From positions 103 through 64,102 of the forward strand of contig JAGWOD010000003.1 of NCBI GenBank assembly GCA_028871115.1: 64,000 nucleotides of DNA, read 5' to 3'. Each line of letters opens with the position of its first letter. Position 1 is the first letter of the stretch. Position numbers and translations under genes: made by a program. The DNA comes from Patescibacteria group bacterium (lineage in GTDB: Bacteria; Patescibacteriota; Minisyncoccia; Phycocordibacterales; SBAW01). Shown here piece by piece: positions 1 through 64,000 of this stretch. The notes under the pieces were generated by a model. The model was not told the DNA's origin. It worked only from the letters and a program-made list of their open reading frames with translations, and did not search any database.

Positions 1-242
1 TGCGCGTAGTGGCGACTCGGAGTCCAATACTCAGAGTGGTGAAGTGCAATCGTGATGCCACGTGCCTTCTCTTCAGGAGCATTGTCGATGCCGTCGACTC
101 CCTCAACGCGCGCTCCATAGCCTTGGTCCTTCGCCATGTCGAGCGTGTGGAGAATGCTCGCAGTGAGCGTGGTCTTGCCGTGGTCGACGTGACCAATGGT
201 GCCGACGTTGATGTGCGGCTTTGCCCGTTCAAATGTTGCCAT
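1..242 (-). CDS. tuf: Elongation factor Tu, N-terminal fragment running off the left edge
   Basis: The reverse complement of 1..242 begins ATG (complement of 240-242) and translates to [31 protein letters not shown]...[13 protein letters not shown].... This carries the [10 protein letters not shown]-loop and the EF-Tu N-terminus. It is absent from the ORF track only because it is truncated at the edge; the plus-strand ORF 9..275 is its antisense. Confidence 0.85.
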
Positions 243-488
243 ATTAATTTAAAACTAATGCCTACTAATTTATAATTGCCGCCCGTTTCCTACCCGCAGA
301 GAACCGCGTGAAAGAAAAAACCCGCAATGAATGCGTTAGGGAAACTATATATGAGGCTATAAAAAGAAGCAACTCTTTGGACGTGGTACAACATAAAGAT
401 ACACTTGATATGTATCTAATTGAAGGAATAAAAGAAGGCGCGGACATCAGTCCGCGCCATAACTTCTCTCTTGATTGCTAGTTCCTGG

Positions 489-1178
489 CTATTGGAAAAG
501 TTTTGAGATCTTCTCCTCCAACTGCCAAAAGATCTTTCCGCGCCAATTCTCAGTGCCCTGTGGCGCAGTGAACACCCATCGATCTGTCCAGGCGTTCTGG
601 TCGCCGGTGCGGATCAAAACGTCGACGACCAAGACATGCTCCGCGCTTGCCGGAGTGTCACCCTCTTGTTGGAGTGTGAGAACGCCAGCGGCGACTTTGC
701 TGCCGGGCTGAAGCCATGATGCCGTCCGCATCGTCGACCAATCCTGAAGCGAGGTCGGGATGTTGACGTCACTGCCGTAGCCAGCTGCACGGAAGGCCTT
801 AATCTCCGTTGGTGTAGCGAATCCGATATTACTTAGATCCACTTCCAGCAGAGCGGGGCATGAAGCTGTCATCGGATTTTCACCGAACCAACCTCCGAGC
901 ACTTTCGCCTTCCGCCCTTGAGCGGCAAGTGTGTCCTTGAGATCCCCCTGCAGGCCCAGCTTGAGGTCCGTGTTCTTGGTGTAGTTCTTGGTCGTATAGA
1001 TACAGACCTCACCCATATTCTTCAGCGACGCCGAGGGAGTGGCAGTTCCCAGATAGGAAACCTGTTCGCTGGATTGGAGAGTGATATTCGAACTCTTCTC
1101 CAGATTCCAGGTGCCGCAGCCAGACAGCGTAGCCATCGCGAATGCGATGAAACAGAAACGCGCAAAGCGCATGACCAA
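489..1178 (-). CDS. Hypothetical lipoprotein (signal peptide plus lipobox LSGC)
   Basis: N-terminus MVMRFARFCFIAFAMATLSGCGTW is a classic lipoprotein signal ending in a Cys. There is no recognisable catalytic motif. Confidence 0.5.
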   Translation of the reverse strand: MVMRFARFCFIAFAMATLSGCGTWNLEKSSNITLQSSEQVSYLGTATPSASLKNMGEVCIYTTKNYTKNTDLKLGLQGDLKDTLAAQGRKAKVLGGWFGENPMTASCPALLEVDLSNIGFATPTEIKAFRAAGYGSDVNIPTSLQDWSTMRTASWLQPGSKVAAGVLTLQQEGDTPASAEHVLVVDVLIRTGDQNAWTDRWVFTAPQGTENWRGKIFWQLEEKISKLFQ

Positions 1179-1330
1179 CTCTCCTTCTCTAAGTGGCTAG
1201 AGTATCGAATGGCAATGACCGACTGATAAAATTATATCACACTAAATACACAAAAGTCAAGACCCAATATAGCCCAATTTATCAAGCTATATTGAGCCTA
1301 ACTATATTTTAGAAGTGACCACCATAAACA

Positions 1331-2347
1331 CTAAATTTCATTAAATTGCGGATTTATATGGCAGGTGACTGATAGCCGTGAGGAAACGACCTTGCCATTC
1401 ATGCACGAAAGCGTATAGGTGGTAGCTGCTTGGAGGGATGGAGAATTGTAATTTCCACTTGGAATTGATGCGCTCTCAGGAAGGCTCGAATCGTTTCCAT
1501 TACTTGAAAGCGTACAGGAAGTTGCGTTTTGGACAGTCCAACTTACAGTGCATGCACTTCCAGGATTTACTAGCGTAGGTTCTTCAGAAATAGAAATGGT
1601 TGGTGCTATGCAACTTGAATCAGAAGGAGAAACAGCGGGACATGAGCCATTGCATTCATAAGTTGCCTGGTTCGTCATACCACATGAGTTTGGAGTAGAT
1701 GAACAAGCGCTTCCACTTACAGAGTTGCAACTACCTCCTGAAACTGTTGACCCCTGGCATTGGCCATTGCTTGTACATGAGGTATTGCTGGGACACAAAA
1801 GTTCAGCATGGCCGGCAGATGCGCAACTTATATAACCTTGCGGTATACACTCCTTAGTATCTGGATCAAGATTATAACCAGTAGGACAGGTATAGGTGGA
1901 GCCCGCTTGACCCTGTCGCGTTAATGTATTTGCTTGTATGGCCGCTTGAGTGTTAGCTGGAGGAGCACTATTGTTGTTGCTACCCCCACCACAACCCGAA
2001 TAGGGATAAACGTCCGATCCTGAAAGACATGTGGACGCTGTTCCTAGTGATAAAAGCGTATCAGCAACGCCAAAATCTTCAACTAGAGAAAATCCTACTG
2101 CGCCATCTATGCTACTTGTGATGCTGGCAATTGTCCCTGCTACTGATGCATACGTGTCTGCCATTCCTACCGCAGCTGCAACCGGAGCTAAGGCCCCCAA
2201 GGAAATAGCCACTGCCGCTATCGTGGTAATAATAGAAAAAATGGGACTTCCAAAAATCCCTCCCTTAGCTTCGGCAATTTGTAAGGGTACAAGTGCTTCA
2301 GTTAGCCAGAGGAGAAAAAACCAGAAGGATCTTTTTATTTTTTTCAT
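1331..2347 (-). CDS. Secreted cysteine-rich, Ser/Thr/Gly-rich protein of unknown function
   Basis: Hydrophobic N-terminal signal/anchor, then a domain with more than 25 Cys in repeated C-x(n)-C spacing and low-complexity S/T/G/N composition. Probably a surface or adhesin-like protein. Confidence 0.5.
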   Translation of the reverse strand: MKKIKRSFWFFLLWLTEALVPLQIAEAKGGIFGSPIFSIITTIAAVAISLGALAPVAAAVGMADTYASVAGTIASITSSIDGAVGFSLVEDFGVADTLLSLGTASTCLSGSDVYPYSGCGGGSNNNSAPPANTQAAIQANTLTRQGQAGSTYTCPTGYNLDPDTKECIPQGYISCASAGHAELLCPSNTSCTSNGQCQGSTVSGGSCNSVSGSACSSTPNSCGMTNQATYECNGSCPAVSPSDSSCIAPTISISEEPTLVNPGSACTVSWTVQNATSCTLSSNGNDSSLPESASIPSGNYNSPSLQAATTYTLSCMNGKVVSSRLSVTCHINPQFNEI

Positions 2348-2379
2348 GTCACTCGCGGCCTGTTTTCAAATTCTCTGAG

Positions 2380-2670
2380 TCAGAAAAAATAGGGTATGTG
2401 CGCACCTCGCAAAGCTGCGAGGTGTAAAACATATGCAGAAATTGCCCCGAGCACAATGGCCCACGCTAAAAGAAAAGTGCCTTCGCGTCGAGTCTCTCGA
2501 TTAAATATAAAGAAAAGAGAGTAGACGACTGTGGCAAGGGGCGACGCAAAAAACGAGAAGACAATGCCAGCAATGAAAATTTTCTTTGAAGAAACTTTCG
2601 CGCTTCCAAAACGAGAAGAAGTCTGGGATGGGGGCATAAAATTTAGAAAGGAATAAAGAGCTATTTTCAA
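2380..2670 (-). CDS. Small hypothetical membrane protein
   Basis: 96 aa with two hydrophobic helices and no internal conflict with neighbours. Weak support. Confidence 0.25.
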   Translation of the reverse strand: MKIALYSFLNFMPPSQTSSRFGSAKVSSKKIFIAGIVFSFFASPLATVVYSLFFIFNRETRREGTFLLAWAIVLGAISAYVLHLAALRGAHIPYFF

Positions 2671-2712
2671 TGGTAACCTGCTCTATTTTAAAGGAAACTT
2701 TGTTATCAACAG

Positions 2713-4221
2713 TTATTTATAGGTGTATTCCGACCAAGAAGAACTGCGAGGAATCCCCTGAGGGGAATAAAAGACCTTGCCGTTTGGCCATACGAGTCCT
2801 GGGTTTTCGCCTGCGCCAGAAACTACAATGGGCAAACTGGTATATATAGATTCAAGCTCTCGTATGTGCATCTCGAACGTCAGATATATGGAGCGACCTT
2901 GTGGCAACCACACATTACTGCCGTCGTAAATGATAAGGTGAACTCCCTGTGATCGCCATTGGGAATATAAATAGGGGAAATGCCCTTCGAGACATATTAG
3001 TACGCCAGCAGATACTCCGTTTATCGAAAGCGGAGGTTGCACCATAGCACCATTGCTAAAGGGGCCCGTTGGATTATCTGCGATGAACGCTTCTTGTTGT
3101 GTCGCCTTTGGCAGAAGCCCGAGCTCCCAATGCCAATAAAATGGAAGCCAGTGACCGAACGGCCAGTATTCGCTCACAATAGTAAGAAGCCGCTTGTTAT
3201 AGATACCCGTGAAGTTCCCGTTTTTATCTATCTCAATAGTTGAGATGTATTTTTTTCCATTAGTTTGGAAAGTAACGAGGGTAGCGAGAATAGAAACATG
3301 ATGGACAAGCGCAAATGCAGAGTATTCCTCAAGAAGCGGTCCTGAATTTGTGACTCCGATCTGCTCCTGCGCTTTCGCGAAGGGTACGCCAGGCAGACGC
3401 ACGTCTATCATTTCTTCAGGAAACACGACAACATCCGGATGCTCCCGATCGACTGCCTCCCCTATCGGAGCAAGAAGCGCTTGGATGACCGTTTCAAGTT
3501 GCGCCCGACCCTCAGGAGTCTCTACGGTTGTCGGGATATCGAGTTTCGTAGCAGAAATGGCAAAACTGTCGCCGGTCGCGATTGTCATAACTCGAAGCGG
3601 CAAGGAAGTGGTTTTTGGAGCAAGAACTTGCACAGAGAGACCGAGAACAAGAAGGATACAGAGTGCGCTCAATGCCTGAAGGGTGGCAAGACGCTTTCCT
3701 TCAAGATCGCTCAAAACCACATCGGCAAGAGCACCATTGAGGAGCGCCACAAAGAGTGTCGTGGAGAAGAGGCCTCCGAAAAGAGCGGTGAACTGGAAGG
3801 GAGTGCCCGCGAGAGGAATGCCTGACATGATGAGGTACGCAGGTAGAAAGGAGAAGTTTCCTGCGAAGTACTCTCCCGCCGTAAGCGCGAGTGCAAGAAG
3901 CGCGAAGAACCAGGGGCGGCTTCTTACAAACCGTTTACAGAAAAGAAGGCAGAGACCGAAGATAATAAGCCAGAGGAGCGCGCCGGTTGAAAGCAGAATC
4001 GGATCAAAGATAAAGATGATGGCGAGCGTGGCGTAGATAATGCAATAGATATAGGCACCAAGGAGCAGCCGCCACCATTTCTTCTCTTCCCAGAGAAATA
4101 TGAAAAGAGGAACAATCGATATAAATGCGAGAGGCCAGAATGAAATCGGAGGAAACGCCAAATAATGAAGAACCCCTCCGGCCGCAGGAAGCCAGAAGGA
4201 GTTTTTGGCGAATTTACGCAT
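2713..4221 (-). CDS. lnt: Apolipoprotein N-acyltransferase-like protein (polytopic N-terminal domain plus C-terminal CN-hydrolase domain)
   Basis: N-terminal multi-TM region (LAFPPISFWPLAFISIVPLF...) followed by a nitrilase/CN-hydrolase-like domain with the conserved ICLEGHFPYL cysteine segment. I trimmed the start to the internal Met (MRKFAKNSFW) so it does not overlap fusA. Confidence 0.65.
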   Translation of the reverse strand: MRKFAKNSFWLPAAGGVLHYLAFPPISFWPLAFISIVPLFIFLWEEKKWWRLLLGAYIYCIIYATLAIIFIFDPILLSTGALLWLIIFGLCLLFCKRFVRSRPWFFALLALALTAGEYFAGNFSFLPAYLIMSGIPLAGTPFQFTALFGGLFSTTLFVALLNGALADVVLSDLEGKRLATLQALSALCILLVLGLSVQVLAPKTTSLPLRVMTIATGDSFAISATKLDIPTTVETPEGRAQLETVIQALLAPIGEAVDREHPDVVVFPEEMIDVRLPGVPFAKAQEQIGVTNSGPLLEEYSAFALVHHVSILATLVTFQTNGKKYISTIEIDKNGNFTGIYNKRLLTIVSEYWPFGHWLPFYWHWELGLLPKATQQEAFIADNPTGPFSNGAMVQPPLSINGVSAGVLICLEGHFPYLYSQWRSQGVHLIIYDGSNVWLPQGRSIYLTFEMHIRELESIYTSLPIVVSGAGENPGLVWPNGKVFYSPQGIPRSSSWSEYTYK

Positions 4222-4267
4222 GAGCCCAGTATACGGCAGCAAACTCAGCGCCTGAGGCAGGGAGTTT

Positions 4268-6421
4268 TTATTTTCGTGCAGCGATAATCGTCTGTGCGAC
4301 GTTTGGAGGAACGACCTCGTAATGATCAAACTCCATGGTAAAGGATGCGCGTCCTTCGGTCATTGATCGCAGCTGAGTCGTATAGCCGAACATCTCGGAG
4401 AGTGGCACCTTTGCGCGAATAGCGCGCGCGAGGCCTCTCTCCTCCATTCCTTCGATCTGCCCGCGCTTGGAGTTAAGGGATCCCGTGATGTCACCCATGA
4501 ATTTCTCCGGTGTGACAACCTCAACTTTCATGATGGGCTCAAGAAGCACTGGCTTAGCAGCTTTTGCAGCATCCTGGAACGCCATCGAAGCCGCTATCTT
4601 GAAGGCAATCTCAGAGGAGTCGACGTCGTGGTAAGAACCGTCGTAGAGCTCACAAGAGATGTCGACCATCTTGTAGCCCGCGACAATGCCGCGCTCCATT
4701 GCTTCGCGCACCCCTTTCTCGACTGGGGCGATGAATTCCTGGGGCACTACGCCGCCCTTGATGCTATCGATAAATTCAAAATGGTCCTCGCGAGTAACAT
4801 TCTTGGCGATCTTTTTTCCCTCGACGAGAGGTTGGAGCGGCTTCAGGCGCAGGCGTACGTGTCCATACTGACCACGACCGCCGGTCTGCTTGATATATTT
4901 GCCTTCAGCTTCCGCTTCTTTCTGTATGGTCTCGCGATAGGCGACCTGCGGCTTGCCGACATTTGCTTCGACAGTAAATTCGCGCTTCATGCGGTCGACG
5001 ATGATTTCGAGGTGGAGTTCACCCATGCCTGAAATGAGCGTTTCCGCAGTCTCGGCATCGGTCGTTACTTTAAAGGTTGGATCTTCATCAGAGAGTTTCT
5101 TGAGCGCCATGCCCATTTTCTCCTGGTCGGCCTTGGTTTTGGGTTCGATACGCAGGGAGATGACCGGCTCCGGGAATTTTATTTGCTCAAGCACAATGGG
5201 ATTTGCATCATCGCAGAGCGTATGGGAGGTCTTCGTGTCCTTAAGACCGACCGCTGCGGCAATTTCACCCGCATAAACTTTTTTCACCTCTTCGCGCTGG
5301 TCGGCTTGGAGACGAACAATGCGGCCGAGACGCTCTTTGGTGCCGGTGGTTGCATTGTAGAGATAAGAACCTGACTCGATGGTTCCGGAATAGACGCGGA
5401 AGAAGGTCAGCTGTCCTACGAATGGGTCGGCTTGAAGTTTAAAAGCGAGCGCGCAGAAGGGCTCCGCGTCGGAGGCATGGCGTATGACCTCCTCTCCTGT
5501 CTTGGGATTAATGCCTTTCACAGGCGGAAGTTCAAGTGGCGAAGGGAGATAGTCGACGACAGCGTCGAGCACGAGCTGCACGCCTTTGTTCTTGAGCGAA
5601 GAGCCCGTGTAGACCGGAAATATCTTGTTGGCGATGATCGCTTTGCGCAGAGTAGCTTTGAGTTCCGCAAGCGAAGGCTCCTTTCCATCAAGATAGCTTG
5701 TCATGAGCACGTCGTCGTGCTCGACAATCTTCTCAATGAGCTGCGCGCGGTACATGGCGGCATCGCTCTTGTGGCTTTCTGGGATCTCCATTTCGACGAC
5801 ATCCTTACCCATCTCGCCCTCGAATTTGTAGGCCTTCATCTTGAGAAGATCAATGACACCCGAAAAATTCTCCTCCGAACCAATCGGGAGCTGCATGCGC
5901 ACGGCGTTCTTGTTGAGACGGTCGAGAATACTCTGGAATGATTTATCGAACGAGGCACCCATGCGGTCGAGCTTGTTAATGAAGCAGATGCGGGGAACAC
6001 TCGCCTCGTCGGCGTAGCGCCAGTTAGTCTCCGACTGCGGCTCCACGCCCGCTACACCGTCGAATACGACGATCGCGCCGTCGAGGACTCGCATAGAGCG
6101 CTTCACCTCTACCGTGAAATCAATATGGCCCGGCGTGTCGATGATATTGAAGCGGTATTTATTCTCCTTCTTATTCTCCGTATCAGTCTTGTTCCAGAAA
6201 CAGGTGATGGCTGCCGCGGTGATGGTGATGCCACGCTCTCTCTCCTGCTCCATCCAGTCGGTCGTCGTCTCGCCTTCATGGACCTCCCCTATCTTGTGCT
6301 GGGATCCGGTATAGAAAAGGATGCGCTCCGACGTTGTCGTCTTTCCCGCATCGATATGCGCAATTATTCCGAAGTTTCGGACCCGTTCAAGTGGATAGTC
6401 TCTTCCTGGCATAAATAACAA
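4268..6421 (-). CDS. fusA: Elongation factor G
   Basis: [20 protein letters not shown]-domain P-loop, DTPGHIDFT, and full-length EF-G domain organisation. Lies immediately downstream of rpsG. The true start is probably the Met 3 codons in ([16 protein letters not shown]). Confidence 0.95.
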
Positions 6422-6448
6422 AGTAGATAAACCGAATCAAAACACACA

Positions 6449-6916
6449 TTACCAAGCGAAGTGGGCAAACGCCTTGTTTGCTTCCGCCATCTTGTGCGTG
6501 TCCTCACGCTTTTTCACCGCTGAGCCTTGATTGTTGGATGCGGCAATGAGCTCCTCAGCAAGACGCTTATGCATGGGCATGCCTTTGCGTGCACGAGCAG
6601 CATCAATCATCCAACGATACGCGAGAGACTGACGCCGTTCCGGACGCACCTCACGGGGCACTTGGTAGTTAGCGCCACCCACTCGACGTGAGCGAATTTC
6701 CATATTGGGAGAAACATTGCGAAGCGCCGCCTCGAACACTTCGAGCGGTTCCTGCTTTGTTTTTTCTTTCACCTCCTCGAGGGCCGCGTAGACTACTTTG
6801 CGTGCGGTATCTTTTTGCCCCCACTGCATGATGTAATTGATAAACTTCTCGAGCTTGACCGAGTTGTACTTGAGATCCGGTTCGACAATATGTTTGCGTT
6901 TGATGGGTCGGCGCAT
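6449..6916 (-). CDS. rpsG: 30S ribosomal protein S7
   Basis: 155 aa, downstream of rpsL in the canonical str-operon order. The translation ([11 protein letters not shown]...[10 protein letters not shown]) reads as ribosomal protein S7. Confidence 0.95.
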
Positions 6917-6922
6917 ACGAAA

Positions 6923-7330
6923 TTATTTAGACTGCTTCACACCATAGCGGGAACGCGATACTTTGCGTTTTTCAACGCCCGTAGCATCGAGTTTGCCGCG
7001 CACGATCTGATAGCGAACATTGATGTCTTTCACGCGACCCGCACGCACGAGTACCACAGAGTGCTCCTGGAGATTATGCCCTTCCCCGGGAATGTAGGCG
7101 ATAACTTCCTGCCCGTTCGTAAGGCGCACGCGGGCAATTTTGCGGATAGCTGAGTTCGGTTTGCGAGGAGTGGTGGTAGTTACTTTGATGCATACGCCTC
7201 GTTTGAAAGGCGAAGGATAGAGGACGGGTCGGTTCTCCAAATAGTTAAAACCGCGCTCCAGTGCTGGCGCTTTTGATTTATAGGTCCGCTGTTTGCGACC
7301 CTTGCGAACGAGTTGCGAGATACGTGCCAT
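6923..7330 (-). CDS. rpsL: 30S ribosomal protein S12
   Basis: [13 protein letters not shown]... with the conserved PNSA(I/L)RK segment. Confidence 0.95.
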
Positions 7331-7407
7331 GGGTACAAATGAAAAACGCGCGAACGCGTCGGCCTCACTCTACTACAGGCTCACCCTCCCCGCAACCATT
7401 CTGGTAC

Positions 7408-7443
7408 ATAAAACAAAACCGACCATCCGTTCTAGATGGTCGG
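7408..7443 (-). terminator. Rho-independent terminator downstream of the 7453..7755 gene
   Basis: Perfect 9 bp stem CCGACCATC/GATGGTCGG (7419..7443) followed on the minus strand by TTTTGTTTTAT. Confidence 0.55.
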
Positions 7444-7452
7444 TTCGGGTCT

Positions 7453-7755
7453 TCAGGAAACGATTTCGGCTTTCTGCCCTGAGATAACAAAGTCAATGCC
7501 GATGAATGTCTTGTCGGGAAGACGCAGGAGTGGATGATTGCCTATGCGGCAGAATTCAACCAAACCATGCGGAGCAGTGCGTCCCGACCCATCCCACCAG
7601 CGATAACGCAGCGGTTCTTTGAGCTTTAGAAATACGCTGCCCACGCCTTGAGCGAATTTTCCACCCTCCATGAGGTGGATACACTCGCCGACGAGACGGA
7701 ATTCGACTTCCCTCGGTCGTTGAAGACCTACGGGAAGGGGTGCAGTGGCATACAT
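7453..7755 (-). CDS. Hypothetical protein
   Basis: 100 aa ORF with its own downstream terminator. No motif I can name with confidence. Confidence 0.4.
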   Translation of the reverse strand: MYATAPLPVGLQRPREVEFRLVGECIHLMEGGKFAQGVGSVFLKLKEPLRYRWWDGSGRTAPHGLVEFCRIGNHPLLRLPDKTFIGIDFVISGQKAEIVS

Positions 7756-7860
7756 GGGAAACTACCTTGTGAAAGTTGCGGGAGTTGCCTTCAATCTTTT
7801 CCTTGTATTCTTTTTGTCCTCCTAAAAGGAGGATACCACGAATTTTAAAATATGCAAGTC

Positions 7861-8505
7861 CTACAATCCTGTGAGAATATTTATTACATATCCAAGCACT
7901 GAGTAGAAGTAGGGAGCAAAGAGATAGAAGACAAGAAGAATTATGAGCGTGCAGGTAAGTACGCCGAGGCGTTCGAAAGCATGACGGAAACGCTCATATC
8001 CACGCCCAAGAGCTCCCGGAAGAATACCCGCAAGCACCCGTGAGCCATCCATCGGGGGTATAGGAATAAGATTGAAAAGTGCCAAAAGCATATTAAGGAG
8101 CGCTATGGTTGCAAACGCCCCTGCAAGCGGTGGAATCTGCACAGCACCTGCGGGAATAAGTGCCCGGACAGCAAGCCCGAAAATGAGAGCAATGAGAATA
8201 TTAGCGCCCGGTCCCGCAAAAGCAGTGAGTGCTTCGGCATATTTTCCTTGCAGGTTATAGAGGTTGATAGGTACTGGCTTAGCATAGCCAATGAGAATAG
8301 GGGTTGGAGAAAATCCCTGCGCCATCCACATAAGAAAAGGGAGCATAACGCTGCCTACCGGATCTATGTGCGGAAGTGGGTTAAGGGTGAGACGTCCAGC
8401 AAGCTTTGCGGTCGGATCCCCGAGAGCTTTCGCCACGTAACCATGTGCAATCTCATGGAGGATGACGGAGAAGATGAGAACAAGAAAATAAAATATGAAA
8501 TACAT
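7861..8505 (-). CDS. Site-2 protease / M50-like family membrane zinc metalloprotease
   Basis: Polytopic membrane protein with the HEIAHG (HExxH) zinc motif in the first TM helix and a later PMDGSRV segment, typical of the SpoIVFB/M50-like family. Confidence 0.65.
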   Translation of the reverse strand: MYFIFYFLVLIFSVILHEIAHGYVAKALGDPTAKLAGRLTLNPLPHIDPVGSVMLPFLMWMAQGFSPTPILIGYAKPVPINLYNLQGKYAEALTAFAGPGANILIALIFGLAVRALIPAGAVQIPPLAGAFATIALLNMLLALFNLIPIPPMDGSRVLAGILPGALGRGYERFRHAFERLGVLTCTLIILLVFYLFAPYFYSVLGYVINILTGL

Positions 8506-8541
8506 TGCCTATTTTGAAAATCATGATACCATATCTCGGCT

Positions 8542-8784
8542 ATGGCGAAGATTTGTCCCGTCACCAAGAAAGGATCCCGCGTCGGCGGTGGGTACAGCAA
8601 CCGCGTGCGCGCAACGAAATTCAATCCGACCGGTTCTGTCCGCCGGCAGCCTAACATGCAGAAAAAGCGCCTCTTTGTGCCTGAACTTAATCGCACCCTC
8701 ACCCTTACACTCTCAACAAAAGCAATCCGCACAATCAATAAGAATGGCGCATACAAGACGCTCAAGGAGGCAGGAGTAATATAA
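8542..8784 (+). CDS. rpmB: 50S ribosomal protein L28
   Basis: 80 aa basic protein MAKICPVTKKGSRVGGGYSNRVRATKFNPTG.. matching the L28 N-terminal consensus (C-x-VTGK ... N-SHA-N-T-R). Confidence 0.85.
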   Translation: MAKICPVTKKGSRVGGGYSNRVRATKFNPTGSVRRQPNMQKKRLFVPELNRTLTLTLSTKAIRTINKNGAYKTLKEAGVI

Positions 8785-8800
8785 ATTGAGGAAAAATAAT

Positions 8801-8837
8801 AAAAAACGGCGCACCAATGGATGCGCCGTTTTGTGTT
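8801..8837. terminator. Bidirectional rho-independent terminator between rpmB (+) and the MaoC-like gene (-)
   Basis: Stem CGGCGCA/TGCGCCG (8807..8828) flanked by AAAAAA upstream and TTTTGTGTT downstream. Confidence 0.6.
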
Positions 8838-8856
8838 AAACCCACCCTGAGATGGG

Positions 8857-9366
8857 TCAGAACATGCACAGGAGATGCTTAGAGCCGGTCACCGCGATCT
8901 CCTCGAGCGCGGCATCCAAAATCCGATAGTCGTATTTGAGGAGAACGCCGCGAGCATTTTCGGATGGCTGGAGAATTTTGACTTGCGCCTTAATGCTCCC
9001 GCCAATGGGAATCGTCCGCACGAATCTGAAGGGTCCGCCGCCGAGGTAGATGAGCCGTATGTTGGCCTCAAAAAAAGACCGAAATAGCGGCCGGAGAAGA
9101 TCCGGAAGCATGGAGATAAGATGGTCGCCATGTGCAATCCTGCCAGAAAGAGTCGGCAGAAATTCTCGAGCTGCTTCGTCACTGAGATGCACGGGATTGT
9201 CATCCCCGCTTGCCTCAACATGCGCTCTGCTGCGCCCGTCGGTAACGCAATACGTTTCGTAGTAAGGACCCCAGGCATTGAGAATCACGAGGTCTTGGAT
9301 GATTTGAGGAAGCAACCCTATTTTGGAGTTGGGTTGCGGAAGTGTTTCAGTACTCAACGCTGACAT
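8857..9366 (-). CDS. MaoC-like (R)-hydratase / hotdog-fold protein
   Basis: GDDNPVHLSDEAAREF...SGRIAHGDHL matches the MaoC dehydratase motif (D-x-N-P-I-H-x-D ... R-I-A-H-G). Confidence 0.65.
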   Translation of the reverse strand: MSALSTETLPQPNSKIGLLPQIIQDLVILNAWGPYYETYCVTDGRSRAHVEASGDDNPVHLSDEAAREFLPTLSGRIAHGDHLISMLPDLLRPLFRSFFEANIRLIYLGGGPFRFVRTIPIGGSIKAQVKILQPSENARGVLLKYDYRILDAALEEIAVTGSKHLLCMF

Positions 9367-9546
9367 GGGTTCCCCCGTTCTACATGAAAGGTCGACTGGG
9401 AGAAAATAATGCCAAAAAATACAAAAAAGTCAAGAACCCCTTGAATAAGGGAGGGTATATCCACCTACCATTCATATAATAAATACTATTTCGGTTGTAT
9501 TATTTCGATTACAGATTACTCGCTATTCCTCTTATATAGATTTCAT

Positions 9547-10134
9547 ATGCAGTATTCAGAGACAAAGTTCGATCTTCCCTCGCTTGAGGGTCTCTCAAAA
9601 GAATCTGTTGATGCCCATCTCGGGCTCTATAGTGGATATGTAAAAAATTTCAACCAACTCGCAGAGGTGCGTGGCGAACTCATGAGAGATCCTGAGAAGA
9701 ATGCCCACGCTATTGCAGAAATAACGCGTCGCATTTCTTTCGAATTCGACGGCATGCGCTTGCATGAGTACTACTTCTCGCAGTGGGAGAAGGGAGTAAA
9801 AACACTCTCACAAAAAAGCGACTTCGCCGCAGCTCTTGCCAAACAATTCGGTAGTATTTCAGACTGGGAAAAGCAATTTCGCAGTGTGGCCTCCATGCGC
9901 GGGCCCGGATGGGCGATCCTGTATTTTGATCCCCGTGGTAACTTCTTCCACAATGCATGGATCGAGCAGCATCATCAGGGACATTTCGCTACACTTCCCG
10001 TCATTGTGGCACTTGATGTCTGGGAGCATGCCTTCGTAAAGGATTACGGGGTAGCGGGGCGGGGTAAATACATCGAAGCGTGCTTCAAAAACTATAACTG
10101 GAGTGTAATGGAGGAGCGTTTTTCGAGCCTCTAA
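9547..10134 (+). CDS. sodA: Fe/Mn superoxide dismutase
   Basis: C-terminal LDVWEHAFVKDYG signature (DVWEHAYY family) and metal-ligand histidines in the N-terminal helical domain. Confidence 0.9.
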   Translation: MQYSETKFDLPSLEGLSKESVDAHLGLYSGYVKNFNQLAEVRGELMRDPEKNAHAIAEITRRISFEFDGMRLHEYYFSQWEKGVKTLSQKSDFAAALAKQFGSISDWEKQFRSVASMRGPGWAILYFDPRGNFFHNAWIEQHHQGHFATLPVIVALDVWEHAFVKDYGVAGRGKYIEACFKNYNWSVMEERFSSL

Positions 10135-10141
10135 ATAGGAT

Positions 10142-10564
10142 TCAAAGAGCTCGGTCGATTGCTTCGTTTACAAGCGCGTCCGCCCGCTTGTTCTGCTCCC
10201 GTGGAATATGCTCAAAGGTAATGTTCGGCGCACGTTCGAGTCGAAACTCTGCAATACGAGAAAAAAATTCTTTGAGCTTCGGCTCTTTTACTTTATATAC
10301 TCCCTGCATCTGTCGCACGATAAGCTCGCTGTCCATGCGCACATGTATTGTCATTGTTTGCAGGCGCTTGCCATAGAGACTTTCGGCCCGCATAAGAGCA
10401 CGCAAAAGTGCCTCATATTCCGCGACATTATTGGTAGCCTCCCCCAAGTAATCAGAAACAGTCGCTACTTCTTTACCTGCTTCATTAAAAAGAGCGGCGC
10501 CGGCGCCGGCAGGTCCCGGATTACCGCGGGCTCCGCCATCGGTGTACATAGTAAGAGTCGCCAC
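10142..10564 (-). CDS. rnhA: Ribonuclease HI
   Basis: MYTDGGARGNPGPAGAGAALF... is the RNase H type 1 catalytic start, with the downstream E and D residues in the expected spacing. Confidence 0.85.
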   Translation of the reverse strand: MATLTMYTDGGARGNPGPAGAGAALFNEAGKEVATVSDYLGEATNNVAEYEALLRALMRAESLYGKRLQTMTIHVRMDSELIVRQMQGVYKVKEPKLKEFFSRIAEFRLERAPNITFEHIPREQNKRADALVNEAIDRAL

Positions 10565-10566
10565 TT

Positions 10567-12258
10567 CTAGAGTATATCAACGACCCTGAGGCGCGGACGA
10601 CCGCGGAAGTCTTGCTCGACATGACCTATAACATCTACCCGTAGGCCGAGCGAAATCTTTTTCTGGAAAGAATCAGGAGTTGAAAAAAATGAAACGCCAG
10701 AAAGCTCCGCTCCCCCGCGGGCGAGACCCACTTCCAAGTGATCATTCTTCTTTCCGAAGGTGCGTACCCGTGAAACAGATACGCTAGGAAAAAGAAAAAT
10801 GGGTTTTTTGTTGCCCGTGCCAAAAGGCGAGAGAAGGCGTAGATGCCGCAGCGCTTGAGGTGCATCTTCAAGAGTGAGCTCCGCATCGATAAGCGTTTCT
10901 CTTTCCTTACCTTCCTGAGCACGTACCGCAATGAATGCTTCATTGAGACGCTCCGGAAGTTCATGCGCACGTTCTTCCTTAAGAGAAAAACCGCCCGAGA
11001 ATTCATGGCCACCGAAATCCTCGAAAAACTCTCGCGCAGCACCCATGACTTCAACGACGTTGATGCTCCCATCAGAACGACACGATCCTTTAAGGGTCTC
11101 CCCTCCCTCCCGGCCCCATAAAAACACGGGGACGCCTTCTGATTCAACAAGAGCATTCGCGACAAGTCCCAAAATCCCCGGCCGCCAGAGAGGATTACCC
11201 ATGACGATAAGAGGAGAGGATACCCCGCCGCGCTTGCGCAGGCGAGAGCGCGCTTCCTTCACCGTTGAGGCAACCGCTCCCTTACGCTCGTCGTTGAGTT
11301 TTTCCAAACGAAGCGCTAAACGGAGTCCTTCCTCCTCACTTGTCGTACTGAGAAGCTCCGCGGCAATCTCGGGGGAACCCATGCGTGAGGCGGCATTGAT
11401 GCGGGGCGTCACCATGAATGCCACATCATCTTCAGTAAGCGTCTCTTGTTTGACGCGTATCGTGCGCAAGAGCGCCCGCAACCCCGCTCGACGGCTTTTG
11501 CGCATGACAAGAAGCCCGTAGGAAGCGAGCATGCGATTCTCGCCTTGCAGTGGCACCATGTCAGAGAGTGTGGAGAGCCCTACAAGATCGAGGAGCCAAC
11601 GCTCCTTCCCCTCGGGCAATAGTGAACGCTCTCGTAGAAGGATCGCCTGCACAAGCTTCCATGCAACACCACCTCCGCACAACTCCTTGAAAGGGTAGGT
11701 GCTATCAGTGCGATGTGGATTGATAATCGCCAAAGCGGGAGGAAGTGTCGCCTGGGGAAGATGATGATCGGTGACAATAACTTCCATCCCGAGCCCCTGC
11801 GCGTATATAACCTGCTCATGATCGGTGGTACCAAGATCGACTGTAATAACAAGCCCAACTCCTTCCGCGGCGAGTATCTCTAAACCTTCTTTATTAAGGC
11901 CGTAGCCTTCCTCGTGTCGATGAGGAATATAGTGACGCACGCTGCAGCCAATGGAGCGCAGAAACTCAGCAAGAGCCACTCCGCCCGGAATACCGTCGCA
12001 ATCGTAATCACTCCAGACGCAGATATATTCGTGCCCGTGTGCCGCCTCAATAAGGCGACGAGCAGCTTGCTCCATATCAGGGAGCAAAAATGGGTCGTGC
12101 GAATCTCCTTCAAAAGAAGGTGAAATGAAGCGCTCCGCTTCTTCCGCACTAGTAATACCGCGCGAAAGAAGGAGACGTCGCATGAATTCGGGATAGCGCA
12201 AGAGCATCGTGTGCGCTTCGGGGGAAGCCTCCTCCCGCACGCGATAGCGTTTGGTCAT
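10567..12258 (-). CDS. recJ: Single-stranded-DNA-specific exonuclease RecJ
   Basis: DHH motifs (SDYDCDGI, VITVDLG, VIVTDHHLP) and DHHA1 region. Start trimmed to the internal Met (MTKRYRV) to avoid overlapping the divergent HIT gene. Confidence 0.85.
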   Translation of the reverse strand: MTKRYRVREEASPEAHTMLLRYPEFMRRLLLSRGITSAEEAERFISPSFEGDSHDPFLLPDMEQAARRLIEAAHGHEYICVWSDYDCDGIPGGVALAEFLRSIGCSVRHYIPHRHEEGYGLNKEGLEILAAEGVGLVITVDLGTTDHEQVIYAQGLGMEVIVTDHHLPQATLPPALAIINPHRTDSTYPFKELCGGGVAWKLVQAILLRERSLLPEGKERWLLDLVGLSTLSDMVPLQGENRMLASYGLLVMRKSRRAGLRALLRTIRVKQETLTEDDVAFMVTPRINAASRMGSPEIAAELLSTTSEEEGLRLALRLEKLNDERKGAVASTVKEARSRLRKRGGVSSPLIVMGNPLWRPGILGLVANALVESEGVPVFLWGREGGETLKGSCRSDGSINVVEVMGAAREFFEDFGGHEFSGGFSLKEERAHELPERLNEAFIAVRAQEGKERETLIDAELTLEDAPQALRHLRLLSPFGTGNKKPIFLFPSVSVSRVRTFGKKNDHLEVGLARGGAELSGVSFFSTPDSFQKKISLGLRVDVIGHVEQDFRGRPRLRVVDIL

Positions 12259-12266
12259 ACTAAGGA

Positions 12267-12656
12267 TTGTATACTGAACGCATGGCGGACCAAGTGGAAA
12301 ACTGCGTCTTTTGCAAAATAGTCGCAGGAGAGATTCCTTCGACGAAGGTGTACGAGGATGATGCGTATCTCGCTTTTCTTGATATACGTCCACAAGCACC
12401 CGGGCATACTCTTATTATTCCCAAACAACACTACCGATGGGTATGGGACGTGCCCAATGTCGGCGAATATTTCGAGCGGGTGCGCTCCATAGCGCTCGCA
12501 CTGCAGAGTTCCTTTGGAACGGAAGAGGTACACTGCCGCGTCATCGGAGAAGAAGTACCCCATGCACATGTATGGGTCTACCCCGCGCCGAACAAAGCTC
12601 GGGGAGCCAAAGATGCCTTCTCGGAAAACGCCGAGCGTATACGTGCCGCATTATAG
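12267..12656 (+). CDS. HIT-family (histidine triad) nucleotide hydrolase
   Basis: CVFCKI...[10 protein letters not shown] and the histidine triad [10 protein letters not shown]. Confidence 0.8.
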
Positions 12657-12657
12657 A

Positions 12658-12684
12658 GAACGCCCCGAAAGGGGCGTTCGTTAT
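12658..12684 (+). terminator. GC-rich hairpin with GAAA tetraloop downstream of the HIT gene (probable terminator)
   Basis: GAACGCCCC-GAAA-GGGGCGTTC, a 9 bp stem. The T-tract is weak (TTCGTTATG). Confidence 0.4.
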
Positions 12685-12846
12685 GCGTGATGATGAAAAA
12701 GTAGGAACAAAACTGTGCCCAGAATGAGCGAACACCCTACTACTGCCGCACAGATGTAGCGTAGTACTTTTTCATGAGGATCCATTATCCTCTTCTCCCT
12801 CAAAAAGTCTTCTCTAGTAGTAGCAGAAAGGAGTGCTTCCGGGAAG

Positions 12847-13977
12847 TTATGCGCGCAAGGGTTCAATTCCGGGGAGGGTCCCATTGGCGAGAAATTGGAG
12901 CATGGCGCCGCCGCCGGTTGATAAAAATGCTCTTGAGCCTTCGAAGGATATCCCCGAGAGAGCCGCGAGCGTGTCGCCCCCGCCGATGACTGCGGGCACT
13001 TTTGCCGATACGATTGCTCTGCCAAGCGCTTCGGTAGGGCCAATAAATCCTTTCTCATATACACCGAGTGTGCCGTTCCAGAGAACAAAAGGACTTTCAG
13101 CGATTTCCTCACTCCAGCGTTTTGCGGTTGCGGGGCCTGCATCCATGATTATCTCGTCCGCCGCAATGTCGTCGATGCCACAAACTCTCGCCACGCCATC
13201 TTTCACAACGGTGACGTCCTCTTCAACTACGATACGAGAATCGGACGCAAGCGCTCTGGGAATTGGTATTTCCGATACGAGCGAGCGGCCAACACCGTGA
13301 CCGCGCGCCACAAGAAAATCATCAGCAATCGCTCCGACTACATGAACCCGTTCGTAGAGATCGAGTAGTTTCATGATGAGCGGTTCCTTGGTCTTAAATT
13401 TTGCTCCTCCCACATATGCTCGGGCGCTCGGAGGAGGCTGAAGCGCTTTGCTGAGATGACTCACTTCCTCTTCCATAAGAAGCCCTGCATAGGAGGGGAG
13501 GAGTCCTGCGATCCCCACGATCGATGCGTGCGTCCGGTGGGAATCAGCGAACGCATCATTGACGTAAAGTTTTCCGAGAGCGGCAAGTTGCTGCGAGAGG
13601 ACGGGGCTGTTTTCCTCTTCCCCCGCTTCGCGCCTTATATTTTCAAGAATCATACACTCCCCCGGAGCCATTTTTGATGCCTCAGTCGCCGCTTCAGAGA
13701 GTGCGCCTGTGAAAAATCTAATAGGTACAGAGGTGAGTCCTTGGAGCGAGTGCGCCACACCTTGGAGACTTACTCCATCGCGCCCAAGATGGCCAAGAAT
13801 AATAGTTTTAGCGTTTCGCTCTGAAAGATATTCGATAGTGGGAAGCGCCTTTTTAAGGCGGAATGGATCAAGTGGTGCACCATCCTCCCCCACGGGTACG
13901 TTGAGGCTTGTACGCAGGACTACAGTATTTCCTACAACATCTGCTTCCCGTACACTTCGGAGTTTCATCTCTCCCAT
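12847..13977 (-). CDS. pgk: Phosphoglycerate kinase
   Basis: The N-terminal R-x-D-x-N-V-P motif is present (LRTSLNVPVG), and the length and domain layout fit PGK. Confidence 0.9.
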   Translation of the reverse strand: MGEMKLRSVREADVVGNTVVLRTSLNVPVGEDGAPLDPFRLKKALPTIEYLSERNAKTIILGHLGRDGVSLQGVAHSLQGLTSVPIRFFTGALSEAATEASKMAPGECMILENIRREAGEEENSPVLSQQLAALGKLYVNDAFADSHRTHASIVGIAGLLPSYAGLLMEEEVSHLSKALQPPPSARAYVGGAKFKTKEPLIMKLLDLYERVHVVGAIADDFLVARGHGVGRSLVSEIPIPRALASDSRIVVEEDVTVVKDGVARVCGIDDIAADEIIMDAGPATAKRWSEEIAESPFVLWNGTLGVYEKGFIGPTEALGRAIVSAKVPAVIGGGDTLAALSGISFEGSRAFLSTGGGAMLQFLANGTLPGIEPLRA

Positions 13978-13985
13978 AAATAGTG

Positions 13986-14756
13986 CTACCGAACTGACTG
14001 GAGTATCTGAAGAAATGAATTGGCGTCGGCACTTGCGTGTCCTACAAGAAAGCCTGAAACATTTCCCTCTTGTATGAGTGTCGCAGCGTTGGACGGTTCA
14101 ACAGATCCTCCGTAGAGAATAGGAACGCGTAGTGCCGCATCGCGACCAATTCGATTGGCCACACTTTTGCGTATGAAAATTGCTGTCTCACGCAGCTCTG
14201 TGGGCTTCATGGCACCGGACGCTGTCTTTCCAATCGCCCACACCGGCTCATACGCGATGACAAATTTCCCTGCATCAGCCTTGGCGATACCTGCAAGAGC
14301 GGAGGAGAGCTGAGTGCCGAGGTATTCGAAGTGGTCTCCGGATGCATCTCGCTCCTTTTCGCCGATACAAAGGACAGGCCGAATGCCTTCATCAAGCGCC
14401 CGAGTAAATTTTTCATGTACTTCCTGATCGCGCTCCCCTGCAGCACGGCGCTCCGAATGCCCAACAATGACAAAGGAAACCCCGAGGGCCTTCAAAAGTG
14501 CCCCTGGCACCTCGCCGGTATGCGCTCCTCCTGGGTGTGCAGAGAGATCCTGCGCTCCTACCTGTAGTGAAGAACCTTTAAGCGCTAGAGTGAGAAGAGG
14601 AAGAAGTGGAAAAGAGGGTGCGAGTACCACCTGGACTCCTGAGAAGGTTGCCGCCTTGCGGCGCAATGTCTGTGCGAATCGCTTCGCGTCTTCGGGCGCC
14701 TCTATGTATGTTTTCCAATTGCCGATGATGAGGCGTTTGCGCGATCCGCTGGCCAT
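13986..14756 (-). CDS. tpiA: Triosephosphate isomerase
   Basis: IGNWK start, VIVGHSERR, and the catalytic-loop region. Lies immediately downstream of pgk, as is common. Confidence 0.9.
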   Translation of the reverse strand: MASGSRKRLIIGNWKTYIEAPEDAKRFAQTLRRKAATFSGVQVVLAPSFPLLPLLTLALKGSSLQVGAQDLSAHPGGAHTGEVPGALLKALGVSFVIVGHSERRAAGERDQEVHEKFTRALDEGIRPVLCIGEKERDASGDHFEYLGTQLSSALAGIAKADAGKFVIAYEPVWAIGKTASGAMKPTELRETAIFIRKSVANRIGRDAALRVPILYGGSVEPSNAATLIQEGNVSGFLVGHASADANSFLQILQSVR

Positions 14757-14800
14757 AAGTGCATTCTACGCCTTTTTGCCAGCACAGAAAATACACCGCG

Positions 14801-16318
14801 TCACTCTTGTCGCCACAGGATGATGTTGTACTGACTTGAAGCGTAGGGGGTAAAGGGGGGCGGATCATTGGCAAGTGTCCCATCATAGGAGTAACTGCGC
14901 GTTTGATACCCGGAGGTTACTGGACTGCCCCATGCGACTCCTCCCTGCTCGTCATAGACAAAGGATCCAATTGCAGTAAGAGAAGTACGCAAAACATCTG
15001 AAGCATACTGGGAAGGAACGGAGTCTTGGCCTCCGTTTTGATAGTAATAAAAATTACGTCCGAATTCTCCGTTTTGAGCTACAAAAATTCCGTGGACCGT
15101 CATTTGATCTGGGGAGTTAAGGGGTATGAGCACGTTTCCCTCAGCGATTGCGGTAAGACCGTCGGATCCGTCATACGCCGCATACGTAATATTGTTTGGA
15201 AGGATAATATCGGGGTTTGCTCCTCCATCTCCCGTTAAATCAGCTGCAGCCACAGTGACCTTACCCTTCAGGGTGCCTTCAATCCATGCACGGTCTTCAA
15301 CGAAGATGGCACTACAGGAGGAGGGAATGGTGTAGTTGCCGAGGTACGTCTGTGAGGCAATGATGTTGTATTCCTGTGCCCAACCGTTTGCGTTGGAGTA
15401 GCTCCACACCGGGGTAGTTGCAGTCACTTGATAAACATCGACCGTACCATTGGCATTGAAAATGAGATGGTATCCACGCTGATTCGCCGATCCTGAAGCC
15501 TGCGGGAAATAGAGTCCGCCGTCGCTCTTTGCTGCTGTTTTTATCGAGGAGAGATTGACTGAAATATTGCCGAAGCTCACCTGCGGAACCGGATACACCC
15601 AGAGCGCGGGATTACCCCCTGTGCCGAAAACTCCCGGTTCATTTGTATTCGAACTACAACCGTAGGAGGAAGTGCATGTCCAACTGGAAACCGCACTTTC
15701 GACTTCAGAGAGATTGCTGCCATCCATGCGCACGCCGGAATTGGAAAGCACTCGTCCGTATACCGTCGAGGAAGAGCCGAACCAGATAGGGACGTTGGTG
15801 ATGTAGGCATAATTGGCAACCGACTCTTGCGCATAGCGACCGAAGACGCTCGAGGTAAGCGTCGGGTCTCCCGCTGTGGCACCAGTCGAAGTTATATCGA
15901 TGACAGTGGGTGAATTACATTGAAGATTTCCATTGATTGAGAGTGAAAAAGTTCCCGCAGTACCCCCTTCAGGATCCTGATACTCGTGAACATAGGGCCC
16001 TGACCCTCCAGTACCATCTTTAAGATCGGTCGGAAAATGGTAGAGATGCCAGGCATAATAATTGAGACCCGCTTCCGCGATATCGAATGCCTGCTCGCCA
16101 TTAATGCGATCCTCTTCCGCCCGCTGCATGGTAAGCAGATACCCCACGATGCCAAGACCGATCGTAAGAAACACCGCTCCAAAGACCACTACGGTAGCAA
16201 GAACAAATCCTGGAGTTCTGGAGCGGGTCATATCAAAATTGTGAGGCATTTCGCAGCGCAGCGGTCGAGCGCAGGATGTAATCGCCGGTTGAAGTCGATG
16301 TATTTTCATTGACAACAA
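14801..16318 (-). CDS. PilX-N-like type IV pilus assembly / minor pilin protein
   Basis: N-terminal hydrophobic helix (GFVLATVVVFGAVFLTIGLGIVGYLL) followed by the AFDIAEAGLNYYAWHL segment characteristic of PilX N-terminal domains. Large Ser/Thr/Gly-rich extracellular domain. Confidence 0.5.
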   Translation of the reverse strand: MLSMKIHRLQPAITSCARPLRCEMPHNFDMTRSRTPGFVLATVVVFGAVFLTIGLGIVGYLLTMQRAEEDRINGEQAFDIAEAGLNYYAWHLYHFPTDLKDGTGGSGPYVHEYQDPEGGTAGTFSLSINGNLQCNSPTVIDITSTGATAGDPTLTSSVFGRYAQESVANYAYITNVPIWFGSSSTVYGRVLSNSGVRMDGSNLSEVESAVSSWTCTSSYGCSSNTNEPGVFGTGGNPALWVYPVPQVSFGNISVNLSSIKTAAKSDGGLYFPQASGSANQRGYHLIFNANGTVDVYQVTATTPVWSYSNANGWAQEYNIIASQTYLGNYTIPSSCSAIFVEDRAWIEGTLKGKVTVAAADLTGDGGANPDIILPNNITYAAYDGSDGLTAIAEGNVLIPLNSPDQMTVHGIFVAQNGEFGRNFYYYQNGGQDSVPSQYASDVLRTSLTAIGSFVYDEQGGVAWGSPVTSGYQTRSYSYDGTLANDPPPFTPYASSQYNIILWRQE

Positions 16319-16826
16319 GCTCCACAGTAACGTAGGCGACAGCGGTCGTCGTTGAGTAGGTGGTTATTTGTGTCGAGGATGCATTGAAGTATTGAAATAT
16401 AGGAATATTCTCAAGCCCGTTGCGCACGTATTTTGATATGGTTGTGGTCGATTCATTTGCTACCGGATAGGTTGGAGGCGAGCCCGTGGCTACAATAGTG
16501 CCCCGCACGAAGGTGGTGCCTGAGAGGTAATACTGTACCCACTCAGGGGTGTTGCTGTCATCGACGTTGGAATAGAAGGTGAAGGAAGAAGTTGCAATTG
16601 CGGAAACAGGATAGGACCCGTCAGCGCCGTATTGTATGCCTCGTATATCTGCAACTGTCTTTTCGATGCCTTGCCGCGCACTCTCGACTGCATATGCTTC
16701 ATTGAGGGTTGTGCTGTTGGAGCGATAAAAAATGATGATGGCAGCGGTGGTCGCGATAATGGTGAGCGTCGTGATTGCGATAACGACAATAAGTTCGACC
16801 AGTGTGTATCCTCTGAGATGGTTCAT
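16233..16826 (-). CDS. Prepilin-type N-terminal cleavage/methylation domain protein (pseudopilin / minor pilin)
   Basis: MNHLRG|YTLVELIVVIAITTL is the class III signal (G-F/Y-T-L-x-E) for a PilD-processed pilin. Confidence 0.7.
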   Translation of the reverse strand: MNHLRGYTLVELIVVIAITTLTIIATTAAIIIFYRSNSTTLNEAYAVESARQGIEKTVADIRGIQYGADGSYPVSAIATSSFTFYSNVDDSNTPEWVQYYLSGTTFVRGTIVATGSPPTYPVANESTTTISKYVRNGLENIPIFQYFNASSTQITTYSTTTAVAYVTVELVVNENTSTSTGDYILRSTAALRNASQF

Positions 16827-18562
16827 AGCGAAATGCTGTAGGTCGACTGGCCGGAAACTGAGATCGTAGCTGCCGTAGTAGTTCCGGTATACCCGAGAGC
16901 CGAGACAGAGAGTCCGTAATTGCTCGCCGCCGTAAGACCCGGGAAGAACGCATTGCCGCAGGAGTCAGTGAGTACTGTCGAAGAAAAGCCGCTGCGAGAG
17001 AGAGTGGTTGTGGCGTTTGCTATGGGGTTGCCAGTCGCCTGACTGTGCACGGCGACAGCAAGTGAATTTTGGGTATGGGCAACGAGATAGAGATTGTTGG
17101 TACCCGAGGAGCCAGGGGCGACTGAGAAGGGCTCCGAGGGACATGCCGAGGAAACATCCCAGTTGGTGGTTGAAGCCACTGCTGTAGTGTAGGAATCCCA
17201 TTCCAAGGTAGAGGTGGAATACTCTCCGGAAGTATTTGTTGAGAGCGTCTGCGATACTTTGTAGATAGCTGCCCCGAGTCCACTGGTTCCAATGGTTTTG
17301 GCACCGTGAATAGAAAAAGTGATCGACGGTAATGGTATCGGCCCCTGTAGATACGAGAGCGACCAGCTTGAAATTGAGGGCGTGGTTGATGCGTTGTTGG
17401 TTGCAAGGGTGGCTCCAATAATGAGCGAGGGGTAAGTCGACGTTGAGAGCGCCGAAATGTTTATAGGACTTGTAGTAAAACCAGTGGAATTGCCAGGGAG
17501 TGCCGAATTGGGAATGAGAGTTCCATTTTGCTCAAAAAGTTGCACGGTTACGGAGGTCCCTGCAGGGGCAGTTGCGCTCCATGAAAGATTTTGCCATTGC
17601 GAGAGATACGAGGGAGTAAAGGTAGTCGACTGTGCGCTGCCGCTCGGTGGGTAACCACTCTGCCCCGAGGTGAGAGTGAGTGCGCCGCCAGAGATACCCG
17701 TATTTGAAGTTGCGGAGAGATAGCTTGAGCTCGTGAGAGTGTCGGTAGTCGTTGCAGATTCTATAGGCTGCCAGGTACGCACAAGAAGTGAGGCGAGGGC
17801 ATCGATCGCAAATGTTGCAGAGGTGGTCTGATTTGCGGAGACAGTGAGATTGCCGGGGTTAGGATTGGGATTCTGGGAAGTAGCAGCGTAGGTTTGTGCG
17901 GTTGAATATCCAGGATAGGTCACTGTTATTTGATAGCCGCTACCGGGTGGAGCGCCTGGAAAAAGTACGAGGCCTGAAGTATTGGCATAAGTCGTAACAT
18001 TGATAGTCGGATTGAGGGAAGTATTTACAACATTGACTTCAGCACCTGATATAGGCTGCGCCTCCGCATTAATCGCGGTGAGTGAGAGTGTTCCGCCTCC
18101 ATTATTTGTTTCGCTTCCGCCGGGGCCGATGAAATTAGAAATAAGATCGACTGAGGAGGTACCGTAGCTCGTTGAAAACGAAACGACGACCTTGGCGCGC
18201 TTGTAATCCTCAGGACCATCCGCATCGGCAGAACCGCTGCTGTCTGCAGGATCGTCGACATACTGAATGAGTGTACGCCGGTCGTAAGAGATGCCATCGA
18301 GCGCCACCGATTCATCCTGAGGTATGGTGCCGGAGGGAATGCCTGAGACTGTACCGACAGAGGAATAGGGAAGTGCTCGAAGCTCCTCCATTCGCTCGAC
18401 TGCAAGCGAGAGGGCTCCCTCGCGAGCTCGGGCAATAGCGAGGTAGTGGAGGCTCGCTTGAAAGAGCGAGTAAAGACCGATGAACGCGACGAGAAGGATG
18501 GCCGAGGCAACAACGACCTCGATGAGCGTCATCCCGGGGTATGTTCTGCGGGAGGCCTGCAT
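16823..18562 (-). CDS. PilV-like pilin-domain protein with very long Ser/Thr-rich C-terminal region
   Basis: N-terminus ...G|MTLIEVVVASAILLVAFIGL is a prepilin-type signal resembling PilV. It is followed by about 500 aa of T/S/G/N-rich, likely glycosylated, extracellular sequence. Confidence 0.6.
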   Translation of the reverse strand: MQASRRTYPGMTLIEVVVASAILLVAFIGLYSLFQASLHYLAIARAREGALSLAVERMEELRALPYSSVGTVSGIPSGTIPQDESVALDGISYDRRTLIQYVDDPADSSGSADADGPEDYKRAKVVVSFSTSYGTSSVDLISNFIGPGGSETNNGGGTLSLTAINAEAQPISGAEVNVVNTSLNPTINVTTYANTSGLVLFPGAPPGSGYQITVTYPGYSTAQTYAATSQNPNPNPGNLTVSANQTTSATFAIDALASLLVRTWQPIESATTTDTLTSSSYLSATSNTGISGGALTLTSGQSGYPPSGSAQSTTFTPSYLSQWQNLSWSATAPAGTSVTVQLFEQNGTLIPNSALPGNSTGFTTSPINISALSTSTYPSLIIGATLATNNASTTPSISSWSLSYLQGPIPLPSITFSIHGAKTIGTSGLGAAIYKVSQTLSTNTSGEYSTSTLEWDSYTTAVASTTNWDVSSACPSEPFSVAPGSSGTNNLYLVAHTQNSLAVAVHSQATGNPIANATTTLSRSGFSSTVLTDSCGNAFFPGLTAASNYGLSVSALGYTGTTTAATISVSGQSTYSISL

Positions 18563-18571
18563 GCGGATCCT

Positions 18572-19804
18572 TCAGGAAATGCTGTTGGAGAGAGAATAGA
18601 TAGGCATGATCATCGCGATTGCAAAGAAGCCAACACCCGCCCCGATAACTACCATGAGGATAGGTTCGACGATGGTCGAGAGATCTTTGGTTTCCTGCTC
18701 CACATCTTCTTCATAGAAGTCCGCAACACGGGCAAGCATACCGGGCATATCTCCTGTCTCCTCCCCTACTGCTGACATCTCCGCAAACATGACCGGATAT
18801 ATTTTCTCAGCTTCGACAAAGGCTTCCGACATGGGTTTGCCTTTCTCGACAAGTTCATGGGCATGGGCGATGATCGGACGAAAGATGCTGTTTTGCACGA
18901 CTGATTCCGTGATCTCAAGTGCTTGCAGTGCTGAGACACCCGCCGCAAGAAGCGAAGAGAGTGTGCGCGCGGTCCGCGCGGCATTCACCTTGGCCACAAT
19001 AGCGCCGATAATGGGCATATAGAGGAGCGCGAAATCGAATGCCCGTTTGCCAGGTGCCGATCGCAGGGCCGTTGCGAATCCCACAACAACGAGAACAATG
19101 AGTATCGCAACGAGTAGGGTGTTGGTGATGATGAAATTAGAGAGCCCGAGCACAATCTGGGTCGGAAGCGGGAGCTGTGCGTTCAGCGATTGAAATGTTG
19201 CAGAGAGAGTGGGTACGACAAAGATGAGCATCAAGACAAAGATGGCGAGCATGACAGTGATGACAATTGCTGGGTAGATCATCGCACCACGGACTTTTTT
19301 GGTGAGCGTATAAGAACGCTCCATCTGAGTTGCGACAACCTGAAGTGCTTGCGAGAGTGTTCCCGACTCCTCTCCCGCATGTGCCATGGCAACAAAGAGC
19401 GGGGAGAAGACTTTCGGATGTCCACGTAGTGCAGCGTGGAACGTATTTCCCGCGCGCACGTCCGCACTCACCCCCGCAATCGTCTTCTTCATGATGACGT
19501 TTTTGGTCTGCTTCTCGAGGACCGCGAGTGCGCGAGAGAGCGGAAGCCCTGCAGCAATCATGGCGGAGAGATTACGGGCGAAAAGTATCTTCTCGCTGTT
19601 GGGGACGCGCGAGAGAAACGGAATGGTCATATTCATCGAAAAGTTGAGTTTCCCCTTCTCTCCCCTTCCGCGAGAGACATCAATTGAAAGGGCGGTGGCA
19701 CCTTCTTGCTTGAGGATCTCAACAAGCGCGTGCTTATCGGGAGCTTCACGCGTCCCTTCTATCTTCTCGCCTGCCCGCATTGCTGTGTAGGTGTAGAGGG
19801 CCAT
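18572..19804 (-). CDS. pilC: Type IV pilus platform protein PilC (GspF family)
   Basis: MALYTYTAMRAGEKIEGT start and duplicated T2SSF domains with three TM segments. Confidence 0.85.
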   Translation of the reverse strand: MALYTYTAMRAGEKIEGTREAPDKHALVEILKQEGATALSIDVSRGRGEKGKLNFSMNMTIPFLSRVPNSEKILFARNLSAMIAAGLPLSRALAVLEKQTKNVIMKKTIAGVSADVRAGNTFHAALRGHPKVFSPLFVAMAHAGEESGTLSQALQVVATQMERSYTLTKKVRGAMIYPAIVITVMLAIFVLMLIFVVPTLSATFQSLNAQLPLPTQIVLGLSNFIITNTLLVAILIVLVVVGFATALRSAPGKRAFDFALLYMPIIGAIVAKVNAARTARTLSSLLAAGVSALQALEITESVVQNSIFRPIIAHAHELVEKGKPMSEAFVEAEKIYPVMFAEMSAVGEETGDMPGMLARVADFYEEDVEQETKDLSTIVEPILMVVIGAGVGFFAIAMIMPIYSLSNSIS

Positions 19805-19808
19805 ATTT

Positions 19809-21551
19809 TTATTCTGAAATGACTCGCATCACTTCTTCAATCGAAGTTATTCCCTGCACCGCCTTAAAGACTCCATCCTCGGCCATAGTGAGCATCCCCT
19901 CTTTGCGCGCCTGAGTCTCAATCTCATCGGTGGAGGCCCGCTTGCCGATGAGTTCTTTGATGGCAGGCGAGACGCGCATGATTTCATGAATGCCGATGCG
20001 GCCTCGATACCCATCTTCGCACTCCGCGCTCTTTTTTGGACGCCAGAAAGAGATATCCCGCCAAGTTGCTTTCTTATCGACAATTTTTTCTTCCTTGAGC
20101 GCTGCCAGTACTTTCGGTAAGTCGGCAATTTTTCCAAGTTCCTCAAGTTCACGCTGCGTAGGTTTGTACTCTTCCCGCTCACGGCACAATTGGCGCACCA
20201 GACGCTCTCCGATGAGAACGCGCAGGGTAGAGACGAGAAGAAACGGCTCCGCATCCATATCGAGGAGCCGCGCAATCGCACCAGAAGCAGAATTAGTGTG
20301 TAGCGTCGAAAGCACTAGGTGTCCCGTGAGCGCGGCATTAATGGCAAGATTGGTCGTCTCCTTATCGCGGATCTCCCCCACCATGATGATATCCGGGTCC
20401 TGGCGCATGAGCGTGCGCAAGCCGTTGGCGAAGGAAAATCCGATGTCGGGACGCACCTGCGTCTGATTAACCCGCGGCATTTGATATTCGATAGGATCCT
20501 CAATCGTTGAAATGTTGACGTTCGGAGTATTGAGGATATCGAGCATGGTGTAGAGCATCGTTGTTTTGCCCGAGCCTGTCGGACCAGTGGCAAGAATCAT
20601 GCCGATTGTTTGCTTGAGCGCATCATGAACCGCTTCGAGCCCTTGCCCATGGAGTCCCAACCACTCAAGCGTCAGCCCCCGACGCCCTTCTGGAAGGAGG
20701 CGCAACACAATTTTTTCTCCAAACGCGGTAGGCAAAATTGAAACACGGATGGAGACGCGGTCTCCTTCGTTCTCTACTTTGAAACGACCGTCCTGCGGGA
20801 GGCGCTTTTCATCGAGTCGCAGGCTCGAAAGTACTTTAATGCGTGCAGTGATGCCGTCAGAAGCTGCCTTAGGAAGCCTCATCGCATCGCGCAGAATGCC
20901 ATCGATGCGGTAGCGTACCAGCAGTTCCTTTTCCTGCGGTTCTATATGGATGTCGGAAGCTCCTTGAATGATAGCGTGGCGTAAAAGAGCGTCGACAATG
21001 CGGACGATCGGAAGATGTTCAGCCGCTCGCTTGAGCTCCTCCTCTCCGAGTTCGTGTCCGCCGCCCGAAGGGCTGAGTGCCTGGGCTTCCCGCGCGATGA
21101 TATCGCCGAATTCCTGTTTGAGAGACTTCTGATACTGCACCAGCGCAGAGCGCATAGATTCACTACCGGTGAGACGCGGCAGTATCTTGAGTTTTGTTTT
21201 CTTTCGTATGAAATCGATCGCCGCGAGATCGTCAGTATCAAGCATCGCGACCTGGAGGGATTCTCCGTCTTTTCTGAATGCGACAATATTGTGGGCACGA
21301 GCGATGGGCTCGGGAATGAGGCTGAGGATATCTGGGTCAATGTGCTCGCGCTCAAGGTTGACGAAGGGAATACCGAGAACGGCCGCTTCAACACGGCGCA
21401 AATCGTCCTCCGAAATAGCTCCGGTTGAAACCAAGGCTTCACCAAGCACTTCGTTTTCACGCCCGCGCTTGGAAGCATCCTCTATCTGCGCCCGGGAAAC
21501 GAGCCCCGAGTCAAGCAAAAATTCCTTGAGTTGCCCCTCCTCAACGTGCAT
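19809..21551 (-). CDS. pilB: Type IV pilus assembly ATPase PilB (GspE family)
   Basis: Walker A GPTGSGKTT, Walker B and His-box region, and N-terminal GspE_N-like domain. Heads the pilB-pilC-pilin operon. Confidence 0.9.
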   Translation of the reverse strand: MHVEEGQLKEFLLDSGLVSRAQIEDASKRGRENEVLGEALVSTGAISEDDLRRVEAAVLGIPFVNLEREHIDPDILSLIPEPIARAHNIVAFRKDGESLQVAMLDTDDLAAIDFIRKKTKLKILPRLTGSESMRSALVQYQKSLKQEFGDIIAREAQALSPSGGGHELGEEELKRAAEHLPIVRIVDALLRHAIIQGASDIHIEPQEKELLVRYRIDGILRDAMRLPKAASDGITARIKVLSSLRLDEKRLPQDGRFKVENEGDRVSIRVSILPTAFGEKIVLRLLPEGRRGLTLEWLGLHGQGLEAVHDALKQTIGMILATGPTGSGKTTMLYTMLDILNTPNVNISTIEDPIEYQMPRVNQTQVRPDIGFSFANGLRTLMRQDPDIIMVGEIRDKETTNLAINAALTGHLVLSTLHTNSASGAIARLLDMDAEPFLLVSTLRVLIGERLVRQLCREREEYKPTQRELEELGKIADLPKVLAALKEEKIVDKKATWRDISFWRPKKSAECEDGYRGRIGIHEIMRVSPAIKELIGKRASTDEIETQARKEGMLTMAEDGVFKAVQGITSIEEVMRVISE

Positions 21552-21660
21552 CCTCTCTATTATATAGCCCTTTACTAGAGAGACCTGAGCTATAGGCTGC
21601 TTGAAAATACAGAATCCCTACTGCATACTGCGCCGCAGTTGCACTATCAAGGAGCGCCGC

Positions 21661-21837
21661 ATGGCACGACGTGGCTTTATTGAAGACACAAAGGGGGAAG
21701 ATTCGCTCTTCCTGGAATGGAAGCGAGCCTTCGAGGACAATCGTCTCCTATTTATTCTGGTTGTCCTTGCCTTCTTGGTCTGCGTAGGCTGGGGGGTATC
21801 CCACTACCACTTCCTTTCGATGGTAGTCGATGGCTAA
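21661..21837 (+). CDS. Small hypothetical membrane protein
   Basis: 58 aa starting at the internal Met of ORF 21601..21837: MARRGFIEDTKGEDSLFLEWKRAFEDNRLLFILVVLAFLVCVGWGV... with one TM helix. A plus-strand terminator follows at about 21956. Weak support. Confidence 0.3.
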   Translation: MARRGFIEDTKGEDSLFLEWKRAFEDNRLLFILVVLAFLVCVGWGVSHYHFLSMVVDG

Positions 21838-21955
21838 AAAGAAAAACCGCCCTCGGCAACCTCTCGCGCGAAGCCTCTGGGAGTGCCCGTGGTTCCTTGC
21901 GCATCGGCGACCAGGAAAAGTGAAGGCACTCATTGCTCACCTCAACAAAAAACTT

Positions 21956-21989
21956 ATGCCGCACTCCTAACGGATGCGGCATTTTATTT
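21956..21989 (+). terminator. Rho-independent terminator
   Basis: Stem ATGCCGCA/TGCGGCAT (21956..21982) followed by TTTATTTG. A TTGACA hexamer lies immediately downstream. Confidence 0.5.
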
Positions 21990-22006
21990 GACATACAGAA
22001 AATAGT

Positions 22007-22486
22007 ATGATTGTATGCTTTCGGCGCAAGAACAAGGGGAGGCACGCCTTTCAAAAACCCCATCTTGCGGAGATACGTTTGAACAGTCAAAAAGCCGAAC
22101 CAAGGCTGAACGCTGCAGCAGAGATCTACCTTCAAAGAGCTTGGAATCAGACGACTGCCGATCCGGACGAAATCGCCCGAAAACTCGGCATAACGGAGGC
22201 CAATGTCCTCGCGATTGCGGAAAGGCGCGGCTGGGTTCCACGACCTTCATTCAACGAGCGCGAATTTGCTGAAGAAGACTTCGCGCAGATACTCCAAAAA
22301 AGACAGCCAATGCTTCCCGCCAATCTCTCCCGCGAGGTCGTCGTTGTACGTTGGGAAGTCCGCTCAGGACGCTACGTACTCGAAGGGGCAACGCCGGAGC
22401 GTTTCGAAGAGTTGCTGCGGGAGGGCCTGCTGAAGTTCCAGCACGAACAAAAAGAACAGGCACGCCCCGAGCGCGTAGCGCAATAA
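22007..22486 (+). CDS. Hypothetical protein
   Basis: 159 aa ORF in the gap between the pilus operon and nusA. No recognisable motif. Kept at low confidence. Confidence 0.3.
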   Translation: MIVCFRRKNKGRHAFQKPHLAEIRLNSQKAEPRLNAAAEIYLQRAWNQTTADPDEIARKLGITEANVLAIAERRGWVPRPSFNEREFAEEDFAQILQKRQPMLPANLSREVVVVRWEVRSGRYVLEGATPERFEELLREGLLKFQHEQKEQARPERVAQ

Positions 22487-22660
22487 GATCTTTTCCAGGC
22501 AACACAGTCACCAAGGGCTCCGCTTCGGCGGGGTCCTTTTTGAGCCCCAGGAAATGCTTGACTCCTCGCCAGGTGAGGAGTAGAGTTTCACCATACGGAA
22601 ACCGCCCCGAGAGGGCGGTTGTTTCGTTCCCTACTACTAACCTACTAATCAAGACTATCT

Positions 22661-23875
22661 ATGTTTGATCTTAAAGTAATCAATTCGGTCCTTGGAGAAC
22701 TCGAGGACGAGCGAGGTATTCCGCGCGAGAAAGTCATTGGTGCCATCGAAGCAGCCCTCGCGACTGCCTACAAGAAGGAATATGGCAAGCGTGGACAGGA
22801 TATCCGGGCCAAACTCGATCTCTCAACAGGTGCCACCGAATTCATGCAAGTAAAAACCGTCGTCGATGAGCACACCGTGCGCTTCGAAGAGGAAGGAGAC
22901 GAGGAGGAAGTGCGCAAACCCGCCATGAAGACCGAAAAGGTCGAAGAGAGCGTGGGTGTACCTGTCGAAGAACTTCTCCCCCGCTATGATCCTGAGAAAC
23001 ATATCCTTCTTGCTGACGCGAAATTCATAAAAAAGGACGCGAAAGTTGGCGATGAGCTCGTGTTTCCTCTTGAAGGTAAGGAGGACTATGGCCGCATTGC
23101 AGCCCAAACTGCCAAGCAGGTCATTATCCAAAAGATACGGGAGGCAGAGAAAGTATCTGTTGTCGCTGAGTTCGGCAAACGCCAAGGTGAGATTGTTTCA
23201 GGGACTGTCCAGCGGATCGAGCGGGGCAATCTCTACATCGATCTCGGCCGGGCAACGGGCATTCTCCCGTACGAAGAACAGATCCAGGGGGAACGCTATC
23301 GCCAGGGAGAGCGTATCCGTGCGCTTCTCTACCAAGTAGAGGATTCCCCCCGGGGTGTGTATCTGCGTCTCTCGCGCGCACATCCACAATTCCTCGCAAA
23401 ACTCTTCGAAATGGAAGCTCCTGAAGTGGCCCATGGGACGGTCGTCGTTAAATCAATCGCTCGAGAAGCAGGTTCTCGCTCCAAAATAGCGGTTGCCTCA
23501 GTTGATCCCCATGTCGATCCGGTAGGATCGCTCGTCGGTCAGCGGGGCGTGCGTGTCTCGACCGTCACCTCAGAACTCGGTGGCGAGAAAATAGACATCA
23601 TTGAGTGGTCTGAAGATCCCAAGGCATATATAGAAGAAGCACTTTCGCCCGCTCGAGTCATATCAGTCGACATCGCTGAGGAAGCGCGACGCGCGACCGT
23701 CACCGTGACTGATGATCAACAGTCCCTTGCTATCGGCCGAGGTGGCCAGAATGTACGTCTCGCGGCAAAACTCACCGGGTGGTCAATAGACATCAAAGGA
23801 GCCCGAGGTGAAGAAGTCGCTGCAGCCAATAAGGAAGGCACGCTCGTCGAGGAAGAGCCAGCTGCTGCTGAATAA
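22661..23875 (+). CDS. nusA: Transcription termination/antitermination factor NusA
   Basis: NusA N-terminal domain (MFDLKVINSVLGELEDERGIPREKV...), S1 domain and two KH domains (GQRGVRVSTVTSELGGEKIDII, IGRGGQNVRLAAKLTGWSIDI). Confidence 0.9.
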   Translation: MFDLKVINSVLGELEDERGIPREKVIGAIEAALATAYKKEYGKRGQDIRAKLDLSTGATEFMQVKTVVDEHTVRFEEEGDEEEVRKPAMKTEKVEESVGVPVEELLPRYDPEKHILLADAKFIKKDAKVGDELVFPLEGKEDYGRIAAQTAKQVIIQKIREAEKVSVVAEFGKRQGEIVSGTVQRIERGNLYIDLGRATGILPYEEQIQGERYRQGERIRALLYQVEDSPRGVYLRLSRAHPQFLAKLFEMEAPEVAHGTVVVKSIAREAGSRSKIAVASVDPHVDPVGSLVGQRGVRVSTVTSELGGEKIDIIEWSEDPKAYIEEALSPARVISVDIAEEARRATVTVTDDQQSLAIGRGGQNVRLAAKLTGWSIDIKGARGEEVAAANKEGTLVEEEPAAAE

Positions 23876-23897
23876 AATTGTGTTATTCTGAATCACT

Positions 23898-24422
23898 ATG
23901 AATCTTTGGCGCGACATAGATCCGGGCTCAGCGGAAGAGATGATTGTGGTGACCGAAATTCCCCGCAGTTCAAACAACAAATATGAAGTCGACAAGGAAA
24001 CCGGGCTTATAACACTCGACCGCGTACTTCACAGCGCGCAGGTTTTTCCCTTTGACTACGGTTTTGTCCCGAAAACACTCTGGGACGACGGCGACGCACT
24101 TGATGTGATGCTGCTTGCCACTAATCCCTTCCCCTCCGGCATTCTTGTGAAAGCTCGGCCTGTGGGGCTCATTCGCATGACTGACTCCGGAGACAATGAC
24201 GACAAAGTGCTTGCAGTGCCCGTTAATGATCCGCGCTGGAGTTACGCCAAGGATCTTGGCGACATTAATAAGCACACGCTGCGCGAAATTGAACACTTCT
24301 ATTCGACGTATAAGAAACTCCAGAACAAGGAAGTAGTGGTCTCAGGTTTTGCTGGAGTAAAAGAAGCGAAGGAAGCATTTGAGCGTGCGCGCTCCCTCTA
24401 CAGCAAAAAATTCTCAAACTGA
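23898..24422 (+). CDS. ppa: Inorganic pyrophosphatase (family I)
   Basis: Family I PPase-like size with conserved acidic clusters (DPGSAEE..., DGDALDVM, SGDNDDKVLAVPVNDPRW) like the D-x-D-x-D and DKI(I/L)AVP motifs. Confidence 0.85.
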   Translation: MNLWRDIDPGSAEEMIVVTEIPRSSNNKYEVDKETGLITLDRVLHSAQVFPFDYGFVPKTLWDDGDALDVMLLATNPFPSGILVKARPVGLIRMTDSGDNDDKVLAVPVNDPRWSYAKDLGDINKHTLREIEHFYSTYKKLQNKEVVVSGFAGVKEAKEAFERARSLYSKKFSN

Positions 24423-24497
24423 GGTCACGTTCTAATCCAGAGAGACCCTCTGAGCGAAAATTTGCCTTCATGCCGTCTGGCGCGCTAGTATGCGCGA

Positions 24498-25520
24498 ATG
24501 CCATTTTCAGAACTGATACCCTCTTTTTCACTCAAAATACTTCCTGATTCGGAAGTGGAACTCTCGGGCGAAGTGCCGTATTCATGTATAGAAAAACATC
24601 GAGAAGATGCGCTCGCCCATATCGCTTCTGAGCTTGAACTGCCGGGTTTCCGCAAGGGTAATGTTCCTAAAGACCTGGTTCTCAAGAAAGTTGGCGAACT
24701 CGCGGTACTTGAAGAATCGGCTGAGTTTTTCGTACGAGATTTTTATCCCGAGCTCGTTCTCGGCAAGAAAATAGATGCTCTGGGCCGTCCCGATATCCGT
24801 ATTACGAAGCTCGCACCCGGTAATCCTATAGCGCTTACGATTCGCACGGCGGTCTACCCTGAACTTGTAGTGCCGCGCAGCTGGAAGAAGATAGCTGAGG
24901 GCATCGAGCGAGAGAAACAAGCTGAAGTGACGGACAAGGAGATCGAGGAAACTCTCGAATCACTACGACGTGGCCGCGCAAAGAAAGACGCTGCGGGTAC
25001 AGAAGTGTTGCCCGATCTCACGGATGATTTTGCCCATTCTATTGGTTCATTCAAGGATCTCGCAGATCTCAAGGAAAAAATAAAAGAAGGCATCGATGAA
25101 GAGAAAGCGCGCGCAGCTAAAGACAAGCGCCGGGGAGCGATAATTGAGGCGCTTCTTGCAAAAACAGAGGTGAATCTTCCTAAAGTCTTCGTTGAGAATG
25201 AGCTTGAGAAGATAGTGGCACAGCTCAAGGACGACGTTGCACGTCTTGGTATTTCTTTTGATGATTATTTGAAGCGAGTAAATAAGAGTGAGAAGGAAGT
25301 TCGGGAAGAGTTTCGATCACAAGCACAAAAACGCGCAAAACTGCAACTATTTCTCAATGAACTCGCACGTCAGGAGAAGATAGAGGCAGATGCGTCGGCC
25401 GTGGACGAGGAGATGAAACATGCTACCACCCATTTCCCCGATGCGAAGCCAGACCTGTTGCGGGTACATATAGAGACCGTACTTCGAAACGAAAAAGTGC
25501 TCCAAGCTCTTGAAGCCTAA
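24498..25520 (+). CDS. tig: Trigger factor (short form lacking a recognisable PPIase domain)
   Basis: Ribosome-binding signature GFRKGNVP (GFRKGKVP consensus) in the N-terminal domain, followed by C-terminal helical-arm-like sequence. 340 aa, with no FKBP-type insert. Lies upstream of clpP, as in the canonical tig-clpP arrangement. Confidence 0.75.
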   Translation: MPFSELIPSFSLKILPDSEVELSGEVPYSCIEKHREDALAHIASELELPGFRKGNVPKDLVLKKVGELAVLEESAEFFVRDFYPELVLGKKIDALGRPDIRITKLAPGNPIALTIRTAVYPELVVPRSWKKIAEGIEREKQAEVTDKEIEETLESLRRGRAKKDAAGTEVLPDLTDDFAHSIGSFKDLADLKEKIKEGIDEEKARAAKDKRRGAIIEALLAKTEVNLPKVFVENELEKIVAQLKDDVARLGISFDDYLKRVNKSEKEVREEFRSQAQKRAKLQLFLNELARQEKIEADASAVDEEMKHATTHFPDAKPDLLRVHIETVLRNEKVLQALEA

Positions 25521-25563
25521 GGAGGTATTTCCGGTGTACAATTAAGTACGGAAGGAGGTGCTC

Positions 25564-25644
25564 ATGCGTACATGTAAGCCGGACGGCGGCGACCGCGGCA
25601 TCGGTACTGAAAGGGGCGGCTGCAAGCCAATCGAGGGCGACTGA
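25564..25644 (+). CDS. Candidate 26-aa leader-like small ORF (MRTCKPDGGDRGIGTERGGCKPIEGD) between tig and clpP
   Basis: AGGAGG (25553..25558) sits 5 nt upstream of the ATG. The ORF ends 19 nt before a strong terminator hairpin. Called from sequence features only. Confidence 0.3.
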   Translation: MRTCKPDGGDRGIGTERGGCKPIEGD

Positions 25645-25662
25645 TCTCTCGCCTTTCGCATC

Positions 25663-25695
25663 AAGGGCCCCGCATAGCGGGGCCCTTAGTTTTAT
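25663..25695 (+). terminator. Rho-independent terminator / attenuator between tig and clpP
   Basis: 11 bp perfect stem AAGGGCCCCGC-ATA-GCGGGGCCCTT followed by AGTTTTATGG. Confidence 0.6.
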
Positions 25696-25737
25696 GGATG
25701 TTTGCTTCCCTTCCTCTTCTTCTGCTATCATCCCCCC

Positions 25738-26382
25738 ATGCAAAACAAAAATACTATCTACAATCAGCTCGTGCCTATGGTGGTCGAGAAAAGCCCTTAC
25801 GGCGAGCGGGCATTTGATATTTACTCTCGCCTCCTCAAGGAGCGCATTATCTTCCTCGGGGGGCCGATTGAGGATCATTCTGCTAACCTCATCATCGCTC
25901 AACTCCTATTCCTCGCCTCCGAGGATCCCAAAAAAGATATCCAGCTTTATATCAATTCTCCTGGTGGGTCAGTGACTGCTGCGCTCGCAATGCTCGATAC
26001 GATGGACTACATAAAGCCCGAGGTGGCGACAGTGTGCGTTGGCATGGCCGCTTCTGCTGCGGCTATTCTTCTTGCGGCAGGTGCCAAGGGCAAACGTTTT
26101 GCCCTCCCCAATGCCGAGGTGATGATTCACCAACCATGGGGCGGAGCCCAGGGTCAGGCAACTGATATTGAAATAACTGCCAAGCATATTATTGCGACTC
26201 GTGATCGTCTCAATCGCATTCTGGCTAAAGCAACAGGTCAGGATCTAAAGAAAATAGAGAGCGATGTGGAGCGTGATTACTTCATGAGTGCTGATGAAGC
26301 AAAAAAATACGGTATTGTCGACGAGATTTTTACGAGCAAGGTCGAAAAGCCTAGCGCTCCCGCTGCAGCGAAAGGAAAATAA
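25738..26382 (+). CDS. clpP: ATP-dependent Clp protease proteolytic subunit
   Basis: [55 protein letters not shown]...MIHQP, with catalytic Ser in GMAAS. Start taken at the internal Met ([10 protein letters not shown]). Confidence 0.9.
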
Positions 26383-26398
26383 ACCTTAATGTATAAGG

Positions 26399-26436
26399 GC
26401 TCCGCAGGCCTTTTATTGCGCCTGCGGAGCTTTTCT
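26399..26436 (+). terminator. Rho-independent terminator after clpP
   Basis: 10 bp stem GCTCCGCAGG/CCTGCGGAGC followed by TTTTCT. Confidence 0.6.
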
Positions 26437-26609
26437 GATACTTTTAAGTAGTTCCTGAAATGTAGGTTCGCTTTTGAATTTAACAATTTTCAAGATTCCA
26501 CCCCGCTTTCCGTCATGACGATCTTCTCTGTGAACGAACCACGACTCTTCTCCGCGCGCTAGCTCACAGCCCGTTGTAGTACGGAGCGGTTTGGGATACC
26601 AAATCGCTT

Positions 26610-28139
26610 ATGTCATTAACACTACTTTTGTCTCTGCTCGCCGGTGCCGGCGTGGTAGGGATTGTCATTGGATACGTATTCCGTTGGCTCTTGGTGCTTG
26701 CCCGCAAAGGTTCAATCGAACTTGAAGTAAAACAAATTCTCCTCAATGCTCGCGAGGAGGCGAAGAAGATAACGGAGACTGCCGAGGTCAAAGGAAAAGA
26801 GGCAGCCGCTAGTTCGGAGCTTGAAATAAAGGAGAAAGAAGAGAAACTCTCCCGAGCTGAAGACCGCATATTCAAGCGCGAGGAAGCGCTCGACAAACGT
26901 CAAGGAGAACTTGACCGGGAGATTACAGGTCTTAAAGATCGTATTGAAGAGGTCCGGACGATCAAGGAGCGTACCGAGGTGCTTCTCAAAGAGCGTGGCG
27001 AGGCACTCGCCAAGGTCGCGGGGCTTACCAAAGACGAAGCCCGCAATCTTCTTACGCAAGAACTTGAACGCGAATTCAACGAAGATTTCATGGTTCGCGT
27101 ACAGAAACTTGAGCGAGAAGGCTACGAGAAGCTTGAGCGGCGTGCTCGAGAAATCCTTACAACCGCGATCCATCGGCTGGGCAATTCGGTTGCCTCCGAC
27201 ACGATGGCAACCGCCTTTACGATACCGAACGACGATATCAAGGGAAAAATCATTGGCAAAGAAGGCCGTAATATCAAGGCATTTGAGCGTGCAACCGGCG
27301 TTGAGGTGATGATTGATGATACGCCGGGCTCTATTGTCCTTTCCTCCTATGACCCCATCCGTCGTGCGGTAGCTCGTGTTGCGCTTGAAAATCTCATCGT
27401 CGATGGACGTATCCAGCCCGCAAAAATAGAAGATATGGTCGAAAAAGCGAAAGCAGAAGTAACTAAGATAATCAAAGACAAGGGAGAAGCTGCTGCGTAT
27501 GAGACGGGAGTGCTCAATCTTCCCCCTCAAGTCATACAGATTCTTGGTCGCCTCTATTTCCGCACAAGCTACGGGCAAAATGTTCTGCAACACTCGACCG
27601 AGATGGCCCACATTGCCGGTATGATTGCTGAGGAACTTGGTGCTAACGTCCAAGTTGCCAAGGCAGGCGCGCTTTTGCACGATATTGGCAAAGCACTCGA
27701 CCATGAAGTACAGGGTACGCATGTCGAAATAGGTCGCAGAATATTGCAGAAATTTGGAGTTGACGAAGCGGTCATTAAAGCCATGCAAGCCCATCACGAG
27801 GAATACCCTTACGAGACTGCTGAGTCCTACATCGTGCAGGTTGCAGATGCAATTTCAGGGGGACGTCCAGGAGCACGGCGCGACAGTGTCGAAAATTATC
27901 TCAAACGCCTCTCTGACATCGAAGCAATCGCCAATTCCTTCCCCGGTGTGGAGAAAAGCTTTGCCATTTCCGCTGGCCGCGAAGTGCGAGTGTTTGTTAA
28001 ACCTGATGAAATGAACGATTTTGCTGCCCGGGAACTCGCCCGCGACATCGCCAAACGTATTGAAAATGATCTGAAGTATCCTGGTGAAGTAAAGGTTATA
28101 GTTATCCGTGAGACACGAGCTATAGAATTCGCCCGCTAG
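26610..28139 (+). CDS. rny: Ribonuclease Y
   Basis: N-terminal TM anchor, coiled-coil region, KH domain (GKIIGKEGRNIKAFERATGVEVMIDD) and HD domain (HSTEMAHIAGMIAEELG...LLHDIGKA). Confidence 0.85.
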   Translation: MSLTLLLSLLAGAGVVGIVIGYVFRWLLVLARKGSIELEVKQILLNAREEAKKITETAEVKGKEAAASSELEIKEKEEKLSRAEDRIFKREEALDKRQGELDREITGLKDRIEEVRTIKERTEVLLKERGEALAKVAGLTKDEARNLLTQELEREFNEDFMVRVQKLEREGYEKLERRAREILTTAIHRLGNSVASDTMATAFTIPNDDIKGKIIGKEGRNIKAFERATGVEVMIDDTPGSIVLSSYDPIRRAVARVALENLIVDGRIQPAKIEDMVEKAKAEVTKIIKDKGEAAAYETGVLNLPPQVIQILGRLYFRTSYGQNVLQHSTEMAHIAGMIAEELGANVQVAKAGALLHDIGKALDHEVQGTHVEIGRRILQKFGVDEAVIKAMQAHHEEYPYETAESYIVQVADAISGGRPGARRDSVENYLKRLSDIEAIANSFPGVEKSFAISAGREVRVFVKPDEMNDFAARELARDIAKRIENDLKYPGEVKVIVIRETRAIEFAR

Positions 28140-28151
28140 AAAAGAATATTC

Positions 28152-28724
28152 TTACTTCACCGCGACGATAAAGGATGTGTAATTGAACTTGAGGTCTTGA
28201 ATAGATTCCTCAAGAATATCGAGCTTATTGCGCAGTGCAGCAGCTCGAGAAGCAATGACCGCAGTCGTAGAAGGAAGCTTCCCTTTCGCGAGGTCCTCAG
28301 CTGCCTTAGCGGTATCTGCATACTCGACCACTTTTACCTTGGGCCAAACCCTCTTGAGATACATGCGGCACTGCTTAAGCGCCTGATCGTGAGAGGTAAT
28401 AATTTTTATTTTATCCGCCCGCGTCCCTTTTTTGACCAGTAAATTGTGATGAACATCTATTTCGAATATCTTTTTTATAGAAAATCGATGCTTCGCCATA
28501 GCGTAGACTGCCTCTATGACAATACCTCCGTTGGAGTTCTCGATCGGGAAGATACCGGTGCTGATACTCCCCTGCTCAAGAGCTGCAAGGACATTCTCCA
28601 CAGTTATGAGATAGCGGATTTCATAGCGTTTAAGGCTGTTTTTGTGGGCGTAGGTCCGCGCTGCCTCTTCACTAAAGGATCCTCGGGCGCCAGAAATCCC
28701 AATAATTTCAACCTTTTTTCGCAT
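28152..28724 (-). CDS. Prephenate dehydratase catalytic (PDT) domain protein, no ACT domain
   Basis: IGISGARGSFSEEAARTY...FPIENSNGGIVIEAVYAM... matches the PDT domain pattern (GP-GTFS, ENS-GSV). Only 190 aa. Confidence 0.55.
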   Translation of the reverse strand: MRKKVEIIGISGARGSFSEEAARTYAHKNSLKRYEIRYLITVENVLAALEQGSISTGIFPIENSNGGIVIEAVYAMAKHRFSIKKIFEIDVHHNLLVKKGTRADKIKIITSHDQALKQCRMYLKRVWPKVKVVEYADTAKAAEDLAKGKLPSTTAVIASRAAALRNKLDILEESIQDLKFNYTSFIVAVK

Positions 28725-28913
28725 ATATACGGCACAGTAGCATAAAAATGGCTCAAATGCAGGATAAAATACAAAATAAGAAAATATTTAGTCAATCTTT
28801 TTCTGCTTTAAGGCTCTATTGCAAGGTTTTTTTGAGATTTTATACTGGAGAGCACGGGTTCCCCCACAGGAGCCATAGCGTTTTTAACAATTATCCATAG
28901 CGTATATATTCAC

Positions 28914-29186
28914 ATGAACAAGCAGGATATAGCGGAGAAGGTGCAGGGAGTGCTCGGTTCTACTAAAGCGGACGCCGAGCGCGCCGTTGAAGCAATGATA
29001 GATGCCGTTGTCGGTGGGCTCAAGAAGGGCGACGAAGTTTCGATCGCGGGACTCGGTATCTTCAAGACAAAGATGCGCGCGGCTCGAACCGCACGCAATC
29101 CGCGCACCGGAGCTTCCGTCCAGGTTCCGGCCATGCGCGTTCCTAAATTCCAGGCTGCAAAGGCTCTCAAAGACGCGGTAAAATAA
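28914..29186 (+). CDS. hup: DNA-binding protein HU
   Basis: MNKQDIAEKV...GDEVSIAGLGIFKTKMRAARTARNPRTGASVQVPAMRVPKFQAAKALKDAV, the full HU/IHF fold signature. Confidence 0.9.
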   Translation: MNKQDIAEKVQGVLGSTKADAERAVEAMIDAVVGGLKKGDEVSIAGLGIFKTKMRAARTARNPRTGASVQVPAMRVPKFQAAKALKDAVK

Positions 29187-29198
29187 TCCGCCTCTCAA

Positions 29199-29228
29199 AA
29201 AACGCCCCACACGGGGCGTTTTTTGTTT
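29199..29228. terminator. Bidirectional terminator between hup (+) and tRNA-Gly (-)
   Basis: AACGCCCC-ACAC-GGGGCGTT followed by TTTTTGTTTG. The minus strand reads TTTTTTGAGAGG after the same stem. Confidence 0.6.
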
Positions 29229-29231
29229 GTG

Positions 29232-29302
29232 TGCGGGATGGGAGAATCGAACTCCCAACTTCAGTTTGGAAAACTGACGTTTTGCCACTAAACTAATCCC
29301 GC
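29232..29302 (-). tRNA. tRNA-Gly (anticodon UCC)
   Basis: Reverse complement folds as a cloverleaf: acceptor GCGGGAT/ATCCCGC, anticodon stem TCAGT/ACTGA with loop TTTCCAA, and T-arm GGGAGTTCGATTCTCCC. 3' CCA is not encoded. Confidence 0.8.
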
Positions 29303-29385
29303 AATTCCACTACGGTAGCAGGATGATCTTCCGATAGCAATACATTTTCATTCCCCGGACAGCCTCAGCGGAGTATAGTTGGAAA

Positions 29386-30522
29386 ATGCATTGGTGGGGC
29401 AGTTTCTCTTTATTTTCCTTCCTAAAATGGATAGGCTCTATATTCCTTGCAACTGAGGCACTCTTTGGCTTACACCATCAGGTAAGTACCCCTCCCGCAG
29501 GAGTAACTATAAGCACTCGACCGATACAAAAGATCGCCCAAATTGTAGCCACTACGACGTCTATAAAGGCAAAAAAGAGCCCCGCTAGCAGGGTAGAAAC
29601 GCCTATCGTCGTATCCGCTTCCTCAAGCGTGGCGGTATCGACTATCCTCTCTTCACCCCCATCCATTGATCCAGAGCTTCTCAATGAAGAGGCGCGTGCC
29701 GCGGTCGTGAATATCCTCTGCACGACAGGAGGTGGAGGCTATTTTGAACCTATAAGCGCGAGCGGGACTATTATTGATCCTCGTGGGGTCATTCTTACCA
29801 ATGCTCACGTGGGACAGTATTTTCTCCTGCGCAACTATCCAATACCCGATAATGTAAACTGCGAAATACGTACGGGAAGCCCTGCGCAGGCAAGCTATTC
29901 TGCGGAACTCCTCTATCTACCGTCGGAGTGGGTTGCGGCCAACGCATCCCAAATCACCTCATCGGAGCCTGTAGGCACGGGTCAATACGACTACGCCCTG
30001 CTTCTCATAACCGGTTCGCTCAACTCCAACACTCCCCTGCCCTCATCATTCCCGTATCTAGAGCCAAACGCTTCTGACCCTGATGTAGGCGACGAAATGC
30101 TTCTCGCTTCTTATCCTGCGAGCTTCCTTGGAGGCATCGCCATCCAAAGCCACTTATATCTTTCAACTGCCTATGCTACTGTCTCAAAACTCTACGTCTT
30201 CGATACCGCCGACCAGTGGGTCGATCTTTTCTCCGTACCTGGAACTGTAGTATCCCAGAGCGGATCATCCGGAGGTGCTGTTGTACGAGCAAGCGACGGA
30301 ACACTTGCTGGAATCATAGTGACTTCTACTCAAGCGACTTCTACAGAAGGACGCGATTTACGGGCGGTTTCCCTAGCACATATTGATCACAATCTTGAAA
30401 GTGATGGCCTTGGGGATATAAATTCATTTCTCTCGGGAAATTTACAAACGAAAGCATTTATATTCAATCAGACAACGGCTCCTGTCCTTGAACAGGAGCT
30501 CGTAAATGCCATTAATTCATAA
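29386..30522 (+). CDS. Secreted trypsin-like (S1 family) serine peptidase
   Basis: N-terminal signal/anchor, then catalytic triad motifs TNAHV (His), the D region, and GSSGGAV (GDSGGP-like Ser). Confidence 0.65.
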   Translation: MHWWGSFSLFSFLKWIGSIFLATEALFGLHHQVSTPPAGVTISTRPIQKIAQIVATTTSIKAKKSPASRVETPIVVSASSSVAVSTILSSPPSIDPELLNEEARAAVVNILCTTGGGGYFEPISASGTIIDPRGVILTNAHVGQYFLLRNYPIPDNVNCEIRTGSPAQASYSAELLYLPSEWVAANASQITSSEPVGTGQYDYALLLITGSLNSNTPLPSSFPYLEPNASDPDVGDEMLLASYPASFLGGIAIQSHLYLSTAYATVSKLYVFDTADQWVDLFSVPGTVVSQSGSSGGAVVRASDGTLAGIIVTSTQATSTEGRDLRAVSLAHIDHNLESDGLGDINSFLSGNLQTKAFIFNQTTAPVLEQELVNAINS

Positions 30523-30534
30523 GGTTTTTACTCT

Positions 30535-30605
30535 TCGGGCCGCTGGGAATCGAACCCAGTCTACCTGCTCCCAAAGCAGGCGTACTACCGGTATACGACG
30601 GCCCG
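30535..30605 (-). tRNA. tRNA-Pro (anticodon UGG)
   Basis: Acceptor CGGGCCG/CGGCCCG, anticodon stem CCTGC/GCAGG with loop TTTGGGA, and T-arm CTGGGTTCGATTCCCAG. No encoded CCA. Confidence 0.8.
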
Positions 30606-30980
30606 GTGTCCTTTAAAATATCGGACATTTTTGGAGTATAGCAAGAAAACAAAGGAAAAGATAAAAAACCATTAAAAATAAACAAAAATATCTTCATATA
30701 TGTTCTCTAAAAAATTAAAAATGCTTCGCGTGAAATAGGACAAAATTAGAACTAATACTAAATCTCAACAGGTTATCCATAGGATTTATACAATGAAAAC
30801 ATGTTCATTTTTATATTTCACGTGAAAATTGTTACGTTAGTAACGTATGTAACCATTAAAAACATGGTTAAGCCATAAAAGACACAAAATTATGTCCTTT
30901 ATACACATGTACACACACTTATCCACACCACTTCTAACGATGAAAAACCCTAAAAACAGAGCTCTAGATCTTTATCTCAA

Positions 30981-31051
30981 GTGCGGATAGGGAGAATCGA
31001 ACTCCCACCTCGTCCTTGGCAAGGACGCGTCCTACCACTAAACGATATCCG
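30981..31051 (-). tRNA. tRNA-Gly (anticodon GCC)
   Basis: Acceptor GCGGATA/TATCCGC, anticodon stem CGTCC/GGACG with loop TTGCCAA, and T-arm GTGGGAGTTCGATTCTCCC. No encoded CCA. Confidence 0.8.
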
Positions 31052-31095
31052 CGATGTAGGTATAGTAGCTTAAATTCACACTTTTGCTAACCATT

Positions 31096-31168
31096 CGCGC
31101 CCGGCAGGACTCGAACCCACAACCCCCTGGTCCGAAGCCAGGTGCTCTATCCATTGAGCTACGGGCGC
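31096..31168 (-). tRNA. tRNA-Arg (anticodon UCG)
   Basis: Acceptor GCGCCCG/CGGGCGC, D-arm GCTCAATGGATAGAGC, anticodon stem CCTGG/CCAGG with loop CTTCGGA, and T-arm GTGGGTTCGAGTCC. Confidence 0.8.
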
Positions 31169-31212
31169 ACGGGACAATCTTACGACAAAGAAGGGGAATC
31201 TGCTAAGATTAC

Positions 31213-32688
31213 GTGGTGAAAATCGAAAAAAATAATATACCGCAAGCAGTTTTGAACGTTACAGAAACGATAGAAAATGGCGGATTTGAAGCATATATCG
31301 TCGGGGGATGTACTAGAGATCTCCTCATCGGTCGTACCCCAAAAGATTGGGACGTCACTACCAACGCTAATCCAGAAGAGATCCAAAAACTCTTCGAAAA
31401 CACCTTTTATACCAATGAATTTGGCACCGTAGGTGTCGTACAAGAACAAGAAGAGAAGTCTCTACAGGTTATTGAAGTAACCCCCTACCGTACAGAAGGA
31501 AAATATACCGATGCACGGCGGCCAGATTCTGTTGCATGGGCAAAAACCATACAAGAAGACCTAAAACGGCGTGACTTTACAATCAACGCCTTCGCATATC
31601 GACCAAAAACAAATGAGTTTATCGATGAATTCGATGGAGAAAAAGACTTGAAAAATAAGGTTATTTCTGCAGTAGGGGATCCCCATGAGCGTTTCACAGA
31701 GGATGCCTTACGTATTTTGCGTGCCGTACGTATTTCAGCGGAACTCGATTTCGCCATAGAGGAAAAGACAAAAATCGCAATGTCCGAGCAAGCTCCTCAA
31801 CTTGGAAAAATTTCAAAAGAACGCATCAGGGATGAATTTATACGGATCTTGAATTCAGCAAAGCCCATGAAAGCTTTGTTACTTGCTCAGAGCTTGAACA
31901 TTTTGTCCTTTATAGCTCCCGAACTTGAGGAGGGGATAGGGGTGGAACAAAACCAGGCCCATAAATATACAGTATTTGAACACAATCTTCGTACGCTCCA
32001 ACATGCTGCTGATAAAGATTGGCCTTTCGACGTAAGATTGGCCGGTTTGTTTCACGATATTGGAAAGCCTAAGGTACGACAATGGTCAGATGAAAAGAAA
32101 GACTGGACATTTCATGGACATGACGTGGTTGGTGCTCGCATAGCGAAAAAGCTCCTTAAAAACCTGCACTTTCCACGTGAAACAATCGATAAGGTTGAAA
32201 AAATGGTCCGGTGGCACATGTTCTTTTCCGATCCAGAAAAAGTTACACTCTCAGCTGTGCGCCGCATCATACGAAACGTTGATAAGGAAAATATAGAAGA
32301 TCTTGTAAAGCTGCGTATATGCGATCGAATAGGAACAGGAAGGCCAAAAGAACAACCGTTTCGTCTTAGAAAGTACCATTCTATGATTGCTCAAGCGCTA
32401 CGGGATCCAATTACCGTTGGCATGCTAGAGATCGATGGGGGAGCACTCATGAAAATCACTGGAGAGAAGCCTGGACCGCGTCTAGGATGGATCCTGCATG
32501 CACTTCTTGAAGAGGTCCTTGATGATCCATCAAAAAATACATTAGAGCATCTTGAAGAAAGGGCTAAGGAACTTGCGGCACTTCCTGATACAAAACTCAA
32601 ATCTTTTGGTGAATCCGGAAAAGAGCGGAAAAATGAGGCGGAAGAGGAAAATCTAAAGGAAATACGTAAAAAATACTTTGTAGATTAA
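31213..32688 (+). CDS. cca: tRNA nucleotidyltransferase (CCA-adding enzyme) with C-terminal HD domain
   Basis: PolyA_pol head domain GGCTRDLLIGRTPKDWD (GGxVRD motif) and a C-terminal HD phosphohydrolase motif FHDIGKP. Confidence 0.8.
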   Translation: MVKIEKNNIPQAVLNVTETIENGGFEAYIVGGCTRDLLIGRTPKDWDVTTNANPEEIQKLFENTFYTNEFGTVGVVQEQEEKSLQVIEVTPYRTEGKYTDARRPDSVAWAKTIQEDLKRRDFTINAFAYRPKTNEFIDEFDGEKDLKNKVISAVGDPHERFTEDALRILRAVRISAELDFAIEEKTKIAMSEQAPQLGKISKERIRDEFIRILNSAKPMKALLLAQSLNILSFIAPELEEGIGVEQNQAHKYTVFEHNLRTLQHAADKDWPFDVRLAGLFHDIGKPKVRQWSDEKKDWTFHGHDVVGARIAKKLLKNLHFPRETIDKVEKMVRWHMFFSDPEKVTLSAVRRIIRNVDKENIEDLVKLRICDRIGTGRPKEQPFRLRKYHSMIAQALRDPITVGMLEIDGGALMKITGEKPGPRLGWILHALLEEVLDDPSKNTLEHLEERAKELAALPDTKLKSFGESGKERKNEAEEENLKEIRKKYFVD

Positions 32689-33007
32689 GGTTTAAATCAG
32701 TTGTCCTATAGTTATCCACATAAAATGTCTTTTACAACTTGTAAAGGACATCTAAAGGACATTATAATATCCTACAGAAACGGCTAAGACTCTTGCCCTG
32801 GTGTCTTAAATCGTGTGCCCAGTAACGGGCCCTGATGCCGAAACAGTTCTTTGGAGTTAGGCCAACTCGTTAAGTGCCAATTTCCAGAACTCAATTTTTC
32901 TGTTCGCTAGTTAGCACGGTTAACCTCCAATAACTACGTGGAGCTAGTGGTGCAACCGTACTACTGAACAGATTCCTTCCAAAGCGAAGTCTGGAGATGG
33001 GGCGCAA

Positions 33008-33046
33008 GCCCCTGACGTGTCTCCATTTGTCGGGGGCTTTTTTATT
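33008..33046 (+). terminator. Rho-independent terminator about 320 nt downstream of cca
   Basis: Stem GCCCCTGAC/GTCGGGGGC (one G-U) followed by TTTTTT. It is nested with the inner hairpin GGGGC-GCAA-GCCCC. Confidence 0.55.
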
Positions 33047-33054
33047 TCAAAAAA

Positions 33055-33852
33055 TTAGATACTAAGTTCGATGGAGACGGGGCAGTGGTCCGATCCCATG
33101 ATTTCCGGATGGATTTGTGCCTTTTTTACTTTCGATACGAGCCGTTTTGACACAAAGAAATAGTCTATACGCCAGCCAATATTACGCGCCCGGGCATTAG
33201 CCCAATGGGTCCACCACGTGTAATGTCCTCCTCCTTTCGTGAAAATACGGAAACTGTCAGTAAAACCCGCTTCGATAATCCGATCGATACCCTGACGCTC
33301 CTCTTTAGTGAATCCGTGCTCGCCCTCGTTCTGTTTTGGATTTGCAAGATCCTCGGGCGTATGGGCGACATTGAGATCACCACAAAAAACAACTGGTTTT
33401 TTTGCATCCAACTCCTTTATGTATGCAAGAAATGCAGGATCCCACTGTTTATATCGAAATAAAAGTCGAGAGAGATCGGGTTTTGCATTCGGCGTGTATA
33501 CGTTCACAACAAAGATGTCGGGATATTCCAGAGTAATAACACGTCCTTCAGAGTTTGAATCGCCGTAGCGGTCTTCGCTAAGTTTAAATTTCTTTGACAG
33601 CTTCTCCGGAAGATCATGCTGAATACTAAGCGGCTGTTCTTTGCTGAACACTGCCGTGCCGCTGTAGCCTTTTTTATGTGCGCTATTCCAATACTCCTTG
33701 TAGTCTGGAAGATCTATTTCGCTCTCATGTTCTAGAGCTTTCGTTTCCTGTAAGCAAAGAATGTCGGGCTTGAATTTCTCGACAAAAGGAACAAAAAGTC
33801 CCTTGCCGTGAACTGAGCGTACCCCGTTAACATTCCAAGAAACAAGCTTCAT
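33055..33852 (-). CDS. xth: Exodeoxyribonuclease III / AP endonuclease
   Basis: MKLVSWNVNG...ILCLQETK...SDHCPV, the ExoIII-family catalytic motifs. Confidence 0.9.
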   Translation of the reverse strand: MKLVSWNVNGVRSVHGKGLFVPFVEKFKPDILCLQETKALEHESEIDLPDYKEYWNSAHKKGYSGTAVFSKEQPLSIQHDLPEKLSKKFKLSEDRYGDSNSEGRVITLEYPDIFVVNVYTPNAKPDLSRLLFRYKQWDPAFLAYIKELDAKKPVVFCGDLNVAHTPEDLANPKQNEGEHGFTKEERQGIDRIIEAGFTDSFRIFTKGGGHYTWWTHWANARARNIGWRIDYFFVSKRLVSKVKKAQIHPEIMGSDHCPVSIELSI

Positions 33853-33872
33853 ACGATGCTCACTAGCATAGC

Positions 33873-34811
33873 TTATTTTCTCCTTTTTCCATGGAACGCT
33901 CTATGCACTTCGCGGAGGTGTTTGTCTGTGATGTGTGTGTAGACTTGTGTTGTCGCAATATTTGAGTGGCCAAGAAGCGCTTGCACACTTCGAAGATCGG
34001 CCCCATTTTCAAGAAGATCCGTTGCAAAAGAATGCCTAATGACATGCGGAGTAACTTTCTTTGTGATACCCGCCTTCACGGCATAGCGCTTCACAAGTCG
34101 CTCAACTGAACGGGGAGTGAGCCGGAGATCTTTTGTAGCTTTTACATTTTTCCCCAACTGGGCAAAGAGCGCTTCATCTACATCGCCACGTTTATTCAGA
34201 TACTCTTTTATTGTCCTCTTTGCGGCAGGGGAGAGAAAGACGACCCGTACTTTCTCACCCTTACCGCGTACCGAGAACTCCTCACGGGAGAGATCGAGAT
34301 CCCGATTGAGTGAGCAGAGTTCAGATACGCGTAAGCCGGTCGAGAATAAAAGCTCAAGAATTGCTCGATCGCGCAGCGCAGAGAGAGATGAGCCGCTTGG
34401 AGTCTTCATGAGTCGGTTAAGCTCCTCTGAAGAAATAAGGTCGAGGTCTCGTGCTCCGACTTTTGCAAGTTCGATTCGTTCAGGAGAAAGAGATTCAATG
34501 CCGCGTTTGCGCAGGAATTTCAAAAATGCACGCAGGGCGATCAGATAGTAGTTTTGAGTCTTAAGTTTAAGATTTTGTGAAACGCCGGGCTGGCGGTTGA
34601 GATAGAGTCGAAACTGTCTGACTGATTCCTCACTAATACGGGAAGGGGAGGTAAGCGTAGAGTACGCAAGATAGCGGCTAAGATAGCGATCATAATTCTC
34701 GATAGTCTTGAGACTTCGTCCTCGTTCAATCTCAAGGTATTCGAGAAATTGATTCTTGAGCTCTTTAAGATTCGACACACAAGAAATTGTAACACTAGAG
34801 AAGAGTCGCAC
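33873..34811 (-). CDS. Tyrosine site-specific recombinase, XerC/XerD family
   Basis: N-terminal SAM-like core-binding domain and a C-terminal catalytic domain with the R...HxxRH...Y pattern (VIRHSFATDLLENGADLRSVQALLGHSNIATTQVYTHI). Confidence 0.8.
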   Translation of the reverse strand: MRLFSSVTISCVSNLKELKNQFLEYLEIERGRSLKTIENYDRYLSRYLAYSTLTSPSRISEESVRQFRLYLNRQPGVSQNLKLKTQNYYLIALRAFLKFLRKRGIESLSPERIELAKVGARDLDLISSEELNRLMKTPSGSSLSALRDRAILELLFSTGLRVSELCSLNRDLDLSREEFSVRGKGEKVRVVFLSPAAKRTIKEYLNKRGDVDEALFAQLGKNVKATKDLRLTPRSVERLVKRYAVKAGITKKVTPHVIRHSFATDLLENGADLRSVQALLGHSNIATTQVYTHITDKHLREVHRAFHGKRRK

Positions 34812-34924
34812 AATATTTTTCTTGCAGTAAACTCAAAAAAGTTTTAAGTTTTTGGAAATATTTTCTTTATCATGGGCTACCGCAGCCTCTTGCTAAACGC
34901 TCAAGCCTGTGATACGATATAAAC

Positions 34925-35191
34925 ATGCTGACGAAGCGAAAGAAGACTGCAACGGTTAAAGAAGCAGGTATACATGAGAAGGACACGGGTTCGCCTGAGG
35001 TCCAAATTGCCCTCCTTTCTAAGCGAATAGATGAGCTCACCACTCATCTCCGAAAGCACGGCAAAGATAAGCATTCTCGCCGAGGGCTTCTCCAGATGGT
35101 CGCCAATCGACGCACACATTTGAAATATCTCGAAGGAAACGATAAGAAGCGCTATAACGCAATTGTCCGTAAACTTAACCTCAAGAAATAA
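34925..35191 (+). CDS. rpsO: 30S ribosomal protein S15
   Basis: GSPEVQIALLSKRIDELTTHLRKHGKDKHSRRGLLQMVANRRTHLKYL matches the S15 consensus. Confidence 0.9.
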   Translation: MLTKRKKTATVKEAGIHEKDTGSPEVQIALLSKRIDELTTHLRKHGKDKHSRRGLLQMVANRRTHLKYLEGNDKKRYNAIVRKLNLKK

Positions 35192-35352
35192 GCTCCAGAG
35201 GAGGCGTGAAACAAAATAGCCTCCCAGGACGTATACTACTGTAGGGTCTTCGTGCGTTTTTCATGCGGTTCATGCTTCTTTAGTGTATATAGTTCCCTGT
35301 CAGTGTAACGTTTTCCGTCCGTAGGACGGTCCTAACCAATAGTTTTATTTAT

Positions 35353-35955
35353 ATGGCTATCATCAAACATAAAAGCCAGCGTGTCGGCATTTTCATAGAT
35401 ACGCAAAATCTTTATCATAGTGCGAAGAATCTCTATCACTCCAAGGTTAATTTCGGCCAGGTTGTGAAGGAAGCGCTTGCAGGTCGAGTACTTATACGGG
35501 CTGTCGCGTATGTCATTCGAACTGAATCTGAAGAAGAAAAGGGGTTTTTCGAAGCCCTTAATAAACTCGGCATCGAGACCCGGGTGAAGGATATCCGCAT
35601 CTTCGCTGGAGGCGCTAAAAAGGCGGATTGGGATATCGGCATGGCAATTGACGCTATCTCCATGGGTCACAAACTCGATACCGTTGTCCTTGCAACAGGC
35701 GATGGCGATTTCACGCCGCTCATTGAATATCTTAAGTTCACCTATGGAGTACAAGTTGAAGTTATCGCGTTCGGTAAGAGCGCCGCAACTCAACTCAAGG
35801 AAGCGGCGGATGATTTTATCGATATGGGCGACAATCCAAAGAATTACCTTATTGGCTATCGCGGCGGGGGACGTTGGTTCAATACAACCGCCGAAGAAAC
35901 CGAAAAGGGGGAAACCGACCCTGCAATCGAAATGTCGGGGGAACCTGAGAATTAA
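35353..35955 (+). CDS. NYN-domain (LabA-like, PIN-related) protein
   Basis: VGIFIDTQNLY...VVLATGDGDFTPLIEYLKFTYGVQVEVIAF matches the NYN/LabA fold signature (acidic residues D-x-x-N and SGDGDF). Located between rpsO and pnp. Confidence 0.65.
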   Translation: MAIIKHKSQRVGIFIDTQNLYHSAKNLYHSKVNFGQVVKEALAGRVLIRAVAYVIRTESEEEKGFFEALNKLGIETRVKDIRIFAGGAKKADWDIGMAIDAISMGHKLDTVVLATGDGDFTPLIEYLKFTYGVQVEVIAFGKSAATQLKEAADDFIDMGDNPKNYLIGYRGGGRWFNTTAEETEKGETDPAIEMSGEPEN

Positions 35956-35976
35956 TTTTCCATCCTTCTATTGCCC

Positions 35977-36016
35977 GAAAACCCCTGCAACATTGCCGCA
36001 GGGGTTTTCTTTTGTT
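35977..36016 (+). terminator. Rho-independent terminator upstream of pnp
   Basis: 12 bp stem GAAAACCCCTGC/GCAGGGGTTTTC followed by TTTTGTT. Confidence 0.6.
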
Positions 36017-36062
36017 ACAGTTTTACTGTTATCCATAATCGCGAAGCGCGCGGATAGGTAGG

Positions 36063-36083
36063 TTTCAAACGTTTTGTTTGAAA
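36063..36083 (+). promoter_or_regulatory. Hairpin in the pnp 5' leader (possible autoregulatory / RNase III-type processing site)
   Basis: Perfect 8 bp stem TTTCAAAC-GTTTT-GTTTGAAA about 35 nt upstream of the pnp start. Confidence 0.35.
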
Positions 36084-36116
36084 TCTGAAATTCGCGGGTT
36101 TCGCACCTCACCAACA

Positions 36117-38324
36117 ATGCAGACCCGAAGTTTCTCGACCGAGATAGGCGGTAAGACACTCACCGCCGAATTTAATGATCTTGCGGAAAATGCTGATGGA
36201 TCGGTGATCCTGCGCTACGGCAACACAGCGGTTATCGCCACAGCAGTCATAAGCGAGCGCACACGAGAGGATATCGATTATTTTCCCCTCACCGTCGACT
36301 ACGAAGAGCGTTTCTATGCGGCAGGTCAAATCCTCGGCTCCCGCTTCGTTCGCCGCGAAGGACGTCCTTCAGATCAGGCTATTCTCTCCGGCCGCGTCGT
36401 CGACCGCACGATCCGACCGCTTTTTAATTGGAACATCCGCAACGAAGTGCAGGTCGTCATTACTGTTCTCTCCATAGACGAAGACGATCCAGACATGCTC
36501 GCGGTCAATGCGGCGTCACTTGCACTTGCAGTTTCACGCATTCCCTGGGGAGGACCCGTCGCGGCTGTGCGTATCGGCAAGATAAAAGGAGGAAGTGACC
36601 TTATCATCAACCCGAGCTACGCGTTCCGGGAAAAAACGGATACCGCGTTTGATCTACTCGCCTGCGGGCAGAGAGGCACTATCAATATGATTGAAGTGGG
36701 CTCACGCGAAGTGTCCGAAGAGGATATCACGCAAGCACTTGAGCGCGCAGTCGAGGAGCAAGAAAAGCTTCTTGTCTGGCAGCGACAAATAATTAAGGAA
36801 ATCGGAAAAGAAAAGGCAATCCTCAAAACAGGGGAGGTTCCGGATGCACTTCAGACCCTGTTCAACAATGAATTTAAGAAGGAACTACACGACGTCATCT
36901 TCTGTGGCACCCCAGGAAAGGAGAGCATTAGCGACCTCAAGAAACGCTTTGTTGCGCGATACACTCAAGTCGAAGAACTCAAAGACGTGAAGAAATCCAC
37001 CGCGGAGCGCTTCCTCGAGGACCGTGTCAACGACGAGATTCACCGCGGCGCGATTGAAGATGGAAAGCGCGCGGACGGTCGGGCCTTTGACGAGCTCCGG
37101 CCCATTTTTGCCAAAGCAGGCGGCGTCTCACCAATGCTCCATGGATCAGGCATTTTCTACCGCGGCGGCACTCACGTCTTCACGGCGCTTACCCTTGGCG
37201 GTCCTGGGGATTCTCTTGTCATCGACACCATGGAGGAACAGGAGGTCAAAAAACGTTTCATGCACCACTATAATTTCCCGCCCTTCTCGGTCGGGGAGAC
37301 GGGGCGTATGGGCGGACTTAACCGTCGCATGGTTGGCCATGGCTATCTCGCAGAAAAATCGCTCGAAGCGGTTATTCCTCCCAAAGAGCAATTCCCGTAT
37401 ACCATCCGCTTGGTCTCAGAATGCATGGCTTCCAACGGTTCGACTTCTATGGGATCAGTTTGTGCTTCCACCATCGCACTTATGGACGGGGGAATCCCCA
37501 TCAAAGCTCCGGTCGCCGGTATCGCCATGGGTCTCATGATGTCACCCCGTTTTACAGAAGATAAAAAATATCGGGTGCTCACCGACATCCAGGGACCGGA
37601 AGATCATCACGGCGATATGGATTTCAAAGTGGCGGGGACAAGAGCGGGCATCACTGGTATCCAGCTCGACATCAAACTCGATGGTGTGCCCGTCTCAATA
37701 CTTACAGAGGCGCTCCACGCAGCCCGCGAGGCACGCTTCAAGATTCTTGATGTGATTGAAAAAGAAATCTCTACACCACGGAAGTCTCTTTCTCCGCGCG
37801 CTCCGGAAATTGCCACTATGAGCGTGCGTCCTGACCAGATAGGACTTGTCATCGGGGGAGGAGGAAAGACTATCAATGGAATTAAAGAAACTTCAGGGGC
37901 AGAAGATATCACGGTAGAGGATGATGGTTCGATCTTCATCACTGGTCGGAATGGGACAGCGCAAAAAGCTCGTGAACTTATCGAAGCGGTCGTGAAGGAA
38001 TATAAAGCAGGAGAAGTTTACGAGGGAACCGTCACGCGTCTTATGGATTTTGGTGCCTTTGTACGCATCGGGCCTATGAAGGATGCCGAGGGGCTTGTAC
38101 ATGTTTCGGAGGTTGCTCCCTTCCGGATTGATAAGATTTCCGATGCACTCGCGATTGGGGATAAAGTGCGCGTTATGATAAAGGAGATAGACGAGAAGGG
38201 GCGCATCAATCTTTCGATAAAACAGATTGACCCCGATTTCGCCTCACGCAAAGGACTTAAGCCCTCGACAAACCCATCACATGGCGGACGAAACCACACC
38301 GGGAACGAGCGGCGATTCCAATAA
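36117..38324 (+). CDS. pnp: Polyribonucleotide nucleotidyltransferase (PNPase)
   Basis: Two RNase PH domains, KH domain (GGGGKTINGIKETSGA) and C-terminal S1 domain (GEVYEGTVTRLMDFGAFV...). Start taken at the internal Met (MQTRSFSTEIGGK). Confidence 0.9.
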   Translation: MQTRSFSTEIGGKTLTAEFNDLAENADGSVILRYGNTAVIATAVISERTREDIDYFPLTVDYEERFYAAGQILGSRFVRREGRPSDQAILSGRVVDRTIRPLFNWNIRNEVQVVITVLSIDEDDPDMLAVNAASLALAVSRIPWGGPVAAVRIGKIKGGSDLIINPSYAFREKTDTAFDLLACGQRGTINMIEVGSREVSEEDITQALERAVEEQEKLLVWQRQIIKEIGKEKAILKTGEVPDALQTLFNNEFKKELHDVIFCGTPGKESISDLKKRFVARYTQVEELKDVKKSTAERFLEDRVNDEIHRGAIEDGKRADGRAFDELRPIFAKAGGVSPMLHGSGIFYRGGTHVFTALTLGGPGDSLVIDTMEEQEVKKRFMHHYNFPPFSVGETGRMGGLNRRMVGHGYLAEKSLEAVIPPKEQFPYTIRLVSECMASNGSTSMGSVCASTIALMDGGIPIKAPVAGIAMGLMMSPRFTEDKKYRVLTDIQGPEDHHGDMDFKVAGTRAGITGIQLDIKLDGVPVSILTEALHAAREARFKILDVIEKEISTPRKSLSPRAPEIATMSVRPDQIGLVIGGGGKTINGIKETSGAEDITVEDDGSIFITGRNGTAQKARELIEAVVKEYKAGEVYEGTVTRLMDFGAFVRIGPMKDAEGLVHVSEVAPFRIDKISDALAIGDKVRVMIKEIDEKGRINLSIKQIDPDFASRKGLKPSTNPSHGGRNHTGNERRFQ

Positions 38325-39393
38325 GAAGGATTCGCTCGATCTTGAGAAGATTCTTCTTCCTAAAAAAGATCCCTCAAAGCTTTCGGCACAACGCGTAAAT
38401 GCGGCCGAGGTGCTTGAGGCTGCTTCTGCACCGCTTCCAAAAGCTCCGGCGCCAGAACCTCTTCCCGTAAAACCTGCCCTGGAGATTCCCGCAATTGAAA
38501 CCTATAAAAGCGATATAGAGGAGACCGTGCGAGGAAAAAATATCTCTCTTGTCGAAATTGCAGCAGCACAAGCACGACGGGGTGGATCTCTAGGACCTGC
38601 TGAAGAAGAGGTTCCTCAAGGGACTTCCCGAAAACGACTGCTACAGATTGGTGTGGGTGGCTTGCTTCTGCTTGGCGCGGTGGTAGCAATTGCAGCAGCG
38701 CTCTCGCGCGGAAGTGCACTGCCCCCTGCACAATCTCCTTCCGCTCCCTATATCTACGTCGACGGTACACAGACCGTGCCCGTCCCCGAAGGCTCAACCC
38801 GGTCGGAGATTATGACCGAGCTCGAAGCAGATCGGCAGAATACCAATATTGCCCTTGGACTCATCTCCCGCCTCTATCTCGTTGCACCTGCAACCACGAC
38901 CAACGCCGGAGCAGTGCCACTCTCGACATCTGACTTTTTTTCCTTGATGGCGCCGAATGCCGATCCCTCCCTGGTGCGCTCGCTTGATCCGACCTTTCTC
39001 CTCGGCGTCCATTCCTTCGACGGGAACCAGGCCTTCCTCATTTTCACCACCAACTCTTATGACCAGGCGTACGCCGGTATGCTCTCTTGGGAGGACACGA
39101 TGCAGACCGATCTCTCACCGCTTTTCGATCGCACGCCTCCCATCCATATTCCGGAGGAAGGAAATACCGCAGCAGAAGCAATCGCTGCTCCACAGCTCCT
39201 CCAGAGTCCTTTTTCAGACCTCGTCGTTGATAATGAGGATGCACGCGTCATTCAAGATTCCTCGGGTGACATATTGCTCCTGTGGACTTTTGTTGATCGA
39301 CAGACGCTTGTTATCACGACAAACCAATATACGCTCCAGGAAATCATCTCACGCCTCACCGAGGCACCGGTGGTCCCCATCCCTGGAGAGTAA
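38281..39393 (+). CDS. Hypothetical single-pass membrane protein (overlaps the pnp 3' end in another frame)
   Basis: MADETTPGTSGDSNK... with one TM segment (LLQIGVGGLLLLGAVVAIAAAL) and an extracytoplasmic C-terminal domain. The start is uncertain. Confidence 0.4.
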   Translation: MADETTPGTSGDSNKKDSLDLEKILLPKKDPSKLSAQRVNAAEVLEAASAPLPKAPAPEPLPVKPALEIPAIETYKSDIEETVRGKNISLVEIAAAQARRGGSLGPAEEEVPQGTSRKRLLQIGVGGLLLLGAVVAIAAALSRGSALPPAQSPSAPYIYVDGTQTVPVPEGSTRSEIMTELEADRQNTNIALGLISRLYLVAPATTTNAGAVPLSTSDFFSLMAPNADPSLVRSLDPTFLLGVHSFDGNQAFLIFTTNSYDQAYAGMLSWEDTMQTDLSPLFDRTPPIHIPEEGNTAAEAIAAPQLLQSPFSDLVVDNEDARVIQDSSGDILLLWTFVDRQTLVITTNQYTLQEIISRLTEAPVVPIPGE

Positions 39394-39418
39394 TCCAGAG
39401 TGCTATAGTACGAAGCGT

Positions 39419-39793
39419 ATGGATGAGAAAAAACTTTCGCATTTCAAGAAAAAATTGGAAGAAGAATTGAGAACAGTGGAGAGCGACTTGGCAGACGTCG
39501 GCCGCAAGAATCCGGATGCACCAGGAGAGTGGGAAGCACAAGTAAAGGATACTGACACGGCCTCCACAGAAGCGGATGAAAAGGCAGATAAATTTGAGGA
39601 GTATGAAAGCAATAGTGCAATCCTTGAGCCGGTTGCAGCGCGAGCTAAAGAAATACAGCACGCACTTGAAAAGATTGCCTCAGGCACCTATGGCCTCTGC
39701 GAAGTCTCCGGCGAGAGGATAGAGGAAGCTCGGCTCGAAGCGAATCCTGCTGCACGCACGTGCGAGAAGCATATGCGGCAAGGGAAAAGCTAA
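39419..39793 (+). CDS. DksA/TraR-family C4-type zinc-finger protein
   Basis: Coiled-coil N-terminal region plus C-terminal YGLCEVSGERIEEARLEANPAARTCEKH (C-x2-C...C-x2-C finger). The ATG at 39419 lies inside the larger spurious ORF 38957..39793. Confidence 0.65.
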   Translation: MDEKKLSHFKKKLEEELRTVESDLADVGRKNPDAPGEWEAQVKDTDTASTEADEKADKFEEYESNSAILEPVAARAKEIQHALEKIASGTYGLCEVSGERIEEARLEANPAARTCEKHMRQGKS

Positions 39794-39802
39794 AGATAGA
39801 AA

Positions 39803-40900
39803 CTACTCGCTACTTCCAAGCGGCAAGCTTGCGAAAGGATTGACTGCACCGCGCACTTCAAAGTGCAGGTGGGGACCGGTTGCAAGACCGGTCGCTCCCA
39901 CAAGTCCTATCGTCTCTCCTTGAGTTACCGAGGTGCCTGCCGAGACCAAAACCCGGCTCATATGAGCATAGAGAGTTTCCGTTCCGTTAGGATGCGCAAT
40001 AACTACGTAATTTCCGTAGCCACCGTTCCATGCTCCGTTGGCGCGAGCGACAATGACAATACCGGAGGCCGCAGCATAAATTTGAGTGCCGCGTGGAGCG
40101 CCGATATCAACCGCGTTCCATCCATGAAGTCCCTGTGTGATAACTCCTCCATTAATCGGCCACGCAAAATACCCGGGAATCGCTGGGCCTGAGCCACCGA
40201 GATAGGGTTCTACCAAACCGCGTGAGGAACTGCCTGAGTGTGAAACAGACCTGGAAGAAGAAGTACTGCTTCCTCCAGAAATTTCGCCGTCGGGGATGAT
40301 GACGCTTGTGCCAGGAGTAAGTGCCAAAGAAGGATCGAGACCGTTGTACTGTGCGATTTCATTTGCGTCCGCACTATACTTCTTAGCGATTGAGGCGAGT
40401 GTCTCTCCTTTCACCACAGTGTGCTCTACACCGGTGATCGGTAGGATGACGAGCATTTCGCCAGGATGAACTACACCTCCTTGAATATCATTGGCCCAAA
40501 CGATGGTGTTAACCGAGACACTGAAAAGCTCCGCGATAGAAGAGAGCGTATCGCCCGCATGCACAGTGTAGACAGAAATTTGCGAGGAAGTTGGCCATTG
40601 ATTGATGTCAGCAGTACCTGTCGGGTTATCCTGCGCCTCAAGAGCGCTCCCATCGGCAACCGTGATATCACCACCGCCCTCCGCAGGATTCGGATCTAGA
40701 TTCACCGCAGGGGAGAGGAGCGGCATAGTTTGGGAATTGTACGAAAGATCTGCGTTTTGGAGAGTATTGGGGTCAGTCGCATCCAATGAAAATGCCTGCG
40801 CAGGATGTATCGCAGGCAGTACCACAAAGGTGACAACAAGAGCGCCTCCAGTGAGAAGCGCGTACGCAAAAGGTTTTTTCGCCCATCCTCCTAGAAGCAA
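39803..40900 (-). CDS. Secreted M23-family metallopeptidase with two LysM domains
   Basis: Two LysM repeats (VHAGDTLSSIAELFSVSVNTIVWAN, VVKGETLASIAKKYSADANEIAQYN) and a C-terminal LytM/M23 domain (HxxxD...HLHFEV). Confidence 0.8.
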   Translation of the reverse strand: MLLGGWAKKPFAYALLTGGALVVTFVVLPAIHPAQAFSLDATDPNTLQNADLSYNSQTMPLLSPAVNLDPNPAEGGGDITVADGSALEAQDNPTGTADINQWPTSSQISVYTVHAGDTLSSIAELFSVSVNTIVWANDIQGGVVHPGEMLVILPITGVEHTVVKGETLASIAKKYSADANEIAQYNGLDPSLALTPGTSVIIPDGEISGGSSTSSSRSVSHSGSSSRGLVEPYLGGSGPAIPGYFAWPINGGVITQGLHGWNAVDIGAPRGTQIYAAASGIVIVARANGAWNGGYGNYVVIAHPNGTETLYAHMSRVLVSAGTSVTQGETIGLVGATGLATGPHLHFEVRGAVNPFASLPLGSSE

Positions 40901-41196
40901 CCTCGTGTAGAGGATGAGGTCCTGTAAACGTTGAAAGTCTATAAGCCGAGAGGCTTCCGAGTATGGAGAAACGCGGCCCTAACGGTTTCATCCTATCTCC
41001 GGAGCGCCCTAAACTGATCCTCATCCGTATGCAAAAAGTCTCTTTACAATTCTCTTTGCATCCCAATCGTACGGGACGTTTTTAACTATAGCCTTCGGCA
41101 ACAGGAGGGTCTACTTCCAGAAATAAGGGTTTTGTGGCGGACTTCCTGAAATCTCAATAAAAAGGCCATTTTAAGAGGGGTGGCTGTGGATAACCT

Positions 41197-43200
41197 TTGA
41201 AAAATAAAGGGATTTTGCTGCATTCGAAGCTCCTTAGTATAGTAAGTTTCATGCAGAGCCATTTAGAGGGTCTTAACGCCGCTCAAGAGGAAGCGGTGCT
41301 CCACTCCCAAGGTCCGCTCCTCGTGCTCGCAGGCGCAGGAGCGGGGAAGACCCGAGTCATAACCCACCGAATCTTGGAACTCGTGGTGAAAGGCACAGCG
41401 CCAGAGAATATTCTTGCTATTACCTTTACCAACAAGGCTGCTCGAGAGATGCGCGAGCGAGTGGAGACACTCCTCAAAAATTCAAAGAATTTCACGAGAG
41501 AAGAAGAAATGCCTTTTATTTCGACGTTTCACTCTCTGGGACTCAGAATAATAAAGGAACACTATCGTGAGTTTGGTTTCAAACGCTTCCCTGCGATTTA
41601 TGACCGAGCAGATTCACTCAAAGCATTGCGTGATGTATTGAAGCATCTGGGCACACCCATTCAAAATAAAGAGAGCCTCGAGGCCGGAGGTTCCTCGCAA
41701 GAGGCGCGTATGGTGCTTGGCATAATCTCGCGCAGCAAAGGGGACGGCATTACTCAAGAGCTCTATGAAGAAGGCGCGCGGGATGCGCGTGAGAGGATGA
41801 TCGCAACAGCGTGGAGAGGATACGAACGCGCACTCCAGAGCGAAGGAGCACTTGATTTTGACGATCTTCTCCTGCGAGCCGTACTTTTTTTGCGAGAAAA
41901 CGAAATTGCTCGGAAGCGGTATCAGAAACGCTGGCAGTATCTTCATATAGACGAGTACCAAGATACCAACCGCATCCAGAGTGCACTTGTCGCACTGCTC
42001 GTAGGCGAGGCACACAATATTTGTGCAGTCGGCGACATTGATCAAACGATCTACACCTGGCGGGGAGCAGACATCCGCAACCTTCTGAGCTTTTCGAAAC
42101 ACTATCCAGGCGCGAGAACTATACTTCTTGAGGAAAATTACCGCTCAAGTGGATCTATCCTCGAGGCTGCGAACGCTCTCATCGCAAAAAATCACATCCG
42201 GGTGGAGAAAAATCTCTTTACCAAAAAAACAGAGGGGGAGCCTCTTTCCATCTTCGGAGCGTTCGACGAGCATGACGAGGCGCACTTCGTAGTCCGCAAG
42301 ATCAATGAGCGCATAGAGCGAGGCGCCCGCCCAAAAGATTTCGCCGTTCTCTACCGAGCGAACTTCCAGTCCCGAGCGCTCGAGGAAGCGCTCCTGCAAG
42401 GAGATATTCCCTACCAGGTGCTCGGTACCCGCTTCTTCGAGCGTGCGGAGGTAAAAGATATGCTTGCGTTCCTGCGTGCAGCGCTCTACAACACCACTCC
42501 TGACATCGCGCGCATCGCAAATGTCCCTCGGCGGGGGATAGGAAAAACAACCCTTATGGCTATGCTCTCGGGAACCGAAGGAGGGTTGCGCGGTAATACA
42601 GGAGAACGGGTGGCTCTTTTCAGGACACTCTTGCACACTATCGAACGACAATCGCACCTACTTCCTCCCTCCGAACTTATTACCTTCGTGATGCGAGAGA
42701 GCGGTGTCGAGAGAATGCTGCGCGAGGATAAGCTAGAAGGTGTTGAGCGTCTCAACAATATCAAGGAGCTTATCGCGCTTGCGGGGCGCTATGACAAGGA
42801 CCCTATTCCGGAGGGTACACACGCATTCCTCGAGAATGCCGCGCTCGCAAGTGAGCAGGATGAACTCAAAGAAGAAGCAAACGCTGTGAGGCTCATGACC
42901 GTTCATGCTTCCAAGGGACTTGAATTCCCCTACGTTTTTATCACAGGCCTCGAAGAAGGACTCTTTCCCTACACCCGCGATGAAATGGATGAAGAGGAAG
43001 ATGATGAAGAAGAACGACGGCTTATGTATGTGGCACTCACACGGGCGCAAGAAAAAATATTTCTTACACACACTTCGATCCGCACTACCTTCGGTCAGCA
43101 ATCATTCAACGAACCCTCGCAATTCCTTTTGGATATTCCGGAGCGTCTCTCTTGCCTTGAGGAACCTGAGCGTCTCGGGCGCACCATTTATCTCGAGTAA
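41197..43200 (+). CDS. pcrA: ATP-dependent DNA helicase, UvrD/PcrA family
   Basis: Helicase motif I AGAGAGKTRVITHRI, the DEYQDTN motif, and C-terminal VHASKGLEFPYVF. The start may be the internal Met at 41251. Confidence 0.85.
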   Translation: MKNKGILLHSKLLSIVSFMQSHLEGLNAAQEEAVLHSQGPLLVLAGAGAGKTRVITHRILELVVKGTAPENILAITFTNKAAREMRERVETLLKNSKNFTREEEMPFISTFHSLGLRIIKEHYREFGFKRFPAIYDRADSLKALRDVLKHLGTPIQNKESLEAGGSSQEARMVLGIISRSKGDGITQELYEEGARDARERMIATAWRGYERALQSEGALDFDDLLLRAVLFLRENEIARKRYQKRWQYLHIDEYQDTNRIQSALVALLVGEAHNICAVGDIDQTIYTWRGADIRNLLSFSKHYPGARTILLEENYRSSGSILEAANALIAKNHIRVEKNLFTKKTEGEPLSIFGAFDEHDEAHFVVRKINERIERGARPKDFAVLYRANFQSRALEEALLQGDIPYQVLGTRFFERAEVKDMLAFLRAALYNTTPDIARIANVPRRGIGKTTLMAMLSGTEGGLRGNTGERVALFRTLLHTIERQSHLLPPSELITFVMRESGVERMLREDKLEGVERLNNIKELIALAGRYDKDPIPEGTHAFLENAALASEQDELKEEANAVRLMTVHASKGLEFPYVFITGLEEGLFPYTRDEMDEEEDDEEERRLMYVALTRAQEKIFLTHTSIRTTFGQQSFNEPSQFLLDIPERLSCLEEPERLGRTIYLE

Positions 43201-43202
43201 GT

Positions 43203-43982
43203 ATGCGTCCGAAGAAACGACTCGGCCAACACTTCCTCGCCCCTGCCTGGGCACGTACCGTAGCAGAGAGCGCGCAGCTTGAAGAGGACAATTATGTATT
43301 TGAGATAGGACCCGGCAGAGGAGTGCTCACGAAAGAGCTCCTGCTGCGAGGAGCGCGGACCATTGCCATCGAAAAAGACAGGGCACTGGTCGCAACTCTC
43401 AAAACTTCATTCGAAAAAGAAATAAAGGATGGAAGGCTCACACTTATTGAAGGCGACGCGCTTGAGATAGACGTGGAGAAATTGGGACTTAAAAACGGAA
43501 AGTATACAATCGTTGCTAATATTCCCTACTACATCACCGGGGCCTTGCTCGAAAAATTCCTATCACAGCCGCCTCGGCCGAAAACGCTTGTATTTCTTAT
43601 GCAAAAAGAGGTCGCCGAGCGCATTGCTAAGGCAAAAAAAGAGAGCCTCTTGTCCCTCTCCGTCAAAGCGTATGGCACTCCACACTATCTCAATACTGTC
43701 CCTCGCGGCGCGTTTAATCCCGCGCCCGAGGTGGACTCGGCAATACTGCGTATCGAGGGAATTTCGGACAAAAAATTCGATACTAGAGAGCATGAGAAGC
43801 GATTTTTCGAACTCATCCGGGCAGGATTCGCTCACAAGCGTAAATTACTCTCCGGAAACCTCAAGAATCTCCTCGGAAGAGGCGGCGAGGAGGCTCTTGC
43901 GGGTGTAGGGCTGCCCAAAAAAGTGCGGGCTGAGGATGTGCCCCTTGAGCAATGGCTTCTTCTTGCAAGGCAAGATCCCTGA
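43203..43982 (+). CDS. rsmA: 16S rRNA (adenine1518/1519-N6)-dimethyltransferase
   Basis: LGQHFL start and SAM-binding E-x-GPG motif (FEIGPGRGVLT). Confidence 0.85.
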   Translation: MRPKKRLGQHFLAPAWARTVAESAQLEEDNYVFEIGPGRGVLTKELLLRGARTIAIEKDRALVATLKTSFEKEIKDGRLTLIEGDALEIDVEKLGLKNGKYTIVANIPYYITGALLEKFLSQPPRPKTLVFLMQKEVAERIAKAKKESLLSLSVKAYGTPHYLNTVPRGAFNPAPEVDSAILRIEGISDKKFDTREHEKRFFELIRAGFAHKRKLLSGNLKNLLGRGGEEALAGVGLPKKVRAEDVPLEQWLLLARQDP

Positions 43983-44013
43983 GTCCACGAAAAGCCTTGT
44001 TATACTTTAGGAG

Positions 44014-44979
44014 ATGAACATTCGCGCCTATCTGCCCAGCGCGCGTTTTGGAACGCTTATTGGCGCTGTGGTAATAAGCGCTCTTCTTATATATGGAGCG
44101 CTAGCTATAGCCTCACCAAGGACAGGGGGACTCGAGAATACAAATGCAACAACGACTTCAAACGGAGTTTTTTCTTACTCGAGTGAAGACTGGCAACAGG
44201 CATTTGCTTCTTCAACCACCTTCCAGAGCGCCCAGGATATAGCCGACCAAGCTCAAAATCTCATCGCCTCTTCCCAGACAGGAAATCTTACTGACACCAT
44301 TGGCCGATCTCTGGTTATAGGTACAAGTGCCGCTACGGGTCAGGGGCTGAGTGGCAGTACTGATGCTGAATCTCAAATCGTTAGCAGCGCGCTTTCGGAA
44401 ATCCAGAATGAACTCTCCCAGGTGACCCTCTACACAGCAAGCGATCTAATGGTTGTGGCTGATTCTTCCTCTTCACTCCATGACTATGCCAATGCCATTG
44501 CGACGGCAATAGGAGGACACCCACAGGCATCCTATACCAACGTGATTCTTTCGGTTGGATTTGCAATCGATAACAATAACGCAACGACTCTGGCACAGCT
44601 GCCAGCAACCGCGAATGCTTACCAAGCACTGGCAAAAGAAATCATAGGAATTCCCGTACCGAACTCTCTTGCCGGCGTACAGCTCCAGATTGCTAACAAT
44701 TATTTGGAAATGTCGGGAAGCATTGGGGACATGGAAACGGTGCTTAACGACCCGATCCGCGGTCTCGCAGGGCTTCAGGAATATGATGCACTCGTGAGCC
44801 AGAGTGTGACGCTGTACACACAGATTGCTCAAACGCTGCAAAACGACGATATACTTTTTGGGAAAGGCGAGGCTGGCACTGTCTGGAGTTCTTTCCTCGC
44901 ACAGGCACAAGCTGAAGCCGCCCAAGCCGCGCAGCAATCCACAACTCAGCAGACCACCGATACCTCAAGCGGATCCTAG
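44014..44979 (+). CDS. Hypothetical N-terminally anchored extracytoplasmic protein (first gene of the T4SS-like operon)
   Basis: Single N-terminal TM (FGTLIGAVVISALLIYGALAIA) followed by a helical S/T/A/Q-rich domain. Confidence 0.45.
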   Translation: MNIRAYLPSARFGTLIGAVVISALLIYGALAIASPRTGGLENTNATTTSNGVFSYSSEDWQQAFASSTTFQSAQDIADQAQNLIASSQTGNLTDTIGRSLVIGTSAATGQGLSGSTDAESQIVSSALSEIQNELSQVTLYTASDLMVVADSSSSLHDYANAIATAIGGHPQASYTNVILSVGFAIDNNNATTLAQLPATANAYQALAKEIIGIPVPNSLAGVQLQIANNYLEMSGSIGDMETVLNDPIRGLAGLQEYDALVSQSVTLYTQIAQTLQNDDILFGKGEAGTVWSSFLAQAQAEAAQAAQQSTTQQTTDTSSGS

Positions 44980-44986
44980 AATTTCA

Positions 44987-46705
44987 ATGCAAAAATCGCC
45001 TTTTTTAAGAACTATATCTACCGGCGCAATTGTCTCCGGAGTATTGAGCATTTTGCTGTTTGTATTTGCTACCCTACCTTCAACTGCCTTTGCCCAGGCA
45101 ACTACAGCAGGAACTCAGACAACCAGCGGCCTCCAAAACTCTTCGACAGGTTCTCTCACCGGAGTAGTGGCGAGTCTTGGGGCATGTACTGTTCCTGTGC
45201 TTGCCCCACTTATCGGCGGATCATTTTCACTAGCGCTATTAGGGCAGACCGTGGGTGATACAGCCCTCCCTGTCCATGACTACGGCAATACACTCACCAA
45301 TGCCGGGACAACAATCTCAAGCAACTTAAATCTCAGTACAAGCCTCGCAAATCTTGTGCGTAGCCAGTTTCTCGACTGTGCTGCTCGCGCGCTTGCCCGA
45401 GCGGCGCTCCAGGATATTGCGGTCTCCACTATCAATTGGATAAATTCGGGCTTCAATGGAAGTCCTTCCTTCGTCCAGAATTACAATCAATTCTTCACTA
45501 ATGTTGCCGAAGATGCAGTCGGTAATTATCTGCAGAGCAGTAATCTCGCCTTTCTGTGTGATCCATTCCAAATTCAAGTCAAACTCGCGGTTGCGCAAGC
45601 GTATGCCATACAAGGCCCGCAACAATGTTCACTGAATAATTTCACCAATAGTATCCAGGGATTCATGACCGATTTCTCCCAAGGCGGGTGGCCAGCATTT
45701 ATCTCTTTCACCGATGTGCCGACTAACAATCCCTACGGCTCATTCATGTACGCAGAAGCTGGCCTCAACAGTGCGGTTGCCCAAGCACAGGGACAGAAAG
45801 TGCTCGATTTACAGTTAGGAAATGGTTTTCTTTCCGTTCAACAAAAGGAAAATTGTCATACAGTTAGCTCGACCACGCCGCCCCCCTCTTCACCAAACGA
45901 GTCGGTCGAGGAGGTGCCAGGTGGAGATGGACATTCTTTCCTTGTCTGTGATCTTGTAAATACGACTCCGGGCACTGCTATTTCTGATGCTCTCAATCAA
46001 ACGTTCAATATCAACACGGGATCGCTCATAGACGCAAAGTACTTCGATGAGATCATTAGCGCGCTGGTGTCTCAACTTATTCAAAACACCCTCTATAGCG
46101 GCCTCTCGAATCTTTCTTCAAGCGGCGGCTACGGATACAGCAGCACTTACGGTTCTGCGATCACGACAAGCGACAATAGCCTTGGCCAGGATGTGCTGAG
46201 CAATATAAATCCCTACGAAAGCTCCGCACAAAACCTTATTAGCATCGATGATCAGAACGTCTCTAATATCCAATCCTCACTCACACAAGCAGAGGGGCTC
46301 CAGCAGTGCTGGCTTAACAAAGCAAACCCGACAACAACCGGTACCTCAACCCCACTTACTACCGAACAAATGGCGCAGGCACAGGCAAACGCATCAAGTA
46401 CCCAGCCCCTTATTGACGATCTCAATCAAAAACTCTCCCTGTACGAAACTTCTGCTGGAACTGCGAGCACGAGTATTCAAGTACTTGAAGGGTACCGCAG
46501 CCAAGTTAACGGCACTACTGATCCTAATACCCTACAAACGATTCTCACTAACTTTGCGAATGGAGTTTCAAGCGGAGTCTTCATCGGAGATGCCGACGTG
46601 ACCAACGCTCAAGAGGATCAGGTCCAACTCAACTCAGAACTTTCAACCGATAATCAGACTATACAGAATGGTCTTACTCAATGCCATGCTTTCCCTTCTT
46701 CATAA
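44987..46705 (+). CDS. Hypothetical secreted protein (about 570 aa)
   Basis: Signal peptide MQKSPFLRTISTGAIVSGVLSILLFVFATLPSTAFAQA, then a Ser/Thr/Asn-rich domain. Start trimmed to the Met after the upstream stop. Confidence 0.5.
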   Translation: MQKSPFLRTISTGAIVSGVLSILLFVFATLPSTAFAQATTAGTQTTSGLQNSSTGSLTGVVASLGACTVPVLAPLIGGSFSLALLGQTVGDTALPVHDYGNTLTNAGTTISSNLNLSTSLANLVRSQFLDCAARALARAALQDIAVSTINWINSGFNGSPSFVQNYNQFFTNVAEDAVGNYLQSSNLAFLCDPFQIQVKLAVAQAYAIQGPQQCSLNNFTNSIQGFMTDFSQGGWPAFISFTDVPTNNPYGSFMYAEAGLNSAVAQAQGQKVLDLQLGNGFLSVQQKENCHTVSSTTPPPSSPNESVEEVPGGDGHSFLVCDLVNTTPGTAISDALNQTFNINTGSLIDAKYFDEIISALVSQLIQNTLYSGLSNLSSSGGYGYSSTYGSAITTSDNSLGQDVLSNINPYESSAQNLISIDDQNVSNIQSSLTQAEGLQQCWLNKANPTTTGTSTPLTTEQMAQAQANASSTQPLIDDLNQKLSLYETSAGTASTSIQVLEGYRSQVNGTTDPNTLQTILTNFANGVSSGVFIGDADVTNAQEDQVQLNSELSTDNQTIQNGLTQCHAFPSS

Positions 46706-48905
46706 ACAATTCGGCGTACTCGCAGGGTTGAGTATTGCTATCTTTGCCATATTCTTCGTCATAGCAGGGGCCTCAACCGCTCATGCTCAAGATGCTTCAC
46801 AGAGCATTGTTGGAGTTAACAATCCTGCTAACGCAGGTATAACTTCAAGTAGCTTCAATTTCACACAAAGCCCATATACTCAAACTCCAAGTAGTCTATC
46901 CCCAACGCTTAACACTAGTCAGGCTAACACTCAAGCAGGCCAACAGATCCTCAATAATTTAGGCCTCAGTCCCCAGGGCACAACTGGAAACACACAAACT
47001 ACTTCCACCTCCGATGATCTTGGCTGTTTCAACGGACAGTTTGATCTATGTCTTTCAGGTATTGTTTATTTCGTCGCGGTAGCAATACCCTCTTTTTTTG
47101 CATATGAAGCTGCGACATTTCTTGGAATTGCAGTTCAGGTGTCACTCAATAGTTCTACATATTCTATCGGTTTCATAGGCTCGGCGTGGACAGTGGTGCG
47201 CGACGTAGCCAACATGGCATTTCTTTTCATCCTTATATACATCGCGCTGGTAATCATGCTTGAGGCTGATACACATAACACGTCTCAGACATTGGTGCTC
47301 GTTATCATTATGGCTCTTATCATTAACTTCAGTTTTTTCATTACACGGCTCGTCATTGACGCCGGCAATATCTTAGCGGTCGAAGTTTATAACGCTATAC
47401 CGACGACCCAGTCGGTGCCGGGCGGAGGAAAAGACCTGACCGAAGATATCATGAGGGCGATTGGTGTACAGAACCTCTTCAGTACTTCAGCGTTCCAACA
47501 GTGGAACTCGAGCAATGGCAACTCGTTCTCTTTCTATCGCCTCATCACACTCTCGTGTTTGTATATCGCGACTGGAATTATCGTCGTTATACTTGGATTT
47601 GCATTCTTTATTGCAGCTGTGAATTTCTTAGGTCGTGTTGTTGTGTTATGGTTTGTCATAATATTTTCGCCGTTGGCGTTTGTCGCACGTGCTATCGAAC
47701 CGGTAGCTCAAGGGGCAGGGGAGGGGTTTAGACAATGGTTAGGGGCTCTTATACGTAACGCGCTCTATCCGGCGGTCTTTCTTTTCGTATTTCTGTTTCT
47801 CGATATATTCATGAAAGGCCTCGCTCTTGGTACAAATGGTAATTCGGTTGCAGCCGATATATTTCAAAATCTAAACGTTCAGAATCTTCAGAACCCAAAC
47901 AGCAATTATATAATGACACTTGTAACTCAGCTCGCGATGATGGGCATCGAGCTTGGTTTTGTGGTCATTATGGTCAAAATCGCACTCTCTGCTGCGGACA
48001 GAGTAGGACTTGAAAGTGCAGCGTTTGCACACAAGGCTGCGGAGCGGTTTCGGGGGGCCTACTTCGGTACCTACGCGAGACAGACCGCAGGACGGGCGGC
48101 GTTCTATGCTGATCGTGCAATAACAGATACGAGATTGGGTAATACACGTATGGGACAACGGGTACGTGCTCTGACAACTCAAAAATTTGCCAGCAAAGAA
48201 TTTGCAGCAGTAGGAAAAAAAGGAAAATCTTTTGAACAATATCATGAAGAAGAGCGGCATCTTAAAGAGGAGCGCGTTGCTGATGGCCGCCTCAACAAAA
48301 ATCTTCAACTACTTCAAAAAGCGGCTTCAGGAGAAGTACTTTCCACAAAAGAAAAAAGTGATCTACGCGATATGAGCATGCGCGAACTTGAGGGCGTAGA
48401 AAAACGCAGCGGAGGACATGCGCTTCTTGAGAAAGCGTCTCATCTTCTCTCGAAGAATCAAATAGAGGCTCTCAATAAAAATGATAAGTTTGACGATGCA
48501 TTCAAAGAACACATCCGACATTCCTGGAATGAAAACTCGGAAGACGCACCACTTGTGAAGGCTCAAAAAATACTCGCAGACGAATTGCGTGATGTTAATG
48601 CTAGTTTGAGGACGCTAAATGTCGCGACTCTCAACCCTAATAGCCAGCAGTACGCAGTAGGTACTGGTGCTGCCATTAACAAAGCAACTATGAAAGTAGT
48701 ATCGGATGAGGTCACCGGAGCCATATCTGCCCTACGCAGTAATATAAGGAGCGCTCCTCGAGGCACCCCGACTGTGGACATGCAGAGAGATCTGGAAATA
48801 CTTAACAATGTGCGCGACAGTATAAAACGGCATAATGACGAAATGAAGGAGATTCCGCCAGAAATTGGTGGGAGCCAAAATAGAGGCGAGTATGTAGCTT
48901 CATAA
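46686..48905 (+). CDS. VirB6/TrbL-like polytopic membrane protein with long cytoplasmic C-terminal coiled-coil region
   Basis: Signal peptide and an extracellular N-terminal domain, then at least 6 closely spaced TM helices including the FSPLAF segment, then about 300 aa of hydrophilic helical sequence. The architecture matches conjugation/T4SS channel proteins of the VirB6/TrbL type. Confidence 0.5.
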   Translation: MLSLLHKQFGVLAGLSIAIFAIFFVIAGASTAHAQDASQSIVGVNNPANAGITSSSFNFTQSPYTQTPSSLSPTLNTSQANTQAGQQILNNLGLSPQGTTGNTQTTSTSDDLGCFNGQFDLCLSGIVYFVAVAIPSFFAYEAATFLGIAVQVSLNSSTYSIGFIGSAWTVVRDVANMAFLFILIYIALVIMLEADTHNTSQTLVLVIIMALIINFSFFITRLVIDAGNILAVEVYNAIPTTQSVPGGGKDLTEDIMRAIGVQNLFSTSAFQQWNSSNGNSFSFYRLITLSCLYIATGIIVVILGFAFFIAAVNFLGRVVVLWFVIIFSPLAFVARAIEPVAQGAGEGFRQWLGALIRNALYPAVFLFVFLFLDIFMKGLALGTNGNSVAADIFQNLNVQNLQNPNSNYIMTLVTQLAMMGIELGFVVIMVKIALSAADRVGLESAAFAHKAAERFRGAYFGTYARQTAGRAAFYADRAITDTRLGNTRMGQRVRALTTQKFASKEFAAVGKKGKSFEQYHEEERHLKEERVADGRLNKNLQLLQKAASGEVLSTKEKSDLRDMSMRELEGVEKRSGGHALLEKASHLLSKNQIEALNKNDKFDDAFKEHIRHSWNENSEDAPLVKAQKILADELRDVNASLRTLNVATLNPNSQQYAVGTGAAINKATMKVVSDEVTGAISALRSNIRSAPRGTPTVDMQRDLEILNNVRDSIKRHNDEMKEIPPEIGGSQNRGEYVAS

Positions 48906-48932
48906 CTCTAGAAATTATCTGAAGAACATTTT

Positions 48933-49649
48933 ATGGAAACTGCTCGAACACCCGAAGAGATAGCAAAAAAATTCGACGCCTTACCAGCGGAAATTAAATC
49001 TCTCATATACAGTGCTGAGATGCTGAATACTGTCGAAAGAATAGGGGAGAAGTACAAGCTTCATGTAGATCAGCTTGGTCTTTTGGAATCACAAACCGCT
49101 GATGTAATGATTGGGTTCTCAAAACCTGAAAATTTTGTAAGTAATTTGTCGAGATCAGTTCAAATAGAAGTGGGGGTGGCGACTGCAATAGCTGCTGAGA
49201 TAAACGATCAGTTATTCTTAAAAATACGCGAATCTCTGAAAACAAAAGGGGTAAGTGAGGTTGTTCAAGAACCCCTTCATAATCCTCCTGCTACCTCAAT
49301 AATTCCCCCGGTATCTCAAAAGGCCGCGAGTACAGGGGTGCCGAGTCAACAAAAACCTATTTTTTCTTTGCCAGAGACTTCCATTACTGCTTCTGTAAGT
49401 AATAGCTCAACTCCCTTTTTAAAGCCCTTGCCTGATACTCCCGTTACACTTGAAGCAACGAAAGAAACTCCTCCTCTCACAAAACCAAGAAACCCAGAGA
49501 CCCCCAATCTACATCCAGTAGAAAAAGCTCTTTCACAGAGAAGTTCTGAGAAGACAGAGATCATTGATAGTACAACTCCTGCAGCAAAGGAAGGAGGATC
49601 TGAGCCCAAAAAATACGCTTTGGATCCATATCGAGAACCAATAGAATAA
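48933..49649 (+). CDS. Hypothetical protein with Pro/Thr-rich C-terminal half
   Basis: No TM segment. The N-terminal 100 aa are globular and the remainder is a low-complexity P/T/S-rich linker. Confidence 0.4.
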   Translation: METARTPEEIAKKFDALPAEIKSLIYSAEMLNTVERIGEKYKLHVDQLGLLESQTADVMIGFSKPENFVSNLSRSVQIEVGVATAIAAEINDQLFLKIRESLKTKGVSEVVQEPLHNPPATSIIPPVSQKAASTGVPSQQKPIFSLPETSITASVSNSSTPFLKPLPDTPVTLEATKETPPLTKPRNPETPNLHPVEKALSQRSSEKTEIIDSTTPAAKEGGSEPKKYALDPYREPIE

Positions 49650-49671
49650 GCGGCACGGTATACTAGAAGGA

Positions 49672-50109
49672 ATGCAGTACCAGGTTCCGCAATTTATTGA
49701 GGTTGAAGATAAAATCTTTGGGCCTCTAACATTCAAACAATTTGCATATCTCGCAGGTGCGGGAGGAGCATGCCTTATTTTCTTCACGTTCTTGCCGTGG
49801 TGGCTTGCACTCTGGCCATCGCTTCCGTTTGTAGCGCTTGGCATCGCACTCTCATTCTACAAAGTGAACGGTCGACCATTCATCAATGCTCTTGAGCATG
49901 CAATAGGTTATTTTTTTGGCAATAAACTGTATCTCTGGAAACAACGGGAGGTAAAGCCCACAGCCGAGGCAGTCGTACCTTCATCAATCTCCTCAACACT
50001 TCCAAAGATTTCAGAGAGTAAACTTAAAGATTTGGCGTGGTCACTCAACATTAAGGATCGCTCGAAACTTGGAATTACCACTGCCCAACGGACTGGGTTT
50101 GAAATATAG
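49672..50109 (+). CDS. Small two-TM protein, PrgI/VirB3-like
   Basis: 145 aa with two adjacent TM helices (FAYLAGAGGACLIFFTFLPWWLALWPSLPFVALGIALSFY). Lies immediately upstream of the ATPase-associated genes, the position and topology expected of VirB3/PrgI. Confidence 0.45.
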   Translation: MQYQVPQFIEVEDKIFGPLTFKQFAYLAGAGGACLIFFTFLPWWLALWPSLPFVALGIALSFYKVNGRPFINALEHAIGYFFGNKLYLWKQREVKPTAEAVVPSSISSTLPKISESKLKDLAWSLNIKDRSKLGITTAQRTGFEI

Positions 50110-50111
50110 GT

Positions 50112-50768
50112 ATGGCTGATCAAAAAGTAAGCGCAAAAGCGACGCAGGAGTTCGTTCCTATAAAAGAGGTGCGAGAGGGAGTAGTGGTCCTCAAAGATGG
50201 GAGTCTTCGAACAATCCTAATGGCTTCTTCAATCAATCTCGCACTGAAAAGCCAGGAAGAACAAGAAGCGGTCATCGCCCAATTCCAGAATTTTCTCAAC
50301 TCTGTTGAATTCACCGTTCAATTTTTTATAGAAAGTCGAGACCTCGACATCAGGCCCTATATTGCGCTTTTGGAAGAACGCCTTGCTGAAGAGGTTGATG
50401 ATCTTATGAAACTACAGATCAGGGAATATATTACCTTCATCCGCGACTTTGTTGAGCGGGCGAACATCATGAGCAAGAATTTCTTTATTGTAGTGCCTTA
50501 CGATCCTGCGCTCATTGAGCGAGGAGGGAGATCTGGCCCGCTTACAGCGCTTGGCCTTGGGGGAAATTCTGGGAAATCAAGTACCCTTACCGACGAGCAG
50601 TTTGAACAGTATCGCTCCCAGCTTGAACAGCGTGTTGGCATCGTTGAACAGGGTCTTATCCGTACGGGCGTACGCGTGGTACCTCTTGGAACTGAGGAAT
50701 TGATCGAGCTGTTCTACAAGCTTTTCAACCCGGGTGAACTTGAAAAGCCTGTTGCGCTAACAAAATAG
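50112..50768 (+). CDS. Hypothetical cytoplasmic protein, possibly a detached VirB4 N-terminal-like domain
   Basis: FVPIKEVREGVVVLKDGSLRTILMASSINLALKSQEEQEA resembles the start of VirB4-family N-terminal domains. Lies 3 nt after the PrgI-like gene and 35 nt before the VirB4-like ATPase. Confidence 0.4.
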   Translation: MADQKVSAKATQEFVPIKEVREGVVVLKDGSLRTILMASSINLALKSQEEQEAVIAQFQNFLNSVEFTVQFFIESRDLDIRPYIALLEERLAEEVDDLMKLQIREYITFIRDFVERANIMSKNFFIVVPYDPALIERGGRSGPLTALGLGGNSGKSSTLTDEQFEQYRSQLEQRVGIVEQGLIRTGVRVVPLGTEELIELFYKLFNPGELEKPVALTK

Positions 50769-50802
50769 TCGAGCATCGCAGAGGCGATGGTACAATCTAC
50801 AC

Positions 50803-52644
50803 ATGGCTCTTTTTGATGTGTTCAAAAAGAAGGCTCCTGCCGCTTCTGTCCCTATTTCTCCCGTCCTCCCCGAGCAGATCTATAAGCAGGGGGTACTTGA
50901 ACTGCAAGATGTCATTGCTCCTTCGGCACTTAAAGTAACGCCGCGCGAGATAAATCTTGGGGACAAGATCGCAAGAACCTTTTTCGTCATGTCCTATCCA
51001 CGGATGCTTACCGATTCTTGGTTTGCTCCTATCATCAATCTCGACCGGGTACTCGATATTTCCATCTTTGTGCACCCCATCGATAGTGCGGACATACTGA
51101 AAAAATTCCAAAAGAAGGTCGCCGAGGTCCAAAGCCAGATTGAGACACGTGAAAAGCGGGGGCTCGTGCGCGATCCCATTCTCGATACTGCGTATCGAGA
51201 CCTTGAAGATTTGCGCGATCAACTTCAACAAGCACAGGAGCGTATTTTCGACGTCGGGGTCTATATCACGATTTATGGAGCTACCGTGGAAGAACTCGAC
51301 AAAGCGGAGAGCGAAATAAAATCGATGCTTGAATCACGCCTCGTGTATGTAAAGCCCGCCCTCTTCCAACAAGAGCAGGGGTTCCGTTCGGTGCTACCGC
51401 TTGGGCATGATGAACTTGGGGTAGATTCAAAACTCAACTCCTCACCACTTTCTTCAATGTTTCCTTTCGTGTCGTTTGACCTCACCTCCGATAAAGGAAT
51501 TCTTTACGGAGTTAATCGTCATAATGCCTCGCTCGTTCTCTTCGATCGTTTTTCCCTTGAAAACTACAATTCGGTGATATTTGCAAAATCAGGATCCGGA
51601 AAATCGTATGCAACAAAACTTGAGATCTTGCGTACACTTATGTTCGATACGGAAGTTATTGTTATCGATCCTGAGCGTGAATATGAATTTCTTGCACAAG
51701 CAGTGGGTGGCCGTTACTTTAGTGTTTCACTTACTTCGGAGCATCACATCAATCCCTTCGATCTCCCGATCCCGCGGGAGGATGAAGCGCCCGCTGATGT
51801 GTTGCGCAGCAACATAGTTGCACTGGTAGGTCTTTTCCGCATCATGCTTGGGGGCCTTACTCCTGAAGAAGATTCGATCGTTGATCAGGCAATAACTGAG
51901 ACGTATGCGCTCAAAGATATTAGTACTGAGAGTGATTTTTCGCAGGTAGAACCGCCACTTTTATCTGATTTTGAACAAGTGCTTGCCGGTATGGAGGGGA
52001 GTGAATCGCTCGTGCAGCGTCTTTCTAAGTACACCAAGGGGACATGGGCAGGGTTCATCAATCAACCAACCAATGTTGATATTAACAAGCGCTTTGTCGT
52101 TTTCTCGGTGCGCGATATGGAGGACGAACTTAAACCGGTAGCAATGTACCTGGTAACGCACTATATCTGGAATGCCATTCGAAAAAATCTTAAGAAGCGC
52201 CTCCTCGTCATCGACGAGGCGTGGTGGATGATGAAATCAGAAGATACTGCAAGTTTCCTCTACGGACTTGCAAAACGCGGGCGCAAATATTATCTCGGTC
52301 TTGCAACCATTACTCAAGATGTTGATGACTTCCTCAAATCACCGTATGGACTGCCGATGATCACCAATTCATCGCTCCAGCTTCTACTCAAGCAGTCACC
52401 CTCCTCAATCGATAGTCTTCAAAAGACTTTTAATCTCTCCGACGAGGAAAAGTATCTGCTTCTCGAGAGCGATGTGGGGGAAGGAATTTTCTTCGCAGGC
52501 CTCAAGCATGTCGCGATAAAAATAATTGCCTCTTACACCGAGGACCAGATCATTACCTCCGATCCTTCACAAGTACTTGCGCTGCGTCGTGGACGACAAG
52601 AAGTATCGCAAGCCCCCGCAGCACCCGCACCTCAGCATCTATGA
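50803..52644 (+). CDS. VirB4/TrbE/CagE-family type IV secretion ATPase
   Basis: Walker A FAKSGSGKSYATK, Walker B LLVIDEAWWMM, and the C-terminal ATITQDVDDF / SSLQLLLKQ motifs typical of the VirB4 (DUF87/AAA-like) clade. 613 aa. Confidence 0.75.
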   Translation: MALFDVFKKKAPAASVPISPVLPEQIYKQGVLELQDVIAPSALKVTPREINLGDKIARTFFVMSYPRMLTDSWFAPIINLDRVLDISIFVHPIDSADILKKFQKKVAEVQSQIETREKRGLVRDPILDTAYRDLEDLRDQLQQAQERIFDVGVYITIYGATVEELDKAESEIKSMLESRLVYVKPALFQQEQGFRSVLPLGHDELGVDSKLNSSPLSSMFPFVSFDLTSDKGILYGVNRHNASLVLFDRFSLENYNSVIFAKSGSGKSYATKLEILRTLMFDTEVIVIDPEREYEFLAQAVGGRYFSVSLTSEHHINPFDLPIPREDEAPADVLRSNIVALVGLFRIMLGGLTPEEDSIVDQAITETYALKDISTESDFSQVEPPLLSDFEQVLAGMEGSESLVQRLSKYTKGTWAGFINQPTNVDINKRFVVFSVRDMEDELKPVAMYLVTHYIWNAIRKNLKKRLLVIDEAWWMMKSEDTASFLYGLAKRGRKYYLGLATITQDVDDFLKSPYGLPMITNSSLQLLLKQSPSSIDSLQKTFNLSDEEKYLLLESDVGEGIFFAGLKHVAIKIIASYTEDQIITSDPSQVLALRRGRQEVSQAPAAPAPQHL

Positions 52645-53345
52645 AATACATTGTGATCGTTTTGGTTGCACTTTCCATAGATGCCTTTCAGGCGCTTGTT
52701 GCGCTTGGACTTGCTGCAGCATTCGCGGTTTTCTCAGGAACAATTGGTGGAGCGGCGGCAGGGTGTGTGGTAGGAAGCACCGTAGGACTCTGCAAAGTTC
52801 TTGGCGCGGTCGGAGGAGTGGCGGGCTCATTTTTCAACCCAGTAGCTGCACCCTATGGGATGCAGGTTGGCGCAGTGATTGGCGCTGTCCTCGATTTTTG
52901 CATTAGTGCTGTATTTGGAACAGGGTTTATAGCTCTTCTCGTCTTTACAAGACTCCTAAAACTCGGGGATCTTCTCTCATTGCGTTTTACACCACCAATA
53001 CTCGTCAAACTACTTCCATTCATTGATATACTTCCGTTCTATACCTTTCTTGCCGTATCTTGCATATTGAAGAAAAATCAAGAGGAAGGAGGAATAGCTG
53101 GCAAAGCCCTCGCGCTTGCTGCAAGCGGTGGAATGAATATAACTGCTATTGGAGATACGGTGCGGCAAATTTCTCCCGAGATAGCGGGTAGTATGGGTAA
53201 CACCGGGCGCGGTAGTACTCCTACACCTGCGGGAGAGCCTGCAAAACAAAAAAGTAGTGCGTCTCCTCCACTCGTCGATGGAATCCGCGCAGGTTCTTCT
53301 CCCAAAGAATCATACCCAGAAGGGTTGTCTCCTTCATATGCGTAA
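52641..53345 (+). CDS. Gly/Ala-rich polytopic small membrane protein (candidate pilin-like or channel subunit)
   Basis: The ATGA start overlaps the ATPase stop. It is about 150 aa of very hydrophobic G/A/V-rich sequence with a polar S/G/P-rich tail. Confidence 0.45.
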   Translation: MKYIVIVLVALSIDAFQALVALGLAAAFAVFSGTIGGAAAGCVVGSTVGLCKVLGAVGGVAGSFFNPVAAPYGMQVGAVIGAVLDFCISAVFGTGFIALLVFTRLLKLGDLLSLRFTPPILVKLLPFIDILPFYTFLAVSCILKKNQEEGGIAGKALALAASGGMNITAIGDTVRQISPEIAGSMGNTGRGSTPTPAGEPAKQKSSASPPLVDGIRAGSSPKESYPEGLSPSYA

Positions 53346-54372
53346 TTTTTTTCTGCGTATCATAGGAATTGCTGCGCTTGTAGGGCTTCTTGGTCCTGTC
53401 GTCGCCCTAGCCCAGTCATTCCAGGCGACCCCGCAGCCCGTCCAATATCTTGTGGCACCTCAATCTCCGGGACCATACTCTCTTGTGTATATCGAGGTCG
53501 ATGGCGTTGGAGATTTCCTCGGAAATTCAACTATCACCTGGCAAGTGAATGGCAAGACGGCCCTTTCAGGCACTGGTGCGCGCCAATTCAGTTTTACGAC
53601 AGGGCCTCTCGGCATACCAATGTCAGTAACCGTGAATATAGATTCAAATGCATACGGTTTAATTACACACACATTTACCTTTGATCCTTCAACGGTGAAC
53701 TTGGTATGGGAAGCGTATACAACAGTCCCTCCTTTCTACAATGGAAAGGCTCTTGCAAGTGCGGGTTCCCAAATCAGTGTGGTTGCGTTTCCACAGGTCT
53801 TAATTGATGGAAAATCTCAATCACTAAATAACCTATCCTTTCAATGGAGCCTTAATGGTACTGCGGACCCGACACAATCCGGGCTTGGAGATGACGTTTA
53901 TACATTCAATACTAACCAACTTCATACCAGTGAGGATGTTTCGGTTGATGTAGATTCCGGCAACACTACGGTAGGACATGCTGATATCACAATACCCGAG
54001 AGCACACCCCAACTTATTTTCTATGTAGATGATCCGCTGCGCGGAATCCTCTATAACCAGGCGCTTGTATCCTCCTATTCAATGCCGAGTCAAGAAGAAA
54101 CGATTCGAGCTGAGCCGTACTTTTTTTCAACAGACAGTGCACTCAACGGATCACTGCAGTATGCATGGGTCCTCAATGGCAACACTACCACTGGCCCCAA
54201 CACACAAAATGGAGAATTGACGCTCCGACAGACCGGAAATGGGGAGGGGAGTGCAGTGCTTTCCGTCTCACTTCAGAACTCCAATACCAATCAGCTCCTT
54301 CAGGCGGCTACAGCCTCACTCACTATTCTCTTCGGGGGGGCGAGTGCATCGGGATCATTCTTCGGTCTATGA
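53338..54372 (+). CDS. Hypothetical secreted beta-rich protein
   Basis: Signal peptide MRNFFLRIIGIAALVGLLGPVVALAQS. Repeated T/S/N-rich segments suggest a beta-sandwich or Ig-like fold. Confidence 0.45.
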   Translation: MRNFFLRIIGIAALVGLLGPVVALAQSFQATPQPVQYLVAPQSPGPYSLVYIEVDGVGDFLGNSTITWQVNGKTALSGTGARQFSFTTGPLGIPMSVTVNIDSNAYGLITHTFTFDPSTVNLVWEAYTTVPPFYNGKALASAGSQISVVAFPQVLIDGKSQSLNNLSFQWSLNGTADPTQSGLGDDVYTFNTNQLHTSEDVSVDVDSGNTTVGHADITIPESTPQLIFYVDDPLRGILYNQALVSSYSMPSQEETIRAEPYFFSTDSALNGSLQYAWVLNGNTTTGPNTQNGELTLRQTGNGEGSAVLSVSLQNSNTNQLLQAATASLTILFGGASASGSFFGL

Positions 54373-55247
54373 AAATAAAAATGTGGATATATGCCATAAC
54401 AATACTTTCTGTTTTTGTGTTTTCCGTCTGTTCGATACCCTCCACCACATACGCGGCGCAGGCATCAAACCCCCTGCAGAACGGATGCACGTATACTGCA
54501 GACTCCTTAGGTGGAGGTGTATGGGTGTGTCCGGATAGATCAACACAAACCATAGCCCCGTCAGGACAGCCTCAGTCTGGTCCTACGTCTCCAACACAAA
54601 CAGGCAACGGGGCTTTTTCATCTCCGTGCGTGAATAATTGCAATATTCAATATAATCCACTCGAACCTCTCTCTTCGCCACTCGGTGGACAGATTAATTA
54701 TTCAGATTTCGCTTCATATCTGAAATATATTTTCCCAATTCTTATCTCCCTTGGAGCACTTGTTGGTGTCGTATCGCTAACGGTGGGAGGGGTCTTGTAT
54801 ATGACTTCATCGGTTCCCGGGGTAAAAAGCGAAGCGTTGGGACGTGCACAAGCTTCGATTTGGGGGTTACTATTGCTTATTGCCTCAGTACTTATTCTCC
54901 AAACAATAAATCCGAACCTTATCAGTTTCAATCTTAGCGATTTGAATACGCTCACACAGCAGGCCGGTTCTTCCTCAGGATCCGCCAGCACCCAACAAAC
55001 AAATACAAATTCCACATGCACGGTGGGCCAGACCGGGTGTTCCTCACTGCCATCATCCAATGGAGGATCTGCGACAGAATTACATATCACTGTAACCATT
55101 CCTCAAACGGAAACTCTTGACTCGCAAAATCCTGACACTGCAACTGTGGCTAAGCAATACGCCCAAGATTGCCAGCAAGAAGGCAAAACCTTTAGCAGCG
55201 AAGCTGCTTCCGACGGAAGTTTCAATTTTATTCTGCATTGTAACTAA
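54369..55247 (+). CDS. Hypothetical secreted protein with Cys-containing N-domain and two central TM helices
   Basis: Start is ATGA-coupled to the upstream gene. Signal peptide, then a Cys-containing domain, then a hairpin of two TM helices (YIFPILISLGALVGVVSLTVGGVLY / IWGLLLLIASVLILQTI). Confidence 0.45.
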   Translation: MKIKMWIYAITILSVFVFSVCSIPSTTYAAQASNPLQNGCTYTADSLGGGVWVCPDRSTQTIAPSGQPQSGPTSPTQTGNGAFSSPCVNNCNIQYNPLEPLSSPLGGQINYSDFASYLKYIFPILISLGALVGVVSLTVGGVLYMTSSVPGVKSEALGRAQASIWGLLLLIASVLILQTINPNLISFNLSDLNTLTQQAGSSSGSASTQQTNTNSTCTVGQTGCSSLPSSNGGSATELHITVTIPQTETLDSQNPDTATVAKQYAQDCQQEGKTFSSEAASDGSFNFILHCN

Positions 55248-55263
55248 CCTGCGCTAACTTGAT

Positions 55264-56493
55264 ATGAATCTCAGTTGGAAAAAAATTGCAGTTGGAGGAG
55301 GAATATTAATACTTATCCTTATTCTCATCCTCATCTTTCTTTTACGAGGAAGTGGCGGCCCAAGTACTTCCTCAAGCAATGGATCTTTTGGATCAAATCC
55401 AGGCACAACAGGCGTTTCGGTAGGTCAAAGCGGAGGAGGAGCTTCGTCACTGCCTTCCTCTTCCTCGGGAATATCACCTACGCAAAAAGTATTCGAAATT
55501 GCCGTGGGCCCTGTTGTAGGGGCAGAACTTACTGAAGCCGGGGAGCCTACAACAACCGTGGCGCGCTACATCACCTCGCAGGATGGTCATATCCTTCAGC
55601 TAGAACTTAATACCCCCGGCGCCGTACCGCAGATATTATCCAACACAACTATCCCAGGCATAGAAGAAGCATACTGGAGTGACGGAGGATCGGGAGTCAT
55701 CGTTCAGTATCTTGATCAGGGAACTATGAAAAGCGCTCACTTGCTTCTGCCGGGAGCCGCGAGCACCAGCCCCACGAGCATAAATTTCCTTCCAGACAAT
55801 ATATTGGCGCTTGCAGTATCTCCTAATGGATCTTCTGTCGTGTATCTATTGCGCAGTGCTACAGGAGCAAGCGGGTATCTCTCGCAAACAAACGGATCAA
55901 ACATCAAAGAACTTTTTTCCCTGCCGCTCTCCCAACTTATCCTCTCATGGCCTTCCCCAGGTACAATCCTTGCCTACAGCAAAGCGGCTGCAGGAGTAGC
56001 GGGCATTGCTTTCTCAATCAATGCAAAAACGGGAAGTGTAGCCCCAGTGCTCTATGGTCTTGGGCTCACGGTCTCTGGAAACCCTGATTTTTCCTATCTT
56101 CTTTACCGCACCGATACGGGCTCGGCAGCGACCCTCTACACAGAATCGACTATCTCCGGTGGAAGCTCTCTGTTCCCGACACTCTCAACGCTTGAGACCC
56201 CTTTCCCAGAAGAATGTGTTTGGGGTAGCTCTAACAATGTCTATTGCGCGGCACCTGCAGAGGCAACGCCCTATGACTATCTCGATCTCTGGCATCGAAG
56301 TGAAGCGAGCGTCCCCGATTCACTAGTTCTGCTTAACATCGCTTCAAGCACCGAAGCGCTTGTCGCAACACCTGGAACCTCCGATGGAGGAGAAACTGCC
56401 GATATGACCAAGTTTTCGCTCTCTCCGGACGGGCAATATCTCTCCTTCATCTCCAAGGATGACGAAGCGCTCTGGGGAGTGAGGCTTCAGTAA
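55264..56493 (+). CDS. Hypothetical N-terminally anchored periplasmic/extracellular protein
   Basis: N-terminal TM (ILILILILIFLL), a Gly/Ser linker, then a repetitive beta-rich domain. Last gene of the plus-strand operon. Confidence 0.45.
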   Translation: MNLSWKKIAVGGGILILILILILIFLLRGSGGPSTSSSNGSFGSNPGTTGVSVGQSGGGASSLPSSSSGISPTQKVFEIAVGPVVGAELTEAGEPTTTVARYITSQDGHILQLELNTPGAVPQILSNTTIPGIEEAYWSDGGSGVIVQYLDQGTMKSAHLLLPGAASTSPTSINFLPDNILALAVSPNGSSVVYLLRSATGASGYLSQTNGSNIKELFSLPLSQLILSWPSPGTILAYSKAAAGVAGIAFSINAKTGSVAPVLYGLGLTVSGNPDFSYLLYRTDTGSAATLYTESTISGGSSLFPTLSTLETPFPEECVWGSSNNVYCAAPAEATPYDYLDLWHRSEASVPDSLVLLNIASSTEALVATPGTSDGGETADMTKFSLSPDGQYLSFISKDDEALWGVRLQ

Positions 56494-56494
56494 T

Positions 56495-56965
56495 TTAGAG
56501 GTGGGGTTGCGAAGAATTCTCTTTGAACTTGAGAACAATGTGGCGCATCTTGCCCTCACCCGCCGATTCTGTGCTGATTTCCGGATCTTCAGCGAAGAGT
56601 TCGTGAATCACAAGACGCTCATAGGAGCTCATCGGGCTTAATTCCACATCATGTTTAAAAAGACGGGCGCGCTGCGCAAGCAGTCGTGCGTTTTCTCGCA
56701 AAATCTGAAGCTTGACCTCGTGGTAACCGTTAACATCGATGAGAAAGTTGGCTGCTTCTTCGCTATACTTCATCTCCGCGAGGCGGCGCGCGATGGTATT
56801 AAGCGATTGGAGGTGCTCCCCGTGCGTACCAATGAGAAGCTTTGAATCGGGGGAGGTAACAGAAACGACGATGCGCGGCGGATTTGAGACAGAAATATTC
56901 TCTACCGTAACGCCAAGCGCCGAAAGAAGATCTAAGACCAGCTGTTTGAGCGCTGAGGAGTCCAT
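56495..56965 (-). CDS. jag: Jag/KhpB-like RNA-binding protein (KH plus R3H)
   Basis: Lies downstream of yidC. KH-like LIGTHGEHLQSLNTIARRLAEM, and an R3H-like LSPMSSYERLVIHELFAEDPEISTESAGEGKMRHIVL. Confidence 0.7.
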   Translation of the reverse strand: MDSSALKQLVLDLLSALGVTVENISVSNPPRIVVSVTSPDSKLLIGTHGEHLQSLNTIARRLAEMKYSEEAANFLIDVNGYHEVKLQILRENARLLAQRARLFKHDVELSPMSSYERLVIHELFAEDPEISTESAGEGKMRHIVLKFKENSSQPHL

Positions 56966-57037
56966 ATATCGACATTAGCGCAACGAGACCCTTCCCTGCA
57001 AGAGGAGTGTGTTGCACGAATGAACCTTTGAGGAACT

Positions 57038-57748
57038 CTAGAGAGGTTTTCGGCGGATAAGGCCTTCTTGGGCGAGCGAAACCGCGCTTGTTGCAGCTAG
57101 ATAGAGCCCGACTGCCCCGGGAAATGTGTAGCCGACAAAGGCCATAACGGCAGGGAATAGGTAGAGCATCATTTGCCGCTGCATATTTTGAGCCGCCCGC
57201 TGGGCCTCGGAGAGATGGGTGCCGGGAGGTGGAGTTCGGGCAAGCGAGAGCTTAATAACTATAAATTGTAGTACGACGACGATGCAGGTGAGGACAATGT
57301 GGCCTGAGCTGACAAGATTGAGAATGCCGAGAAAATTTTCATTGACCGAAGCGGGTGGGGGCACAAACGAGTAGAGAAGATTGGTCTGTATGTGAGGAAG
57401 CCCAAGGCGAAAGAACGCGTAAGAAAGCGAAAAAAAGATTGCAAGTTGCACGATGGTCGCAAATACAAGAGAGAGCGGCTTAATGCGATGCTTGCGGAAA
57501 ACCTCAGTCGTACGGCGAGAGCGCTCCATCGTATCGTCTTTGTACCGCTCATTGATTTCTGCGATTTCCGGCTGTACGGCCTGGAGAGCCATCTGCGTCC
57601 TGATAGAAGAAGCGAAGACAGGATAGAAAACGGCACGGACCAACAGGGTAAGTACGATGATAGCAAGGCCGACATCACCGCCAGGCATGAGCCCGAGGAT
57701 AAAAATAAAAAGATTATAGAGGGGTTGTACGAATATCGAGAATAACAT
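57038..57748 (-). CDS. yidC: Membrane protein insertase YidC (short form)
   Basis: 236 aa, five hydrophobic segments, and the conserved YidC/Oxa1 core. Located downstream of rnpA. Confidence 0.8.
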   Translation of the reverse strand: MLFSIFVQPLYNLFIFILGLMPGGDVGLAIIVLTLLVRAVFYPVFASSIRTQMALQAVQPEIAEINERYKDDTMERSRRTTEVFRKHRIKPLSLVFATIVQLAIFFSLSYAFFRLGLPHIQTNLLYSFVPPPASVNENFLGILNLVSSGHIVLTCIVVVLQFIVIKLSLARTPPPGTHLSEAQRAAQNMQRQMMLYLFPAVMAFVGYTFPGAVGLYLAATSAVSLAQEGLIRRKPL

Positions 57749-57754
57749 GATGTA

Positions 57755-58084
57755 TTAAGAACGAGGGAGGAGATGGAGAATGGTCTCTACATCCTGTGCG
57801 ATGAGCGTAGTGTCAGAAGGAAGGGTCCGCAGGAAAAAAACAATGTCGAAGCCTTTCGCGGAAGACGGGATATGAGTCGCAAACGCTCGGTAGAGTGCGC
57901 GGCGCATACGATTGCGAGCAACAGCGGTCTTTGCGACCGATTTTGGAACTACGGCCGCAGCACGTATTGTAGCACTCCCGTGATTGAGGATTTTTGCCGA
58001 AAGAAACCGAGCGCGTAGCGCCTTTCCCTGCCGTACTACCACTGCTACTTCGCCCGCGCGTAAGCGGGAGGAGCGTTTGAGCAT
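57755..58084 (-). CDS. rnpA: Ribonuclease P protein component
   Basis: Basic 109 aa protein with the RNR(M/I)(K/R)R motif (VARNRMRRALYRAF). Located between rpmH and yidC. Confidence 0.8.
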   Translation of the reverse strand: MLKRSSRLRAGEVAVVVRQGKALRARFLSAKILNHGSATIRAAAVVPKSVAKTAVARNRMRRALYRAFATHIPSSAKGFDIVFFLRTLPSDTTLIAQDVETILHLLPRS

Positions 58085-58089
58085 GAAAA

Positions 58090-58224
58090 TTATACCGAAA
58101 GACGGGCGCGCCCCTTGCGACGACGGCGAGCGAGCGTGCGGCGTCCGCCAGGGCGTTGCATGCGTCCAAGAAATCCGTGGGTTCGCGCGCGCTTGCGTTT
58201 TTTAGGCTGATACGTTCGTTTCAT
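58090..58224 (-). CDS. rpmH: 50S ribosomal protein L34
   Basis: Not in the ORF track because it is under 60 aa. The reverse complement of 58090..58224 translates [44 protein letters not shown], the L34 consensus. Confidence 0.85.
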
Positions 58225-58364
58225 GTGGGCTCTACTCTACTGTGAAACGAACCTCGTTGCAACCGCTCTGCATTATCCCCATTATATCCACAGATTAATA
58301 CCATTCGAAACAAAAACAGGGGAGTTCCCATAAGAAGCGCTTACGCCTATAATCTCCCTTACAT

Positions 58365-59699
58365 ATGACGACCACACGGGAGCTCTGGGAAAACGCCCTC
58401 ACCGACATCGAGCTCTCACTCCCGAAGGCGGCATTCAGTACCTGGTTTCGGGATACCCATATCGTGCGGGTGGAGGACGGGGTGGTATACGTAGGCGTCC
58501 CCTCGCAATTTGTGCGCGATTGGTTCGCCTCGAAGTACCACAAGCTCATTTTGGGCTCCCTGCGTCAGCTCTCGGAGGGCGTACGTTCAGTTGAATATAT
58601 TATTTCCAAGCACCCCAAGAAAAACGCTGAGGAGGTTCGGGCCCCTATAGCTGCAGGAGAACTACCGCTTGAGACCGTGCATGTGCAGACTAATCTCAAC
58701 CCGCGCTATCTCTTCGAGAGCTTTATTGTGGGACCGTTCAATGAACTCGCGCATGCGGCCGCGCAAGCGGTCGTGAAGAAGCCCGGCATAGCGTACAATC
58801 CGCTCTTCATCTACGGGGAGACAGGGCTCGGCAAAACACACCTCATCCAAGCAATCGGAAATCATTTCCGAGCCAAAGCTCCGGAGCGGAAAGTATTCTA
58901 CACAACTTCGGAAAAATTTTATCTTGAATATGTCTCTGCGATGCAGGGTGGGCGCATCCCAGCCTTTAAAGAAAAGTTCCGAGAATACGATCTTTTGGTT
59001 ATGGATGATATTCAGTTTCTCTCCGGGAAAAGCGGTACCCAGGAAGAATTATTTCATCTCTTCAACGCCCTGTTTGATAAAAATAAGCAGCTTATTTTCT
59101 CCTCCGACCAGCACCCCAACCTTACTCAAAAGCTTATGGAGCGCTTAAAATCGCGCTTTAACCAAGGAATGATCGTCTCCATTATGCCGCCAGATCATGA
59201 GAGTCGGGTTGCTATTGTGCGCAGTAAGGTTTCAGCCCGCGGGGTAGTGTTGGCTGATGAGGTGCTCGATTACATCGCAACCGCAGTCGAGGGCAACGTG
59301 CGGGAGCTCGAAGGCGCAATTAACTCGCTTCTTCTCTCAAGCGAGATGCGCTCTGAGAGTCTCACACTCGTAGATGCAAAAGCGCTCCTGCGTACGGCGG
59401 GAGCGCCTAAGAAGGCAGTGTCTGTTGAGGAAGTAGTAAAACTTGTTTCAGATTTCTATGGCGTAGAAACTCATAGTATTTACGAGAAGACACGGCGTAA
59501 GGAAGTGGTCCGTCCACGGCAGGTCATCATGTACGTGCTCCGCGAAGACTTCCATATTTCTTTTCCAACAATCGGAGAAAAGCTTGGCGGACGCGATCAT
59601 ACGACCGTCATTCATTCCTGCGACAAGATTAAGGGAAATATGAAAGTTGACAGTGTACTTTCCCAAGAACTTCAACAGATTCGAATGATGTTGAAATAG
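58365..59699 (+). CDS. dnaA: Chromosomal replication initiator DnaA
   Basis: AAA+ Walker A YGETGLGKTHL, sensor motifs, and the C-terminal DNA-binding domain (TIGEKLGGRDHTTVIHSCDKI). Confidence 0.95.
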   Translation: MTTTRELWENALTDIELSLPKAAFSTWFRDTHIVRVEDGVVYVGVPSQFVRDWFASKYHKLILGSLRQLSEGVRSVEYIISKHPKKNAEEVRAPIAAGELPLETVHVQTNLNPRYLFESFIVGPFNELAHAAAQAVVKKPGIAYNPLFIYGETGLGKTHLIQAIGNHFRAKAPERKVFYTTSEKFYLEYVSAMQGGRIPAFKEKFREYDLLVMDDIQFLSGKSGTQEELFHLFNALFDKNKQLIFSSDQHPNLTQKLMERLKSRFNQGMIVSIMPPDHESRVAIVRSKVSARGVVLADEVLDYIATAVEGNVRELEGAINSLLLSSEMRSESLTLVDAKALLRTAGAPKKAVSVEEVVKLVSDFYGVETHSIYEKTRRKEVVRPRQVIMYVLREDFHISFPTIGEKLGGRDHTTVIHSCDKIKGNMKVDSVLSQELQQIRMMLK

Positions 59700-59918
59700 T
59701 GTGGAGAAGCCTGTGGAAAAGTTGTGTATTTATAGAGGAGAGCCTGTGGAGAAAGTGGGGAATATAAGAACAACTTTAAAAAAACTTGCTGGAACAATCG
59801 CCACCGAAGGATAACTACAAAAAACCTGTACACAAAATAACCAATATGAAGAAGGAGTATTCAATGATTTCCCCAATCCACAGCGCCTTCTTGTTATTAT
59901 GTTCTTATTAAATAATTC
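59700..59918. promoter_or_regulatory. Probable oriC core: DnaA-box cluster plus AT-rich unwinding region between dnaA and dnaN
   Basis: Three direct copies of TGTGGA(G/A)AA at 59700, 59712 and 59745 (complement TTYTCCACA, one mismatch from TTATCCACA), followed by about 150 bp of AT-rich sequence. Two more boxes lie upstream of dnaA at 58273 and 58285. Confidence 0.5.
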
Positions 59919-61016
59919 ATGAAATTCGAAAGTACAGCCGAACAACTTCACTCAGCCGCATCACTTGCATCGCGTTTTACGAATAAACAAGCAAATCTCC
60001 CTGTTCTTAGTTCGATTCTTATTGCAGCCGAGGGGGGTAGTGCGACCCTGCGTGCCACCAACCTTGAGTGTGGTGTTGAAGTATCGCTTTCGGCAAAAGT
60101 TTCAAATCAAGGGAGCGTGTGTGTCCCTACCGCGCCACTTCTCGGATTTCTTTCCAATACACACAGTAAAAATGTTACCCTCGAACTTCAAGGGCAGATT
60201 CTCAAACTCAAGACGGACCGGGCAACCGCTTCCATAAAGACAGTGCCCCATGAAGATTTTCCTACCCTTCCCAAGGTATCCGCAGAACATTCCTTCGCAC
60301 TCAAAGCGCAGGACATAGCGCGGGGGCTGCGCAGCACGCTTCATTGCGCAGCCACTTCAAGTGTGAAGCCCGAACTTCAGAGTGTTTGTATATTTGGGGA
60401 GGCAGGCAAGCTTTACTTTGCGGCGACTGATTCGTTTCGCCTCAGTGAGCGCTGTGTGCCGCTTACTAGTAAGGGAAGTATCCGCCAAATACTTCTCCCC
60501 GCCCGCAACGCGGCGGAACTTCTGCGTATTATCGAGGGCCAGAGTGGCGATCTCGAATTTTACTACAGCGACAATCAGCTCTCGGTGCACGCTGACCGCG
60601 TCTACTACACTTCGCGTCTGGTCGACGGCTCTTTCCCCAACTACCGGCAAATCATTCCAAAGGAATTTGCGACCGAGGCGGTTGTTCTGCGAGAAGATCT
60701 CAGCCAAGCGCTCAAAAGTCTAGCCGTGTTTAGTGATAAATTTCTCCAGGTTTCGCTCACTGTTGATCCAAAACGAAAAATAGTGGAACTTTCTTCGCGC
60801 AATCAGGATGTGGGGGAGGAAGATGTAACTCTTCGCGCCGCCGTCTCGGGAGAAGAGTCAAAAATGAATTTCAATAGTAGATACCTTGGCGACGGACTCG
60901 CTCCCATCTCAGGCGAGAGCGTAAGATTGCGTCTCAACGGTGCGGGTAAAGCGATGGTCGTCAAAGATGCTGCGGACGACTCTTTTGTCTATCTTGCGAT
61001 GCCCATGAACCGCTAG
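59919..61016 (+). CDS. dnaN: DNA polymerase III beta sliding clamp
   Basis: 365 aa immediately downstream of dnaA. The translation has the three-domain beta-clamp layout and the start MKFESTAEQLHSAASLASRF. Confidence 0.9.
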   Translation: MKFESTAEQLHSAASLASRFTNKQANLPVLSSILIAAEGGSATLRATNLECGVEVSLSAKVSNQGSVCVPTAPLLGFLSNTHSKNVTLELQGQILKLKTDRATASIKTVPHEDFPTLPKVSAEHSFALKAQDIARGLRSTLHCAATSSVKPELQSVCIFGEAGKLYFAATDSFRLSERCVPLTSKGSIRQILLPARNAAELLRIIEGQSGDLEFYYSDNQLSVHADRVYYTSRLVDGSFPNYRQIIPKEFATEAVVLREDLSQALKSLAVFSDKFLQVSLTVDPKRKIVELSSRNQDVGEEDVTLRAAVSGEESKMNFNSRYLGDGLAPISGESVRLRLNGAGKAMVVKDAADDSFVYLAMPMNR

Positions 61017-63226
61017 GGGGTGCTCGTTGCTTGCCCAGGAAGCGTACTTGGTGAGGCAGGAGCGAGTGTCACGGGCACTGTCGAGCCTGGTGTGCATCCA
61101 TTACCCGCTGCAATCCAACGTTGCAGGGCCGCTTCCCAGTAGGGATATTGCGGATCAGTCGAACCGGGCCCGGGAGAAGGCCCGTTAGGGTCGTCTTTAT
61201 TGAGCCAGTAGAGGATGTTGTGAACGTTGCAAATAACCCCTGTTCCATTGTCGGTGAGCTCATCGCCCTGCCAGACGCCTTGGAGCACCGGTTTGAGACC
61301 TCCTTCGGTATTAATATCGCTTCTCGTGAAGGTCTGATTAGATCGCGTGGGAAGTGCATACTGCATGAACTGGTTCCACATGGGTCCCACGATGAAGCCT
61401 GAGACGTTGTGTGTCATCGGAGTGTTGTCGTTATTCCCTGCCCAAATACCCACAACGAGATTAGGGGTATAGCCGATAGTCCAGGCATCACGGTAGTTAT
61501 TGGTGGTGCCAGTTTTTGCAGCTACTTCGTAGCCCGGGAAGTACAGATACTCATTCTCGCCAAGTGGCGCTCTCGCAACAGGATCAGAGAGCACGTCGTT
61601 GATTTCTTCGGCGATATTTTGAGGCATGACGTCCGTTCCAACCGGCTGTGTATCATCTTCAATGACATTGCCTTGCCCATCGAGAATTTTGAGCACTGCG
61701 GTCGTCGGGTAGTGAATGCCGTCGGTCGCAAAGGCGCCGTAAGCGCTCGTCATTTGAAGGAGTGTCACTTCGCCTCCTCCGAGCACCAAGGTGAGTCCGT
61801 ACTGGTTGGGATCCCCGAGTGTCGTGATACCCATGCTTTTTGCAAGTGAAAGTGTATTACTGATACCGGCGAGATAGAGCACTTCTACGGAAGGAACGTT
61901 AATCGACTGGGCAATGGCGTCCCGCATGGTCATAGGTCCACGAAACTTGTTGTCGTAATTGACCGGTGAATAGCAGCCGTTTGTGTTCGTGAGATTATCA
62001 ACCGCGCAGGTGGTAGAGAATTGTGTCGGGATGTCGAAAAGCACGGTGTCGGGCGTGTATCCTTTTTCAAATGCTTCGGCATACGCAAAGGGCTTGAAGG
62101 CTGAGCCCGGCTGGCGAGGTGCAAGAGTCACATTGAAATTTCCATCGATTGACGTGTCGAAGTAGTTGCGCGAGCCCACCATAGCAAGAATCTGTCCGTT
62201 GGTGGGGTCGATGGCGATAAGCCCGGCATTTGAAGCATTGAACTTAGTCTGATTGACAAGTGCCCCTTGCTGCACGATTTCCTGCGCGTGCTCTTGGAGA
62301 TCCGCATCAAGCGTTGTAATAACGCTCCACCCACCTTCCTGAAGTGCATCAGTACCGTATTTTTGCTCGAGGTACTGCTCAACGTAGAAGACAAAATGTG
62401 GCGCTTGAATGCCATTGGGCTGCTCGGGCAAGAAGGTGACGGTCTGTGCTTCTGCCGCGTCGCGCTGCGCTGATGTGATGTAGCCATGTTCGTACATTTT
62501 TTCGAGCACCAGGTTCTTACGGGTATCGAGCTCGGCCTTGTTACTGCCGTAGGGAGAATAGTAGGTGGGGGCAGGAAGCATTGCAGCGAGGTAGGCCGCC
62601 TCAGGAAGCGTCAGCTGCGAAGCGTGCACTCCGAAAAATGTTTCGCTCGCCGCCTCGACTCCGTAAATTTCACCCCCGTAGGGCGCTTGGTTGAGATAAA
62701 GCTCAAGGATCTGATCCTTGGAGAGGACGCGCGTGAGTTTGAGGGCAATGATGATTTCCTCAATCTTTCGGCCGAGCGTTTTCTCATCGGTGAGAATAGT
62801 TTGCTTCACAACCTGTTGCGTAAGGGTGGAGCCTCCCTCTACCGCACCGAAGTGCGTAATATCGGCGAGTGCTGCCCGCGCAATCGACGCCCAGTCGACG
62901 CCGGGATTCTCATAGAAGGTCGGATCCTCGATTGCAATCGTTGCTTCCTGAACATTGGGACTCATCTGTGAAAGGGGCACAATCGTTCGGTCAACATTTT
63001 GATTCAGATCATACAGAAGCACAGTGTCCGTGCGGTCGTAAATCTTGAGCGATTGGGTGATTTTACGGTTTTCAATCGAGGAGAGGTCGGGGATTTTGAG
63101 CGTTGAGACCCAGACCATGAAGATACCTCCGAGAAGAAGTATGGCTCCGAGTGTCCAAAGGATTATTGCTTTCCGGTGTATATATAGCGAGCGCCGTATG
63201 CGGCGAAGCGAGGAGCGCGGTGACAT
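61013..63226 (-). CDS. Class A penicillin-binding protein (glycosyltransferase GT51 plus transpeptidase)
   Basis: N-terminal TM, GT51 motifs (EDPTFYENPGVD, GGSTLTQQVVKQ), and transpeptidase motifs (SAFKPF, SVN, KTGT). Confidence 0.85.
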   Translation of the reverse strand: MSPRSSLRRIRRSLYIHRKAIILWTLGAILLLGGIFMVWVSTLKIPDLSSIENRKITQSLKIYDRTDTVLLYDLNQNVDRTIVPLSQMSPNVQEATIAIEDPTFYENPGVDWASIARAALADITHFGAVEGGSTLTQQVVKQTILTDEKTLGRKIEEIIIALKLTRVLSKDQILELYLNQAPYGGEIYGVEAASETFFGVHASQLTLPEAAYLAAMLPAPTYYSPYGSNKAELDTRKNLVLEKMYEHGYITSAQRDAAEAQTVTFLPEQPNGIQAPHFVFYVEQYLEQKYGTDALQEGGWSVITTLDADLQEHAQEIVQQGALVNQTKFNASNAGLIAIDPTNGQILAMVGSRNYFDTSIDGNFNVTLAPRQPGSAFKPFAYAEAFEKGYTPDTVLFDIPTQFSTTCAVDNLTNTNGCYSPVNYDNKFRGPMTMRDAIAQSINVPSVEVLYLAGISNTLSLAKSMGITTLGDPNQYGLTLVLGGGEVTLLQMTSAYGAFATDGIHYPTTAVLKILDGQGNVIEDDTQPVGTDVMPQNIAEEINDVLSDPVARAPLGENEYLYFPGYEVAAKTGTTNNYRDAWTIGYTPNLVVGIWAGNNDNTPMTHNVSGFIVGPMWNQFMQYALPTRSNQTFTRSDINTEGGLKPVLQGVWQGDELTDNGTGVICNVHNILYWLNKDDPNGPSPGPGSTDPQYPYWEAALQRWIAAGNGCTPGSTVPVTLAPASPSTLPGQATSTP

Positions 63227-63284
63227 TGTGTGTCATTGTAGCACCGGGCCCCGCAGGGCTCCAGGCGTGGTAGAGTGTTCTCGT

Positions 63285-64000
63285 ATGGCGTTTTTTACGC
63301 GTCACGCCCGCGTATCGGTAGACGAAAAGAAAATAGACGAGCTCCTCTTTCGGGGGGTAGCGGAAGCAATCGTTAAGGAGCAGTTGCGCAAAGAACTTCT
63401 CTCCGGAAGACGCTTGCGGGTGAAACTTGGCATTGATCCTACCTCGCCCAATCTCCATCTCGGCCGCGCCGTCTCCCTCCTTAAACTGCGGGACTTCCAA
63501 GAACTTGGTCACCAGGTCGTTTTTATTCTTGGGGACTTTACTGCGGTTATTGGTGATACCTCCGACAAGGACGCAGAACGCCCCATGCTCTCCCGGGAGG
63601 AGATTGAGCACAACGAACACACCTACAAAGCGCAAGTTGGGAAGCTCATCGATCTATCTCGGGCGGAATTTCGTCACAACAGCGAATGGCTCGAGTCTCT
63701 ACGTTACAGAGACATTGGAGAGCAGGCAGATCTCTTTTCAGTTGCCGACTTCACTGCCCGTGAAAATATCAAGCGCCGTCTTGAGGCGGGCAAGCGAGTC
63801 TCACTGCGCGAAGTACTCTATCCGCTCATGCAGGGGTACGACAGTGTCGCGACAAGGGCAGACGTGGAGCTTGGTGGGACCGATCAGAAGTTCAATCTGC
63901 TTGCCGGGAGAGTCATTCAAGAGCGTCACGCCCAAAAGCCCCAGAATATTCTCATGAACCCTCTTATCGAGGGGCTCGATGGCAGAAAGATGAGTTCAAG
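63285..64000 (+). CDS. tyrS: Tyrosyl-tRNA synthetase, N-terminal part (continues past the window end)
   Basis: Not in the ORF track because there is no stop in the window. Frame from the ATG at 63285 gives ...GIDPTSPNLHLGRAVSLLKLRDFQELGHQVVFILGDFTAVIGD..., with the class I HIGH-region variant, and a KMSS(K) element at the end. Confidence 0.75.
   Translation, partial: MAFFTRHARVSVDEKKIDELLFRGVAEAIVKEQLRKELLSGRRLRVKLGIDPTSPNLHLGRAVSLLKLRDFQELGHQVVFILGDFTAVIGDTSDKDAERPMLSREEIEHNEHTYKAQVGKLIDLSRAEFRHNSEWLESLRYRDIGEQADLFSVADFTARENIKRRLEAGKRVSLREVLYPLMQGYDSVATRADVELGGTDQKFNLLAGRVIQERHAQKPQNILMNPLIEGLDGRKMSS

Follow-up and report, generated by a model that had tools for sequence, protein, structure and literature searches.

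A conserved NYN-domain protein encoded directly downstream of rpsO in Patescibacteria, and a candidate leader RNA of the neighbouring pnp gene

Gene content and gene order around the NYN gene

The gene described here lies between rpsO and pnp, on the plus strand of a 64,000-nucleotide stretch of DNA (hereafter, the window) from a Patescibacteria group bacterium. The upstream gene, rpsO (34925..35191), encodes the 88-aa ribosomal protein S15 and was recognized by PF00312 (E 1.1e-30) as well as by TIGR00952, above its cutoff (E 2e-31). The NYN-domain gene itself (35353..35955; PF01936, E 2.7e-35) encodes a protein of 200 aa that starts with MAIIKHKSQRVGIFIDTQNLY at its N-terminus and carries the motif ATGDGDF. 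Downstream, pnp (36117..38324, counted from its ATG) encodes a polynucleotide phosphorylase (PNPase) of 735 aa (NF008805, E 3.5e-236), in which a Pfam scan found two RNase_PH domains, a KH domain and an S1 domain; the start codon was chosen by agreement with relatives, whose ORFs open with ATGCAA or ATGCAG. The ORF call and the Pfam and TIGRFAM profile matches bear out an earlier note on this DNA, which had placed a 200-aa NYN gene between rpsO and pnp. Upstream of rpsO, the minus strand carries genes for a XerC-type recombinase and an ExoIII-type nuclease (xerC and xth), and a conserved 388-aa ORF without a Pfam match (ORF388) follows 3' of pnp. RNase Y is also encoded in the window (26610..28139), as is a CCA-adding/poly(A) polymerase-type enzyme (31213..32688). 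The closest named relatives of the NYN protein come from Candidatus Adlerbacteria. The earlier note had further spoken of an inserted gene; the position between rpsO and pnp stands, but a recent insertion does not, because the GC content of the NYN gene (0.45–0.48) is the same as that of its neighbours and the gene order is ancient; horizontal transfer was rejected on the same grounds.

Gene order was compared using one genome per species and the best 80 of at least 583 loci, ranked by NYN similarity. In all 80, S15 is encoded directly upstream of the NYN gene on the same strand, with a median gap of 118 nt. A PNPase gene is found downstream in 50 of the 80; it directly adjoins the NYN gene in 24 loci (gap below ~330 nt) and comes after 0.4–3.4 kb of other DNA in 26. 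Another 18–19 loci have the ORF388 homologue or other genes after the NYN gene and no PNPase gene within more than 4 kb, and in the remainder of the 80 the downstream sequence is too short for the PNPase status to be decided. Unlike the rpsO–NYN pair, pnp, xerC and xth are repeatedly displaced among these loci. The NYN gene is constantly accompanied by rpsO, whereas pnp is often nearby but can be dispensed with. The rpsO–NYN–pnp arrangement, which the earlier note had suggested looking for in related genomes, is conserved there. Its proposal of a link to the PNPase locus fares less evenly: pnp does follow the NYN gene in most of the sampled loci, but the partner that never varies is rpsO, and the loci without pnp keep the NYN gene all the same. 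Adjacency of rpsO and pnp is ancestral in bacteria; therefore, the adjacency of NYN and pnp may largely follow from the tie between NYN and rpsO.

Eight divergent cluster representatives, 42–50% identical to the window NYN protein, were inspected in addition. Five of the eight have S15 directly upstream, with differing flanking genes. For example, in the complete 1.03-Mb genome of a member of Ca. Magasanikbacteria (P0135), the S15–NYN pair is preceded by LeuRS/DUF559 and followed by unknown genes, with no pnp nearby. Two representatives (P0148 and P0208) have the order S15–NYN–PNPase, one (P0198) has pilin-like genes after the S15–NYN pair, and the fifth (P0231) likewise has S15–NYN. The other three are without S15: one is annotated as Woesearchaeota, a DPANN archaeon (P0144); another (P0256) has an archaeal-type neighbour gene, which we take to belong to the PF0610-type zinc-ribbon family; and in the third, annotated only as 'bacterium' (P0222), the NYN gene comes after nusA–clpP–tyrS. 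The rpsO–NYN pair is kept with both flanks changed, upstream to LeuRS/DUF559 (loci L082–L084) and downstream to pilin-like genes (L090), and it spans two Patescibacteria classes, Paceibacteria/Parcubacteria and Magasanikbacteria.

Conservation, fold and C-terminal tails of the NYN protein

A word-index search with the NYN protein returned at least 8000 scored candidates, all of them significant, and the best 120 are 71–89% identical to the query; the gene was found in thousands of genomes at 60–89% identity. When cluster representatives at 50% identity were searched exhaustively, 3461 were matched at E ≤ 1e-3 and 164 at E ≤ 1e-30. Public databases label these homologues as 'NYN domain-containing' or 'LabA/DUF88 family', and the family as such is known. 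Across the 80 loci, the median identity to the window proteins was 69.5% for NYN, 65.9% for S15, 65.7% for XerC and 60.9% for PNPase, the NYN value being inflated relative to those of the neighbour genes by the choice of loci as best NYN matches. An alignment of 20 orthologues shows no variation over the first 28 residues; after a variable linker, most of these proteins carry the tail (E)DPAIxMSGE. Third codon positions are near saturation over the whole NYN gene, and four-fold sites have an entropy of 1.6–1.9 bits, codons 1–30 included; the constraint therefore lies on the protein, and an overlapping RNA element behind the invariant N-terminus is ruled out. Purifying selection on the NYN protein is very strong, and the protein is about as conserved as ribosomal protein S15. 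Some divergent homologues are long and combine NYN with Lys-rich disordered low-complexity tails; when these were examined for fused domains, no extra domain was found.

The NYN/PIN-like nuclease fold named in the earlier note was confirmed by profile, model and fold comparison. The PF01936 match (122.5 bits against a cutoff of 24.2) covers profile positions 1–144 of 145; the catalytic domain extends over approximately residues 8–165, followed by a low-confidence tail at residues 170–200 with the final motif DPAIEMSGE. An AF2 model computed from an alignment of 50 diverse homologues adopts a PIN-like alpha/beta/alpha fold with high confidence (pLDDT 91.7, pTM 0.81), compared with a pLDDT of only 45 when 20 near-identical orthologues were supplied. 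A Foldseek search of the PDB with this model gave 2QIP as the top match (E 4.7e-17, TM 0.91 on the target), followed by the human and mouse MARF1 NYN domains (E 1e-7 to 1e-6, TM ~0.73), beyond which all matches were far weaker. By sequence, 2QIP was reached at E 1.6e-25 with a shallow profile and at E 6.8e-49 with a diverse one, and a PDB sequence search with the NYN protein found this entry alone, MARF1 being reached by fold comparison only.

The closest solved structure, 2QIP, is a structural-genomics entry for VPA0982 of Vibrio parahaemolyticus, which is likewise a single-domain protein and has the DxQN, KxDWDxG and SGDGDF motifs in common with the window protein. VPA0982 is ~28% identical to the latter and has neither its invariant N-terminus nor its C-terminal tail motif. 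In a classification of PIN-like domains, VPA0982 falls in the NYN.COG1432 / LabA-like cluster of the superfamily, which is placed under 'function unknown', and bacterial NYN domains are tied to tRNA or rRNA processing by neighbourhood analysis alone (PMC5499597). The same Pfam family and cluster include LabA/LalA of Synechococcus elongatus (COG1432), which, unlike the window NYN gene, has no rpsO or pnp context. LabA is a circadian-output regulator known from genetics only. The MARF1 NYN domain (6FDL, 5YAA) has the same fold and the same kind of acidic cluster as the window protein, at 17–18% identity. However, MARF1 is a large eukaryotic protein of several domains, RRM and LOTUS among them, and functions together with the decapping complex, whereas the window protein has a short tail and no accessory RNA-binding domain.

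Among the 50 homologues, which extend down to 35% identity, D16, N19, G73, D94, G116, D117 and D119 are invariant, and D92, D100, K90 and W93 are conserved in at least 90%. The invariance of these acidic residues indicates that the catalytic acidic residues are retained in the NYN protein; the earlier note had allowed for their being missing on careful alignment, and they are intact, with D16, D94, D117 and D119 the same in every homologue. That of MARF1 is, to our knowledge, the one PF01936-family NYN domain with tested activity, and we know of no bacterial member of the family with a defined molecular function. The MARF1 domain is an Mg/Mn-stimulated endoribonuclease with an active site of four acidic residues (Asp358/426/427/452), and it degraded a single-stranded (U)30 oligonucleotide (PMC6294520). 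Judged by order and spacing rather than by residue-level superposition, D16, D92/D94 and D117/D119 probably correspond to the MARF1 aspartates. The NYN protein is predicted to be an active metal-dependent endoribonuclease.

Four lineage-specific acidic or hydrophobic motifs were recognized in the C-terminal tails, namely DPAIxMSGE, VDVGxEVYDD, PxVVGSDTD and ITGVE. All 28 loci with such a motif have pnp, whereas of the motif-less loci 24 have it and 18 do not (Fisher p = 1.6e-5, in a post hoc test that ignores kinship). The tails encoded in the 18 pnp-less loci are shorter, and their median charge is slightly positive. These observations suggest a secondary tie of the NYN protein to PNPase via the tails. 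Of the functional tie to PNPase put forward in the earlier note, a looser form of this kind, with tail motifs only where pnp is nearby, may hold; the form specific to the pnp leader is unlikely.

Transcription signals and the structured pnp leader

A promoter-like site precedes rpsO on the plus strand, with the -35 element TTGCTA (34890–34895), a 17-nt spacer and the extended -10 element TGATACGAT (34910–34918). The latter ends 6 nt before the ATG at 34925. In 76 of 81 loci, a TTGCxx -35 element is likewise combined with an extended -10 element, TGnTAnnnT, that ends 6–10 nt before the rpsO start. The closeness of this -10-like box to the start codon implies that rpsO mRNAs would be leaderless or nearly so. 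If they are, the autoregulation of S15 through the 5'-UTR of E. coli rpsO could not apply in the same form.

The 161-nt spacer between rpsO and the NYN gene (35192..35352, plus strand; fold z = -2.36) contains a hairpin, GGAGGC...GCCUCC, just past the rpsO stop and without a U-run, a second hairpin, CCGUCC-GUA-GGACGG, at 35315–35329, and a TATACT -10-like box at 35232–35237. The hexamers TATACT or TATAAT occur in 43 of 78 rpsO–NYN spacers of relatives, a raw count given with no background rate, and strict terminator-like hairpins follow rpsO in 17 of 81 loci. After the NYN gene, a terminator-like hairpin (35977..36016, plus strand) is formed by a 12-bp stem with seven G-C pairs (GAAAACCCCUGC, 35977–35988, and GCAGGGGUUUUC, 35998–36009), a 9-nt loop and a UUUUGUU tail. 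The earlier note had placed a strong terminator at exactly these positions; with its hairpin and U-run, the element is a predicted terminator. A consensus terminator scanner missed it because its loop limit is 8 nt. Strict terminator-like hairpins occur within 150 nt past the NYN stop in 13 of 78 loci, compared with 0 of 78 in a control stretch of coding sequence.

A putative extended -10 element for pnp, TGTTACAGT, was recognized at 36013..36021 on the plus strand. In 32 of 35 instances, the pnp leader model is preceded at a median of 18.5 nt by a TGnTAnnnT box, compared with a background rate of 4.8% per 70 nt. From these signals, rpsO, the NYN gene and pnp look like adjoining but largely separate transcription units. 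The boxes and terminator-like hairpins between the genes, in suggesting separate transcription, weaken any argument from a shared operon; conversely, the retention of the gene order across changed flanks argues for selection despite separate transcription.

The spacer between the NYN gene and pnp carries a conserved pnp 5' leader of 64 nt (36041..36104, plus strand) that consists of a 13-bp P1 stem, an internal loop and a variable P2 stem-loop. The perfect 8-bp hairpin that the earlier note had seen in the pnp leader, UUUCAAAC-GUUUU-GUUUGAAA at 36063..36083, is exact and constitutes the tip of P2, the apical part of the longer hairpin. The leader has an invariant core, GAUAGGUAG ... CCUAAAAUC, in which the pairs GAU/AUC and UAG/CUA flank an asymmetric internal loop, 5'-ANN / 3'-AA. 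The folding energy of the whole 165-nt NYN–pnp spacer is -60.8 kcal/mol, with z = -6.05 relative to 200 shuffled sequences. With RNAalifold, 30 leader sequences gave compensatory changes in 17 of 21 pairs. In a MAFFT alignment of 23 leaders, pairing holds for 91.2% of cells and covariation is seen at 16 pairs, a level that none of 500 shuffles attained, and sliding the partners by 1–3 columns as a control reduced pairing to 28–54%.

A covariance model of the leader (R1) scores 66 bits in the window and gives one match per locus, on the plus strand. The match stands directly 5' of pnp in 33 loci and in the window, which are all the cases with pnp in the fetched DNA, and it does so even where pnp lies 0.5–5 kb from the NYN gene; in two loci (L051 and L079) it falls at the locus edge. 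In the fetched loci, R1 had no match in the DNA upstream of rpsO or of the NYN gene, nor any in loci that lack pnp. With a single exception, the leader core stands 17–47 nt (median, 23) from the pnp ATG. When metagenome contigs were scanned for the pattern, 120 matches were obtained, of which 64 have a PNPase start 18–164 nt downstream, mostly at 18–30 nt, and ~16 are too near a contig edge to judge. The remaining 40 have room but no pnp; since they score at most 24 bits with R1, compared with 34–70 bits for full-length pnp leaders, they were classed as chance matches, and control of other genes by the motif was rejected. At least six metagenome contigs carry the leader and pnp without a NYN or rpsO gene within 2.5–10 kb upstream. 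Because the leader is always found directly 5' of pnp, also away from the NYN gene, it can be regarded as a pnp-specific cis element.

Positions 34700..36300 were searched against Rfam 15, both at the gathering threshold and with E ≤ 10 as the limit, and no family covers the pnp leader; the sole overlap is the edge of a weak minus-strand match to rliD, whose 14.7 bits fall short of the gathering score of 50. Pairing between the spacer that precedes the ATG and the 3' strand of P1 is possible in ~60% of the 80 unique instances, with a mean z of -1.57 relative to shuffled spacers; it was not seen in the window's own leader. Such pairing hints at an alternative structure that the leader could adopt once P1 has been opened or cut. 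In E. coli and Streptomyces, the pnp leaders form a long hairpin that is cut by RNase III. The rpsO–pnp loci of these organisms resemble the window in having rpsO upstream, a terminator-type hairpin between the units and a long pnp leader hairpin, but the window has an extra conserved NYN gene between rpsO and pnp, and its leader has its own invariant internal-loop core, with no Rfam match or sequence similarity to theirs. By analogy, the leader would most simply be an autoregulatory or processing hairpin of the RNase III type.

Possible roles of the NYN protein

The reading that we favour, with a probability of roughly 0.45, is that the NYN protein serves as a housekeeping endoribonuclease of Patescibacteria, tied chiefly to S15 and the small ribosomal subunit and only optionally partnered by PNPase. 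The protein would be an active metal-dependent endoribonuclease with a housekeeping function in Paceibacteria/Parcubacteria and Magasanikbacteria, and its main coupling would be to ribosomal protein S15, i.e., to the small subunit or its RNA. Most probably the protein would make an endonucleolytic cut during the maturation or quality control of 16S rRNA/30S particles, or would cleave RNA in association with the ribosome. PNPase may then act downstream in some lineages, trimming the 3' ends left by the NYN protein, and where pnp is kept the acidic C-terminal tail may contact PNPase. The three genes would be transcribed from separate promoters, with the terminator-like hairpin after the NYN gene, and the structured leader would belong to pnp, as an autoregulatory or RNase III-type element and not as a substrate of the NYN protein. 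For the link to S15 and 16S rRNA, we rely solely on gene order and the level of conservation. As the window also encodes RNase Y, decay in general is unlikely to be initiated by the NYN protein alone, and a specialised role is favoured. The three divergent homologues (42–50% identity) that do not adjoin S15 speak against the favoured reading.

Rae1/YacP of Bacillus subtilis is a small NYN-fold RNase (PF05991) that is ribosome-associated and owes its specificity to the ribosome. It may provide the best functional analogy for a nuclease encoded beside a ribosomal protein gene. The window protein has no match to PF05991 (NYN_YacP), a Pfam scan at E ≤ 0.01 giving PF01936 only, and yacP lies in a different gene cluster. 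A bolder form of the favoured reading would make the S15-linked NYN protein an essential endoribonuclease, present throughout the Patescibacteria, that acts in small-subunit biogenesis or in RNA surveillance at the ribosome, with a role like that of Rae1 or of Nob1, the archaeal and eukaryotic PIN nuclease; PNPase would be recruited in many lineages by the short acidic C-terminal peptide, and the pnp leader would serve the resulting two-enzyme module as a new autoregulatory RNA. This extended proposal is speculative, and we think it improbable as a whole.

The NYN protein might instead work specifically with PNPase, either by processing the pnp leader to regulate pnp or as the endonuclease component of an mRNA decay machine built on PNPase, although we regard this as unlikely. 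The presence of pnp after the NYN gene in 50 of 80 loci, 24 of them with direct adjacency, would fit such a partnership, as would the confinement of the tail motifs to pnp loci (28 of 28; Fisher p = 1.6e-5), but the rpsO–NYN pair persists in the 18–19 loci that have neither pnp nor the leader motif nearby. Similarly, a conserved and covarying leader must be recognised by some factor; however, the leader tracks pnp rather than the NYN gene, staying with pnp at a distance of 0.5–5 kb and in the at least six contigs without NYN or rpsO, and it is absent from the pnp-less loci that keep the NYN gene. The long leader duplex (~24 bp) is of a kind that RNase III is known to cut, whereas the activity of the MARF1 NYN domain was on single-stranded RNA (PMC6294520). 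In addition, an extended -10-like box precedes pnp itself, the window has a terminator-like hairpin between the NYN gene and pnp, and it already encodes RNase Y. A dedicated role of the NYN protein in cutting the pnp leader, as the earlier note had envisaged, is thus unlikely.

A further alternative holds that there is no specific link, the NYN protein being a generic LabA/COG1432-type regulator or RNA-binding protein, perhaps with no nuclease activity in vivo, whose position reflects inherited gene order in small, slowly rearranging genomes. The apparently separate transcription of the three genes is compatible with this, as are the close homologues unlinked to S15, one of them in DPANN archaea, and the many unrelated contexts of COG1432 proteins together with the regulatory phenotype of LabA (PMC5499597). 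We nevertheless consider it doubtful, as the rpsO–NYN pair survives changes of both flanks and spans two classes while pnp, xerC and xth are displaced, and as the protein is conserved to the same degree as a ribosomal protein, with active-site acidic residues that are all invariant. Finally, a match to the PADLOC model PDLC01154, 'LabA-like protein, NYN family nuclease' (E 9.8e-14), raised the question of a defence or toxin-type nuclease. This match spans only the NYN domain part of the model (positions 150–297 of 310), no partner defence genes are present in a context of housekeeping genes (xth, xerC, rpsO and pnp), and occurrence in thousands of genomes at 60–89% identity with host GC content is the opposite of what patchy, fast-evolving defence genes show. 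The defence reading, with a domain-level match only, is disfavoured and very improbable.

A literature search found no paper on NYN proteins in Patescibacteria, on linkage of rpsO and NYN, on ribonucleases of this kind in the Candidate Phyla Radiation (CPR) or on the pnp leader. The candidates for novelty are a strongly conserved, uncharacterised NYN subfamily linked to rpsO, a candidate pnp leader RNA and apparently leaderless rpsO mRNAs. The Patescibacteria, or CPR, are a huge and mostly uncultured group with reduced genomes, whose core machinery has largely been inferred by homology. With its S15-like conservation and its constant place after rpsO, the NYN nuclease is a strong candidate for a missing core RNA-processing enzyme in these organisms. 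The locus lends itself to testing, as an enzyme of 200 aa is likely to be easy to express and PNPase is a candidate partner with a candidate docking peptide. If rpsO mRNAs are indeed leaderless, the synthesis of S15 would be controlled differently from the E. coli model. If the bolder form of the favoured reading is true, many lineages of Patescibacteria would encode beside rpsO a minimal two-enzyme RNA-processing module composed of the NYN protein and PNPase.

Predicted transcription start of rpsO and the 5' region of the NYN gene

In 76 of 81 loci, comprising the window (34890..34927) and its relatives L002-L081, a -35 element of the form TTGCxx is combined with an extended -10 element (TGnTAnnnT), and these boxes end only 6-10 nt upstream of the rpsO ATG. 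Judged from this promoter spacing, the rpsO mRNA appears to be leaderless. In E. coli, S15 regulates its own synthesis through the 5'-UTR; a leaderless mRNA would have no space for such control. Further downstream, in the region that begins with the TATACT box upstream of the NYN gene (35232..35270 in the window), a short pattern, AGG(T)...(A)TTTTT(A), recurs 3' of the box in many of the rpsO-NYN spacers of L002-L020. The NYN mRNA may have a conserved 5'-UTR element here, or its 5'-UTR may start at this point.

Variation in the pnp leader

Among 80 unique pnp leaders (instances in L002-L212), approximately 60% have a stretch of 7-20 nt immediately before the pnp start codon that is able to base-pair with the basal stem on its 3' side, and this pairing exceeds that of shuffled spacers (mean z = -1.57). 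The pairing was not seen in the window's own leader copy (36041..36104, spacer 36105..36119). The pattern suggests that opening or cleavage of the leader would allow an alternative helix to form beside the pnp start codon. The leaders of L027, L034, and L065 retain the conserved core and contain a large insertion (approximately 100 nt), itself strongly folded, in the apical part of the hairpin.

Gene content around rpsO-NYN-pnp

On the + strand 3' of pnp lies an ORF of approximately 355-388 aa without a Pfam match (38326..39393). Its homologues, found in 59 of the 80 related loci, follow pnp or, where pnp is absent, directly follow the NYN gene, at an identity of only 26-49%. The ORF is an uncharacterised gene with conserved synteny. 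A short + strand ORF (39400..39793), inspected by eye, encodes a C-terminal C4 zinc-finger sequence, CEVSGERIEEARLEANPAARTCEKH, and its product looks like a DksA/TraR-type protein; the start of the 278-aa ORF listed here (38957..39793) was probably placed too far upstream. RNA-metabolism genes are locally concentrated within 13 kb upstream of rpsO-NYN-pnp, namely NusA (22661..23875), RNase Y (26610..28139), four tRNA genes (29232..31168), and a CCA-adding/poly(A) polymerase-family enzyme (31213..32688). As the window also contains dnaA (58365..59699), it is probably close to the replication origin.

NYN homologues outside the S15 context

Homologues with 42-50% identity to the Patescibacteria NYN protein also occur away from S15, represented by the divergent cluster representatives P0144 (L085-L087) and P0256 (L215-L216). 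P0144 is annotated as Woesearchaeota (DPANN archaea), and for P0256 we infer an archaeal-type neighbour gene. Exchange of genes between CPR bacteria and DPANN archaea could account for these homologues.

Follow-up and report, generated by a model that had tools for sequence, protein, structure and literature searches.

A type IV secretion cluster of the Patescibacteria type near the chromosomal origin, with a split VirB4

The gene cluster and its chromosomal surroundings

Eleven open reading frames, numbered g1 to g11 here, occupy positions 44014 to 56493 of the window, the 64,000-nt stretch of DNA analyzed in this study, which comes from a member of the Patescibacteria, a group of ultra-small, host-dependent bacteria. 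ORF mapping placed all eleven on the plus strand, as the first-pass annotation had stated, but the protein inventory given there held only ten, with g6 (50112 to 50768) left out. The ATGA overlaps described there are present at 52641 (g7/g8) and 54369 (g9/g10). The gaps between the remaining genes, given earlier as 3 to 35 nt, measured 7, 27, 22, 2, 34, and 16 nt, and there are two additional overlaps, one of 38 nt between g2 and g3, provided that g3 starts at the ATG at 46668, and one of 8 nt between g8 and g9. A TAnnnT box lies about 6 to 8 nt 5' of the g1 ATG (TATACT, at 8 nt, in the window) and is kept in 13 of 18 orthologous loci. Another lies 6 to 7 nt 5' of the g5 ATG (TATACT, at 7 nt, in the window) and is kept in 58 of 73 loci, and the same kind of box also precedes about 25 to 37% of the g6, g7, and g11 starts in orthologous loci. 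Because these boxes precede both g1 and g5, the sequence suggests at least two transcription units, and the single operon proposed earlier was not borne out. The base composition, which had been called native, is slightly lower in GC within the cluster (0.475) than in the remaining window (0.506).

The cluster is flanked by housekeeping genes. Pfam searches confirmed the previously named neighbors PcrA/UvrD, RsmA, Jag (R3H/KH), YidC, RnpA, DnaA, and DnaN, and rpmH was located at 58090 to 58224 on the minus strand. The dnaA gene, identified by its Pfam DnaA match, falls in a segment (58225 to 59918) that carries clusters of DnaA-box-like sites in both flanking spacers, at 58273, 58284, 59700, 59712, and 59745. 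The window as a whole holds 21 DnaA-box matches against 10.7 expected, and cumulative GC skew reaches its minimum near 56 to 57 kb. Judged from these signals, the DnaA-box region, 1.7 to 3.3 kb past the end of g11, is likely oriC. On the other side, an M23/LysM peptidase gene in the opposite orientation lies 3 kb upstream of the cluster.

Related loci were retrieved from 80 genomes by VirB4 similarity, and the cluster genes recur across these 80 Paceibacteria genomes. The synteny check beside rsmA and dnaA showed the order pcrA-rsmA-g1 to g11-jag-yidC-rnpA-dnaA-dnaN to be collinear in all 16 of the fully mapped loci, and synteny extends across the Adler-, Nomura-, Campbell-, Kaiser-, Taylor-, and Zambryskibacteria. 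VirB4 is about 78% identical across the 80 loci, compared with 54% for DnaA, a comparison somewhat inflated by the choice of loci through VirB4. Among the other proteins, the cytoplasmic parts are conserved (59% identity for TrsD and 50% for PrgI), and the surface parts, at 25 to 36%, are evolving fast.

The window had also been described as free of relaxase, VirD4, and integrase. The first two are indeed absent, as a Pfam/NCBIfam scan of its about 50 ORFs returned no relaxase or type IV coupling protein (T4CP), and tblastn with PcfC and PcfG of pCF10 gave no match in the window or in the 80 loci (1.47 Mb of syntenic loci). The third part of the statement does not hold, since a Phage_integrase-family protein is encoded at 33873 to 34811 on the minus strand. 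Its entire length is covered by matches to XerD/XerC/XerA models, and it is the only tyrosine recombinase found, 9 kb from the cluster with housekeeping genes in between. A search for flanking att repeats yielded only chance-level repeats of 14 to 23 nt inside coding sequences.

The conserved core and the pilin

The ATPase of the cluster is g7 (50803 to 52644, plus strand), a 613-amino-acid VirB4 with Walker A and Walker B motifs that lacks the canonical N-terminal stretch of about 200 residues. The motifs FAKSGSGKSY, LLVIDEAWW, and ATITQDVDDF were all found in it as listed in the first-pass annotation, and its proposed VirB4 membership was upheld when the hidden Markov model check was run. 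The protein scored 391 bits against NCBIfam NF045971 (CD1110 family VirB4), for which the cutoff is 325, aligning with positions 184 to 733 of the 752-position model, and it is 27% identical to PrgJ of pCF10 (E = 4e-45) over PrgJ residues 228 to 772. Pfam matches were to P-loop_TraG, AAA_10, and DUF87. There are at least 8,000 homologues; of the best 120, every named protein comes from Patescibacteria/Paceibacterota, at 86 to 100% identity. Across the 80 loci, identity ranges from 75 to 91%.

The part of VirB4 that is absent from g7 is encoded separately. The overlooked g6 (plus strand, 218 amino acids) matches NCBIfam TrsD/TraD (4.7e-9) and aligns with positions 2 to 116 of the CD1110 VirB4 model and positions 100 to 233 of the Mbov_0397 VirB4 model; it is TrsD-like, the N-terminal domain of VirB4 as a separate polypeptide. 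By sequence, VirB4 here is therefore encoded in two pieces, TrsD by g6 and the ATPase by g7, a split that the first-pass annotation had missed. A separate g6 ORF of 209 to 225 amino acids is present in 76 of the 80 loci.

Two membrane proteins complete the core. The 145-residue g5 (49672 to 50109, plus strand) had been described as a two-transmembrane (TM) PrgI/VirB3 protein; this was corroborated by a PF12666 score of 37.9 bits (gathering score, 27) and by a hydrophobic hairpin at residues 24 to 62 in the hydropathy profile, and g5 is found in 76 of 80 loci at about 50% identity. The other, g3 (46668 to 48905, plus strand), is an extended VirB6-like polytopic membrane protein of 745 amino acids that has a signal/anchor at its N terminus, a linker rich in Ser/Thr, at least six TM helices (residues ~125 to 465), and a charged C-terminal tail of ~280 residues. 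The VirB6/TrbL likeness claimed for it is confirmed at the level of a predicted fold, the membrane core matching TrwI/VirB6 and DotA, together with TrbL/VirB6 Pfam matches in 6 of 36 orthologues and 10 of 120 homologues.

The 292-residue g10 (54369 to 55247, plus strand) had been taken for a generic secreted protein and is instead, by sequence comparison, a VirB2/TrbC-like T4SS pilin. It has a signal peptide, a variable N-terminal region, a two-TM pilin core (residues ~114 to 180), and a variable, Cys-containing C-terminal extension. The assignment comes from orthologues that align with g10, 32 of 36 of which match PF18895 (T4SS_pilin; best, 2.4e-10) and 5 of 36 of which match TrbC/VirB2 models, and not from the score of g10 itself, which fell below threshold against the Pfam pilin (E = 0.028).

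Accessory envelope proteins

The remaining six genes encode conserved accessory proteins that are named in no T4SS catalogue, and for four of them (g1, g2, g4, and g8) no family could be assigned. The first, g1 (44014 to 44979, plus strand), encodes a fast-evolving extracytoplasmic protein of 321 amino acids with one N-terminal TM segment (residues 15 to 33). Searches of Pfam, NCBIfam, and PDB profiles gave no match, and tblastn located an orthologue in 18 of 80 loci, at about 25% identity. The 572-residue g2 protein (44987 to 46705, plus strand) is predicted to be secreted from its signal peptide and hydropathy, combines a conserved, Cys-rich middle with a bundle of long helices at the C terminus, and is possibly wall associated. 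None of its 196 homologues is named, and PG_binding_1 was matched in 5 of the 120 listed. The AF2 model exceeds a pLDDT of 90 only at residues 284 to 330 and 396 to 567, with low values in the conserved core; Foldseek against the PDB returned generic helical bundles only, and a PDB profile search matched nothing. In g4 (48933 to 49649, plus strand; 238 amino acids), which has no TM segment and is predicted to be cytoplasmic, a conserved N-terminal domain of ~100 residues is followed by a Pro/Thr-rich linker and a conserved C-terminal DPYREP motif. It has no match in Pfam, NCBIfam, or PDB, and an orthologue is present in 48 of 80 loci.

The g8 and g9 proteins are fused into one in close relatives, and in two such fusions, P0362 (E = 1e-16) and P0367 (E = 1e-15), it is the N-terminal half that matches g8. 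On its own, g8 (52641 to 53345, plus strand) is a Gly/Ala-rich polytopic membrane protein of 234 amino acids with about four TM segments. It belongs to a positionally conserved family in which TM1 carries a conserved Asp and the motif IP..LP.WT recurs; a Pfam search gave no match. PrgF, PrgG, and the pilin were considered as relatives of g8 and rejected as unrelated. The 344-residue g9 protein (53338 to 54372, plus strand) is N anchored or secreted and is predicted to consist of three Ig-like repeats in tandem, each about 100 residues long, with three repeated W/G motifs and a PDB profile match to the Ig domains of phage Hoc (E = 2.6e-4). Matches to BiPBP_C, Ig_3, and Big_7 in a pooled scan of g2, g9, and g11 orthologues were assigned to g9 from the fold evidence. 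It is found in 76 of 80 loci, and there are 2,870 cluster representatives at E ≤ 1e-3. Finally, g11 (55264 to 56493, plus strand) encodes a 409-residue, N-anchored protein (TM at residues 8 to 26 by hydropathy) that appears to be a TolB-like beta-propeller. All of its PDB profile matches are to TolB (best E = 4e-4), PD40 repeats seen in four members of the pooled scan were attributed to it, and it is present in 64 of 80 loci. Both the Ig-like and the propeller assignments are made at the level of predicted fold.

Function and relation to known systems

We consider the locus, with a probability of roughly 85%, to be a vertically inherited chromosomal Patescibacteria T4SS in the Paceibacteria arrangement, descended from monoderm (MPF-FATA) conjugation machinery. 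Its membrane and energizing core consists of VirB4 (TrsD plus ATPase), PrgI/VirB3, and the extended VirB6, with the VirB2-like pilin in addition, and it is accompanied by the lineage-specific envelope proteins g8-g9, g11, g2, and the N-anchored g1, and by the predicted cytoplasmic g4. VirB4 hexamers would dock onto PrgI and VirB6, pull pilin from the membrane, and polymerize it, with VirB6 as the platform, into a wall-crossing pilus or conduit, and the fast-evolving extracytoplasmic proteins may scaffold this structure and touch the host cell. As no relaxase or coupling protein is encoded nearby, the machine probably does not conjugate. Distant T4CP homologues have been reported in many Patescibacteria (PMC12102498), and one could be encoded elsewhere in this genome. 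Epibiotic growth of Southlakia epibionticum ML1 requires its T4SS (SEML1_0006-0019; Wang et al. 2023, PMC10633639), the one homologue for which functional data are available (PMC10633639, PMC12857230). By analogy with it, the machine more likely serves life on the host, by way of contact, export of protein, or the taking up of material from the host.

A more ambitious proposal, which we regard as rather doubtful, is that the membrane-anchored triple-Ig g8-g9 unit, g11, g2, g1, and g4 form a Paceibacteria-specific extracellular module that replaces VirB8, VirB1, and adhesins. With it, a conjugation-derived core and a borrowed VirB2 pilus would become a conduit that pierces the host and is indispensable to the cell. 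If true, this would account for the tighter conservation of VirB4 relative to DnaA.

An adhesive pilus serving only host attachment, through which no substrate passes, seems unlikely. The encoded VirB2-like pilin, the lack of a coupling protein as the normal recruiter of substrates, and Ig-like and propeller surface proteins that are possible adhesins all fit that reading, but the window already encodes PilB, PilC, and a large pilin of a distinct type IV pilus system, type IV pili are the known adhesion device of Saccharibacteria (PMC12857230), and Ptl and Brucella VirB secrete although they have no coupling protein (PMC12102498). We find it quite improbable that the cluster is a DNA-uptake machine resembling ComB of H. 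pylori or archaeal Ced, importing host DNA for nucleotides or genes and exporting nothing. Those T4SS-derived importers likewise have no relaxase, there is a weak VirB4-level match to CedB (E = 7.6e-10), the class ABY1 T4SS adjoins comF, recG, and radA (PMC12102498), and Patescibacteria are unable to make nucleotides (PMC10633639). However, the CedB match is limited to the ATPase core, the ORF scan of the window found no competence genes adjoining the cluster, and in Southlakia deletion of comEC ends competence but not viability, whereas the T4SS is essential (PMC12857230). We dismiss, in line with the first-pass annotation, an integrated conjugative element or its decayed remnant near the origin by chance, because the MPF-FATA ancestry of VirB4, PrgI, and TrsD, a cluster GC about 3 points below the remaining window, and a tyrosine recombinase in the window are outweighed by the unchanged placement and gene order, from rsmA to jag, in 16 mapped loci, the presence of the genes in 80 genomes of several Paceibacteria orders, the conservation of VirB4 beyond that of DnaA, the absence of relaxase, T4CP, and flanking repeats from the window, and the XerC/D-like nature of a recombinase 9 kb off behind housekeeping genes.

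Like pCF10 (Prg/Pcf) of the MPF-FATA group, the locus has a PrgJ-related VirB4 and a PrgI-family protein, with the VirB6-like gene upstream of PrgI-VirB4 in the order of prgH-prgI-prgJ, and it shares TrsD with Trs of pGO1. It differs from pCF10 in having no T4CP (PcfC), relaxase (PcfG), detectable PrgK hydrolase, PrgL/PrgD VirB8-like protein, or PrgB adhesin; VirB8-like (PrgL/PrgD) and VirB1-like (PrgK) parts gave no sequence match in the cluster, and such proteins are usually recognizable by fold only. Whereas the canonical pCF10 type has no pilin and a single full-length VirB4, this locus, chromosomal and not mobile, has a pilin and a split VirB4, g7 corresponding to PrgJ residues 228 to 772 only. 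With diderm VirB/Trw (R388) and Dot/Icm it shares the predicted core fold of g3 and a pilin of the VirB2/TrbC type, but it lacks the outer membrane core proteins VirB7, VirB9, and VirB10, as well as VirB5, VirB11, and VirD4, and the envelope is monoderm.

By description, the Southlakia system is likewise an origin-proximal chromosomal cluster with Gram-positive-like subunits and pilins and no recognizable coupling protein or relaxase. It belongs to another class (Saccharimonadia) and has an array of divergent pilins, six in number, as well as genes for a peptidase and a lysozyme that follow virB4, whereas the present cluster has one pilin and no hydrolase within it. The closest counterpart is the Patescibacteria-clade T4SS catalogued by Quinonero-Coronel et al. 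2025 (PMC12102498), in whose Paceibacteria arrangement a Patescibacteria-type VirB4 is found with TrsD, PrgI/VirB3, VirB6, and a VirB2-like pilin near virB4, with no relaxase or T4CP nearby and with dnaA, dnaN, ksgA/rsmA, rnpA, and rpmH as neighbors. VirB4 (its affinity taken from the homologue list), TrsD, PrgI, a VirB6-like protein, the pilin, the absence of relaxase and T4CP, and the fixed position were all found here, and there is no essential difference. Publications from 2023 to 2025, among them a review of T4SS diversity (PMC12857230), cover the Patescibacteria VirB4 clade, TrsD, PrgI, VirB6, the pilins, the absence of relaxase, the dnaA/ksgA/rnpA neighborhood, and essentiality in Southlakia (PMC12102498, PMC10633639, PMC12857230). 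The locus is thus the chromosomal, origin-adjacent T4SS cluster of Patescibacteria already described and not a new kind of system. What the present analysis adds to PMC12102498, where the accessory genes are unnamed, is the fusion of g8 with g9, the fold-level assignments of g9 as a triple Ig-like protein, g11 as a TolB-like propeller, and g2 as Cys-rich and helical, and the internal promoter-like boxes.

Conserved core of the secretion locus

The first-pass annotation had described eleven co-directional open reading frames (ORFs) between 44014 and 56493 as a type IV secretion system (T4SS)-like operon, and our ORF analysis places all eleven on the plus strand. They are g1 (44014-44979), g2 (44987-46705; 572 amino acids from an ATG start), g3 (46668-48905), g4 (48933-49649), g5 (49672-50109), g6 (50112-50768), g7 (50803-52644), g8 (52641-53345), g9 (53338-54372), g10 (54369-55247), and g11 (55264-56493). 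The ATGA overlaps reported at 52641 and 54369 are genuine; g2/g3 and g8/g9 also overlap, and the other intergenic gaps are 2 to 34 nt. The earlier protein inventory covered ten of the products but left out g6.

The Walker motifs quoted for g7 are present, and its assignment as a VirB4-family ATPase holds: it scores 391 bits for the NCBIfam CD1110 family, whose cutoff is 325, and has Pfam matches to P-loop_TraG, AAA_10, and DUF87. The CD1110 match spans model positions 184 to 733 of 752, and BLASTP aligns g7 with residues 228 to 772 of PrgJ from pCF10 (27% identity, E = 4e-45). Since the alignments begin at model position 184 and PrgJ residue 228, g7 is without the canonical VirB4 N-terminal domain. 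The preceding gene product, g6, matches NCBIfam TrsD/TraD (4.7e-9) and also aligns to N-terminal positions of three VirB4 models; on sequence grounds, it supplies the domain missing from g7. A genome scan with g7 yielded 80 related loci from Adler-, Nomura-, Campbell-, Kaiser-, Taylor-, and Zambryski-bacteria and other Paceibacteria, and in 76 of them the g6 orthologue is a separate ORF of 209 to 225 amino acids; the division of VirB4 is real, with no frameshift behind it.

The identification of g5 as a PrgI/VirB3-like protein with two transmembrane segments was likewise upheld by Pfam PrgI (37.9 bits; gathering score, 27) and a two-helix hairpin in hydropathy analysis. Window g3 itself has no Pfam match, and its PDB profile search returned nothing but coiled-coil noise from its tail. 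However, TrbL/VirB6 (PF04610) was found in 6 of 36 g3 orthologues and in 10 of the 120 homologues listed, and an AF2 model of residues 1 to 500 (pLDDT, 78; pTM, 0.71) had R388 TrwI/VirB6 chains as its best Foldseek PDB matches. The orthologue matches and the predicted fold both support the VirB6-like assignment, and given its C-terminal tail of about 280 residues, g3 is best described as an extended VirB6.

Pilin and accessory proteins

The g10 protein is classed by its family profile as a VirB2/TrbC-like pilin. On its own the window sequence scores just E = 0.028 for the pilin family in Pfam, but 32 of 36 aligned orthologues match PF18895 T4SS_pilin (best, 2.4e-10) and 5 match TrbC/VirB2; alignment and hydropathy show a common core in which two hydrophobic helices come after a signal peptide. 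Next to it, g11 gave only TolB matches in the PDB profile search (best E = 4e-4), and PD40 repeats detected when the orthologues of g2, g9, and g11 were scanned together against Pfam were attributed to it; we provisionally read g11 as an N-anchored beta-propeller with a TolB-like fold. Ig-type Pfam families also appeared in that joint scan and were attributed to g9. This protein has three repeats of about 100 amino acids each, matches phage Hoc Ig domains in the PDB profile search (E = 2.6e-4), and is provisionally read as carrying three Ig-like domains.

A full-library search with g9 returned 2870 cluster representatives, and many of its closest relatives are fused proteins of 520 to 590 amino acids (for example, the homologues P0362, P0363, P0366, P0367, and P0369 to P0373) with a g8-like N-terminal half and g9 as the C-terminal half. 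The N-terminal halves of P0362 and P0367 match g8 at E = 1e-16 and 1e-15. In the window the two genes are separate, overlapping by 8 nt in different frames (52641-54372); provisionally, the fusions suggest that g8 and g9 form one unit. The g8 product is a small polytopic membrane protein that is conserved by position among related loci and was unrelated to PrgF, PrgG, or the pilin family in hhalign comparisons.

PDB profile searches of g1, g2, and g4 gave nothing that supports a family. The N-anchored g1 aligned with PrgL only over the transmembrane segment (hhalign). The secreted g2 has a strongly conserved Cys-rich core, where its AF2 model is poor, and a confidently modeled C-terminal helical bundle, for which Foldseek returned only uninformative, generic helical bundles; a peptidoglycan-binding domain occurs in 5 of the 120 g2 homologues listed. 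A ClyA/Hbl-like or VirB5-like reading of g2, hinted at by a weak PDB profile match to Hbl-L1 (E = 0.073), was dropped for lack of support. The g4 protein has no transmembrane segment, and a DPYREP motif is common to the C termini of its orthologues. A small "..AA/..AV" tail closes many g8 orthologues; each of these endings resembles a short signal for docking or degradation.

Chromosomal setting and transcription

The cluster lies among housekeeping genes, as first annotated. Pfam identified PcrA/UvrD (41197-43200) and RsmA (43203-43982) upstream and, downstream, Jag, YidC, and RnpA on the minus strand followed by DnaA and DnaN; rpmH was located at 58090-58224 on the minus strand. The order pcrA-rsmA-g1..g11-jag-yidC-rnpA-dnaA-dnaN is identical in all 16 loci mapped in full, and, as far as the contigs extend, the cluster genes are found again across the 80 loci. 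Many of the related records (L006, L007, L009, and L016 among them) are titled "uncultured Candidatus Saccharibacteria bacterium," and these carry a Paceibacteria-type locus with VirB4 75 to 88% identical and the same gene order; such names appear to be generic or wrong. The minus strand at 39803-40900, 3 kb upstream of the plus-strand cluster, encodes an M23 peptidase that carries LysM repeats; M23/LysM domains are reported on VirB1-like proteins of Patescibacteria (PMC12102498).

This synteny leads us to reject an integrated conjugative element (ICE). No relaxase or coupling protein was found by Pfam or NCBIfam among the approximately 50 window ORFs scanned, in agreement with the first annotation, and the pCF10 coupling protein PcfC and relaxase PcfG matched nothing in 1.47 Mb of window and related loci. 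A search for att-like direct repeats flanking the cluster gave chance-level matches only. The claim that the window has no integrase did not stand, as a 312-amino-acid Phage_integrase-family tyrosine recombinase with a SAM_1 domain lies at 33873-34811 on the minus strand. However, it aligns along its whole length with models of XerD, XerC, and XerA, which rules it out as an ICE integrase, and housekeeping genes and 9 kb separate it from the cluster; it is probably a chromosome dimer resolvase. The recombinase sits in a lower-GC stretch (29 to 35 kb; GC, 0.43 to 0.46) with four tRNA genes. Nucleotide composition, described as native, shows a small dip in the cluster (GC, 0.475 versus 0.506 elsewhere), which is outweighed by the conserved synteny. 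The conclusion that the locus is chromosomally fixed is therefore supported.

Median identities to the window proteins across related loci were 59% for TrsD (g6), 50% for PrgI (g5), and 25 to 36% for the extracytoplasmic proteins; PcrA and DnaN gave 49% and 39%. In the same genome pairs VirB4 (50803-52644) was more conserved than DnaA (58365-59699), with medians of 78% versus 54%, although the VirB4 figure, and hence the gap, is somewhat overstated because loci were chosen by VirB4 similarity.

The spacers on either side of dnaA (rpmH-dnaA and dnaA-dnaN) hold groups of DnaA-box-like sites (58273/58284 and 59700-59753), so the gene cluster ends 1.7 to 3.3 kb from the likely origin. It is transcribed toward this probable oriC, in the same orientation relative to dnaA in all related loci mapped, and would thus run head-on to the leftward replication fork. 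The stop codons of g11 (plus) and jag (minus) converge 1 nt apart (56493-56497), too close for a terminator to fit in the gap. A scan of 43 to 58.5 kb for consensus promoters and terminators did not rise above the level of shuffled sequence. A TAnnnT box (TATACT/TATAAT-like) lies 6 to 8 nt before the ATG of g1 and g5 (43994-44013 and 49652-49671), is conserved in 13 of 18 and 58 of 73 loci, respectively, and also precedes about 25 to 37% of g6, g7, and g11 starts. The boxes before g1 and g5 suggest at least two near-leaderless transcription units, with a candidate internal promoter, rather than the single eleven-gene operon first proposed.

Proposed function and relation to known systems

Patescibacteria, which rely on host cells, account for a large part of bacterial diversity. 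This T4SS occurs almost throughout the phylum, and its wide occurrence, together with its location beside the replication origin and its essentiality in the one species tested, makes it a prime candidate for a host interaction machine. In the mechanism we propose, PrgI/VirB3 (g5) and the VirB6 platform (g3) would form the docking site for VirB4 (g7) and its detached N-domain TrsD (g6), and VirB4 would power the steps in which the VirB2-like pilin (g10) is extracted and polymerized. Outside the cytoplasm, the fast-evolving g1, g2, g8-g9, and g11 may scaffold the route across the wall and make contact with the host. Conjugation is unlikely, as no coupling protein or relaxase is nearby.

A purely adhesive pilus is an improbable alternative, given the separate type IV pilus system in the same window. 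That system (16823-21551, minus) encodes PilB (T2SSE; 19809-21551), PilC (T2SSF; 18572-19804), and a 579-amino-acid protein with an N-terminal methylation motif and CarboxypepD_reg/SpaA-like domains (16823-18562), all on the minus strand; two unassigned ORFs follow, and the GC skew of the region is unusually strong. A DNA import machine of the ComB/Ced type seems less probable still, because the Southlakia T4SS is essential while comEC is dispensable (PMC12857230).

The system is already known, so the first-pass conclusion is correct but not new: the observation is confirmed and its interpretation supported. The locus yields no new principle; it is a clean, fully syntenic Paceibacteria example and offers a list of conserved, unnamed partner proteins (g1, g2, g4, g8-g9, and g11) for structural and genetic work. 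Our modest additions, provisionally, are the fusion of g8 with g9, an Ig-like fold for g9 and a TolB-like one for g11, candidate internal promoters, fold support for VirB6 in the lineage, and the contrast between core and surface conservation.

A homologous Southlakia cluster, SEML1_0006-0019, is essential for epibiotic growth and is without coupling protein and relaxase (Wang et al. 2023; PMC10633639), and a 2025 review lists these systems as the latest additions to the T4SS superfamily (PMC12857230). Quinonero-Coronel et al. (2025; PMC12102498) describe the same system, in which the VirB4 proteins of Patescibacteria form a monophyletic clade inside MPF-FATA, with TrsD, PrgI, VirB6, and VirB2-like pilins near virB4, relaxases almost absent, and dnaA, dnaN, ksgA, rnpA, and rpmH as neighbors in Paceibacteria. 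The window locus matches that Patescibacteria system both in its core components and in its neighboring genes.
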